In this document: positions 1 through 64,000 of the stretch, in pieces
Position numbering within the stretch: position 1 is the first letter of the stretch
Layout: each line of letters starts with the position of its first letter
Origin: Octopus vulgaris
Taxonomy: Eukaryota
Assembly: GCA_951406725.2 (NCBI GenBank)
Contig: OX597824.1
Location: 10,168,001 to 10,232,000 of the forward strand
DNA length: 64,000 nucleotides
Reading direction: 5' to 3'
Position numbers and translations under genes: made by a program
The notes under the pieces: generated by a model
What the model saw: the letters and a program-made list of their open reading frames with translations, nothing else
Databases searched by the model: none
What the model was told of the DNA's origin: nothing

Positions 1-609
1 GAGCCTGGTGGAACCACTGGCTCTCCAGACCTCAGTCAAACCATCCAACCCATGCCAGCATGGAAAACGGATGTTAAACAATGATGATGATAATGAACTT
101 TTATGTGGGAAATGTTGGTTGGTTTTGAAGTTTCTGTTTACTTACCTTTGATGTTTTGGTGAAGGTGAGTAATCTGTATTTTTGAAGATTCTGTCAAACC
201 TTTCTTAGCAAAAGTTTATTAAACGTACACAAGTAAAAAATCTTGAGTAAACCCTCAGTTCAATGTTAAATTGATTTATGCCTCACTTGCCATAAAAATA
301 CTTGACCATGGGATTGCACCTAGAAAAAGTTACCCTCTGAGGCACAAGTCTGTGCAAGATTGTTTGTGGAAGACCAGCAATCGGCCATGCATACCAGACT
401 CCTCCCCTCTCCATGCCACTGATGTTGTCCAAGGAAAAAAGCAAAGAACGATATAACTTGGCACCAGTGATGTTGCAACTCATTTCTACAGCTGAGTGAC
501 CTGGAGCAACATGAAATATAGTGTCTTGCTCAAGAACACAACATAAACCTAGTCTGGGTATCAAACTCAATATCTCATGTTTGTGAGCCTTATATATATA
601 CATACATGT

Positions 610-840
610 GGAGGCGCGTGGTTAGGGTGTCAGCATCATGATCGTAAGATTGTGGTTTCAATTCCTGGACTGGGCGACACGTGTTCTTGAGCAAAACACT
701 TCATTTCACGTTGCTCCAGTCCACTCAGCTGGCAAAAATGAGTAACGCTGCAATGGACTGGCATCCTGTCCAGCTGGGGAACACATACACCATTGAAACT
801 GGGCCCATGAGCCTGGCTAAGCTTTAAAAGGGTGCATTTA
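610..840 (+). mobile_element. tRNA-derived SINE family B (other copies 52588-52835, 55024-55262; related 450-590, 6620-6720)
   Basis: ggcttagtggttagggtgtcagcatcatgatcgtaag...gtttcgattcc head and a shared ttgagcaaaacactt core. Confidence 0.8.
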
Positions 841-1125
841 TTATTTATATATGTATGCATAAGCAGTAAAGCCTTGGTTTGCAAATGCTGCTCATCACAA
901 ACAAACTGGTTTACAATATTTTGAACATAAAATACTTTGCATGACGAACAGTGTTCCAAGTAATGAACATGCAAGCTGGGAACACCAGTGGGAAAGAATC
1001 AGTTGTGTTCTAACTTCCACTGAGTGCACATCCTTGCTTGAATTTGTTGTCTTCTCTTGACTTTCCTATGAAAAAATAGTTTCTGTTATAAACGGCCTTC
1101 AGGAATAAATCACATTCTTAGACCA

Positions 1126-1505
1126 GTGGAGGCCCAGTGGTTAGGGCAGCGAACTCGCGGTCATAGGATCGCAGTTTCGATTCCCAGACCGGGCGTTGTG
1201 AGTGTTTATTGAGCGAAAACACCTAAAAGCTCCACGAGGCTCCGGCAGGGGATGGTGGTGATCCCTGCTGTTCTCTTTCACCACAACTTTCTCTCATTCT
1301 TACTTCCTGTTTCTGTTGTACCTGTATTTCAAAGGGCCGGCCTTGTCACTCTCTGTGTCACGCTGAATATCCCTGAGAACTACGTTAAGGGTACAGGTGT
1401 CTGTGGAGTGCTCAGCCACTTACACGTTAATTCCACGAGCAGGCTGTTCCGTTGATTCGGATCAACGGGAACCCTCATCGTCGTAACCGACAGAGTACTT
1501 CCATC
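1126..1505 (+). mobile_element. tRNA-derived SINE family A (other copies 5095-5473, 25474-25862; related 15668-15995, 52895-53110)
   Basis: A-box tggcccagtggtt and B-box gtttcgattcc. Three copies are highly similar. 15-bp TSD cacattcttagacca (1111-1125 / 1506-1520). Confidence 0.85.
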
Positions 1506-1857
1506 CACATTCTTAGACCAAGACTCCACGATATATAAAGTATATACAAATTTCACATTTGATTTTACTGAAGAGAAGAGGAGTTATTTATAAATGCTCA
1601 TCAATACAGGATTCCATTATTCCATATTATCTAAGTATATGAACTATATTTGGAATACAAGACAATATAACAGATTTTACATATGAATATTATGGATTAT
1701 TACAGAAGACTAACCAAGGAGGTATATATGGATTTAAAGACTCATCAAAAGCAGTAATTTTTAATATATATTTCAAACAAGCACTATTTTATAGTATTAC
1801 ATCAAATTTTTTTAAAAACTACCATTCGATATGTTATACAAAATTCAAATTTAATTT

Positions 1858-1949
1858 TATATCTGAAGAGCAGAAGAGTTGTCTATAAATGCTTATCAAC
1901 ATAGCATTTCATTATAGGGACAGCACTTCTGTGAAACGATCGTAAGATG
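1858..1949 (+). ncRNA. Minimal type-I hammerhead ribozyme
   Basis: CTGAAGA 1863-1869; helix II gcagaag/cttctgt with extension gttgtc/gacagc; GAAA 1933-1936; palindromic helix III ACGATCGT; GUA triplet; helix I has one mismatch. A (TA)-rich tract follows. Confidence 0.75.
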
Positions 1950-2115
1950 CTTTAAATACTTAATTCAAAACTTTTAAACTGTCATATACATTATATATTT
2001 ATACATATTTATATATATATATATATTTTTTTAATACAACAATTATTTTACGTATATATCTTTCTGAAAAATTTTCCAACATTGATTTCTTGATATTAAT
2101 AATAATATGTTATTA

Positions 2116-2150
<35 letters not shown>

Positions 2151-2419
2151 TACATATGAACATATATCCAAATCTTTATTACACAATTCTCAGTATTTTT
2201 AGTACATAAAGAAAAACACATAAACAATATCAGTTTGCTTTCTGACGTGCATTATTATATGGTTATACGGTCTTGTTGAAGGGTGTCATAGATATAACTA
2301 GCCTTCTGGAGATCATTGCGAAGTTTTAAGAGCCCACATAATGAGTATATAGTGTAAATGAGCAATGTCTGTGTGAGTATATATATCACAAAGCAAGGAA
2401 GTGAGATAAAATATTGAGT

Positions 2420-3030
2420 TGAAGTTTGCCCGACAGTTAATAAGAAAGAAGCCTACCAAAGTCATTATGACAAAAATTTAGGAATGTGTGTGTGTGCCAC
2501 ATTGATGCAAAGGCTTGGGGAAAAGTTAGCTGATGATAGAGCTGCATGGAAAACCTCTTGGTTTTTGGAGTGATCACTAGTGATGGCAATGGTATGCCTC
2601 CCTTCATCTTCCCATACAACCTCAGGCTCAACATGGAGGCCTACATTAAGTGTTTGGCGGAGGTAGTGCTGATCTGGGTCAAAAGGGTGACTGCTGGAAG
2701 GTCCTATGTCTAGCAACAGGACTCTGCACCATGCCACACAAGCAGGAGAACTCAGTCATGGCTGTCAGACAATTTCTGCAACCACATCTGACCATCTACC
2801 TCCCCACACTGCATTCCTCTTGATTATTATCTGTGGGGCACAGTTGAACGAGAGACCAACAAAACTCCTTGTACCACCAAAGATGAACTGAAGGCAAGGA
2901 TTATAGCAGCATTTACCAACTTAAATAAGGAGACCATGCAGGAGATTCCAAATTCGTCTGGAGGATATGGTTAAAGCCAATGGCAATTTTATTGAATAAA
3001 TTTACTCTTTAGTATTTCAAGATATTTTTA
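2420..3030 (+). mobile_element. Degenerate Tc1/mariner-superfamily (maT-like) transposase fragment
   Basis: VFGVITSDG...PPFIFP...YIKCLAEVVLIWVKRV...QQDSAPCHTSRRTQSWL...PLDYYLWG...ERETNK...KANGNFIE with stops. Confidence 0.75.
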
Positions 3031-4084
3031 TGTATATACACACACATAAGTGCAAAACAAGGTGGAAAAATAGTTCTCAAATACCAAAAGTAGAGTAAGA
3101 TGCAGAACCTGTCCAATAAATGGTAACATGAAACTCTGAGTAACAGTTTTCTGATAAAGTAGCAGCTTTGATATAAATACATATGGAGCCTGGTGCAACC
3201 ACTGGCTCTCCAGACCTCAGTGAATCGGTTCAACCCATGCCAGCATGGAAAATGGACGTTAAATGATGATGATGATGATATATACAGTTGAAATTTATAG
3301 AAAAGCAAAAGACGCAGACAGGTGTATAAACAACAAGCAGGTGTATTAGTTTGATGCTTGGGAAAATGAAGAAGTCTTTTACGTTTTGATCCTGCATTCT
3401 TCAATAGAGAGGAATAACAGGAAATAAACAGAGAATGAAGAAAATGCCTGTAGATTTAGCTTTCAAGCATGGCGATTGATTGGAAGAAAGGGAGGTAATA
3501 TAGTGAAGGTGCATGTGTGTGTGTGTGAATAGGGGCTAGTGAATTTGATATGTGGGTGTGTGCATCTGTAACGTGTAGCTGATCAATATAATGGTATGTA
3601 TAATGACACTATTGAAGATTGTGTTGTGTATGTGTTGATGATGGTGTGTGGGTGCTGGGAAGTGTTTTAGTATCAATGAAGAGAGGAGAGGAGTTGAGCC
3701 CATGTGGTGCATCTCTTATGATAATATATATATATATATGTACATAGGGAGAGTTTAAGGAAAAAAACAAAAGACGAAGAGATGTGGTGTACAAAGCAAA
3801 CAGATGTATTAGTATAACGCTCAGGAATAGAAAAAGTCTTTTACGTTTTGAGCCAATGCTCTTCTACAGAAAGGGACTCAGAAAAAACAAGGAGAGAAAA
3901 AAATGTGTGTAGTGGCTAAAGGTCTATCATGGCGTAAAGCACCCACTACACTCTCAGAGTGGTGGCTGTAGAAACTCTGCCTGATCAGATTGGAGCCTAG
4001 TGCAGCCATCTGGTTCGCCAGACCTCAGTCAGAATCGTCCAACCCATGCTAGCATGGAAAGTGGACGTTAAACGATGATGATTT

Positions 4085-4313
4085 ATGGTGCCTTTTAGAA
4101 AAGCAAGTAAGGAGTCGATATCCTCCACCATCATCACTACAAGAACTGGAGACTTTTAGCTGAAGAACGGACAAAATTTCCTTTGGAAACAATTCAAACT
4201 TTGTACGAGTCCATACCTCAAGCTGTAATTACTGCCAAAGGTGGTCCTACTCCATATTAAAATTAATTTGTTTGAAATTTTAAGTTGTTTCCATTGTTTT
4301 GTCCAACCCCTGT
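4085..4313 (+). mobile_element. Tc1-like 3' end remnant
   Basis: QTLYESIP...AVITAKGGPTPY* followed by a TIR-like ttttgtccaacccctg-TA. Confidence 0.6.
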
Positions 4314-4552
4314 ATATGTAATGATTTGAGTTTTTATTGATGCGTTTTATTGTTAGCAAGCTTGGAGAAGAACATTAGTGGCTATGATTGTGGTGACAGT
4401 GGTGGTGGTGGTTGTAGTGAAATAGAGGGAACACTGCTTGAGAGTGATCTAGAGATCATTGAATCATACTGAATGGTGATTTACCAATGCAACAAATAAG
4501 CTACGGCTTGGGTGCTTATCAAGAATGTGGCTGTGTGGAAGAGAAATCAGCT

Positions 4553-4827
4553 TTACAAATCCAAATTCTGATAACTGTTGTCAAAAATAGATTTTTCATC
4601 ATGGTCTTTGGCATTGATCTTAGCCAAGTAATAACTGATGTTTTCGTCTTCAGATTGTTTTGCATCTGAAGTTTTATTATTAGTATTTATCTTAGCCATG
4701 TAATGACTGATGCCATCATCTTCAGGTGGTTCTTCAGCAGAAGTATTAGGTTTAATACGGTTTTCCTGGTCAGGTGTCTTATTCACTGAATCATAATCGC
4801 AATTTTGTTTTTTTCTAGAAACACGAC
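4553..4827 (-). CDS. Terminal coding exon of orphan type I membrane protein (cytoplasmic tail)
   Basis: Pyrimidine-rich CAG acceptor (4828-4830). Phase-1 start completes T+GT=Cys with the upstream exon. Reads RVSRKKQNCDYDSVNKTPDQEN...ISHYMAKIN...ISYYLAKIN...NSYQNLDL*. AATAAA on the minus strand at 4333-4338 and 4346-4351. Confidence 0.85.
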
Positions 4828-6772
4828 CTGGAATAATAAGGAAGTTTTGTTAAGTCAGGCATGAAACTTTGGTAAGAAGTTCGGTTATGCATCTGATTTT
4901 TTCCTCCATCTCAACAAAGATGAGGGCTTTTCATGAAAATTTATATATTTACAAATTATTGGAGCATGTGCTTTTCACAATTGGATTTCATTCGATTTTC
5001 AATCTTACCATTCAACTATGAAGTTCATTGGAATTTGTTCTCAACCAGGAGCACAATACATTCGGTGTTATAAGATCAATTATACAAACATAGTAGAGGC
5101 GCAATGGCCCAGTGGTTAGGGCAGCGGACTCGCGGTCGGAGGATCGCGGTTTCAATTCCCAGACCGGGCATTGTGAGTGTTTATTGAACGAAAACACCTA
5201 AAGCTCCACGAGGCTCCGGCAGGGGATGGTGGTGAACCCTGCTGTACTCTTTCACCACAACTTTCTCTCGCTCTTTCTTCCTGTTTCTCTTGTACCTGTA
5301 TTTCAAAGGGCCAGCCTTGTCACACTCTGTGTCACGCTGAATCTCCTCGAGAACTACGTTAAGGGTACACGTGTCTGTGGAGTGCTCAGCCACTTGCACG
5401 TTAATATCACGAGCAGGCTGTTCCGTTGATCATATCAGCTGGGACCCTCATCGTCGCAACCGACGGAGTGCTCCTATATATACAAACATGATTATATGTA
5501 GTCATGCATTTTAACATTATGATATTTCTGTCAAGGAGTTGATTATGAATCTGTACTTGTGTATGCAGCTCTGGACATGATTTACTGAGGAACCCTGGCA
5601 GTTTCCCATGCAATAAATTTTTATTCAAAGGAAAAGTTGCCAACTCAGGTTAGTTTCATATACCTATTTCTTTACTACCCACAAGGGGCTAAACACAGAG
5701 AGGACAAACAAGGACAGACAAACGGATTAAGTCGATTATATCGACCCCAGTGCGTAACTGGTACTTATTTAATCGACCCCGAAAGGATGAAAGGCAAAGT
5801 CAACCTCGGCGGAATTTGAACTCAGAACGTAGACAAAATACTTATTTCTTTGCTACCCACAAGGGGCTAAACACAGAGAGGACAGACAAATGGATTAAGT
5901 CGATTATATCGACCCCAGTGCGTAACTGGTACTTATTTAATCGACCCCGAAAGGATGAAAGGCAAAGTCAACCTTGGCGGAATTTGAACTCACAACGTAA
6001 TGACAGATGAAATACGGCTACGCATTTCGCCCGGCGTGCTAACGTTTCTGCCAGCTCGCCGCCTTAAATTTGTGATATACCTTCACAGCTATGCTATTGC
6101 AGGTGTTGTTGTCAAAATCTAAAGAGCCAGAACAGATCCTACACAGGGTCTTGCCTGACCTCCTAACATTTCCACCAATCTATCACCCTGGATTCATAGA
6201 AAAATATTTCATACAAAAAAATTTTAGAATAAAATTTCATGTTTAGTTTCATGTTAAAACATTTAATTTCTCCAGAATTCTTCAGAAACCTTATGAAGCA
6301 AAAACCACTATGGTTGTGTGGTTTTGTAACTGTATGGTTTTGGGTTCAAATCCATTGTGCAGCACCTGCTATGGCTCCAGGCTGAACTATGCCCTGTGAA
6401 TGAATTTGGAAGATGGAAACTGTGGAAGCTAATTGTGTGTTTGTGTTAGTACTCCACTACTGCTTGATAACCAGTGTTGGTTTGTTTACATCCCTATAAT
6501 TTACCAGTCCAGCTAAAGGGACTAATAGAACAAATACCAAACTTAAAAAATAACTAGTGGGATCGGGGTGGTGACTCTTGTTGTACTCTTTCACCACAAC
6601 TTTCTCTCACTCTCTCTTCCTGCAATGGACTGGCGTCCCATCCAGCTGGGGTGAACACATACGCCACAGAAACTGGGAAACTGGGCCCATGAGCCTGGCT
6701 AGGCTTGAAAAGGGCAACGTTTTTATCAGGATTTTGTAGCAAACTGTATCAATAAAATGGATTTTTACTTAC

Positions 6773-6916
6773 ATTTTAAGACAACCAGTAAAACAAACAT
6801 CAGGATAATCAGAAGGACTCCTCCTACAATAATCAGCCAATCATAAGAAGCCTTCTTGTTTTTTAGGAAATTCACAGTATTTGTTGATGGTAAATACACA
6901 GTATTTGCTGGCTGTG
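6773..6916 (-). CDS. Transmembrane exon (144 bp, phase 1-1)
   Basis: Acceptor ttcatcttgtcttccaatattttAG, donor GTAAGT. Encodes QPANTVYLPSTNTVNFLKNKKASYD-WLIIVGGVLLIILMFVLLVVL-K, a 21-residue hydrophobic helix followed by basic residues in the next exon. Confidence 0.88.
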
Positions 6917-6970
6917 CTAAAATATTGGAAGACAAGATGAAAAATAAAGCAGGAAAATACATGAATAATA

Positions 6971-7533
6971 TTGGGTTGTCCGGAAAGTTCATGCTGATTT
7001 ACAGCTTAACTTTCGATTTATTTTAGAACATGTTTGAGTCCATAAAATAGGATTTGACCCCACCTCCATTTAGAGCACAGTTTAAGCTATCTTTTCATGG
7101 AAGAAGGTTTATGTTCCTATAACCTGTGTTAATTCTGTAACCCTTTAAAATGGAAGGTAATAAAGTTCATTTTTGGCACTTGATGCTTTGGGAACAAGAC
7201 AAAAATTGCTGCAGCTCGGCTGGGATGTGTTACCCCACCCTCCATATTCACTAGATATTGCTCCTTCAGATTTCCACTTATTCAGGTCTCTGCAGAATAG
7301 TCTTAATGGTAAAAATTTCAATTCCTTGGATGACGTAAAAAGATACCTTGATGAATTCTTTGCCATGAAACCACCTCAGTTCTGGGAAGAGGGTATTTTC
7401 AGTTAAAGGAAAGATGGAGACGCATTGTACCACAAAATGGTTCATATTTGGTTGATTAAAAATGTAAATGGAAAGTATTTATTGACCTTTTTCTTGCCTT
7501 TAAGAACCAGTATGAACTTTCTGGACAACCGAA
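6971..7533 (+). mobile_element. Internally deleted mariner element
   Basis: TIRs ttgggttgtccggaaagttcat / atgaactttctggacaaccgaa flanked by TA. Internal LPHPPYSLDIAPSDFHLFRSLQN (YSPDLAPSD motif). Confidence 0.9.
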
Positions 7534-7603
7534 TACAAAATAAGATATTTACAATAAATTCCCTCAGATGTCAAAGCAATTAATTAAAGTAACTGCTACA
7601 TAC

Positions 7604-7672
7604 CAACTATATAATCTTCATTAATTTCTGTCGTAGTAGATGTTATTACTGGCTTCTTTCTGTTATTATCAG
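7604..7672 (-). CDS. Stalk exon, copy B (69 bp, phase 1-1)
   Basis: ttttgCAG acceptor, GTATGT donor. Encodes (A)DNNRKKPVITSTTTEINEDYIV. Confidence 0.8.
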
Positions 7673-7919
7673 CTGCAAAATAAACGTAAAATAATAATGA
7701 TAATCCTTTCTACAATACGCACAAGGCCTGAAATTTTTGGGAAGGGGGTTAGTCGATTACATTGACCTTAGTGCATAACTGGTACTTATTTCACTGACCC
7801 CAAAAAATGAAAGACAAAGCCGATCTCAACAGAATTTGAACTCAGAACATAAGGATGGATTAAATGCTGTGAAGTATTTTGCCTGTTATGCTAAAAATTT
7901 TGCCAGCTCACTACCTTAA

Positions 7920-8805
7920 CAACGATGATGATGATAATGATGACAACGATGCCAACAATTATGATGACAATGACGATGATGATGAAGACAACAGTGACGA
8001 TGACAACGATGATGATGACGACGACGATGCCAACAATTACGATGACAATGACGATGATGACAACGACAATGATGACGACGATGACGATGATGATGATGAT
8101 GATGCCAACAATTACGACAACAATGATGACAACGACGACGATGATGACAACGATGACGATGACAATGATGACGTCAACAATGTGGTTCATATTTGGTTGA
8201 TTAAAAGTGTAAAGGCAAGTATTTATTGACCTTTTTCTTGCCTTTAAGAACCAGTATGAACTTTCTGGACAACCGAATACAAAATAAGATATTTACAATA
8301 AATTCCCTCAGATGTCAAAGCAATTAATTAAAGTAACTGTTACATACCAACTATATAATTTTCATTAATTTCTGTCGTAGTAGATGTTATTACTGGCTTC
8401 TTTCTGTTATTATCAGCTGCAAAATAAACGTAAAATAATAATGATAATCCTTTCTACAATACGCACAAGGCCTGAAATTATGACGACAATGACGATGATG
8501 ATGACAATGACGACGATGATGATGATAACGACGATGCCAACAATTACGATGACAATGACGATGATGACGACAATGATGACAACGATGACGACGATGATGA
8601 TGATGCCAACAATTACGACAACAATGATGACGACGACGACGACGATGAAAATGACAATGACGACGACGATGCCAACAATTATGATGATGACAACGACGAC
8701 GATGATGACGATGACAATGACGATGATGATGCCAACAATTACAACAATGATGACGTTGATGACGATGACGACGATGACGATGACAGCAACAACAACAACA
8801 GCAGC
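7920..8805. repeat. (GAY/AAY)n microsatellite with a higher-order GATGCCAACAATTA unit, split by the duplicated exon block
   Basis: Arrays at 7920-8180 and 8480-8805. Confidence 0.9.
8348..8416 (-). CDS. Stalk exon, duplicated copy A (69 bp, phase 1-1)
   Basis: Same splice sites as 7604-7672. One exonic substitution (GAT>AAT, D>N). Confidence 0.65.
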
Positions 8806-9305
8806 AGCCCTGATGCAGTACCAGGCTGTGGCTCTCATGGCTTTCAATCTTAACTGATTGGAAGTGCTATCATGTACATTGTTTTGTCTTTGTATAAAAA
8901 AAGGGCTTCAGTAACTCAATACCACAGATTTGTTTGTCAGATGTTTGACCTTAACCAGTTGAGCATGTCCCTTAGTGGCTGACGATATGTGCATCTCTGA
9001 TCATGAGCAGAAGTAGTTGGGGAGCATCATAGCCATGTGTTGAGAGGGATTCTTTGGAGTTTGAATAATTCACCTCTGGAAATATGGGTGTTTCATTCAT
9101 CATCCTTAAACAAACTTTATTTAGGGACCCTTTGAGCAGGATGGACTACTCAACCTGAAGAAAATTCTAACTGGGCCTCTTCTACAAGGTCATGCACAGT
9201 TTATCTTGATATAAGATCACCATGTCATGCATATATGGTTGTGATGCATGTGCCTGGTGTACCCTTATCAGACAGGTAGTCATGACTGGTATATTGGGCT
9301 TCATA
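8805..9305. repeat. Interspersed repeat, inverted relative of 29915-30450
   Basis: Extended reverse-complement similarity, e.g. ccttatcagacaggtagtcatga vs tcatgactacctgtctgataagg. Confidence 0.7.
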
Positions 9306-9532
9306 TATATATATATACTATATTTACTTATGTATAAGTTGATAAGTTGCACCCCTAACTTAGTGTTAAATCTTGGTACAAATTTTTTTTCCCTTCATAG
9401 TCTTAGCTTTGCTCCTTGCATAAGTTGCACCCCAGTTTTTACAATTATAATCAAGTATGAAATGATGCAACTTAAGCTCAAATAAATATGGTATGTGCAT
9501 TTATGTATTTATATATATCTGAAATATTTTAC

Positions 9533-9611
9533 CTAGAAAACACTGCTTGCCCGAATAACACATGTAAAATTTTGAAGTGAAATCTTTCTCACAGGTAAAA
9601 GAAAATATGGT
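9533..9611 (-). CDS. Ectodomain exon (79 bp, phase 0-1)
   Basis: Acceptor cttttttctttttCAG, donor AG|GTAAAA. Encodes TIFSFTCEKDFTSKFYMCYSGKQCFL, phase-compatible on both sides. Confidence 0.8.
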
Positions 9612-10263
9612 CTGAAAAAGAAAAAAGGGAATGAATGTGTTAAGAACAATCATATGTCATTGAATGATAAGCGATAATCTGAAAGAAAGAGTAATAAGTA
9701 ATCTTTACAACCAACTTAACATGGGCGTCTTGTTAGATCACTGAATATTGAATTATAAGCTTTGGGAGATCTTCTCAAATAGGTGCTTGGTGCATAAAAG
9801 CACATACTGATCATCATCATCATCATCATCGTTTAACATCCGCTTTCCATGCTAGCATGGGCTGGACGATTTTGACTGAGGGCTAGCAAACCAGATGGCT
9901 GCACCAGGCTCGAATCTTGATCTGGCAGAGTTTCTACAGCTGGATGCCCTTCCTAACGCCAACCACTCCGAGAGTGTAGTGGGTGCTTTTTATGTGCCAC
10001 CTGCATGGAGACAGTCAGGCAGTACTGGCAACGACCTCACTCGAATCTTTTTACACATGCCACCGGCACAGGTGCCAGTAAGACGACGCTGATAACAATC
10101 ATAGCAAATGAAATTCGTCTGTTATTGGCACCAGAACTTCAATGTCACATGATTTCAGTTAATTGCACATCCTCAGTGGGAAACACCAGTCATCTCATAG
10201 CAGTCAGATCTCACTGCTATGATATATAGAATTTCAACATCTGAAAAGATGCTGATGTCACAA

Positions 10264-11668
10264 ATATGTTTCGAAGGCTGCATATTCCTAATTGTGAAGG
10301 AATAAGGAGTACATTATGCCGCTTTCTCATCAGGAAAAACAAGGAATTTATGTCAACATCAAGATTCACAAAAACTTTTAGATGACTGCTCTCACTGAGC
10401 GCATAGCGATAACGAGTGTCTCTTTAATATTCCTTTATAAGGAGTGACATCAAACTGATTGAATGTAGAAAATTCTAGAAGGTTCTAAGGGTTCAAGAGT
10501 TCAAACGAAGTAGGGGGAGAGAGGCCTAAGAAAAGTAAGGTGATTTGGAACAGATACCGACACAATGGATTAAGCAAACTAATTTGGCGTCTGAAAGACA
10601 GCAATTCAACCTTCAAGCTGGAATGGTCCACTTTGTCGGTATCCGTTCCGTTTGATAAGAGCAGAAAAATTTGTGGCGTCTGTAATTCTGAATTTTTTCA
10701 TATATTATTCGCCAAAGTACCTTTAATAAATTCAATCGTCGAGAGGTCCTACAGGTGCTTGCACTGGAGAAAACACACCTTTCACTCAGATGAATAATGA
10801 CTAATATAGATAACCCCCTTGAATTTTAATTAATATATTTCCATTTATATATTTCACCCCTTTATTTAAAAAAAATTTTTTTATGCTTTCAAAGACATAC
10901 TACCCAATCCATTGAGGTTTGTTTTGCCTTTGTCCCAATGCCTCGCCCTCCTCTTTCTTTTTCTCTCTCTTTCCCTCTATCTATAGTAATCAAGCACACA
11001 GACACATATCTGCTACACCACTATCTGTTTTTTTGACATCTACCCATCCACATACACATTCACGCACACACATACACACACATAGGTATTAATACAGTTA
11101 TATTCATTCACTCACACAGACACTCATTCACAAAAGAATTTAACAAAACCCACCATACATATGACCTGTTCCAAATCACCTTACTTTTCTTAGGCCTCTC
11201 TCCCCCTACTTCGTTTGAACTCTTGAACTCTTAGAACCTTCTAGAATTTTCTACATTCAATCAGTTTGATGTCACTCCTTATAAAGGAATATTAAAGAGA
11301 CACTCATTATTGCTATGCACTCAGTGAGAGCAGTCATCTAAATGTTTTTGTGAATCTTAACGTTGACATAAATTCCTTGTTTTTCCTGATGAGAAAGCGG
11401 CATAATGTACTCCTTATTCCTTCACAATTAGGAATATGCAGCCTTCGAAACATATGTCGAAAATAAAGGAAATTTGTTAATTTGTCGTTCAACTCCAATC
11501 TTACATTTATTCATAAATTTTATAAAAATACACACAAATTTCCACACGAAAACACGTAGTCTCTGCCCTAGGCACGTAACTTCAACTGTGTTATTTCTGA
11601 TGTGAATTTGCTACCCAGGTATCGGTTAAACGAATTATCCATAAAAAGATATTTCATTTTTCTACTCA

Positions 11669-11672
<4 letters not shown>
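10264..11672 (+). mobile_element. 5'-truncated Penelope-like retroelement: inverted pLTR + ORF 3' end + pLTR with hammerhead + tail ending at (TA)n
   Basis: 290-bp near-identical inverted repeat (10264-10553 vs 11166-11455). The intervening ORF LSKLIWRLKD...LEWS...CGVCNSE...LIN...RCLHWRKH* resembles the C-terminus of PLE GIY-YIG regions. Ends in (TA)n at 11673. Confidence 0.8.
11381..11463 (+). ncRNA. Minimal type-I hammerhead ribozyme in Penelope-like pLTR
   Basis: ttttc-CTGATGA-gaaagcggcata...tatgcagccttc-GAAA; palindrome ACATATGT; GUC (cleavage after 11458); gaaaa completes helix I. Confidence 0.85.
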
Positions 11673-11710
<38 letters not shown>

Positions 11711-12298
11711 TCATACATACATACATACACATATATATAAAACTGACATTAAAATGCAGTGACTACTATTTGACATACCTTAAAAACATTTATAACAGAC
11801 AAAAAAAAACAAAAAAAGATAGAACATGCTGATTTCTTATCTTCTTGGTGGTGGTGGTCACTTGAAGATATTTTCTTCCATGTTGCTGTTACATTTGCAA
11901 TGCATGTTATTATGTGTTGACATTTGGATTTGAAACACCATCACAGCCATCATGAGCAACAACAACAACAGCAGCAACAGCAACAACAACAACAAAAACA
12001 GCTCACAAATGGTAACATTTAAAATGTTGGTTGTTAATTCATTATATTGTTCATTTGAAAGCAAATTACAAACATTAAAGAAAAATCTAGAACAAACACA
12101 TACATGCACACACACACACACACACACACATACACACACACACTCACATATTTATAGATAATGGGCTTCCATACAGTTCCCATTTACGAAATTCACAAAT
12201 AAGGCATTTGCTAACCTGGAACTAAAATAGATGACACTCATCCAGGTAACTCATTGTGAGATTGAACCTGAAACCACTTAACTATATAGCTAAACCTG

Positions 12299-12350
<52 letters not shown>

Positions 12351-13244
12351 TGTGGGCACATGGCCTAGTGGCTAGGTTGTTGCGCTCATACTCACAAGAT
12401 CATCATCATCATCATCATCCGTTTTCCATGCTAGCATGGGTTGGACGGTTCGACTGGGGTCTGGGAAGCCAGGAGGCTGCACAAGGCTCCAGTCTGATCT
12501 GGCAATGTTTCTACAGCTGGATGCCCTTCCTAACGCCAACTACTCCATGAATGTAGTGGGTGCTTTTTACGTGCCACCGGCACAGAAGCCAGTCAAGGTG
12601 GTGCTGGCATCGGCCACGTTCGGATGGTGCTTTTTATGTGCCACCAGCACAGGATCACAACTACAATTTCCATTGATTTTTGGTGTTGATGTACTTGACT
12701 CAATAGGTCTCCTCAAGCACAGGGTCGAAACGGTGTTTCTTTATTTGTCACCTGCACAGGAGTCAGTCCAGCGGCACTGGCAACGGCCAGGTTCGATATT
12801 CCCAGATTGCCAATGTATCGTCTATTTTAGCAAAACACTTCATTTCCCATTGTCCCATTCTGTTAAGCTATTGAATAGATAATCCTACAATGGACTGGCA
12901 TTTTGTTCAGGGTGAATGTTGCCTTGCCCACCTAGCCAATGGAATGACATTATTCAAAAGCTACACCAATGAGAGGAAGTGCATAGTGAGTAGCGGTGTG
13001 TAACAGCATCTGATAGTCTGGTCGATACAAAGACATGACTGAGCTGGTATAGTCATGTTGCGAGAATGGATGAGGATAGCTGTGTGAAAAAGTGCCACAC
13101 CCTAGCAGCTGAGGTAACCTGTGGAAGAGGTAGACCCAAGAAGATTTGATAGGTAGTATTTTTGGCTGTAACGGACAGACATGAGATTAGCATTGTTGTT
13201 GGTGATTGCCTTTGTGGACATAGCTTTACACACACACACACACA

Positions 13245-13278
<34 letters not shown>

Positions 13279-13417
13279 TAACTACCATATGCAGAACCAC
13301 CACCACCACCACCACAAACTGCTTTTGCAGCTACAGAAAAATATGTATATGTAAAAAAAAAAAAAAAAGAATTCACAAAAATATTGATAAAATAAGGAAT
13401 TCTACAAGAAAACATAC

Positions 13418-13518
13418 CTCAGAATTATTCTGGAGAAATTCATCTTGAGTCAAGTTATAAAAGAAATATTCTTCCCAGGTGTTGTTCACAAGGATTATTA
13501 AGAAGCCTTTGACTTTCT
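13418..13518 (-). CDS. Ectodomain exon (101 bp, phase 1-0)
   Basis: Long pyrimidine tract + CAG acceptor, GAG|GTATGT donor. Encodes (E)KVKGFLIILVNNTWEEYFFYNLTQDEFLQNNSE with three N-x-S/T sequons. Confidence 0.82.
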
Positions 13519-13633
13519 CTGTGGACAAAGAAGAGAAAAACAGAAAAAAAAGAGTAGGTGAGTGATGGTTTAAAGTTATGTAGTCTATTTCATCATCATC
13601 AACATCATCGTCATCATCATCATCATCATCACT

Positions 13634-13664
<31 letters not shown>

Positions 13665-13892
13665 ACAACATCATCGTCATCGTCGTCATCATCGTCATCA
13701 TCATCGTCGTCGTCGTCATCATCATCCTCATCCTCATCATCATCATCATCATCATCATAGTTTTAAAGTCTACTTTAAAACTATGACAAGATTCCGCGTT
13801 CGATTGCAGGCAGTAACCTGAATAATAATAATAATAATAATAATATCGAAGAATACCTTAGGAATGAGAACCCAGGTTCAAAATTTCCCCAG

Positions 13893-13938
13893 GACACCTG
13901 AAGAAGGCTGGAGAGTATATCAGCCGAAACGTTGTGTT
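13893..13938 (+). ncRNA. Minimal type-I hammerhead ribozyme
   Basis: gacac-CTGAAGA-a-ggctg/cagcc-GAAA; palindrome ACGT; GUU; gtgtt closes helix I. Confidence 0.8.
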
Positions 13939-14374
13939 AGCAACAAACAAGATGAGGGCAAATATCCATCAAATGTAGATAATTAAAATTTTTTTAAAAT
14001 TTTACTAACCCTGTGATGGTGCTTTCCATTTAAGTTGGCTCCAAATCTTGTTGCCATCCAACTTCTCCGAGAACTGACCATCTTGAAAGGAACTGTATTG
14101 ACCAGCAAGTGCATGGAAGTTTTCTGAAAAAGGGAGAAAATTCATTTTTAGGTTCTAAATATCACCTCTCTTTGAGGAAGATAGCATGTATTCTTTACCT
14201 TTCAAATATGGGAGTTAAATATTTTCTCCAAATTGATCAGGAAATTTAAACCAGCTAAATTTGACCAGTTCCATATAAAGCTGGGTATGTTTACATATGA
14301 TCCCTTAAAAAAATAATTTGATCAGAACTAAATTAAAATTTTGTTAGATAAACCTCATAATAATAATAATAATG

Positions 14375-14850
14375 AAATTTTTATATACAGTGCTCAGGTG
14401 CACCACAACTTGTCAAAAGTGCGTATAAAGCATATGCAGTAATGTACAAATGTCTGGGAGTGAACAGTGTATGAGTTAGATACATGCTTGCGTGTGTATG
14501 GAGGGGAGAAAATCAGGTGTAGTGTTGGCGAATCTCAGGAAGCATGGAAGTTTTGAAGGATGCAGTGCTCAGACAACTAACAACTGATGCTGGCAGTTTG
14601 TTCCATGCTTCAGCAACTCTCAGCGTGAAAAAAATGCTTCCTAAAGTCATGGGAGCTGTGCTGTTGTCTGACTTTGCAAACATGTCCACGGGTGTTAGAC
14701 AGGTGGAGTTTGAAAAGGTGCTCAGAGTTATTGTTTGTAAGATGGTTAATAATTTTATGGATGTCTGCCAAGTCAGCTGCCAGACATCGGAGTTTCAATG
14801 TATCCATGCCCAGGGAAGTAAGGCGTTCAGAATATGGCAAATGCCTGATG
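14375..14850 (-). mobile_element. CR1-like LINE 3' end
   Basis: MPYSERLTSLGMDTLKLR...DLADIHKII...NTRGHVCKV...RKHFF, followed by a 3' UTR and (TTA)n tail. Confidence 0.8.
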
Positions 14851-15171
14851 GAGGGTATTCTCTTGGTTACACGTGATGTTGAAGGTGATTATGATGACGA
14901 TGGTGGTGATGTTGGTGTTGGCTATGATGATAATGATGGTGATATGACATTAATAGTGGCAATAGTGAAGTGATGATGATGATGTTGTTGTTGGTGGTAG
15001 TGGTGGTGGGTAACAATGATGGTGATAATGAGAATGAGTCAACACGATAATGTTGAAGATGATGTGATTGGCTGAAATGGCGATGAGGATGAAGATGATG
15101 GTAGTGGCAGCAGTGGCACTGGTGGTGATGGTACTAGGAGTGGTAGTGGTGGTGTAGTTGTTGTTATTATT

Positions 15172-15219
<48 letters not shown>

Positions 15220-15289
15220 GGTTATGGTGGTGGTCGTGGTGGTGGTTGTGGTGTTGTCTTTGTTGTTGCTGTTGTTGTTATTATTATTG

Positions 15290-15321
<32 letters not shown>

Positions 15322-16232
15322 GGTGGTTGTTGTGGTGGTGGTGGTGTCGTTGTTGTTGTTGTTGGTGGTGGTAGTGGTCGTGGTGGCAGAGGAGAATTTA
15401 ACACAGAGAAGATTAAGGCCTACAATCTTTGCAAATTCTCATGAACCAGATGGAAAAACACGTCTCTGATGGTAGTGATGATGACGATGATGACAATGAC
15501 AATAACAATAAGAAAGATGGTGATGAATATCAATACGATGAGGATAATGGTGGGGGTGACAGTGGTGGAGGTGGTGGTTGTGGTGGTAATGTAGACACAC
15601 ATTATATATATATATATCTTTGGGTGTATATATTTGTGTCTGTATCCCCATCCCATACTTGACAACATGAAAGCACGTGGCTTAGTGGTTAGGGTATTCG
15701 GCTCATGACCATAGGGTCATGAGTTCAATTCCTGGTGGTGTGTTGTGTCCTTGAGCAAGACACTTTATTTCATGTTGCTCCAGTCCACTCAGGTGCCAAA
15801 AATGAGTAGTACCTGTATTTCAAAGGGCCAGACTTGTTACATTTTGTGTCATGCTGAATCTCCCTGAGAACTATGTGAAGGGGTACACGTGTCTGTGGAG
15901 TGCTCAGCCACTTGCAAGTTAATGTCACGAGCAAAACTATTCCATTTATTGGATCAACTGGAACCCTTGTCATCATAAGAGACAGAGTCTGCCAGTACTT
16001 GACAACCAGTGTTGCTATGTTTATATTCCTGTAACTTAGTGGTTCTCCAAAAAGAGACTAATAGAATAAGTACAGGTTTTTAAAAAAAATAAAAAAGTAC
16101 TGGAGTCAATTCATTTGACTAAAATTCTTCAAAGCAGTGCTCCAGCATGGCCACAGAGTAAATGACCACAACAAGTAAAAGATAAAAGATCTCTCCTGCA
16201 AGATATTCGAGAGTAAAAGAATTAAATCTTAC

Positions 16233-16263
16233 CTAATTTACCAAAGGTACAGTTGTAATCATC
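16233..16263 (-). CDS. Ectodomain micro-exon (31 bp, phase 0-1)
   Basis: Acceptor tttttttttatattcCAG, donor AG|GTAAGA. Encodes DDYNCTFGKL, and G+AG gives Glu with the next exon. Confidence 0.75.
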
Positions 16264-16367
16264 CTGGAATATAAAAAAAAACGTCAGTGGTAAGAATTTT
16301 CAAAGAAGAATAAGGAATTTTATTGTTCAAAATTGGTAAGATAATCATTATTATCATTATCATTTAA

Positions 16368-16590
16368 CCCTTTCGTTACCAACCCGGCTGAAACCAACTC
16401 TGGCTCAGAGTACAAATGTCTTGTTTTCATAAGTTTTGAATTAAAATCTTCCACCAAACCTTAGTCACAATTTATGTTCCTAACACTAGCTTAATGACAA
16501 TAACTAAGTTATTTTACTAAATTCTTTGTTATATTTAAAGTAACTGAAAGAAACACGGAGCATCTCAAAATAAATACAGTAACAAAAGGG
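16368..16590. mobile_element. piggyBac-type MITE
   Basis: TTAA-CCCTTTCGTTAC...GTAACAAAAGGG-TTAA. Confidence 0.8.
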
Positions 16591-16906
16591 TTAATGTCTG
16601 TTTTCCATGCTTGCATTGGATGGACAGTTTGACAAGAGCTGCACCAGACTCCAATTGTCTTTTTTGGTATGGCTTCTGTGGTTGGATGCCCTTCTTACTG
16701 CCAATCACTTTGCAGAGTGTGCTGGGTGCTTTTTATGTGGCTCCAGCATGGGCGTCTTTTTTTTTACATGGCACTAGATGTACATTAAAAGTAAATATTT
16801 ATTTATATAACGGGAAGCTTTATGAAAATAAACAAAAGACGAAGGCAGGTGGAATACAAACAAACAATTGTATTAGTATGGTGCTCAGGAATATAAATAA
16901 AACAAG

Positions 16907-16944
16907 TCTTTTACGTTTCGAGCCTACGCTCTTCGACAGAAAGA
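16907..16944 (-). ncRNA. Hammerhead-like motif with non-canonical core (CUGUCGA)
   Basis: Reverse strand reads tcttt-CTGTCGA-a-gagc(gtag)gctc-GAAA-cg-TA-aaaga. All three helices form, but core position 6 is U. Confidence 0.6.
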
Positions 16945-17209
16945 TACACAGAAAAGAAACACGGAGAGAAACAAGGAGAGAAAAAAAATGTGTGCAGAGG
17001 CTAGCAAATCAACATGGCGATCTGATTTCGGCCAGAAGTCAAAGATCAAACGTGAGACGCAAGAGCAAAATTAGGGCAGATAACAGGGTTAAATGACCTC
17101 GCCCCAACATAAGAGTGTGTGTGTGTATGAGAGAGTATGTAGTGCGTATGAGAGGTCTGGACGTGTGTATGTATATATGATGTGATGTGTAAAGTCGTAT
17201 GGTGTAGTG

Positions 17210-17742
17210 TAGAGAGAGGAGATGAGGGGGAGAGGGAAGAGGAGGGGTGATGTGTAAAGTCATATGGTGTAGTGTAGAGAGAGGAGATGAGGGGGAGAAG
17301 GGAGGAGGAGGGAAGAGAGGAGGGGGTAAGGGGGAGAGAGGGGCGGAAGATGGGGGAAAAGGAAAGAGGAGGGGAAAAGGAAAGAGGAGGGGAAAAGGAA
17401 AGAGGAGGGGAAAAGGAAAGAGGAGGGAAAAGGAAAGAGGAGAAGAGGAGGGAGAAGGGGAAAGGTGAGAGTGGAGAGGGGGAGAAGGAAAGAGAAGGGA
17501 GGAGGAGGGGGGAAGGGGGAGAAGGAAGGAGAGGAGAAGAGGAGGGGAGAGGAGGAGGGAGGATAGAGGGAGAGGGGGAGAGGGAGAGAGAAGGGGAGTG
17601 AGGGAGCAGAGAGAAAGAGGGAAGAAGGGAGAGGAGGGAAAGGGAGTAGGGGTGAAAGGATGAAGGACTGAAGAGAAGTAGGGCTCAGGGGGAGGTTAGA
17701 TGAGGAGGGGGCAGAGGGGGGTTAGATGAGGAGTGGGGGAGA
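17210..17742 (+). repeat. Polypurine (G/A) tract with tandem ggggaaaaggaaagagga units
   Basis: Almost pyrimidine-free from about 17280 to 17650. Confidence 0.9.
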
Positions 17743-18005
17743 GTTGCTTATATACAGTATTTACTTATATGCATAAAATATAATAATACGCGTATGAATT
17801 TGTGTGCTCTGCTTGAGCAGAACAAGTCCACACACGAGGACAGAAAGTGTTGCTGAAGAGGTCACAGATGTGTGATGAAAGACTTCTGGACAATGAACAT
17901 GAATTACAATAAGAACAGTAATAAACGAGTGAAGAACAAATATATAGTGCGTGTGTTTATTTGGCAAAAGAAAATGACCATCCTGAAATACAGCAATATA
18001 ATAAT

Positions 18006-18397
18006 ACTAGCAGTATCCCCTGGCGTTGCTCGGGTTTGTTTTGACCCTTTAGAATTGGAATTTTTGAAAAGTAAAAATTTTGTATTATGTAGCTTGTTAT
18101 TCTCTTTAAGTGAACATTTTTCTGGTTGAAATACACCGAAAAATGGCGACACAGCAGTAAAAAAATCGTAAAATTAAGGATTTTCATAGAAAAAAAGCAC
18201 CTTTTTGATGTAAATAATTTTTGGTGTTAACATGGTCTGATTTGAATTTTTTCTTCTATGGAAGGAAGAGCAAGCCTTCTTCTATCATACTCTCAATTTT
18301 GGTCAACTTGCGCCGCAGGGTCTCAGAGGAGATAGCGTTAATTGAAGGCTACCAAACCTGCCATACACAGACAACTTCAGCTTTATATATAGAGAGA
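18006..18397 (-). mobile_element. Non-autonomous Helitron (~390 bp), copy 1
   Basis: Minus strand starts TCTCTATATATAAAGCTG and ends with a CCCGAGCAACGCCAGGG hairpin + CTAGT. Confidence 0.75.
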
Positions 18398-19604
18398 TAT
18401 CATCATCATCATCATCATCATTGTTTAATGTCCACTTCCCCCATGCTTGCATGAATCAGATGAAACTTGTTGAGGGATCTTTTCTACAGCCATATGATCT
18501 TCCTGTTTATCAGCCATCACCTGTTTCCAAGCAAAGTGATATTCTCTAATAACTAGACATGTTTTACACGAAGGACTGGAAATTAACAACACCACTTGTA
18601 TGTTGGTGATGCTCATTTACAATAATCACATGATGTCAAGATAAAGATACACACAAACAAACACACACACACACACAAGTGTGCTTATAAATAGGCTTAC
18701 ATATAAGGTGGCATTAGGAAGGGCATCCAACCATAGAACCATGCCAAAACAGATGACTAGATTCTGGGCAGGTCTCCAGCAGGCCAGCTCCTGCCTAATG
18801 ATGATGATGAGGAGGAGGAGGAGGGGAGGAGGAGGAAGAGGAGGAGGAGAAGGATACTCTTGCTTCTATCTTCCCTCTCATTCTGGTCTTTCTGATGTTG
18901 TTCTGTCTTTGTCCCTCTGTCTGTAAGTCTGTCTGTCCAAGTTCTCTCTCTCCCTCCTCTCCTACTCTTCTCCCCTCTCTTTGTTATCCCCCTCCTAGGT
19001 CACCTAACCAAAATCTTCACAGCCTAAGTTAATGACCATCCTATACTCTCCCTCAACTACTCATTCTTGGTTTTTCTTCAGCCATTACTCCCTCTCATAC
19101 TTAGCCTACACACCTTAGAGATCTTAGATACTCTTACCATGCATGGTACAGCAACTTTTTGTGCTGATGCTGCAATGGAATCAACAGCTCTCCGTCCACA
19201 GGGGAATGGTGAGGGATACTAACCATCCCCTAGTGCTATGCTCATGAAAATGTACCAGTGCAAAGAATAAAGTCATGGGGCAAACAAGGGAGAAAGTGTG
19301 GGATTTTCTGTGTATGTATATAGATACCTCCAAACAAACATGATTTTTATTGAACTCCTAATACTTATTGTTTAATATTTTCTCAGATATTTCCTTGTAA
19401 ACTGTTTTTAACATTTTCTTATTATTATCAAAGAATGTATATATATATTTTAATACTTTTGTGACAACCAGTACTTGACACAACAAAGCTTATACAAAGC
19501 TTTACATTTTACTTTTGACAATCTTTTTCTAAAAAAAGCGAAAACGGTCAAGTGAATAAACATCTTTAAAATTGGATTTTCAAACCTTCTTTCATATATA
19601 TATA

Positions 19605-19752
19605 TATATAATATTAATTCGAGACAAAACCACTATTTTGCAAAACAAACAAGGAAAGACTTAATCAATACATAAAAATTTTTATGTATTGATTAAGTCT
19701 TTCCTTGTTTGTTTTGCAAAATAGTGGTTTTGTCTCGAATTAATATTATATA
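19605..19752. repeat. Perfect 148-bp palindrome with no spacer
   Basis: Arms checked base by base; centre at 19678/19679. Confidence 0.95.
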
Positions 19753-21057
19753 ATATTTTACTATAAAATTGGATTTAATCCTAAATCTGATTTTTTCCAT
19801 GTAAATTTGGATTTATTCCCTAATATTTATTATTATATATATATATATATATAGATAGATAGATAGATATATAGATATATATATAGATATATATATAGAT
19901 ATATATATATATATATTATAGATAGATAGATAAAGTGAGAGAGAGAGAGAGAAAGATACATTATATATTCGTGTGTGTGTGTGTGTGTGTATGTGATCCT
20001 CTTTATCTGGTTTCTGTTAGCTTATGGTCATGTTTTTAGTAAAAAAACAAAAAGAGAAATATTCCTTTGTAAATAAAATGTGCAAAGTAGCAAGCTACAT
20101 AAACTGCATTCATGGATCTTAACAAATCACTTATATATGTTCTCCAGCCCACTTATATTTCTGCATTGTCAAATGTAGTTTATTGTTCAAATTTCAGCTT
20201 GTTAGCTGAACATACTCCCTTTCAGGAAGACCATTTGCTACAAAATTTGTTCATTTAGCAGCCTGTTTGTACAAAATATTGCAGCACTTATACAAATGCT
20301 TAATCTACTTGTGATTTGTTGTCCAAATTTCAAATTATTAAATGAATGGCTTTCTGCTGACAGTTTGTTCGTTAAATTTCAGCTCATTATGCATGGTTGG
20401 ACGGTTCGACCGAGGTCTGGAAAGCCAGTGGCTGCACCAGACTCCAATCTGATCTGGCAATGTTTCTACAGCTGGATGCCCTTCCTAACGCCAACCACTC
20501 TGAGAATGTAGTGGGTGTTTTTTACATGCCACCAGCACAGGAGCCAGTTAGACAGCACTGGCATCGATTATATTCGGATAGTGCTTTTTACGTACCACTG
20601 GCATGGGGAGCCAGTCAGGGAGCACTGGACACAGCTACGATTTTGGTTTTATTTGACACAACAGGTCTTCTCAAACAAATCATATCGCCCGACGCATCAA
20701 GAGTACTTCTTAATGGACCAGACATGCTGGCATTGGCCATGGCCTTGATCTCATTTTAGTTGTTGGATCTTCTCAATCACAGCATATTTCCAAAGGTTTC
20801 AGTTTCCTGTCATTGCCTCTCTCTCTCTCTCTCTCTCTCTCTCCTTATATATATATATATATATATATGATAGATCGTAGCCACTACACACATTTTTTTC
20901 TTTCCTTGTTTCTCTCCTTGTTTTTTCTGTGTCCCTTTCTGTAGAAGAGCGTAGGCTCAAAACATAAAAGACTCTTTCTATTCCTGAGCGTTATATTAAT
21001 ACATCTGTTTGTTTTGTACACCACCTGCCTTCGTCTTTTGTTTTTTTCGTAAACTCT

Positions 21058-21092
<35 letters not shown>

Positions 21093-21095
<3 letters not shown>

Positions 21096-21319
21096 GGTTG
21101 ATCAAAAGCCATGTGACAGTAAATCAAAACCATTTAATTCCCAGATTTATTTATGTTTAACAACTGAATGAATTTAATAAAAGCATCTAAATATGAAATA
21201 CGATGGAAATAATTCAATCTGAAATCCTTCTTGAGTGAAACATTTTTCCCATTCAAGTGAATACAGAATTACAGATAGTATTTATGAAATTTTGATTCAC
21301 TGTCAGGTGACTTTTGGCC

Positions 21320-21320
<1 letters not shown>
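21093..21320. mobile_element. Tc1/mariner-type MITE between TA runs
   Basis: Imperfect TIRs caaaagccatgtgacagtaaatcaaaa / ttttgattcactgtcaggtgacttttg. Confidence 0.6.
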
Positions 21321-21375
<55 letters not shown>

Positions 21376-22951
21376 TGAATTGAAGAAATGGAGCTGAACG
21401 AAGATTGAACAGAAATCGTTTTATTTCATTCTACACGTGTTTCGAACACGTGTAGAATGATATAAAACGATTTCTGTTCAATCTTCGTTCAGCTCCATTT
21501 CTTCAATTCACCAATAATATTTTAATTTCAATTATCCGCACCAACGCACGGTTGCAACACCATATGGTTGTACCTCCAACCGTGCTGTCTTCTGCTGTGA
21601 TTTTTGCTACCAAGGTATCGGTTAAACTTTTGATTAATCTCCTACAAGATTATTCATCTTTCTATTTCACATAATATATATATATATATATATATATATG
21701 TAATAAATAAAATATATGCATGCATACAAACATATATGTACGTACCTACATTTACATGTATATATACATGCATATATAAATATATATACGTGAGTACAGG
21801 ACACTGCAACTAGACGTAGAACTCAACGAAAAACGAAAACGGACAAGCCATATTTTTTACAACAAAAGAACAGAGACGAAACGGAAATGGGATAAACATT
21901 ATTTTTTACAACAGAAAAACAAGGTACAGGACAAACCACAGAGGAAAAATCCCCAGTTCATCAGCTGTCTCTAGCTAACTCAAGAGTGTTTCGAAGGATA
22001 AAACAGGACACGACTCGTCAACTAGTCCTTCATTGCGAGAGAATTAAAATAAAATAGCCTCGCATAGGGGCAAAAACAGACAAGAAAAACATGTGACAAA
22101 AAACAGGATGTAAAAACGATACAAATGCAAAATAAAATACAAGATAAAAATACACGTACAAGAAAATACAAAACGAGAAATAAAAAGAAAATACAAAACG
22201 AGAAATCAAAAGACAAGAAAACAAACGAGAAAAACAAAACGAAAAGGCCTTTGTTTGGCAAGACGAGGATGTTGTAGTAGCAGCGCAAGGGAACACGTCC
22301 TTTCAGCTTAAAAGCAGGAGGTGAAAGGAAGTGGCCAGGAGTGGCGAAGATGAGGAAGAGAGAGGGAGAGAGAGAGAGAGATAGAAGAAGAGAAGCGGCA
22401 AGAGAGAGAAGGGGAAGAGTGAGCAAGAGAGAGAGAGCGGGGAAGGCAAAGCAAAGGGAGAGAATTATCGCGTCTCAATTATATATAACAAAACTGGGAG
22501 GAAGGGAAGTGGGACGAAACGACGAATCGAATCGACCCTGACGCGAACGTGTAGATGTAGGTACGTACATATATGTTTGTATGCATGCATATATTTTATT
22601 TATTACAGAATCGATTAATGGAAATCGATCAATGGAAATTGCAGATGTGTTACCAGTGCCGGTGGCATGTAAGAGAACCTTCCGTTTCGTGTCCATTGCC
22701 AGCCTCGCCTGGCCCTCGTGCCGGTGGCACATAAAAAGCACCATCCGTTCGTGGCCGTTTGCCAGCTCTGTCTGGCACCTGTGCGGGTGGCACGTAAAAG
22801 CACCCACTACACTCACAGAGTGGTTGGCGTTAGGAAGGGCATCCAGCCGTAGAAACACTGCCAGATCAGACTTGAGCCTGGTGCAGCCTTCTGGCTTCAC
22901 AGACCCCAGTAGAACCGTCCAACCCATGCTAGCATGGAAAACGGACGCTAA

Positions 22952-22985
<34 letters not shown>

Positions 22986-23180
22986 CATTATTGTCTGACA
23001 GCGCGTTCGCGTCAGGGTCGATTCGATTCGTCGTTTCGTCCCACTTCCCTTCCTCTCAGTTTTGTTATATATATATATATATATATATATTGGTAAAAAT
23101 GGTAAGATAACAAGAGAAAGAAAGAGACCTCAATATTATGTAAATAGAGGAATTTATCTGTAAAAGTAATATGTAGCCAA

Positions 23181-23242
23181 GATAAAAACTCTGAGTTTCG
23201 GATGCTGAGGTGGAAATCCGCATCACCATCTCATCAGTTATC
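23181..23242 (-). ncRNA. Hammerhead ribozyme, left arm of fold-back element
   Basis: Reverse strand reads gataa-CTGATGA-gatg...catcc-GAAA-ctcagag-TT-tttatc. Confidence 0.7.
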
Positions 23243-23302
23243 GGGCCATTGGAAAAATGCTAAGTATAACGGTCTTTTTGCATAGCGTTTTTCCGATGGC
23301 CG

Positions 23303-23363
23303 GATAACTGAAGAGATGGTAGTGTGGATTTCCACCTCGCCATCCGAAACTCAGAGTTTTATC
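23303..23363 (+). ncRNA. Hammerhead ribozyme, right arm of fold-back element
   Basis: gataa-CTGAAGA-gatgg...ccatc-c-GAAA; helix III ACTC(a)GAGT; GUU; ttatc. Confidence 0.78.
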
Positions 23364-24234
23364 TTGGCTACCGAATAATTGTCACATATTACTTTTACCG
23401 ATATATATATATATATATATATAACATTCCAAATCTATATATATGTATATATAAGGAACCTTTATCAATTCTGTTTACCAGATCAATTCACAAGGCGTTG
23501 GCTAACCTTGTGCTAAAATAGAAGACACTTGCTCAGGGTGCTGTGCAATGGGACTGAATGGTTGAGGTCAGGTCTCTCTGGTGTTGGCAGATGATGTTTG
23601 GGAGTTGAACGTTGAGTAAGGAATAAAAGGTGCTGTCAGCTGCAAAACATTGGGGCTTTATTGGAGGTGACGGTAGATTTATAATTTCCTGTGTATGCAT
23701 GTGAAAAAGCTTTTTATGCCATTGTCTGTATTTGAATACAATTAGCATTTGTAATTGATATAACATGAATCTCTGAAAGACATTTGAGGAAAGCCTTTTT
23801 ATTACATTTCAGCTTTTTGCCGATCACTAATTTTTTTCTTTCTACAGTAAAATTCAATATCTGGAAAATATAAATCATGTAAAAAATCTAAAATAAAAAT
23901 AAAATAACTAAATAAAACAGCATGAACACAGTTTTATTGTATTTTAGCTTTTAATTCACTGATTTTGCTTTTTTTTGCATAACCATAGATCTTGTCATGC
24001 ATTTGATGCCATATAGAGCGGAAGTTGTTCACGTAAAAGATTTGAAAGAAAATTGTAAAGAAACATTCCTTTCATATCTTGCAAGCCTGGTTGGGTTGTT
24101 TCAATAGTCACTTTGTAACCACGTAGTTTTGAGTTCAGTCCCACGACGTGGCAGCTTGGGCACTTACTATTGATCAAGGTTGACCAGTCTCTTGTGGGTG
24201 TATTTGGTAAACAGAAACCATGTAGAATACCTTG

Positions 24235-24795
24235 TATGTATGTATGTATGTGTGTATGTGTGTATGTATGTATGTATGTATGTATGTATGCATGCATGCA
24301 TGTATGTATAAATGAATGCATGCATGTATGCATGTATGTATGTATGCATGCATGCATGTATGTATGTATGTATGTATACATGTATGTATGCATGTGTGTA
24401 TGTATGCATGCATGTATGAATGTATGCATGTATGTATGCATGCATGTATGTATAAATGAATGCATGCATGTATGCATGTACGTATGCATGCATGCATGTA
24501 TGTATACACGTATGTATGCATGTGTGTATGTATGCATGTGTGTATGTATGCATGCATATATGTATGCATGTATGTATGCATGCATGTATATATGTATGTA
24601 TGCATGTATGTATGCATACATCTATGTATTATGCATGCATGTATGCAAGCATTCATGCATGTGTCTATGTATATATGCATACATATATGTATGTATGCAT
24701 ACATGTATGTATGTATGCATACAGCTATGTATGTATATATGTATGCATACATGTATATATGCATGCATGTATATATGCATGTTCATATGTATGCA
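24235..24795. repeat. (TATG/TGCA)n complex microsatellite; similar (ACAT)n at 51412-51860
   Basis: Seen directly in the sequence. Confidence 0.95.
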
Positions 24796-27176
24796 TACTT
24801 ACTACTTGTACTTGCAATGGCATTCACCCAGGGTAGGTTGAGCCATCTCCAATGCATATTTAGTGTTTCACAAAGAATATGAGTTCGTGAGTTCACATGT
24901 GGTCGCTGGTCACATACATATACATTTTGGGATAATGTGATCAATAACAGCTCATCTTGCTCTCGACTACTGACCACTGTAGAGGTCACTGCCAATTATC
25001 AGAGCAGACGTAGCCTAGGTTTGAAGCAGATTCTAGAGACATGTTTTACCAAAAGCTAAATGGTACCTCAAACCCAATACTCTTCCAGTACACCAGACAC
25101 CAACTGGAAATTTCTGAAAGCCTGTGCTATTGCTAGATAGCTGTTGAACCTACACCCTGTTCATCTCTCCATTTGACAGGTTTTGCTTTTAGTTCTGCTC
25201 GGTTTCTAGCAACTGCTCCTCACCAGGCAAGCCTAGTGCAGGTACCAGTTTTGTTGCTGATGAACTGACCATGCAACAGGTTGTATTTGATTCCAGGATG
25301 CCAGGAGCACTCATGAGAGACCTCACAAGTGACTTGTATTATCAGCTTGGCTGCATTATCAGCTTAGCTATATTATCAGTATATATACATTATCAGTTTA
25401 GTTACATTATCAGAACAAGCTATGAGGACTAGCTTATGTATTATCAGTTTAGTTATATCAATATTAGCTATGTGTGGAGGTGCAATGGCCCAGTGTTTAG
25501 GGCAGTGGACTCGCGGTCATAGGATCACGGTTTCGATTCCCAGACCGGGCGTTGTGAGTGTTTATTGAGCGAAAACACCTAGAAGCTCCACGAGGCTCCG
25601 GCAGGGGATGGTGGTGATCCCTGCTGTACTCTTTCACCACAACTTTCTCTCACTCTTACTTCCTGTTTCTGTTGTACCTGTATTTCAAAGGGCCGGCCTT
25701 GTCACTCTCTGTGTCACGCTGAATATCTCCGAGAACTACGTTAAGGGTACACGTGTCTGTGGAGTGCTCAGCCACTTACACGTTAATTCCACGAGCAGGC
25801 TGTTCCGTTGATTCGGATCAACCAGAACCCTCGTCATCGTAACCGATGGAGTGCTTCCATCCATTAGCTATGTTATCAGTATTAGCTATTTCATCAATTT
25901 AGCGATGTTATCAGCTTAATTTTGTTATGAGTATTAGCTAAGTTCTATATTTATCTATGCTATCAGTTTAACTATGGGAATATTTTAATTACATTATCAG
26001 TATATCAATGCAAATGTTTTAGCTATGTTATCATTTTATCACATGAGATTATTTTATCTGATCAGATTATTTCATTATACAAGTGGTTTTTTAAATGCAA
26101 GAAAATTTTTATTGAGGTATTATTTTAAGGCATGACATTATTTTAATTCTGGAAAACAGATATTAAATGATGACAGCAATGACAATGATGATGACAATGA
26201 CAATGATGATTATGATGATTTATTCTCAACCATAAAAGGTAGAAGTACTTAATTACGTGAGTAATCCACATTCAAATTCTGTTGTGTCTGGGGAGAGTCA
26301 TTTTCTTTTTGTGCCTTATAATGTAACACACTCACTGGTAAAATTTCCACTTATTTCTTTTTTTTATTTTCCTAAAATTTTCGTTGCGTCTTGCAACCTT
26401 TTCAATAGTCTTGGAAAATTTAGGAAAATAAAAATAAGAAATAAGTGGAAATTTTACCGGTGAGTGTGTTACATTATAAGGCACAAAAAGAAAATGACTC
26501 TCTCCAGACACAACAGAATATGCTTCAACACACCAACTCATATAAAGAATCTTGCAAACCAAATCCAAAAACGAAACCACATTCAAATATAATTCCAAAA
26601 CCAAAGAAAACATAAACATAAGCAAAGAAAGAAAAAAAGAAGAAAAAGAGGAAGAAAGAAGAAAAATCATCTGTTCAACATTAAGTGCATCAATCAGTCC
26701 CACCCCTAAGGTTCAACAGAACCTACTGAAGCAGCCAACATGCTCATGGCATTACCACAGGTGATGATGAGATTAAGGCATTGGAACGATCAAGCACCCT
26801 CATAGGTATCACCTGACACCTCAGTAAGGTGAGCCACAAATGGTGACAAGAGCTTTGCTATTGGTGGCCCAGCCCCTTCAGACATCACAAACGCCATGGG
26901 CTAAAAAAAAAATGGATCACTCACAAGTCCCAATACTTAAGGGCTAGGAAAGAAGTGACCCTCCCATTTACTGCAGCATCCAGGATGTGACAAGGAGCAA
27001 AGGAGTCACTGCCTGTGACATCCCAGATGAAATGCCAACCTCTTTACAAGGGACAAGGGTTTTAACACTAACACTAGAGATTATTTTTATCAGGTGAGAT
27101 TGCATTAGCTCCAGAATACTTTCTCCTATTGCATTTCATTTTGTTGCTTTCTGTATATTTATATATGTATATTTTA

Positions 27177-27550
27177 TACAAGCAGTATCGCCGGCGTTGC
27201 TCGGTTTGTTTTGACCCTTTAGAATTGGAATTTTTGAAAAGTAAAAATTTTGTATTATGTAGCTTGTTATTCTCTTTAAGTGAACATTTTTCTGGTTGAA
27301 ATACACCGTAAAATGGCGACACAGCAGTCAAAAAATCGTAAAAAATAGGGATTTTCTTAGAAAAAAAGCACCTTTTTGATGTAAATAATTTTTGGTGTTA
27401 ACATGGTCGGATTTGAATTTTTTCTTCTATGGAAGGAAGAGCAAGCCTTCTTCTATCATACTTGCGCCGCAGGGTCTCGGAGGAAATGGTGTTAGTTGAA
27501 GGTTACCAAACCTGCCATACACAGACAACTTCAGCTTTATATAGAGAGAG
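27177..27550 (-). mobile_element. Non-autonomous Helitron, copy 2
   Basis: Near-identical to 18006-18397 with a small internal deletion. Confidence 0.75.
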
Positions 27551-27879
27551 ATTATATATTTCTGGCACAAATGCTTTTCTTTTTGTGTTTCTCTGATTTT
27601 CTTTTTCATTTATGTAACAATAGTTCACCACATACACAACATGTTGCACAAAGTTTTGTTCAACATATTTTCATCCATTTGGTATTAACCTGTCCAAGGC
27701 TGTACAAATTAGGTTTTTTTCTAAAGATCTAAACTTAAAACTTCCATCTTAGGTGCCAAACACCAATTTAATAACGACACAGTTATTTTACTAAATTCTT
27801 CACAATTTTAAAACTTAATTGAAATAAAGTTTCTGTATTTCAAAAGAAGGATAGCAACAAAAATGTTAACAAGAATATT

Positions 27880-28735
27880 CTCATAAAGCATGGCCTTGAT
27901 GCTGCAGGCTTCTCCTCCCAGCCCAAGCCAGCGGGGTTAGACTGAGGGGATAGTAAATGGCCTGATGGTATGACAATATTCCTGTTCCATGAAGGTGGTG
28001 AGCTGGCAGAAACCTTAGCACGCCGGGCGAAATGGTTAGCAGTATTTCGTCTGTTTTTATGTTCTGAGTTCAAATTCCGCCGAGGTCGACTTTGCCTTTC
28101 ATCCTTTCGGGGTCGATTAAATAAGTACCAGTTACGCACTGGGGTCGATATAATCGACTTAATCGTTTGTCTGTCCTTGTCTGTCCCCTCTGTGTTTAGC
28201 CCCTTGTGTGTAGTAAAAAAATAGGTATTTCATCTGTCTTTATGTTCTGAGTTCAAATTCTGCCGAGGTTAACTTTGTCTTTCATTCTCTCGGGGTCGAT
28301 AGATTAAGTAGCAGCTGCGTACTGGGGGCGATGTAATTAAATGGCCCCCTCCCCCAAAATTTCAGGCCTTGTACCTAGAGTTGAAAAGAATATTCCTGCT
28401 CCATGGTGGTAGGCCCCTCATCTGGGATTCCACATGCTGTGATACATTCTCCAGTGGAAAGTTTGTGAGTTCAACTCCCATCCCAGGCTATACACCTCAT
28501 CAGGCTGAGAAAAGTAAACTGTCAAAGTATCAACCACTCTCTGATAGGTTTATAGTCAATCCTGTAGCAGTGGAGACCTCTGGCATTCTTGGCCCTTGGA
28601 CCATATCCCTGCCTACTGCTCTTGGGATGGAGATGGCTGTCTGCAAGTGCAAGCTCCATGAGTCAGAGTGGCTGTTCCAGTGCATCTCCCTTGCAATCTT
28701 CCAGGGCAACACTTTTTCCATTTTGTTTGCTGGGA
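27880..28735 (+). mobile_element. RLE-type (CRE-like) non-LTR fragment interrupted by a SINE
   Basis: GLD*GDSKWPDGMTIF | GRPLIWDSTCCDTF...AEKSKLSKY...PVAVETSG...LFQCISLAIFQGN. The SINE at 27992-28388 is bounded by a 17-bp TSD aatattcctg(t/c)tccatg. Confidence 0.75.
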
Positions 28736-29069
28736 TCATGAGATGGGCTGAATTACAGGAAATCAAGAGAATGTAAGAATTTTGTAGCTTACTACAATCC
28801 CTCTTCAACATGTTTCATTCTCGTTAAGGTAGTGAGCTTGTAGAATTGTCAGCATGCAGGCCAAAATGCTTAGCAGCATTTCCTTCATGTTTATGTTCTC
28901 TGAGTTCAAATTCTGCTGAGGTCAACTTTGCTTTCTATTCTTTCAAGGTTGATAAAATAAGTACCAGCTGAGCATTGGAGTTGATGCTTAGCAACTTAGC
29001 CCTTTCCTTGATGCTGCTGGTCTTGTGCCAAAGTCTAAAACCAATATATTATAGTCTAGCACATTCTTT

Positions 29070-29469
29070 AAGGAGGCAAGCTGGCAGAAATGTTAGCATG
29101 CCAAGTAAAATGCTTAGTGGTATTTTGTCTGTCTTTACGGTGTGAGTTCAAATTCTGCTGAAGTCGACTTTGCCTTTCATCCTTTCGGGGTCGATAAATT
29201 AAGTACCAGTTACGCATTGGGGTCAATGTAATCGACTTAATCCATTTGTCTGTCCTTGTTTGCCCCCTCTATGTTTAGCCCCTTGTGGGTAGTAAAGAAA
29301 TAGGTATTTTGTCTGTCTTTTTGGTCTGGGTTCAAATTCTGCTGAGGTCGACTTTGCCTTTCATCCTCTCAAGGTATACATAATATGTACCAGTTGCATA
29401 CTGGGTTCAATGTAATCAACTGGCTCCCTCTCCAAAAATTTCAGGTCTTGTGCCTAGAGTATAAAAGAT
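29070..29469 (+). mobile_element. SINE family E with internal tandem duplication (other copies 5663-6065-, 7700-7915-, 27992-28388+, 28825-29045+, 59780-59945-)
   Basis: gagctggcagaaac...gagttcaaattc...gcctttcatcctttcggggtcgataaa core. 15-bp TSD tctagcacattcttt (29055-29069 / 29470-29484). Confidence 0.8.
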
Positions 29470-29864
29470 TCTAGCACATTCTTTCACTACTGTTACTAAC
29501 CTGTAAGATTTTATCAATGAACTCATTTTAGCTACAGGATTATTTTGGCTTTAGGCTCATTTTTGCTTAGGAGATTACTCAAGTTAGAAAATATGGTTCC
29601 ATGTGCATTAGATGAAAATAAGAAAATATAGTTTCAGGAAGAACACCTTTTATCATGGGTTTGAGTTTGTCTTCTCAGGGCTAATTTATGTCTTAAAAAT
29701 AACATCGACTTTAATCTATCAACCACTAAAATATTAGGTGCCTCTGTTTTGTCACATTTGCTTGCTTTATCTTTAACTTATTTCAATCATTAGACTGCAG
29801 CAACACTGGGGTACCACCTTGAAGTGTTTAGTTGCAAAAATTGATCACAGTACTTGTTTTTCTC

Positions 29865-29914
<50 letters not shown>

Positions 29915-30449
29915 GAGTGAGAGAGCAGTGCATGCCATCAAAGTGACACTGGGGTAAAATATACGAAGCCCAGTATACCCATCATGACTACCTGTCTGAT
30001 AAGGGTACCCCAGGCGCTTGCATCACAACCATATGTGTGCGAAATGGTGATCTCATATCAAGATAAACAGCACATGACCTTGCAGGTGGGGCCCAGTTAG
30101 AATTTTCTTCTGGTTGAGTAACCCATCCCACTCAAAAGGTCCCTGAATAAGGGTTGTTTAAGGACGTTGAACGAACCACCCATGTTTCCAAAGGTGAATT
30201 ATCCAAACCTCTAAGAATTCCTTTCAACACATGGCTAAGGTGCTCCCCCAGTACTTCTGCTTGTGATCAGAGATGCACATATCGTCAGCCACCAAGGGAC
30301 ATGCTCAACTGGTTATGGTCAAACAGCTGACAAGCAAATCTGTGGTATTGAGCAGAATATTTGCTGCAGCCCATCTTTAATACCAAGAAAAAACAATGTA
30401 CATAATAACACGTCCAATCAGTTAAGATCAGAAGCCACGAGAGTCACTG

Positions 30450-30496
<47 letters not shown>

Positions 30497-31306
30497 TTGG
30501 CCTGCTACTTATTCTATCAGTCTCTTTTGCCAAGCCACTAAGTTATGGAGGCATAAATACACAAACACTGGTTGTCCAGTAGTGGTGAAGGACAAATACA
30601 GACACAAAAGCACACACACACACACACACATATAAATGTGTGTGTGCACATGTGCACACTCACGCACACATACACATATTTATACACCCACCCACATACA
30701 CTTCTTACCACAGTCATATACTTGCTTAGTGAATACCAGCGACAACATTCATTCTTGTATTTCAAAAACTGCATAATTCACTTTTCAATTTCTTTATGAA
30801 ACCAAGGTATTAAAAAATATCTTATTTCTTTTTTCTATAGAAATTTATTAATCTGATAAGCACAGCTGGATACATCGTGAGATTAATGTTTGTACAAGAC
30901 ACAAAAATCATTGAATTGGAAAGTTTATATACAATAAGAATGCAATAACATGCTTTCCAGATATTTATGTCAGATAAAAAGAAAGAAAAAATTGAAATCA
31001 GCGACCTGAAAAAATTACTTGACAATAAAAATACATGTCTCATTTTCTTCATTCATTGGACTGTGGCCTTGCTGGGGCACTGCCTTGTAGGGTTTTAGCT
31101 GTAAAAAATCAACCCAGTATCTATTTTTTAAAGCCTGATACTTATCCTACCTGTCTCTTTTTGCCAAATCACTAAGTTAAGGGAACATAAACAAAGCAAC
31201 ACCAGTTGCCAAGTGATTGTGAGTGACAAACACAAACATGAACACAAACATATACACAACTCACAAAGACATATATATATGTAAACAGAAAACTGGAAAA
31301 TGTTGG

Positions 31307-31354
<48 letters not shown>

Positions 31355-32056
31355 TCTCTTCACTATTTTACTTGTTTCAGTCATTTGACTGCGGCCATGC
31401 TGGAGCACCGCCTTTAGTCGAGCAAATCGACCCTGGGACTTATTCTTTGTAAGCCCAGTACTTATCCTATCGGTCTCTTTTGCTGAACCGCTAAGTGATG
31501 GGGACGTAAACACACCAGCATCGGTTGTCAAGCAATGCTAGGGGGACAAACACAGACACACAAACATATACACACACATACACACACACATATATATATA
31601 TATATATACATATATACAACAGGCTTCTTTCAGTTTCCGTCTACCAAATCCACTCACAAGGCATTGGTTGGCCCGGGGCTATAGCAGAAGACACTTGCCC
31701 AAGATGCCATGCAGTGGGACTGAACCCGGAACCATGTGGTTGGTTAGCAAGCTACTTACCACACAGCCACTCCTGCGCCTATATATATATATATATTGTT
31801 TTGGGATCACCACTACTTTAGTATCTCCCCTTCTTCCTAGCTCTGCTGTGTGACCCCTCTTTCTGGCATTCACCCTAATAGATCGCTAGCTACTAAACCT
31901 TTTTCTATTTTCTCTCTCTGTTTATTTCTGTGTTCCTTTCTATCAAAGAGCATAGGCTCGAAATGTAAAAGACTTTCTCACTTCCCAAGCGTTAAACTAA
32001 TACATCTGTTTGTTATTTATACACCTGTCTTCATCTTTTGTTTTTTTGTAAATTCT

Positions 32057-32132
<76 letters not shown>

Positions 32133-32418
32133 TAATAAGAGGGAATATTATTCCAAACTTATTTATTATTTTGCCCATTACTTAATCATTGGTATATGTT
32201 TTATCCTATATTTAATCTTTCTATAAGATGTAATTATATATATATATATATAATTGAATAAGGGTAGAAATTGATGTTAATCAATTAAAACCAGTGGCCT
32301 AGCATATTAAAAAAATCTAATTTAATATAATATATTTATACTATAAAATTAGATTTAATCCTAAATCTGATTTTTCCCTGTAAGTTTGGATTTATTCCCT
32401 AATATTTTATTATTAATT

Positions 32419-32461
<43 letters not shown>

Positions 32462-32475
32462 GGAGATATAGATAA

Positions 32476-32526
<51 letters not shown>

Positions 32527-33191
32527 CATACATACATAAGTAGGTAGGTAGGTATGTAGGTATGTAGGCAAGCAAGCAGGCAGTAAAACAGTAAAAACAA
32601 ACAGTAAGGGGTGAAATAGTGAACGCTGGAGAAATGAGCTTTCAGAGGAGACAGGCGGTGTCTCACTGTATCATTGCTACCCACAAGCCACCAACCTGTG
32701 TGCTCCACCCACAGGTAACAAGACAACTCTTCACACTCCCTGCCCAACAAACCAATCTACATCTCTTCTTCACATTTCCTCATTTATGCACTATGCCTAC
32801 CCCTCACTCCCCAATCCTGTCCTCATGGCCCTGTTTCCCTTTATCATTGCTAACCAGTAGCCACCACCCACCCACCCACAACTCTATATGCCCAGGTTTA
32901 CACCACTCACTTCCCCTCCCCACTCTCTAATCACAATTCTTTGACAATATCCTGCCACTTATATTATGGTGTTTGAGCCTCAAGGGTTTGCCCTGACACT
33001 TGCCAATCTCTCTTTACATGACCATCCCATTTGTATTCTGATTCCTGTCCTTTGTGAGTATGCCCAGCACTTTGCTACCATTTCTATTCTGATGTCTCCC
33101 ACTCTTTTTCTCCTTCTCCTACACTTCCCTCAGGTTGAGTAATCATGTATCTCCTTTGTGGCAGCACACCTGTTTCTGTCCTCATTCCTGA

Positions 33192-33222
<31 letters not shown>

Positions 33223-33720
33223 ATCTTCATCTGTCTATCTGTCTCTTTCTCTCTCTCTCTTCAGCTGGGGACCTTGTACAACTTCTACTACAGCAAGACA
33301 CCTGTTTCTGCCTGTCTGTCTCACTAGAACCTTTCATCATCTGACACAAGATCACCTCCTCCAATGTCCCCTCCCCTGCAAAAGATATTCGTTTTGCAAG
33401 TTACTTGGTGACCCTCTCAGTGTAGGTGCTACTTAAAAAGCATCCAGTCCACACTATAAAGGGGTTGGCATTCGGAAGGGTTTCCAGCTGTAAAAACCTT
33501 GCCAAAACTGACCTTGCCTATGCTTGAGCCGCATAAAAAGCACTAAGTCCACTCTGCTGGGTGGTTGATGTTAGGAAGGGCATCCACTAGAAAAATCCTA
33601 CAAAAACAGACACACAAGCCTGGTGCAGGCTTCTGCCTGGCTGGCTCTTGTGAAACCATGCACCCATGCCAGCATGGAAGGTGGATTTTAAAGAATGACA
33701 ATGATGATTATATGTGTGTG

Positions 33721-33758
<38 letters not shown>

Positions 33759-34341
33759 TGTGTATTTATATATTCTTTCTTTTTCCTTCCAACTATACAC
33801 ACATGAGTTTTCCCATTATCTTTTTTCTATTTTAGTCATTGGACTGGTTTGCGGATTTGGTTTGCGAGATTCTTAATATGAGTTGGTACGTTGGTACGTT
33901 GAAGCATATTCTGTTGTGTCTGGGGAGAGTCATTTTCTTTTTGTGCTTTATAATTTAACACACTCACTGGTAAAATTTCCCCTTATTTCTTATTTTCATT
34001 TTCCTAAAATTTTCGTAGCCTCTTGCAACCTTTTCAATAGTCTTGACTCTTGAAAAGGTTGCAAGAAGCAACGAAAATTTTAGGAAAATGAAAATGAAAA
34101 TAAGTGGAAATTTTACCAGTGAGTGTGTTAAATTATAAAGCACAAAAAGAAAATGACTCTCCCCAAACACAACAGTATATATATAGTGAGTAGTAATAAG
34201 TCTACTACTAATATAGGATGAAGTTTTTTTTTATAGAAAAAAATTCCATCAAAAAATGTGGCAGCATATTAAAATACTTTTACGGTTAAAATTAAAATTA
34301 CGGTTACGCATGTAATTATCTTATTTATATCCTTTCGTATG

Positions 34342-34401
34342 TTCTACTGAAGAGGAAAGAATCTTTTATGAGATTAATTCCGAAATTGATTCAATATAGA
34401 A
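34342..34401 (+). ncRNA. Minimal type-I hammerhead ribozyme
   Basis: ttcta-CTGAAGA-ggaa...aatct/agatt...ttcc-GAAA; helix III ATTGA(t)TCAAT; AUA; tagaa. Lies in a ~380-bp element between TA runs. Confidence 0.85.
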
Positions 34402-34563
34402 ATAACGAACTTTTTAAAAAAATTCTATTGGCCAGCTTCCCCGATTTCAGTTCTTTATGTTTTTTTCTGTAGCGAGTAAATAATATGTGGAAATTGACAA
34501 TTTAAAAGTCTGTTATCAGCATATTGGCATTGAAATAATTTTCTTTAGCCCTTATATATAAGT

Positions 34564-34603
<40 letters not shown>

Positions 34604-34796
34604 TGTATGTGTGTGTATATATATATATAAATATTTAGTTGAAATTTACAGAAAAACAAAAGATGAAGACAAGTGTATGTAGTACTTAACGTATCGGTCT
34701 GTCTTGCCGAATCACTAAGTGACGGGGACATAAACACACGAGCATTGGTTGTCAAGCGATGTTGGGGGGACAAACAGAGACACACAAACATATACA

Positions 34797-34848
<52 letters not shown>

Positions 34849-35441
34849 ACAGGCTTCTTTCAGTTTCCATCTATCAAATCCATTCAGAAGGCTTTGGTTA
34901 GCCCGAGGCTATTGTAGAAGACATTTGCCCAAGGTGCTGTGCAGTGGGACTGAACCCAGAACCATGAGTTTGGTAAGCAAGCTACTTACCACACAGCCAC
35001 TCCTGTGTCCATATATATAATTTTATATCTATATATATGTGTGTACGTATAGATATACATATGCATGGGCTATTCAGCACCCTCAGTCACTGCAATTTGT
35101 GACAAATATTTCCTTTATGGTTATATATTGCGTGCAGCTGCTTATATTAATTTTAGCATACATACATTCATACATACATACATACATACATGCATAGATA
35201 CATACATATATACATACACACACATAGACACACACACACAGACATGTGCGTATACAGATATATCTATGGTGACAGACAGAAAGTGATTAGTTACAGGATT
35301 CTTTACAACCTAAGCATATCAGCAAGCAGGAAACCAGGAGTGGTTGCGCACTCAATACTGAGTTTACAGTAAAGTAAAGCAACCTTTAGTTGTCAGTTGT
35401 AATATATTGTGATTTTAAACACACACACATACACACAAACT

Positions 35442-35473
<32 letters not shown>

Positions 35474-36598
35474 CATATGCACACACACACACACATACAC
35501 ACATACACTGGGTGGTTGATGTTAGGAAGGGTATTCTACTGTAAAAAACATGTCAAAACAGGGTAGATTTTCTACCTGGATAGCTCCTATGAACCATACT
35601 ACCCATACATGCATGGAAGATGGATATTAAATGATGATGATGATGATGATACATATACAGATAGGTATCAAATCCAATATAACCTGCATATCTGGCAAAG
35701 GGTTGTTTCCAGGTGTAGTGTATGTATAAAGAAGAACAAAATTGGGGTTCAAATTTCCCAACACCCGTTTCGGCAGCATTTTATTGATGCATTAGATTAC
35801 ATCATAGCAAAAACCTGCAATTATCAGGTAAATTTTAATATGCCAGCAAGAAGATGACATGTTCACTGACTGCCGTGATAAACAGGTGATACTGTAAAAA
35901 AGAACGATTGAATTATAGATAGAGGAATTGAAATGGAGACTTCAAGAGCAATAAGATCAAATCTACCCTATTTTTCAACTTGCAAAACAGAATAGATTTC
36001 ACCTTGCTGTTCTTGGAATATCTGTTACGCTTCCTCTATAAATTCAATTGTTCTTGTTTGTTATGGTGGTTGGTGCACCTCTGAATATAATTGTTTTCAT
36101 AAAAAGAGATTATAACTGAAAATGAAACGACTTTGTGTGTGTGTGTGTGTGTGTGTGTGAGGGAGAGAGAGCAGTTGCTATATTTAATTCCATAACTGCC
36201 ATCTTTATTATTTTATTTTATTCTAATTTTAATTTTAATTTAATTTTTTATTTTCTATTTACATTTACTGTCCCAGCTTCAATGCTTTTGAAAAAGCCGT
36301 TAGTTGAAATGACGAAGCAAAGTCAAATGTGTATCTGACGATGTGAATTATTTCATAATATAAATTATATTTATAACCTAAATTGTTATTCCATTCTGCC
36401 CGACAAATGGAAATGTGAAACTCTGAGTAGTAATTTTTGTGATGTTTTAGCAGGTTTATCAATAAAGTGTATCTCCTCCATATCTTGAAGAGGTCTTGGA
36501 CCAACAGGTTTTAGGGATCTGATGATACGTCATAAAGCTAAACTCTTTATGGACGAGAAACCTAAGGAAATTCCATAAACCAGCCTTCCCCATTTTTA

Positions 36599-36684
<86 letters not shown>

Positions 36685-36828
36685 TCGGGGTGAGTACATT
36701 GAGAGAAGAAAGAGATGGACGCTTCAATTCTATGCTGCTGCCGCATTATGTCGTACGCGAATGAGAGGATTTGCATCCCCAACCAAGAATTTTTGATGTA
36801 ACACATGTCCTTGTGGAAGCTGTTGTGC

Positions 36829-36906
36829 GCGGCTGAAGAAGGCCACAGACATACATTATGCATTGTTATAAACCTGTCTAATAAAGGCCCGAAACATATG
36901 TACCGC
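36829..36906 (+). ncRNA. Minimal type-I hammerhead ribozyme
   Basis: gcgg-CTGAAGA-a-ggcc...ggcc-c-GAAA; palindrome ACATATGT; GUA; ccgc. Element 36680-36942 has (TA)n on both sides. Confidence 0.85.
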
Positions 36907-37130
36907 TGAATTCTTCGCATCATGTTTTTATTTTGATCAATTTATATATATATATATATATACATATATAAATATATATACGATATAGTGCATATTTACA
37001 CACATAAGGTTTCCGATTTACGTGAATTCAACACATTAGAAAGAACAGCTAGGTTCTGTAAACCACAAAAATAACGGATAAAATTCAACAGGAATAAATT
37101 TGGAAATGAAAAACATTTACCATCTAGCAC

Positions 37131-37206
37131 CCTGGACCAATTGGTTTCTGATCTTCTTTTAGCGAGTCAGGGGGAACTCACAAGGTCTGATCTTCTTCAG
37201 CAAGGT
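37131..37206 (-). ncRNA. Minimal type-I hammerhead ribozyme
   Basis: Reverse strand reads ccttg-CTGAAGA-a-gatc...gatc-a-GAAA; palindrome ACCAATTGGT; GUC; cagg. Confidence 0.8.
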
Positions 37207-37456
37207 CTAGCCTAGGGTTAAACATATTCAACAGGAGACAAACAAGGCTACTTGTCTCGGGCTCATACGAACTAACTTTTCAAATTTTACTGCGCAATCG
37301 CAGTCCATTCGCTGGCAACAATAAAAACCGCCAACTTTTATCCAAAAACTTACAATATTTAATCATATCAAAGGGAAATGGAATTTAATTAAAATTAAAA
37401 TATTCAATCAAAATTTACATTTCCAGTGGTCTAACGTGGAAAAAAAATTATATAAG

Positions 37457-37497
<41 letters not shown>

Positions 37498-39686
37498 CAT
37501 GCCATTTTAAATATATATATAATCATCCCCATCCATTTATAATATGTAATCATGTTTGCATCCTAGTCCTCCAGTTTATACAAGTGTTTAGTGAAAACTA
37601 AATACTAAAATATTTAGTTTTGCGCTGATGTATATTGGTATTTAAATATTTATGAATGAGAAAAAGGAAGAAAATGGACTATAGACATCAGTTTATTCAA
37701 AGATATTCCAATCACTATACTAGGAAATTTTTATCCCTACAGCCGTTTCCATGTCCAATTAGTTCAATTAGAGAAATCAAATTAAATTGAATTTCCTAAT
37801 GAAAGCCAGAGCTTCCTTCGACCAAAAGTATTAAGAAAAAAAATGTTATTGAGATATACTATTATTTTAGTTGTTTGCACTATTTTATGCTGTTTATACT
37901 CTTATAGATTCAAAGTTCACAAATTTCCTTATTTAAATTATGAATCATATTCCTTTCGATAATATCAATATGATTACAAAACAATTTTGTAGACGATATT
38001 TTCTGTTTGGTCAACACTAATTTTCAAACTGCTGGAGTCTATTGCTATTGCTCTACTCATAGCAAAGTATAACTGGCCCCACAATCGACTGTCCATATCC
38101 TCCCACTCCAACTGTCTTATATTCACATTCTTCTACCTTAAATCTTTGCTCTGGCAACCCATTACTACCATCTTTGCCATCGTTTGTCTTCATCTGCGCA
38201 GGAGTGGCTGTGTGGTAAGTAGCTTGCTAACCAACCACATGGTTCCGGATTCAGTCCCACTGCGTGGCATCTTGGGCAAGTGTCTTCTGCTATAGCCCCG
38301 GGCCGACCAATGCCTTGTGAGTGGATTTGGTAGACGGAAACTGAAAGAAGCCTGTCGTATATATGTATATATATGTATGTGTGTGTTTGTGTGTCTGTGT
38401 TTGTCCCCAAGCATTGCTTGACAACCGATGCTGGTGTGTTTACGTCCCCGTCACTTAGCGGTTCGGCAAAAGAGACCGATAGAATAAGTACTGGGCTTAC
38501 AAAGAATAAGTCCCGGGGTTGATTTGCTCGACTAAAGGCGGTGCTCCAGCATGGCCACAGTCAAATGACTGAAACAAGTAAAAGATAAAAGATAAAAAAA
38601 GATAATCTCAGTTACTCTTACCCAACCTTACATTGGGCAAAGGTAACCATGTAACTTCTTTATAGCAAGACACCTCTACTTGTCTTCTTCTCATACTTTA
38701 GCTCCCGCAACAACCGACATAAAGACATCTCCCCCTCTCCAATATTCTCAGCCTTTTAGTTTGAGGGAAGCTTTCTTATTCTTTTCCGGTCTTGTAAATT
38801 ATTTGGGGATCTGCTGAGTGTGCATTGTAAAGAGGCTGGGGCTAGGAAAAATGCACACACTGCACACTGTAATTTGGTTAGCATAAAGAAAAAGAAAAAC
38901 ACACCCAATGCACCCTGTAATGTGGTTAGTGTTAGGAAAAATGTACCCAGAGCACACTATGATATGGTTGGCATCCAACCACCGAAACCATGTGAAAGCT
39001 TACACTGGAGCTAAACACAGCTTTTATAGTTCATCAGTTCTTGTAAAACTTTCCAGGCTATGCCAGCATGGCAAAGGGTCATTACATGATGATGATGATG
39101 ATGATGACATTGATGATAAAAATCATGGTAGTGATGTACACATACATGTGTAACCTGAGCTAGTGGTGGGGAAAATGAAATCATTGATCCTAAAGCAGTC
39201 TGTTATCTCTATCATGCATCTCTGATATTATCTTTCAACCTACTATCTAACTCATATTTTTTTATATTTGGCTTTCTTCCACCTGACACCAAATATAAAC
39301 TGCTCATTGAGGGTGTGCAGATTGTGTTTTATTGCAGGGATTTCCGAAACCAGGGTACGCATAGCACCATTAGCTTGTAAGAGTATACATGCAGGCACAC
39401 AAAGGTTATATAAAGGCTGGAATTTTGAAGCTGTCAGAACCTATTAAATGCAACTTGTGTGTATTGTAAAGGCAAGCAATATCAACATATATTCCACAGT
39501 AATTTGGCTTATTTCATTGTTATATTCACAGTTCATTGCTTTCTTCAACAAGTTGTTTTTCAGTTTTGAGGTCAGCAAACAATTTACACTCCCAGAAAAC
39601 TTATATTTTGTTTTCAGCAAATAATTGACTTATGTGCATGCTTAACTTATTTAATGGAAAACACATTGAATTGATTGAAAGCAACA

Positions 39687-39734
<48 letters not shown>

Positions 39735-39935
39735 GGAGTGTAATTCCGCTTGAGACACCTAGACCACTTTTGAGTAACCTAATTGTTATGCAGACAAATG
39801 TTAAAATATTTAGTTTTCTAAAAGCAATTATACAGATGATTATCATTACACCATGATCATTTGCTTTTCGTTTTTGCTTTTTTACATCAATTTTTCCAGC
39901 TTATAGAGGAAACACAAAATTCATTAATGAAAATA

Positions 39936-40780
39936 TTAGATTGGCAACTAAGTTCTTGCTGTTTTTTTAAATTTTGGAATTCATTGCGTTTTTAAATTTT
40001 GGAATCTATTTTTTTCGAGAATTCTATTTTTGAATCCTTTTGGAATCTATTTTTTTTTTTTTTTGTAGTTAATTTTAGTTAATTTTTGTTTATTTTCAGA
40101 TCATTAAAATGGAATGTCAAGTTAAGAAAAATGTGCATTTTATACACCTTCTTTTTGATTTTAATCAAGGTTCTAAGGCTGCAAAAGCTGCTCGTGACAT
40201 TTGTGCTATGTATAGAGAGGGTGCCATAGCTTAAAGAACCACTTGTGATTGGTATGCCAAGTTAAAAAATGGAAATTTTGACTTCAAAGATGTACCTCGT
40301 TCTAGCCATCCAGTTGAATTTGATGAAGAGCAATTAAACCAGCTTTTGCACGAGAATTCTCGTCAAGAAACAAGGGAACTGGCAAAGAAAATGGAATGAT
40401 CCCACACTGCTATAGAGAAGCATCTTCACTTGGTGGGAAAGGTTCAGAAGTATGGAGCATGGGTTCCGCATGCTTTAAGTGACAACATCAAAACTCAACA
40501 AGCCACAATCTCCGCTGGTTTGTTTGCTCGTCACCACTCAATTCATGGACACAAGCAACAATTTCTTTACCGAATCGTTACTGGCGACGAAAAGTAGTGC
40601 CTGTACATCAATATGAAACAGCGTAAGGAATGGCTTAGCCCCGGTAAACAAGCGACACCGAGCGTGAAACAAGATCTTCATCTGCGTGAAACGATGTTGT
40701 GCATATGGTGGGACTGGGAAGGGATTATCCTTTAAGAATTGCTTGAACGGAACCAAACGGTCGACACAGAACTCTATATT
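39936..40780 (+). pseudogene. Mariner transposase pseudogene, 3'-truncated
   Basis: TA + TIR-like ttagattggcaactaagttc. ATG near 40089; WVPHAL (40460), RIVTGDEK (40572), MLCIWWDWEGII. Several stops. Confidence 0.88.
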
Positions 40781-40916
40781 TCCTCATGTCCTTTGACCAC
40801 AAACAACACAATGGGTGAACATGTTTTTCAATGAAAAACGTAAACAAAGTTTGTGTTGGTGATGTTTATTTACCCTTACTCGTAGCAAACAAGATCAAGA
40901 CAAGACGCATAGGCAT

Positions 40917-40956
<40 letters not shown>

Positions 40957-40987
40957 ATATGCATACTATAAATACACATCTACATAT

Positions 40988-41053
<66 letters not shown>

Positions 41054-41071
41054 TATGTGTGTGTTTGAAAG

Positions 41072-41110
<39 letters not shown>

Positions 41111-41295
41111 CTACAAAATTAGAAAATGGAGAAACATACTTAAATCAATCAAACATCAACCATCAGATGATACCCAATCAATACTTTATTACACCATTAC
41201 ATAACAGTAAAGGCATTATACAAAATATATTATAAATATAATTAGACAAGGAAATAGAAATATAAAATATAAAATATAATATGTAATTATATCAT

Positions 41296-41408
41296 ATCTG
41301 ACAGCTGTTTCGGCAGTAAAGGCAAGCATGCCTCATTTAACCTATAAGCCATATAAGGCAGGTATAAATGAGACATTAACAAGGATGCCCCACGGCTTCT
41401 TCAGAGAA
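41296..41408 (-). ncRNA. Hammerhead ribozyme with long helix II
   Basis: Reverse strand reads ttct-CTGAAGA-agccgtgggg...ctttactgcc-GAAA; palindrome ACAGCTGT; GUC; aga. Helix II relies on G-U pairs. Confidence 0.7.
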
Positions 41409-43491
41409 TTTAATTTATTATAAGTGTGAAAAAAAATTTTTTTAATATACATATAAATATAAAAATATAAAATATAAAAACGTGTGCATAGACACCCATA
41501 ATACTATACATATATATATATACTCATTAATACAATAATACAAAGTAAACAAAACAAAATAAAACAAAATATATATCAATATATATTAATAAGCACAGTT
41601 ATTCTACATATTGGGCTAATAGTTCTAAAAACTAACACATAGGAAAATATATGCACACTCACATTACGGTAATATTTTTACCTTTGCCCACATAATACAG
41701 TAGATGAACTAATTGCTTGGCAATTTTTAACATTTATGTATTAGTCTTGTTGAGTACCTCTCTAGCAGTATATTGGATATATGTTATCCCATGGTGGGTT
41801 GAATTTTCAACCCTTATCTCATTTTATAATATATATATATATATGTATACGTATGAATGTATATGCATATATAAATATGCATATATAGATGTAATTATAT
41901 ATATGAGTATACACACACACACACACACATGGCTGGTGTTAGGAAGGGCATCCAGGGGTAGAAACCATGCCAAAGCAGATAGCTGAGTTTGGTGCTGTCT
42001 TTTGACTTGTCAATTCTTATCAAATCATTCTACTCATGCCTGCATAGGAAACAGACGTCATATGATGATGATGTTAATGATGATGATATATTAATAGTTA
42101 TCGCCAAGCTAATATGGCAGTCCAGAAATAAAGGATGAATACTACCTTTGATCAGCTCCAAGAGGCCATTGCCTCTAGCTAGCTATATGACACACGAACC
42201 TGTGTCCATTATAACCTTCGAACAGGGGAGGTCAGTCGCTTCCCCTTGCTGGTCAGGCATCTGCAGACTAGTTTCAGGGTATTTGCCCCTTATCAATGCA
42301 CAGCAGCCGAACGACCAGCAAGGGGAAGCGGCTGACCACCCCTGTTCGAAGATTATAATGGACACAGGTTCATGTGTCACATAGCTAGCTAGAGGCAATG
42401 GCCTCTTGGAGCCAATCAATGGCAGCATTCATCCTATATTTCTGGACTGCCATGTTAGCTTGACAATAACTATTAATTTCCAGTACTGCTGCCATAGTCT
42501 CCTTTAGAGAGACTTAGAAATATTATTATTTCAATATATATATCTTTTATTTTTTATCTTTTAGTTGAACAAATTGACCCCAGGACTTTTTTAAAACCTA
42601 GTACTTATTCTGTTGATCTTTTTTGCCAAACCACTAAGTTATGGGAACATAAACACATCAACACTTGTTGTCAAGTGATGGTGGGGAACAAACACAGACA
42701 TGAAGACACACACAAATTGATATATACATATGTAGGTATACAGCAGGCTTCCTTCAGTTTCCATCTACCAAATCTACTCTCAAGGTTTTGGTTGCTGTGA
42801 GGATATAGTGGCAGACACTTGCCCAAGGTGCCACAAATGGGACTAAATCTGAAACGTATGGTTGGGAAACAAATTTCTTAACCAAACAGCCATGCTAATA
42901 TTTTATATTTAAACATTTTCATTTCGTTTCAATGTGCACATACAAACATACGTACACACACACACACACACACACACTCACACACTCCTGGATGCATATA
43001 CATACTAACACATACACACACACACACTGACACACACGCACACACTCCTGGACGCATATACATACTGACACATACACACACATACATTCCAAAATATTTG
43101 TTTTTGCCAGCAAACCTGATATTTTTGTATTTGTAATAGCATTGTGGAAAATAAAAAAAATTCTCATCATATATTTGTAATTCATCCTGGCAATGTTCGC
43201 TCATCCATAACCTTTTCGTAATTAATATCACTCTTATTTATCATCATATCTTTAACAGTTGCTTGCAAATTTCTACAATGTCATCAGATGCATCTTCAGT
43301 CTTTCTGAGCTCTATGTTGTAGTAGCACTAATCTTTTGGATGTATAGAACTGCGTTTATATCATAAACGAGGCAAGTGAAATCAAAATCAAATTTGATGA
43401 CTGGCGTCCGCGCTAGTGGGGTGCAAAGAGCACCATATGAGTGTGATCGTTGACAGAGCGGCTAACCGGCTTCCATGCCGGTGGCACTTAA

Positions 43492-43712
43492 CCCTTTAGT
43501 GTTCACATTATTCTGCCAAGATTAATGCTTCTTCATCTACATTGTTTTTAATTAATCATGCATTACCTTGTAGCTATGAGATTTTGATGAGGTAGCTGTT
43601 AATTTTTAAAACAATATTGTAGGGTTGGTGTGAGAGACCAGATCTGGCCAGTTTGAACATAAAACAGGCAGAATACTTTTGGCCGGATATGGCCGGTTTA
43701 AATGCTAAAGGG
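43492..43712. mobile_element. piggyBac-type MITE nested in an (ATG)n-tailed repeat
   Basis: TTAA-CCCTTTAG...CTAAAGGG-TTAA. Reverse complement of the 61049 copy. Confidence 0.8.
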
Positions 43713-44815
43713 TTAAAAGGCACCATTTGAATGCGATCGTTACCAGTATCGTACTACTGGCACTTGAGCCCCATGCTAGTAGGGTATTAAGAGCAACATC
43801 CGAGCATGATCATTGCCAGAGCGGCTATCTGGCCTCCATGCCAATGGCATGTAAAAGACACCATTCAAGTGTGATCATTACCAGTGTCGCCTTACTGGCA
43901 CCTGTGCCGGTGGCATGTGTAAAAGATTCGAGCGAGGTCGTTGCCTTTGCTGCCTGACTGGCCCCGTGCCAGGAGCACATTAAAGCACCCATTACACTCT
44001 CAGAGTGGTTGGCATTAGGAAAGGCATCCAGCTGTAGAAACTCTGCCAGATCAAGATTGAAGCCTGGTGGAGCCATCTAGTTCGCTAGCCCTCAGTCAAA
44101 ATCGTCCAACCCATGCCAGCATGGAAAGCAGACGTTAAACGATGATGATAATGATGATAATGATTGATGTGAGGTGTATTTTACTGATTCTGGTGTTATT
44201 TTAGTATTTCCTTTGCTGTGCAGATTATGTTCTATGTGAGGTATGCGGTTATTTTGTTGGGTAGTGTTTGTGCTGGGTTGTATTGGGTGTCTGTTGTGTG
44301 TTGTGTGAGTGGTTCTACATGTTTTAGTGCAGCCATCTTTTACCTGTTACATCTTTCAGTCATAAGACTGTGACCAGCCATGCTGGGGTGATGCCTCGAG
44401 AAATTTTAGTCAAACGAATAGACCCATCCCATAATTTTCATTTTTATAAGCAAGCCTGATACTTATTCTATTGGTTCTTTTGCTGGACCACTAAGTTACA
44501 GGGATGTAAACACACCAACACTGGTTGTCAAGTGGTGATAATGGAATGGTGGTGGTGGACAAACGCAGACACAAAGACACACACACACATTTATATATAT
44601 ATATATATATATATACTCATACAAATATTTTATAGTTATGTTTATAATTATAGGCGTAGGAGTGGCTGTGTGGTAAGTAGCTTGTTTACCAACCACATGG
44701 TTCTGGGTTCAGTCCCAATGTGTGGTACCTTGGACAAGTGTCTTCTACTATAACCTTGGGCCGACCAAGGCCTTGTGAATGGATTTGGTGGACGGAAGCT
44801 GAAAGAAGCCCATCG

Positions 44816-44847
<32 letters not shown>

Positions 44848-45050
44848 CATGTTGTTTGTGTGTCTGTGTTTGTCCCCACAATATCGCTTGACAACCAATG
44901 CTGGTGTGTTTACGTCCCCGTAACTTAGCGGTTTGGCAAAAGAGACCGATAGAATAAGTACTAGGCTTACAAAGAATAAGTCCTGGGGTCGATTTGCATG
45001 GCCGCAGTCAAATGACTGAAACAAGTAAAAGAAGTAAAAGAGAGTATATA

Positions 45051-45109
<59 letters not shown>

Positions 45110-45369
45110 GTCAGGAGAGTATTGTAGTTCGCTTAAAGCATAGTGTATTGTTTGTAAACGATAATAATAATAGTAAAAATGTGTTTTGAATGGCATAATA
45201 ATGCACTATAATACAAATAATGGACTATAATAAGTGATGTAATTTAATCATCCAAATTTGGTATAAAATTCCTTCTTCAGATATCCCTAGGGATTGCGCG
45301 AGTTACTGCTACAATCAATTTTCCAACATTGGAAAACCGATTATAGCAGTGACTCAATCAATCCCTAGG

Positions 45370-45411
45370 AATATTTGAAGAAGGAATTTTTATATTCCGA
45401 AATATTATACC
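45370..45411 (+). ncRNA. Degenerate hammerhead ribozyme in fold-back element
   Basis: TTGAAGA-a-ggaat/attcc-GAAA-tat-t-atacc. The inverted arm (about 45274-45280) preserves CTGAAGA but lacks the GAAA segment. Confidence 0.55.
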
Positions 45412-45874
45412 AAATTTGGATGATTAAATTACACCAGTTATTATAGTCCATTGTTGTTAATATAGTACCATTCAAAACACATTATTACTATTTACTATTA
45501 TTGTATATATATATATTGTCAATTCAAATAAACAATCAATCTAAATAAATGAATAAAATTAACAGACAACATGAGGACGTTCACAAGAAATGTGTTAGCT
45601 TCAAACTTGATGAAAAGAGAGAATTTGAAGTTTCAAGCATACCTCTTCATTATAAAGGAGAAAGGGAAAAGTCCAAAGAAAGAAAAGAAATCACCAACAG
45701 TATGTGTGTGTGTATGTATATATATATATATATATATAATTTCAACAATTGAGGGTAAAATTAATTAATTAATCAATTTCACCAAGTATTCAGTATACAA
45801 AGGGACCATTTAAGGCGAATTCAAATTATTACATTATATAAAAGGGCAAAGTAATTTATTTTACTAAGCCCTTT

Positions 45875-45911
<37 letters not shown>

Positions 45912-46638
45912 TGATGGATTCTCTTGTCATGAATGACAAATGAGAGTTCAGTAAAATATATATACATATATATACATATATACAAACACACAAACATATA
46001 TATTTTATATATATTATATATTTGCCATTCTCTCTCTCATGTGTGTCTGTTCGAAGGATTATTTACCTAAATTCAGTGGAATATATCCACTGGTTTTCAA
46101 AAATAGAAATATTATTATTTCTGAGTCTCTCTAAAGGAGACTATGGCAGCAGTACTAAATATTAACAGTTATCGCCAAGCTAACATGGCAATCCAGAAAT
46201 ATATGTATTGGCTTATGTTTTTCATTGTTTGATCTGCCTAATAGTGGTTTTATCTCTAATTTAATATAATATAATATAATATATTTATACTATAAAATTG
46301 GATTTAATCCTAAATCTGATTTTTCCCTGTAAGTTTGGATTTATTCCCTAATATTTTATCATATATATATATATATATATATATACATACATGCATAGAG
46401 ATATGTATATATATACACACACACATATATATTATTTACAATATTTACATTTGTCCTCATCCTTGTTTGTTTTTAACACAGCATTTCAGCTGATGTACTC
46501 TCCAGCCTTCATCAGGTGTCCTGTGGGAATTTCAAACCTGGGTTCTCATTCCTAAGGTATTTTTCCAATGCCGTTATAATTATTGTTGTTGTTTTGTTGT
46601 TGTTGCTGTTATTGTTGTTATTGTTATTGTCATTGTCA

Positions 46639-46692
<54 letters not shown>

Positions 46693-46843
46693 TCACTGCC
46701 TGGAATCAAACTTGGAATCTTGGGGTTAGCAGCCCGCGCTGTTTACTGTTACATCATATGCCCGTTACACCATATTTTTTTTTTCTCTAGTTTCAGCTCA
46801 GAGCTGCATCCATGCAGATGCACTGCCATTGTATATATTTATA

Positions 46844-46892
<49 letters not shown>

Positions 46893-49335
46893 AAATGTAT
46901 ATTTATAAGGCACAGGCATGGCTGTGTGGTAAGAAGCTTTATCGATTTTTGTAATTTTTTCAAGATTTATACACACCCTGATACCGTCGGTATCTACATA
47001 TCAAATTTGAGCGCAATTGGATGAAGGATGCCTGAGATCCTAGAAGACATACACACAGACAGACAGAACAGATTTTATATGATAGATTAGGCATAGGTTT
47101 GGTTTGAAGGTGAGGTTGCTTTTTTCATAATCATCAGAGCACAAAGTGCTCCTCATGAACACAGGTTCATGAGGCGGTTGTGATCTGTAAACAGTTTTGA
47201 ATAGGAACTGGAAAGAGAAGTATGAACACACAATTCACCTATGCACACTGAATTCATAAAACAAAAGAAGATAAACAAAACACAATGCGCATGTTAAAAT
47301 ATAATGGAAGAGAAGGAGAAAACAAGTTATGTGATGGTCTGCATGCCATGTCTAACATCATTATCATGCAACTTTGCAGTAATATTTTTGTTGTCAATGA
47401 TTTCAAGCCAATAGACAGAGATGTAGGAATAATCAGAGCCTGGGATTTTCAAAATGCTCTCACTCATACTTATCTTTAGTGACAACAAAGTATACGTGTC
47501 TTGTGATTTAGTTCAGACTGAGTAGCCGGGTAGTGATATTGTTTTGAAATTACATTACCGAAGATAGATAGATTTATGGTGATTAGTGTCTATGCTAATG
47601 TATCTGAGGTATTGATTATGCCAGCCTATCACTTGGGATAGCCCAGAAACAGCTGTAAGATTTCAAATTCACCTTACCCAAATTAAATTATTCTAAATGT
47701 CTTAAGATACTCATCCTGCCTTGGTTTTTGTTGTCCTTCTTCCTCTAATATAATATGTAGCTTCTAACATGGAAGCCTAATGTGGATCCCTAGCTCCAGC
47801 CTCAGCTGTGAACTTGGAACCTAACAGGTGACTAATTATAGCCCTTACTCAATATACTTATTCGTTTAGACCACTAGTGAACTAAACCCCTTATATTCTT
47901 TATTATTGCCCTTCAGAGCACTTAATATAGGTATTGCTCAATATAGACAAACAATTCCTCAGCATATCACCCAAGGTCATACCCATTCCTTCTCAAAAAA
48001 CTTTTACTTAACAAAACAAATGATCTTATCAGAAGGATGAGGTGGAACCCTCATCATTGTAACGGACGGAATGCCAGTTATATATATGTATGATATGGCA
48101 TATAGCTTCAACCGCTTTAAAACCAAGAGTAGATAAAACAATACCAGTCAAGTATTGGCATCAATCTATTTCAAAAGGCGTGGCTTGTATATTGAAATAT
48201 TTTTTGTTTGTATTCCTAATTTTCATTTCTCTTCCATTTGTTTATTGCAGTCAAAATTTTTCTACACATATTCTTTACTTTGAAGCAGTTGTTGATCTAA
48301 AGGAGAAAAATATATCCAATGGTGGAACCAGCTGTTGCTTTATTTTGCTGGTTGTGATGGATGGCAGAGAATAAAGAAAGAGAGAAAATGGAGAAAGTAG
48401 TTCAGACAAAGAGATGGAGGAGAGATGGCCTGGTTCTGTTGTTATGATTTGTTTATTTTCTACTGGATGGAAAACATAATAGGACATCTCAAGGGAACGG
48501 CAGACATATTAAAATCAACAGCAAGCACGTAATAATAATAATAAGAATGATGATGATGACGACAACGACAACGACAAAGGTGATGATTATGGTGATGATG
48601 ATGATGACGACGACAAAGGTGATGATGATCATAATGATCATGATGATGATGACAATGATCACAGTGTTGAAAACATTAAGGGCTTAGCCAAAACCTTTTT
48701 TTCAAATAGTAAGACCCTAACTTTCCCCATCAACATAAATACCGATCAATCTTCAACAGCTCTGCTCTGAAATTATTCTACTCCTCTCCGCCCGATATAG
48801 AATCTGCTGTTACCTCATCCAATAAGTGTAAATTTAATTCCTTTTTAACCTAAATATCATCATCATCATCGTTTAATGTCCGCTTTCCATGCTAGCATGG
48901 GTTGGACGATTTTGACTGAGGGCTGGTGAACCAGATGGTTGCACCAGTCTCCAATCTTGATTTGGCAGAGTTTCTACAGCTGGATGCCCTTCCTAACGCC
49001 AACCACTCCGAGAGTGTAGTGGGTGCTTTTTGCATGCCACCAGCACGGGGCCAGACAGGCGGTACTGGCAACAACCTCGCTCGAATATTTTTAACCTAAA
49101 TATATGTAATCATAACATAGGTCAATGCGGTGAAAGCACTAACACCGGACATGGTAGTATATATCACACCTGTAACCCAAGAACTAACGACCAGAATAAA
49201 CCAGGATATGAAGATCCCCGCTTATGAGGAAGTTTGGTGCACAGCTAAAACAAATGTTGATACTGATCGCAGTACTACTAATGCTAATAACTCTAATACG
49301 ACCACTACTACTAATACAACTATTACTACTACAAA

Positions 49336-49419
<84 letters not shown>

Positions 49420-49440
49420 TAATAATAATAACAACAACAA

Positions 49441-49476
<36 letters not shown>

Positions 49477-49484
49477 AACTACTA

Positions 49485-49518
<34 letters not shown>

Positions 49519-49853
49519 GAGCACACCAATGTCCTCTCAACAATTAGTCAGAGATGATTTTTAAAATGAAAATATCTGAAATAAACTCAACTACTCTCAC
49601 AAACGAGAATACTAAAAGTGAACCTGATTGCTCTCAAAAATTAGGTAAAAAAAACGGGAAAATAATCCAAAAACCTTGTCTGGTACTGGATCGATCTCAA
49701 AATCTAATCGGTTCATGCCAGTCACAAGGCCAAATGTCCCTAAAAGTTTCATCCAAATCCATCCAGTGATTCTTGAGATATCTTGTCTATGGACAAGTAA
49801 ACAAACAAACATGACTGTAAACAATACCACTGCCTTCGCTAAGGCAGTGGTAA

Positions 49854-49915
<62 letters not shown>

Positions 49916-50654
49916 ACAACAACAACAATAATAATACTACAAGCCAATCCCCTAATACCACCCTAAACTTTAATTTGTCCATAAATAGTACAGCATCTTC
50001 CCTTTCTAATCCACATAAGACAGATAGCTACAACTGCTGGTCCAAGACTGAATGCCCACTGCAAGCCCATTGCAGAAGGTTTAATGTAGTATACTAATGC
50101 ATTGTCCTCAACATATTACATAATTCTACAAGCTACTACATTGGGTTTACTGTTCATTTTAAACTTATTTAAATATGAGGAGCATAGCACATCCACAGTC
50201 CTAGCCAACCACATGCACCATATGTTAAATAGGAAAGTACCATACTGGATATTCTGGGCCATAATAGATTCTGGTGTCTCATACCAAGGCTAGTACTCCA
50301 CGTTTGGAGCCCTCCAAATATTAATTCATAATTCACCAAATTACTCAGTTAACAACATGAAATATTCTCTATACTCTTTTTACTCTTTTGCTCTTTTATT
50401 TGTTTCGGTCATTTGACTGTGGCCATGCTGGAGCACCACCTTTAGTCGAGCAAATCAACCCCAGGACTTATTCTTTGTAAGCCTAGTACTTATTCTATCA
50501 GTCTCTTTTGCCGAACCGCTAAGTTACGGGGACGTAAACACACCAGCATCGGTTGTAAGGCGATGTTGGGGGACAAACGCAGACACACAAATATATACAC
50601 ACATAGACATATATATGCATACACGACGGAGACTTCTTTCAGTTTCCATCTATC

Positions 50655-50688
<34 letters not shown>

Positions 50689-52153
50689 TATACATATGCA
50701 TACATGCATACATGATGGCTGTCTCCTCATGACTAAGGAAGTCCATCACTGACCATTGTCCATGCAAAATATCAACAAATCAACAATGCTTGTACATAGG
50801 GTTATTGCACCTGTAGTTGGCTTCACCCAGGCTTGTGCCCACAGCTTTAGGGCTCGTTGTGACAACCCCCTACTAAGGCATCAGAAAGTTGCTTTGTTGG
50901 CAAACACACAACCTAAAATATTAGGTCCAACAAAGCTTGCACAAGAGCTCACAAGCCCCTCTTCACCCTACTGACATGATCCAGTGTCAATATAGGATGC
51001 AGGCTCAGGAATATGGGAGCACCGTGATCTAAAGTGCAAGCAAAAGATCCCCAAAATATCCAGTTTTCATTCCCTACACATCCAGTTTATATCAAGTTGA
51101 CCTTCACCTAGAAACAAGCTTTAACAAAAGCTGGGGAGTGCCTAACTCCCAGTGGCCTTCCAGCATGCCAGAGCCCAACCCAGAATTTCTGAAGGCCTAT
51201 GTTATTGCTAGATTGTCTCTGAACTTAAACAAAGAGCTTCAGTCCTTTTGACAGGTCTTGATTTTAGTCCTGCTGGGTTACTAACAATCCTCTTCACCAG
51301 ACAAACTGAGTGGGAGTGCCAGTTTAGTCACCAACAACCTGACCATACAACAGGGTATGGTAGATTCCATGCTACCAGTGGCACCCATGAGAGACCTCAC
51401 CAGTGACCTGACATACATACATACATACATACACACACACATGCATGCATACATACATACATACATACATACATACACACACACACATACATACATACAT
51501 ACATACTTACATACACACATACATACATACATACATACATACATACATACATACACACACATACATACATACATACATACATACTTACATACACACATAC
51601 ATGCATACATACATACATACATACATACATACATACACACACACATACATACATACATACATACTTACATACATGCATACATACATACATACATAAATAC
51701 ATACGTACGTACATGCATACATGAATGCATACATACATACATACATACATACATACATACATACATACATACACACATGCATGCATACATACATACATAC
51801 ATACATACATACATACATACATACATACAGACATACAGACAGACAGACATACATACTTACATACTGACGCATAGCCTTCAAATCCAATCTATTAACAGCA
51901 CACGAAACTCTACTCTTTTTCTCTTTTACTTGTTTCAGTCATTTGACTGTGGCCATGCTGGAGCACCACCTTTAGTCGAGCAAATTGACCCCAGGACTTA
52001 TTCTTTGTAAGCCTAGTACTTATTCTATCGGTCTCTTTTGCCGAACCACTAAGTTACGGGGACGTAAACACACCAGCATCGGTTGTCAGGCGATGTTGGG
52101 GGGACAAACACACACACACACACATACATCTCTCTCTCTCTCTCTCTCTCTCT

Positions 52154-52195
<42 letters not shown>

Positions 52196-52469
52196 CATAC
52201 ACGACGGGCTTCTTTCAGTTTCCATTTACCAAATCCACTCACGAGGATTTGGTCAGCCCGAGGCTATAGTAGAAGACACTTGGCCAAGGTGCCACACAAT
52301 GGGACTGAACCTGGGGCCAAGTGGTTTGTACGCAAACTACTTACCACACGGCTACTCCTGCATCTTTGTAAAACATTCTCAAGATTCTCCATCTGAGGTT
52401 CTTTATATGAACATATGTACACTCTTGGTTAAGTGCATCTACAAAGATGCACATTTAAAAAGTACTAAT

Positions 52470-52514
<45 letters not shown>

Positions 52515-54030
52515 TACAAATGTATTCATTTACTCAATGATGAAGCTTCTGATACTATGAAATTAATATCTACTACAACAATATGAGTGGAGGTGCATGG
52601 CTTAGTGGTTAGGGTGTCAGCATCATGATAGTAAGATTGTGGTTTCGATTCCTGGAGCGGGCGACACGTGTTCTTGAGTAAAACACTTCATTTCATGTTG
52701 CTCCAATCCACTCAGCAGGCAAAAATGAGTAACGCTGTGATGGACTGGTGCCCCATCCAGCTGGGGAACACATACCCCATTGAAACTGGGAAACTGGGCC
52801 CATGAGCTTGGCTAGGCTTTAAAAGGGCGCATTTATTATTATTATTTACAACAATATGTAGTACTTTTGTTGTTGTTGTTGTTAAACATTTGAACATATG
52901 TGGACACATAACTGGCATTCCATCGGTTATGATAACGAGGGTTCCAGTTGATCTAATCAACAGAACAGCCTGCTCATGAAGTTAACATACAAGTGGCTGA
53001 GTATTCCACAGACACATATACCCTTAATGTAAGTTCTCAGGGAGATTCAGTGTGACAGAATGTGATGAGGTTGATATTTTGAATTAGAAGACAATGCATT
53101 TTTGGCAGCTAAGTAGACCAGAGCAATGCAAAATAAATCATATCTTCGTTAAGGACTCAACGCCCCACCGCATGTGACTTAATCACTAAGTCACATACCT
53201 TTGCATATATACAAATATACATATACATAAATGTGTGTGTGTGTGTGCATTTGTGTGTGTACTCACAAATACACACACACACATGAGTATGCTCACACAC
53301 AGACATGCACACACACACACACACACACACACATGCAGAGGTGTGGAGCAGGTGTAATTTTATTCACGGCTATAATTATGAATATATATAAATTTATTCA
53401 GCTGTAACGAACCCAGATAATTTGATTTTGACTGACTGGATTTAATTACATATTCATACATAAATATCAGGGGGTACCCAAAAATAACTAGCAATGTTCT
53501 CTGTGGAACAATCCCAGTTTTCGCCAATCTTCCACCACAAGAAGCAGTTTGTGACGTCCTGTACCCATATATATACATATATATAAATATATGCAAAAAC
53601 AAAAATATAGATATATATATATATATTTATACTCCTTCCAGCAGGTCAGATGTACTGTTATGGCCATCTCCTATGTGTTTAAATGTACACTGTATTGTTA
53701 GGAGACCCCTTATGCTTGAAGAGACCTATTGAGTCAAGTACATCAACATCAAAAAATCAAATGGAAATTGTAGTTGTAATACCTGTGCTGGTGGCATGTA
53801 AAAAGCACCAACCGATTGTGGCCATTGCCAGCCTCGCCTAGCACTTGTGCCGGTGGCACGTAAAAAGCACCCACTACACTCACTGAGTGGTTGGCATTAG
53901 GAAGGGCATCCAGCTGTAGAAACACTGCCAAATCAGACTGGAGCCTTGTGCAGCCTCCTGGCTTCCCAGACCTCAGTCGAACCATCCAACCCATGCTAGC
54001 ATGGAAAACAGAGGCTAAACGATGATGATG

Positions 54031-54069
<39 letters not shown>

Positions 54070-54191
54070 GTATATCAAGAAAAGAATGAGGATTATTTTA
54101 TATGTTATAAAATAGAGCAAACAGTAAACATTTGTCATTATAGTACTCAGAGTATCGAATGTCAGAGCAAAGAGCTTCGATACATTCTCGT

Positions 54192-54395
54192 CGGCTGTTT
54201 CTCCTTTCCATACCCACTGTCTTTGGAGCTTGACATTTTTATAGAGAACCCATTTCTCATCATCAGTTACTATTCAGTCCAAAAAAGGTTCATTCATGAG
54301 ATGTGACAGCAAAGAAGAGCACACATTCACTCTCTGCGCATGATTAGACTCGGAAAATTTGTGAGGAACCCATTGACCCCAATTTGCTGATTTTT
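54192..54395 (-). mobile_element. Mariner transposase fragment
   Basis: SKLGQWVPHKFSE...PFLD*IVTDDEKWVLYKNVKLQRQW. Confidence 0.8.
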
Positions 54396-54940
54396 TTGAT
54401 AGCATTGAAGTTACATTACCTAGTGTACTAAATGGGTGAAGGTAAAGACATATTTTACCATTAATTTATATAGCAATAAGAAAATTGAGGGGATCAATAG
54501 GTGGTTTATCAACATTTAGACATTATATTATGTTAACTTAATTATTTATTTACTAAACTGATAATAACAATAATATACATACATATAACATGTAACATAT
54601 AACATATATATATATATAATATAATTTAAAGTAAACAGAAAATGGGGAAATATTGATCAACAATAATTTTCTTGAGATGCAGTCTATTTGCATTGAATTA
54701 AAAAAAAATAATTGATAATTGTTGCTGATCAATATTTCTCCATTTTCTGTTTACTTAAAATTTGATTCCTGATAAACTCGTGTTTATCTCTGTCATTACC
54801 TGTAATCTATGAGCATAATATGCTTGCATGTGTATGTCCAGGGTTAACATAGGTAATTATACCGGTAGCATAATGCATACTACTTAAACAGTTATTCCAA
54901 GCTCTAACTCTATTAACCTATACATGTGTATATATATGTG

Positions 54941-54979
<39 letters not shown>

Positions 54980-54981
54980 TG

Positions 54982-55026
<45 letters not shown>

Positions 55027-55268
55027 AAGCGTGTGGCTTAGTGGTTAGGGTGTCAGCACCATAATCGTAAGCTTGTGGTTTCAATTCCTGGACCAGGCAA
55101 CGCGTTGTGTTCTTGAGCAAAACACTTCATTTCACTTTCCTCCAGTCCACTCAGCTGGCAAAAATGAGTAACACTGCGATGGACTGGCGTCCCGTCCAGC
55201 TGGAGAACACGTACGCCATAGAAACCGGGAAACTGGCATGGCTTTAAAAGGGCGCATTTATTTTTGTT

Positions 55269-55455
<187 letters not shown>

Positions 55456-56696
55456 ATATGTATGTATAAAGGAAAGAACAAATAGACTCAAAAGTAAAAG
55501 GGTATACAGTTCAACAGCTAATGACCACTACATTTTATTTTTCACACATGAGGAATGCCTAAGCCTAGAATTGGTAGTATACCATAATACTGCTGGCTAT
55601 CTGATAATTCTAAGGGTGAATGAGTTCTATTTTGTACTCTAATACGTTCTTAATGGAATACACCTCAACTATGTTATGTGTGTGTGTGTATACAGGTACG
55701 TACATTATTTACATTAGATGGATATTTGTCCTCATCTTGTTAGTTGTTAACACAACATTTAGGCTGATGTACTCTCCAGCCTTCATCACCTGGTGGAACT
55801 TCAAACCTTTTGTATCTTTTCGGAGAGGCCTTTCACATAAGGTAGACAGACTGTGGTCAGTTTCTGGGTTTCATCTTCTCTTCTCTTCATAATTGGAGAG
55901 GATAGTATGTTTTTGGGGTAGTTGTTGCTTAATAGATTGTTACATAGTTTGATCATTTCTTTGTGGTGTGTATCAGGATCACTACTTATATTCTTTGCTC
56001 AATGTGATCAAGCTAAGTAACAATCTATTAAGCAACAACTACCCCCAAAACATACTATCCTGTCCAAATATGAACAGAAGAGAGGCTGAAACCCATAAAC
56101 TGACCACAGTCTGTCTATCCTATGTGAAAGGCATCTCCGAAAATATACAAAAGATATGCGGCCCATATGATATCAGGACAGTATTCAAGAGTAATACAAC
56201 ACTTTGTAAATATCTCCTTTGAGTAAAACCACCAATAGAATAGAATATGACCAAAGACTGCGTGTACTCCACCCCATGCAGCTGTGGTAGGTTATACAAA
56301 GGCAAAATATGCTGCCACCTCAAAATAAGGGTAGAAGAACATCGCAAAGCTGTGGCATGGGGAGATATTGATAAATCGGGTATAGCTGATCATGTATGAA
56401 AAAACGGAGACCACCTCCCCCTGTGGGATGAAGTTAAAATAATAGACAGAGAACACCACTGGTAAATACGAAAACTATAAGAGGCAGCACATATGCTAGG
56501 ACATAATAACCTCGTAAGCAGACATAATGCAGATATGAGTAGCATATTGGAACCGGTATTAAAGAAGGATAGGAGAATATTAGATCTATGAACCCTAAAA
56601 TTCACTCCATAATTGCCCACAGGCATATGGTGTAGTGGTTAAGAGCACAGGCTACTAACCCCAAGATTCCAAGTTCGATTAATAATAATAATAATT

Positions 56697-57120
56697 AAGG
56701 CCAACAGACCAGATATAGTTGTCAGAGATCATGAAGAAAAAAAATGCTTTCTAATTGATGTATCAATACCGGCAGATGACAACGTGTCTCTAAAAGAAAT
56801 GGAGAAACTTTCAAAATACAAAGACCTGGAAATAGAGGTAACCAGAATGTGGAATCTAAAAACAGAAACAATTCCTATCATAGTAGGTGCATTAGGCATG
56901 ATAAAATAATATTCAGACAAATACATAACAAAAACACCAGGACTTACAAACACATATAACATACAGAAAATTGCACTACTAGGCACTACACACATCCTAC
57001 GCAGAACACTTTCCATACAATAACCATCAGAGCATCACAACAAATCACAGCACATACCCAAGGCACACAGAGCTGCGCTCGGTAGTGAAGTGAAAGCACG
57101 CTATAAAAATAAAACTACTG
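56697..57120 (+). mobile_element. 3' end of R4/Dong-like RLE non-LTR retrotransposon inserted in (AAT)n
   Basis: RPDIVVRDHEEKKCFLIDVSIPADDNVSLKEMEKLSKYKDL...MWN...IPIIVGALG...IQKIALLGTTHILRRTL: a PD-(D/E)xK restriction-like endonuclease. (AAT)n on both sides. Confidence 0.85.
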
Positions 57121-57141
57121 AATAATAATAATAACAATAAC

Positions 57142-57222
<81 letters not shown>

Positions 57223-57324
57223 AAGAAGAAGAAGAAGAAGAAGAGGAAGGATGATGATGATGATAATAATAATAACATCGGAAAAATATCTTAGGAATGG
57301 AACCCAGGTTCATAATTCCACAAG

Positions 57325-57370
57325 GACACCTGATGAAGGCTGGAGAATACATCAGCTGAAACGTTATGTT
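57325..57370 (+). ncRNA. Hammerhead ribozyme, same family as 13893 (degenerate minus-strand copies at 46475-46520 and 55749-55792)
   Basis: gacac-CTGATGA-aggctg...cagct-GAAA-cg-TT-atgtt. Confidence 0.7.
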
Positions 57371-57817
57371 AACAACAAACAAGATGAGGGCAAATATCCG
57401 TCAAATGTAAGTAATGTACTTAATTCCTCATCTCTCAAATATAGAACTATACACATACATACATATACACAGACATATATGCATGTATGTCTGTTGATAT
57501 GTATTTATAATGTGTATGGGTGTGTGTTTGCGTTTATGTGCATGCATAGCATACATGTGTTAGTGTATTGATGAATTTTATCAATACGTATTACTATCAT
57601 GATTGAATTAATTGATACACAATATCATTTCATAATTGATTGATGAAATATTGATTTCATCACCCCCTCAGAGAGATAGATAAAAAACAATCAAAATATA
57701 CCCTAACAGTGCCAGCTTTTGTTTTGTTTTTCGTTGTCTCTTTTCTTTTTTTTTTTTTTTGTAATTATATTTGTGCTTGTATTTGAAATTTCATTTAAAC
57801 CTTTAATACATGCAGAA

Positions 57818-57902
<85 letters not shown>

Positions 57903-58045
57903 CAGACAGACAAACAGACAGACAGACAGTGACAGAAACAGACAGACAGATATAGTTATAAATATAAATAAACAAGTAAATTGATAAAAGAAAATATATA
58001 CATATAAATATATATTAGATATATATATATATATATATATATATG

Positions 58046-58081
<36 letters not shown>

Positions 58082-58104
58082 CAAAGAGAGACAGACAGAC
58101 AGAC

Positions 58105-58141
<37 letters not shown>

Positions 58142-58587
58142 GACAGACAGACAGACAGTGACAGAGACAGACAGACAGACAGTGACAGAGACAGACAGAC
58201 AGACAGAAACAAAGAGAGACAGACAGACAGTGACAGAGACAGACAGACACAGAGAGAGACAGACAGACAGAGTTATGAATATAAATAAACAAGTAAAATA
58301 ATAAAAGAAAATATATACATATAAATATATATTAGATAGATAGATAGATGGATGGATGGATGGATGGATAGATATTTATATATAGATGCATATATAAGAT
58401 ATACATAAATAATACATATACACATACATATATATATATGTATGTATATTTCTTTTAATTGTTTCATTCTTTGGACTGCAACCATGCTGGGACGCCACCT
58501 TAACTGGTTTAGCCAAACGAATGGACCCCAGTATATGTACACACACACACACACACACTCACACACTCACTCATTTATATATGTATA

Positions 58588-58624
<37 letters not shown>

Positions 58625-59035
58625 ACGTGCGTATGTATTAAAGAGAAAAATAACAGCTTTTAGTTGTTGTATAAATTAAAGGTGTTACCTTATTGGTACA
58701 GCTGGGAGGCGAAATCTGTAAGGATCTGCAAGATGAAGCAAGTGGAATGAGAAGAAGCAGCAGACTCGAGTGACTGATTGAACAAACCATGATGTGAGTT
58801 AAAGCCGAAATGCTGTGTTAGGAATTAGATATTTAATAACACCTAAAAATCCTTCAACCACTACGATTGGCCTAAATTTTCCTGACATATTTACATTCAG
58901 ATCAGGAAGAAATAAATTTCTACAATCTATTTACTTTTCTCTCATGTTTTTCTTAACAGTCTATCAATCCTTTCTTTACTCAGAAAATTTTTAAATCAAT
59001 TTTTTTTTTTTAATTTCTTTTATCTTTTATCTTTC

Positions 59036-59426
59036 ACTAGCAGTATCGCCCGGCGTTGCTCGGGTTTGTTTCGACCCTTTAGAATTGGAATTTTTGAAAA
59101 GTAAAAATTTTGCATTATGTAGCTTGTTATTCTCTTTAAGTGAACATTTTTCTCGTTGAAATACACCGAGAAAGGGTGACACAGCAGTAAAAAAATCGTA
59201 AAAAATAGGGATTTTCATAGAAAAAAAAAGTACCTTTTTGATGTAAATAATTTTGGGTGTTAACATGGTCCGATTTGAATTTTTTCTTCCATGGAATGAA
59301 GAGCAAGTCTTCTTCTATCATACTCTCGATTTTGGTCAACTTGCACCGCAGGGTCTCGGAGGAGATAGTGTTAGTTGAAGGCTACCAAACCTGCCATACA
59401 CAGACAACTTCAGCTTTATATAGAGA
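59036..59426 (-). mobile_element. Non-autonomous Helitron, copy 3
   Basis: Near-identical to 18006-18397; intact CCCGAGCAACGCCGGG...CTAGT end. Confidence 0.75.
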
Positions 59427-60070
59427 TTTATTTATTTATTTATTTGGATGCCAAATATTCTGCTCCGCTTGCTTGAGTAAAATTCTTGAAACACAAAACT
59501 AAAGTCAGGATGAATGACACAAACTCTCAGACAGACATCTCCTTTCTTTTTTAATCAATCTAATATCCCAAATATGAAACTTCTAAAGAAATCCTCAGGT
59601 TTGAACAAAGTTAATGTGGTGTTTGAAAGTACTAGAAATAACAGTCATATATCCTTCAAATCATATCTTACATCTTAAATATGGAATAAATACATTAAAA
59701 ACTGAAGCCCTACACAGCCCTAAAAAACAGGGCTTTTAGAGTTGACTGATCATTGCACTACCTCAGCAACTGCATGGTTTCTTATCTCTTTATTGCCCAC
59801 AAGGGGCTAAACATAAACGGGACAAACAAGGACAGAGAAAGGGATTAAGTCGATTACATTGACCCCAGTGCATAACTGGTACTTAATTTATCGACCCCAA
59901 AAGGATGAAAAGCAAAATCGATCTCGGCAGAATTTGAACTCAGAAACATGGAAACGTATAAGATTATCCATCAGACTATATCCCTTTTGATGATTGATCT
60001 ATGAATGACAAAAAAACTTTATAATTATTAAAAGTAAAAGATAACCTAATTCTCTAAAATGGCTACTTAC

Positions 60071-60199
60071 GTGTTCCAAATTACCCACCAAAAACATAAC
60101 CCCATCAGTCAGAAAATGTAACCATCCTAATTGAAGAACCAACATCAACATCATCGAAAGTTCAACATATGAATTTGAGTCAGGCCAAATTTTCATCAT
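60071..60199 (-). CDS. Probable first coding exon with signal-peptide-like sequence (ends phase 0)
   Basis: MMKIWPDSNSYVELSMMLMLVLQLGWLHFLTDGVMFLVGNLEH ends at a CAC|GTAAGT donor in unique sequence. Linkage to the 16263-4553 exons is inferred from strand and phase only. Confidence 0.55.
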
Positions 60200-60524
60200 A
60201 AACAGTCATTTCACTTGTGCATCGAGGAATTTAATTTATGTTATCAAATACAGCAGGTAACAAATCTAAGACCCCACAACTAGGAAAATTCCTGTGAGTA
60301 AACATCTAAATTTGTGTCCTGTGAACAAACATCCAAAATACCACATTTCCACCCTATATCAATGCATTAGAAATAATTCTGCCAAATTAGATTAAAATAG
60401 GAAAATAAGAAAAATATGTTTAATAAGAAATATAAAATATAAATAAGGAAATGATAACTAAATATAACAACATGCTAGAATGAGAAAATTCAGTTTATTC
60501 ACCAAAAAACAACTGAAAACAAAA

Positions 60525-60888
60525 ACAAGAGTACTCAGAGCACAGACCTCTGCCAAGGCAACACCAACTTCCTCTCAATGATTAGCCAGAGATGATTTTT
60601 GAAATGAGAATATCTGAAATAAACTCGACTGCTCTCACAAATGAGAATACTAAAAATGAACCCGACCACTCTCAAAAATTAAGTAAAGAAACCGGAAAAA
60701 TAATCCAGAATTCTTGCCCGGTACCGGATCAATCTCAAAATCTTATCAGTTTGTGCCAGTCATGAGGCCAAACATCCCTGAAAGTTTTATTCGAATCTGT
60801 TCAGTAGTTCTTGAGATATCTTGTCCATGAACAAACAAACAAACACAACTGAAAACAATACTTCCACTTTCGCTAAGGCAGAGGTAAT
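60525..60888 (-). mobile_element. Helentron-associated (HINE/DINE-like) element; second copy at 49517-49854
   Basis: Subterminal inverted repeat acctctgcc / ggcagaggt, internal (CAAA)n, short terminal hairpin. Confidence 0.55.
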
Positions 60889-61048
60889 AAATTGGAAGTT
60901 GAAATCCTATCTTCAAATTGTTGTACAATTACACATTGCTCTTTCTCAACACTATTTGGTGGTCACCCATGACTTAACCAGTTAGATATTTATTGCTGGT
61001 CAAAACCAGATACTCAGGAAAAAAGAAAGAAATATTCAGCTGACTTAA

Positions 61049-61267
61049 CCCTTTAGTATTTAAACCGGCCATATCCGGCCAAAATAGTTAATCTGTTTTA
61101 TGTTCAAACTGACCAGATCCAGGCTCTCACACCTACCCTACAATGTTATTCTACATTAAGTAATTACACCATCAAAATCTTGAAGATATGAGATAATGCA
61201 TGATTAATTCGAATCAATGGGAATCAATAGGCATTATGTTTGATAGAATAATCTGAACACTAAAGGG
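61049..61267. mobile_element. piggyBac-type MITE
   Basis: TTAA-CCCTTTAG...CTAAAGGG-TTAA. Confidence 0.8.
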
Positions 61268-61414
61268 TTAAGGCAAGTGACATCATCAGGGAATCAACCA
61301 ACTGGAACACTGGATGGCTGTCAGACAAAAACAAGGTACCAAGAGATTTGACAAACAAATGACACAGGTAAGACAATCCAGCCATCTGACCACTGACCCA
61401 CTGCTGGTCAAACA

Positions 61415-61415
<1 letters not shown>

Positions 61416-61457
<42 letters not shown>

Positions 61458-61830
61458 GTTTAACGTCCGTTTTCCGAGCTAGCACAGGTTGGACGGTTCG
61501 ACCGGAGTCTGGGAAGCCATGGAGGCTGCACCAGGCTCCAGTCTGATCCGGCAGTGTTTCTACAGCTGGATGCCCTTCCTAATGCCAACCACTCCGTGAG
61601 TGTAGTGGGTGCTTTTTACATGCCACTGGCACAGGTGCCAGAGGAGGCTGGCAGCGGTCACGATTGGTTGGTGCTTTTTATGTGCCCCGGCACAGAAGCC
61701 AGTCAAGGCGCTGCTGGCATCGGCCACGTTCGGATGGTGCTTTTTACGTGCCACTGGCACAGGTGCCAGAGGAGGCTGGCATCAGCCACGTTCAGATGGT
61801 GCTTTTTATGTGCCACCAGCACAGGTATCA
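61416..61830 (-). repeat. (ATG)n-tailed interspersed repeat family D (other copies include 1-90, 3185-3280, 3935-4083, 9810-10100, 12400-12800, 20390-20820, 22610-22985, 43370-44165, 48855-49090, 53700-54030, 62038-62490)
   Basis: Shared ggttggcgttaggaagggcatccagctgtagaaa...catgctagcatggaaaacggacgttaaac(GAT)n with variable internal gtgccaccggcac subrepeats. Probably an RTE-mobilised SINE or tail. Confidence 0.8.
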
Positions 61831-63411
61831 TAAACTCAGTTGATAAATAAATGATGTCACCAGGAAGTCAACCAACCAGAATGCTGGACAACTGCCAAAC
61901 CAAAATATGTAACCAGAACATTGGAAAAACAAGTGATAGGCAGTTGGCCAACTAAAATACAAAACCACAGGCAGACAAAAGCAACTGATGTCACTGAATT
62001 TGTAACCAATTAGAACTTGGACCTATATCTTAAACATCTCATCATCATCGTTTAACATCTGCTTTCCATGCTAGCATGGGTTGGACGATTTGACTGAGAA
62101 CTGGTGAACCAGATGGCTGCACCAGGCTCCAATCTGATCTGGCAGAGTTTCTACAGCTGGCTGCCCTTCCTAACACCAACCACTCTGAGAGTGTAGTGGG
62201 TGCTTTTACGTGCCACTGGCACGAGGGCTAGTTAGGCGGTACTGGCAACGACCACGCTCAAATGATGTTTTTTACGTGCCACCTGCACAGGAGCCAGTCC
62301 AGCAGCACTGGCAATGACCTTGCTCGAATGTTTTGTTCACGTGCCACCGGAACAAGTGCCAGTAAGGTGACACTGGTAATGATCATGCTCGAATGGTGCT
62401 TTTTACATGCCACCGGCACAGAAGCCAGTTAGCTGGTCTGGCAACGATCATGCTCGGATGGTGCTCTTAGCGCTCCACTAGCTTGAGCTAACAATTTCAC
62501 CTTAAAACAGTTCAAGCTCTCACCAACAAAACCAGTGACAAAGAATTCTCCTTTAAACATTATGACAAAAATTGGGAAAAAGTCACTTTCTCTAATCTTT
62601 TTTTGTCTTTCTCTTTTGAAACTTAATCATATCTTATTCTTAAGATGGCTCATTGCTTTGAACCTACTGAACTCACAATCATGTGTGATTGTTATGAAAT
62701 TCATCGAACATTTGAACTTTCATTATTTTCTAAAACTGTGAAATTTATTGAATATTAGAGTTTGTATGAATATTCGATTTTTTTTTTAAGTATGTTTTAC
62801 TGAATTCTCTTTTGTACCACTAATCTCTTCTAAATTCTTTATATTTACCGTTGAAGTATTTAATAATATGCTTAAAACATTTAAAACTATGATTCAGTTT
62901 GAGATTCAGGTGCATTTTCTACTCCAAAACCAACTCTCCTCTGTGTGTGTGCATGCGTGTGTGTGTGTGTGTGTGTGCACATGCGTGTGTAAGTGTTTAT
63001 TGCTCAAGACAAAGTTGATTTATGTCTACATAAAGAGTAGATTCTGTGCAAGCACAGACATAGATACTCAGAAACAAACTATAAGTCTTTACATTGTCAC
63101 TTGACTTGTTAGAGAAAGCAGTCAAATCATACCCTACTGTCTAGAAACAACAACAAAAAAAAGATATATATATAACATAATCTGGGCTCCCACTACAAGG
63201 TCCAGTCCTTGTGCAGTGGTAGCCCGTGGACCTCAATGATTCTGAGAACTATGCCAGTGCAGCACAAGTTCCAGGTAGGACCTCCCATGTTGGACAGGTC
63301 AAAGGTTAGAAGCCAGAGTAAAAATTGACCAGCTCTTCCCAATGGTAAAAATAGGTCTGTGTAGGGTAACAACACTACCTAGAGAAAAGCAAAGTTATAA
63401 AAGTGTCAATA

Positions 63412-63579
63412 GCAGGAGTGGCTGTGTGGTAAGTAGCTTGTTTACTAACCACATGGTTCTGGGTTCAGTCCCACTGCGTGGCACCTTGGGCAAGTGTCTT
63501 CTACTATAGCCTTGGGCCAATCAAAGCCTTGTGAGTGGATTTGGTAGACGGAAACTGAAAGAAGCCCGTCAAATGTATG

Positions 63580-63627
<48 letters not shown>

Positions 63628-63845
63628 TGTGTGTCTGTGTTTGTCCCCCTAGCATTGCTTGACAACCGATGCTGGTGTGTTTATGTCCCTGTCACTTAGC
63701 AGTTCGGGAAAAGAGACCGATAGAATAAGTACTGGGCTTACAAAAGAATAAGTCCCGGGGTCGAGTTGCTCGATTAAAGGCAGTGCTCCAGCATGGCCAC
63801 AGTCAAATGACTGAAACAAGTAAAAGAGTAAAAGAGTAAAGAGTA
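63412..63845 (+). mobile_element. SINE family C with internal (TA)n/(TG)n (other copies 31365-31780-, 34680-35005-, 38195-38600+, 42545-42895-, 44652-45040+, 50375-50650-, 51910-52362-)
   Basis: ggagtggctgtgtggtaagtagc head through gatttggtagacggaaactgaaagaagc and cagcatggccgcagtcaaatgactgaaac, ending in an (AGTAAAAG)n tail. Confidence 0.85.
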
Positions 63846-64000
63846 AGAGAGCAATTCAAAACCAATGAGTCATGGGAGAGGAAGGTTTTCCCTCAGGAAA
63901 ACATAGAAAGAGGTGCAACAAAACCATCAATGTTCAGTGTTACATGGCAGGCCCTAATCTGGAACCCACAAGAGAGGTGACAGAGAGGACACCCTAAAAT

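Follow-up and report, generated by a model that had tools for sequence, protein, structure and literature searches.

A nine-exon Octopus gene for a predicted single-pass glycoprotein with a probable fibronectin type III-like ectodomain and a tyrosine-bearing tail

The window analysed here, 64,000 nucleotides of Octopus vulgaris contig OX597824.1, carries on its minus strand a nine-exon gene (Table 1) with canonical splice sites at all eight introns. Its predicted product is a type I membrane glycoprotein of 327 amino acids, identical at 325 of 327 aligned residues to isoform X1 (P0001) of O. sinensis LOC115217258. By sequence, the locus is an Octopus gene already annotated as LOC115217258 in O. 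sinensis (isoform names X1 and X3) and LOC106876703 in O. bimaculoides, both labelled "uncharacterized protein". An earlier note had proposed seven of these exons (31, 101, 79, 69, 69, 144, and 275 nt). They exist, with AG acceptors at 7/7 and GT donors at 6/6 internal ends, and join to 768 nt encoding 255 amino acids plus a stop; however, that frame has neither start codon nor signal peptide, and two further coding exons had been overlooked. Exon 1 matches residues 1–34 of P0001 and P0002 exactly, has an in-frame TAA ten codons upstream of its ATG, and encodes a hydrophobic signal peptide at approximately residues 1–23, the cleavage site being placed by eye. Exon 3 was missing from the chain drawn within 4553..16263, although it lies inside that interval; it corresponds to residues 45–82 of P0001 with one substitution and is found in P0001, P0002, and P0004. 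A form skipping exon 3 would stay in frame, and was rejected as the main product because it would lose two predicted strands and because the exon is present in each of the three records that span this part.

Table 1. Features of the gene, in window coordinates
Feature	Coordinates	Strand	Content
Exon 1 (coding)	58790–58689	−	ATG, signal peptide, Cys31; GTAACA donor, phase 0; overlooked earlier
Intron 1	16264–58688	−	42,425 nt; interspersed and simple repeats abundant
Exon 2	16263–16233	−	31 nt; Cys39, NCT sequon
Exon 3	14123–14010	−	114 nt, phase 1-1; LAGQY motif, first two predicted strands, Trp77
Exon 4	13518–13418	−	101 nt; VKGFLI motif; sequons NNT, NLT, NNS
Exon 5	9611–9533	−	79 nt; last predicted strands, Cys123, Cys134, Cys140
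Exon 6	8416–8348	−	69 nt, phase 1-1; first copy of the Thr-rich stalk unit
Exon 7	7672–7604	−	69 nt, phase 1-1; second copy of the stalk unit, matching the first at 68/69 nt
Exon 8	6916–6773	−	144 nt; juxtamembrane part of the stalk, then the 21-aa TM helix (6839–6777), uncharged, at the hydropathy peak
Exon 9	4827–4553	−	275 nt, ending in TAA; the greater part of the 92-aa tail: Cys237, Cys246, Tyr248, 279, 302, 303, 322
Two AATAAA hexamers (4351, 4338)	4333–4351	−	~200 nt past stop; candidate polyadenylation signals

The annotated O. sinensis proteins map onto the seven exons, an independent support stronger than a random-chain test. There, 3 of 200,000 AG..GT chains drawn from the window at the same sizes stayed open, under a crude null that takes no account of the freedom with which the exons had been chosen. 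An exon scan of the window, which recovered just four of the nine known exons, returned no additional convincing one. Pfam confirmed none of 11 suspected transposon remnants in one set and one of six at a convincing score in another, and an Rfam search gave 0 matches.

Named relatives found in protein searches belong to O. sinensis and O. bimaculoides only. The tail matches O. sinensis LOC115217258 at 100% and O. bimaculoides LOC106876703 at 73 of 91 residues; the latter record is a 112-aa protein comprising TM and tail only (78–80% identity). Residue 67 is Asn in O. sinensis X1 and Asp in the window. The cluster of P0001 has four members. Among 1.84 billion representatives, no accepted relative outside Octopus was found at E ≤ 1e-3. 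One match, P0003 (E 3.9e-4), was rejected as chance; it is 312 aa long and contains three repeats, each of which matches the last 26–49 tail residues. An ectodomain search limited to proteins of 162–517 aa had six candidates, of which just the two O. sinensis isoforms were recovered, proteins longer than 517 aa being covered through the representative search. The gene is therefore lineage-restricted, as first suggested, and an orphan outside Octopus but not within it, where two species carry identifiers. Literature searches by LOC115217258, or by LOC106876703 or its accession, found no mention of the gene; its identifiers were absent from the searched supplements of PMC9712504, PMC9699675, PMC11087794, and PMC9258296, and the literature and supplements searched yielded no data on its expression or binding. 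A search on cephalopods, cytokine receptors, and fibronectin type III found no papers. The gene is real but unstudied, and its product, as predicted from sequence, is a small cell-surface protein.

Between signal peptide and stalk lie 119 residues, forming an ectodomain of ~120 aa that is also present in both annotated isoforms. The sequons NCT, NNT, NLT, and NNS listed earlier are present, and the mature form has five cysteines (31, 39, 123, 134, and 140) rather than four. Structure models suggest, at low confidence, that the ectodomain is probably one FN3-like beta-sandwich behind an N-terminal Cys31–Cys39 pair; the beta-sandwich of the earlier note is thus seen, but only in models of mean pLDDT 49 (single-sequence) and 42 (two-sequence, the worse), the first with seven main strands at pLDDT 54–59. 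The top VIA rows were FN3 domains (Z 8.4, rmsd 2.0–2.3, 77–80 residues aligned), a Z near the level that may mean merely a common arrangement, and the best came from fibronectin, tenascin, LAR, and integrin beta4; with the second model, Z was at most 7.0. Brr2 helicase chains scored on par with the FN3 rows (Z 8.6), and ranks were tied among generic FN3 and cytokine-receptor domains, leaving FN3 classes unseparated. The suggested Foldseek check gave no match at E ≤ 0.001 in the PDB or among viral models. Cytokine-receptor FN3 families filled 8 of the best 10 of 30 Atlas rows, with scores of 0.80–0.83, which shuffled proteins attain in one case out of three, and are taken as a lead only; the IL-17-receptor family was absent among the Atlas matches listed (best 10 and best 4, each of 30). 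Pfam placed no family above cut-off for P0001, P0002, P0004, P0005, or the ectodomain, and gave no fn3 match, its weak rows being TM-driven. PDB sequence searches by phmmer and by profile yielded two hits each (E 0.14–1), both over the TM segment, and matched no solved ectodomain.

The Thr-rich stalk is built from a duplicated symmetric exon. Its two 69-nt exons stem from the recent duplication of a single exon within a 304-nt unit (7432–7735 versus 8177–8479, 97.7% identical), and the copy number varies: two in the window, three in O. sinensis X1, and one in X3. Copy number would set the height of the domain above the membrane, the extracellular part amounting overall to ~190 residues. The stalk also carries the basic clusters RKK and KNKK. 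The TM helix (residues 215–235 of the full model) and basic stop-transfer segment described earlier are both present.

Turning to the cytoplasmic tail, the motifs YDSV, HYMAKI, YYLAKI, and YQNL are all found, and Pfam places nothing above cut-off in its 92 residues, in keeping with a single-pass protein without a catalytic domain. Among the five tyrosines there is one YxN (Tyr322), with YxxPhi at Tyr248 and Tyr322; O. bimaculoides keeps both patterns, as YQNI and YDPV, and has Cys in place of the HYMAKI tyrosine. Four of five tyrosines are conserved, as expected from the 80% background identity (P = 0.74), and the longest identical run between the two tails, 12 residues, is no better than background (P = 0.80). 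Each tyrosine has one to three acidic residues among the six upstream. An internal 72-bp repeat (4613–4748, 78% identity) gives rise to the twin HYMAKI/YYLAKI motifs. Cys237 and Cys246, nine residues apart, are retained in O. bimaculoides. A pattern search found no ITAM, ITIM, ITSM, YxxQ, Box1, or NPxY in the tail and no WSXWS in the ectodomain, and Pfam scans found no SEFIR or TIR.

In non-catalytic tyrosine-phosphorylated receptors, an outside kinase phosphorylates tail tyrosines and SH2 proteins bind. The most likely reading of the gene, with chances about evenly balanced, is in our view a receptor or co-receptor without catalytic activity on which SH2 proteins dock; phosphotyrosine signalling is here what we infer rather than observe, and an immune role is conceivable at somewhat less than even chances. 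The single domain would bind a protein ligand or partner receptor, and clustering would let a Src/Syk-type or partner kinase phosphorylate the tail tyrosines. The terminal YQN[LI] would dock a Grb2-type SH2 protein, YD[SP]V and the YYLAKIN block would dock other SH2 proteins, and the two juxtamembrane cysteines may be palmitoylated. YxN is a Grb2 motif, and Src/Syk kinases phosphorylate enzyme-free tails (PMC3342071); PMC5457136 cites IL-17RB as signalling through tyrosines.

IL-17 receptors are defined by type I topology, a double FN3, and a SEFIR domain (PMC11087794). By that definition, the octopus protein is not one: a signal-peptide exon and a single TM give it type I topology, but the 119 residues before the stalk leave room for one FN3 domain rather than two, and the tail ends at TAA after 92 residues with no SEFIR. 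The IL-17-receptor resemblance proposed earlier is backed to some degree by short motifs common with mussel first domains, and descent of the ectodomain from such a domain is a tentative possibility that we lean against. On this alternative, a reduced first domain was kept, the second FN3 and SEFIR were lost, and the chain still binds IL-17-family cystine-knot ligands as a co-receptor or decoy. It is compatible with the SH2-docking reading, and it is the ligand claim that we judge unlikely. In the first domains of mussel (Mytilus galloprovincialis) IL17R-B, D, E, and F (PMC8353272 supplement, compared by eye), an N-terminal Cys pair that ends in xCT is followed by LxxxY, KxP, and V[KQR]GFx[IL], in that order. 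The four motifs occur in this order in the octopus domain as well (LAGQY against LSGQY in mussel IL17R-B) and in none of 300,000 shuffles; yet the motifs were picked after the octopus sequence had been seen, the spacings were widened, and two of the four overlap. Moreover, shuffling offers no control for FN3 domains of other kinds, which have a similar motif in their B-C strands, and the octopus domain lacks six of the ten mussel motifs, one of the six having matched the regular expression via the first Cys pair only and being discounted. An IL-17 receptor complex chain, 7uwl_E, ties near the top in VIA with the first model (Z 8.0, rmsd 2.5, 83 aligned) and again with the second (Z 6.1, rmsd 3.4, 87 aligned), but the tie covers receptor residues ~200–303, read as the second domain, at 3–4% identity. 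Profiles fail to detect roughly half of IL-17R ectodomains, and IL-17 binding is described as requiring the double FN3 (PMC11087794). O. bimaculoides has 31–36 IL-17 genes (PMC8353272). The four mussel receptors share type I topology and a Thr-rich stalk with the octopus protein, but mussel IL-17Rs have ectodomains of ~350–390 aa and a SEFIR of ~140–150 aa (PMC8353272), against one domain and a 92-aa tail. That a SEFIR-less single-domain chain evolved from an IL-17R and acquired a phosphotyrosine tail, with stalk length tuned by exon duplication and splicing, is more doubtful still. If true, IL-17-family cytokines would signal by a Src/Grb2-type pathway in place of SEFIR-CIKS; no such arrangement features among the architectures noted from PMC11087794.

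A second alternative, also improbable, is an adhesion, spacer, or endocytic glycoprotein, whose domain binds a matrix or neighbour-cell protein and whose tail tyrosines are trafficking signals rather than SH2 sites. YxxPhi equally serves as a sorting signal; the two YxxPhi sites are the best-formed tail motifs, the C-terminus has a hydrophobic-x-hydrophobic end, and tyrosine conservation is at background. The variable Thr-rich stalk would suit such a protein, as would the closest folds being the four named above, although fold ranks do not discriminate FN3 classes, and the acidic context of all five tyrosines and the terminal YxN in both species argue for SH2 docking instead. Markedly less probable is an FNDC4/FNDC5 (irisin)-like precursor, its FN3 domain freed at the basic stalk clusters as a soluble factor: the "Myokine structure" 4lsd appears in VIA (Z 7.2, rmsd 2.2, 78 aligned), but ranks 41st of the best 50 rows, no solved ectodomain was matched by phmmer or profile, and the long tyrosine tail would be left unexplained. 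A chance exon chain or dead gene is scarcely credible, since, repeat-rich as the window is (38.6% in interspersed self-hits), seven of the nine exons lie outside repeats, the other two pair only with each other, and the gene is annotated in two species, with isoforms X1 and X3 and a frame kept open at 78–89% identity.

Animal genomes commonly encode single-pass proteins that evolve fast and are lineage-restricted; for this reason, and because database identifiers already exist, the gene alone is a modest finding, which would gain weight if the IL-17-receptor link were true. The corrected model defines an ectodomain usable for a direct ligand screen, together with a variable stalk. Catalogues of these receptors usually rely on the SEFIR domain, PMC5457136 among them, and SEFIR-less chains would therefore be missed.

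Several known systems can be set beside the SH2-docking receptor that we favour. Immunoreceptors of the ITAM/ITIM type have a canonical ITAM, ITIM, or ITSM, or a charged TM residue, whereas the octopus protein has no such motif and an uncharged TM. Class I cytokine receptors combine WSXWS, a membrane-proximal Box1 JAK-binding motif, and a paired FN3 cytokine-binding module. Cytokine receptors form the nearest Atlas clusters, with IL-23R and gp130 complexes among the tied VIA rows, but compared with classes I and II the octopus protein is single-domain, without WSXWS, Box1, or YxxQ. FNDC4/FNDC5 have the same layout as the predicted octopus protein, with signal, one FN3, TM, and short tail, although no sequence similarity was detected and the octopus protein adds an N-terminal Cys pair, a long stalk, and a Tyr-rich tail. 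The transmembrane adaptors known as TRAPs (LAT, NTAL, LAX, PAG) have an ectodomain of a few residues (PMC3342071), against ~190 extracellular residues here; the juxtamembrane CxxC of LAT, NTAL, and PAG is absent, there is one YxN, not five, and the Pfam family SIT scores 13.9 bits against P0005, far under its cut-off of 27.6. What the octopus protein and the TRAPs have in common is an enzyme-free tail with several tyrosines, YxN, and juxtamembrane cysteines (PMC3342071).

The minus-strand gene is real and larger than first modelled. All seven exons of the earlier note are present, with AG acceptors at all seven and GT donors at the six internal ones, and joining them reproduces the 255-codon frame and its stop; in a crude control, chains of size-matched AG..GT segments drawn at random stayed open in 3 of 200,000 cases. 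This frame starts at an acceptor, without an ATG or signal peptide, and is therefore not the whole gene. Mapping the O. sinensis LOC115217258 proteins back to the window (isoform X1, P0001; isoform X3, P0002) added two exons, so that the seven stand while the model's completeness does not. The nine exons together make up 984 coding nt, stop codon included, for a protein of 327 aa. All eight introns have canonical splice sites, and of the 327 residues aligned with P0001, 325 are identical, which points to O. sinensis or a closely related species as the probable source of the window. Intron 1 is 42,425 nt long, an in-frame TAA lies ten codons upstream of the ATG, and two AATAAA sequences lie ~200 nt downstream of the stop. 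From the isoform-level annotation we infer transcript support. A simple exon scan, which gave 14 candidates and recovered four of the nine real exons, found no second convincing coding chain in the window, of which this appears to be the sole coding gene. The gene is already annotated in Octopus, yet uncharacterised: neither LOC115217258 nor O. bimaculoides LOC106876703 is named in any full text of the literature searched, nor does any such text combine cephalopods, cytokine receptors and fibronectin type III (FN3); the gene identifiers are likewise missing from those supplement files of PMC9712504, PMC9699675, PMC9258296 and PMC11087794 that were searched.

Features of the gene, its product and the surrounding repeats (window positions in nt, protein positions in residues)
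Feature	Position	Strand	Remarks
Seven noted exons	16263-16233, 13518-13418, 9611-9533, 8416-8348, 7672-7604, 6916-6773, 4827-4553	minus	
Added exon with ATG and hydrophobic leader	58790-58689	minus	mapping of O. sinensis proteins
Added exon	14123-14010	minus	mapping of O. sinensis proteins
Leader	residues 1-23		cleavage site placed by eye
Ectodomain	residues 24-142		five Cys, four sequons
Stalk	residues 143-214		Ser/Thr 15/72
Cytoplasmic tail	92 aa		18 acidic, 14 basic, Cys237, Cys246, five Tyr
Recent 304-nt duplication, stalk-exon bearing	7432-7735 and 8177-8479		
GAT/GAC-type triplet arrays	7919-8181, 8476-8785		
Mariner-type transposase remnant, intron 1, stop-broken	40079-40597	plus	HTH_48 match, E 1.5e-7
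Self-inverted elements, 350-390 nt	42090-42477, 45155-45507, 55807-56153		arm identity 75-84%
Interspersed ~400-nt element, three copies	18004-18398, 27170-27561, 59028-59437		88-94% identity

Interspersed self-matches make up 38.6% of the window (1-64000), which also holds 158 tandem-repeat rows and no Rfam family. An ORF at 7164-7406 (+), which we take to resemble a mariner transposase C-terminus, lies between the second stalk exon and the transmembrane (TM) exon, adjoining the duplicated 304-nt unit; it has no Pfam match. The same is true of four ORF fragments that resemble the ends of non-LTR retroelement proteins (56643-56909, 28312-28776 and 55953-56222, plus; 14513-14888, minus).

The product is a type I protein of the secretory pathway, and its tail contains no enzyme, in keeping with the earlier reading that it has no catalytic domain. 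The claimed 21-aa TM helix recurs, uncharged, at residues 215-235 of the full model; the four ectodomain sequons also hold, whereas the claimed four cysteines become five. Three of these sequons are retained in P0004, an unnamed 116-aa N-terminal record. A 69-nt phase 1-1 exon occurs twice in the stalk, each time as part of a duplicated 304-nt unit whose copies are 97.7% identical; triplet arrays adjoin the respective copies and may have promoted the duplication. O. sinensis X1 has three stalk exon copies and X3 one; duplication, and apparently splicing as well, thus alter the length of the stalk. X3 joins the TM exon ten codons late (6916-6887, minus), an entry at which the window has no AG acceptor, alternative AGs starting only at 6911 and 6907; X1's first stalk copy is also one residue shorter.

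Relatives were few. A search with the 90-aa tail gave two 100% matches among 49 candidates, P0001 (349 aa) and P0002 (295 aa), and an ectodomain search among proteins of 162-517 aa returned the same pair only. Two of 137 candidates in a search of shorter proteins were relatives: P0004, differing at 14 of 116 positions of the N-terminal part, and P0005 (LOC106876703), covering the TM and tail, with 73 of 91 tail positions identical. Across 1.84 billion representatives, phmmer returned P0002 itself and one weak match, the 312-aa P0003, in which the tail's end aligns with each of three repeats; we set it aside as chance. No squid or cuttlefish relative occurred in the protein sets searched. The P0005 tail retains both cysteines and four of five tyrosines, that of HYMAKI being replaced by Cys. 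The overall identity of the tail accounts for this many retained tyrosines (P=0.74), and a longest identical run of 12 residues is likewise unremarkable (P=0.80), so that conservation neither marks the tyrosines as special nor argues against them.

The ectodomain is probably an FN3-like sandwich, judging from predicted models, whose fold ranks do not separate the FN3 subclasses. The AlphaFold2 model of residues 23-148 of P0002, which differ from the window at one residue, has seven main strands with block pLDDT of 54-59; its mean pLDDT is 49, falling to 42 with P0004 added to the input. A VIA-align structure comparison against 48,161 chains was headed by the FN3 domains of fibronectin and tenascin (Z 8.4, rmsd 2.0-2.3, 77-80 aligned). 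Level with these stood LAR, integrin beta4, chains of IL-23 complexes and the IL-17 receptor complex chain 7uwl_E (Z 8.0, rmsd 2.5, 83 aligned, 4% identity, residues 206-303); a second look gave Brr2 helicase chains Z 8.6. For the model with P0004, Z reached at most 7.0, with 7uwl_E in second place (Z 6.1). Cytokine-receptor FN3 families accounted for eight of the ten Atlas matches listed (0.80-0.83, under the 0.9 mark); with these families removed, IL-12 beta and bacterial FN3 led the matches listed (0.75-0.76).

The protein lies outside the IL-17 receptor (IL-17R), class I cytokine receptor and TRAP families. As defined in the consulted part of PMC11087794, IL-17Rs are type I proteins with a double FN3 and a cytoplasmic SEFIR domain, and roughly half of their ectodomains have diverged beyond the reach of profiles. 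The octopus protein lacks two of these three features and is therefore no IL-17R member; the likeness to IL-17R ectodomains that the earlier note raised as speculation gains some support from first-domain motifs. Of ten short motifs abstracted from the first domains of mussel IL17R-B, D, E and F (available part of the PMC8353272 supplement) and picked with the octopus sequence already in view, four occur: a Cys pair ending xCT, LxxxY (LAGQY against LSGQY in IL17R-B), KxP and V[KQR]GFx[IL], the last two matches overlapping. Missing are the third Cys, LY[GQ], PxxLxLxP, [YR]PG[FV]xV, the Cys after the GF strand and the terminal [ST]LPxP; a regex match to the third Cys was discounted, as the first Cys pair produced it. 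None of 300,000 shuffles contained the four in order, though shuffles are no stand-in for other FN3 domains. The B-C strands of other FN3 domains bear a similar motif. Descent from an IL-17R first domain is less likely than not, and retained IL-17 binding is unlikely. An IL-17-binding co-receptor or decoy is equally unlikely, and is compatible with a role as a tyrosine-motif receptor.

That role, as a non-catalytic tyrosine-motif receptor, is the most plausible one, at even odds. Each tail tyrosine is preceded by one to three acidic residues, and HYMAKI and YYLAKI form the two halves of an internal 72-bp repeat (78% identity). In pattern searches, the tail gave one YxN, two YxxPhi and two loose TRAF2-type matches, and the protein no ITAM, ITIM, ITSM, YxxQ, Box1, NPxY or WSXWS. 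The YxxPhi motifs could instead be sorting signals of an adhesion or endocytic protein, an improbable reading; a precursor of a shed ectodomain is less probable still. As a tyrosine-motif receptor, the protein, with its one predicted FN3-like domain on a stalk, would cluster upon ligand or partner binding, whereupon an outside kinase would phosphorylate the tail tyrosines. Speculatively, Cys237/246 might be palmitoylated, the odd ectodomain Cys might form a disulfide dimer, and stalk height might provide tuning. The terminal YQN[LI] would recruit a Grb2-type SH2 protein, by analogy with transmembrane adaptors, whose YxN motifs do so according to the consulted part of PMC3342071. The gene would be of greater interest were its product a SEFIR-less IL-17-binding chain signalling through phosphotyrosine, which we consider quite unlikely. 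Tyrosine-based output has a precedent in the IL-17 receptor family, as phosphotyrosines of IL-17RB recruit STAT5 directly (cited in the consulted part of PMC5457136).
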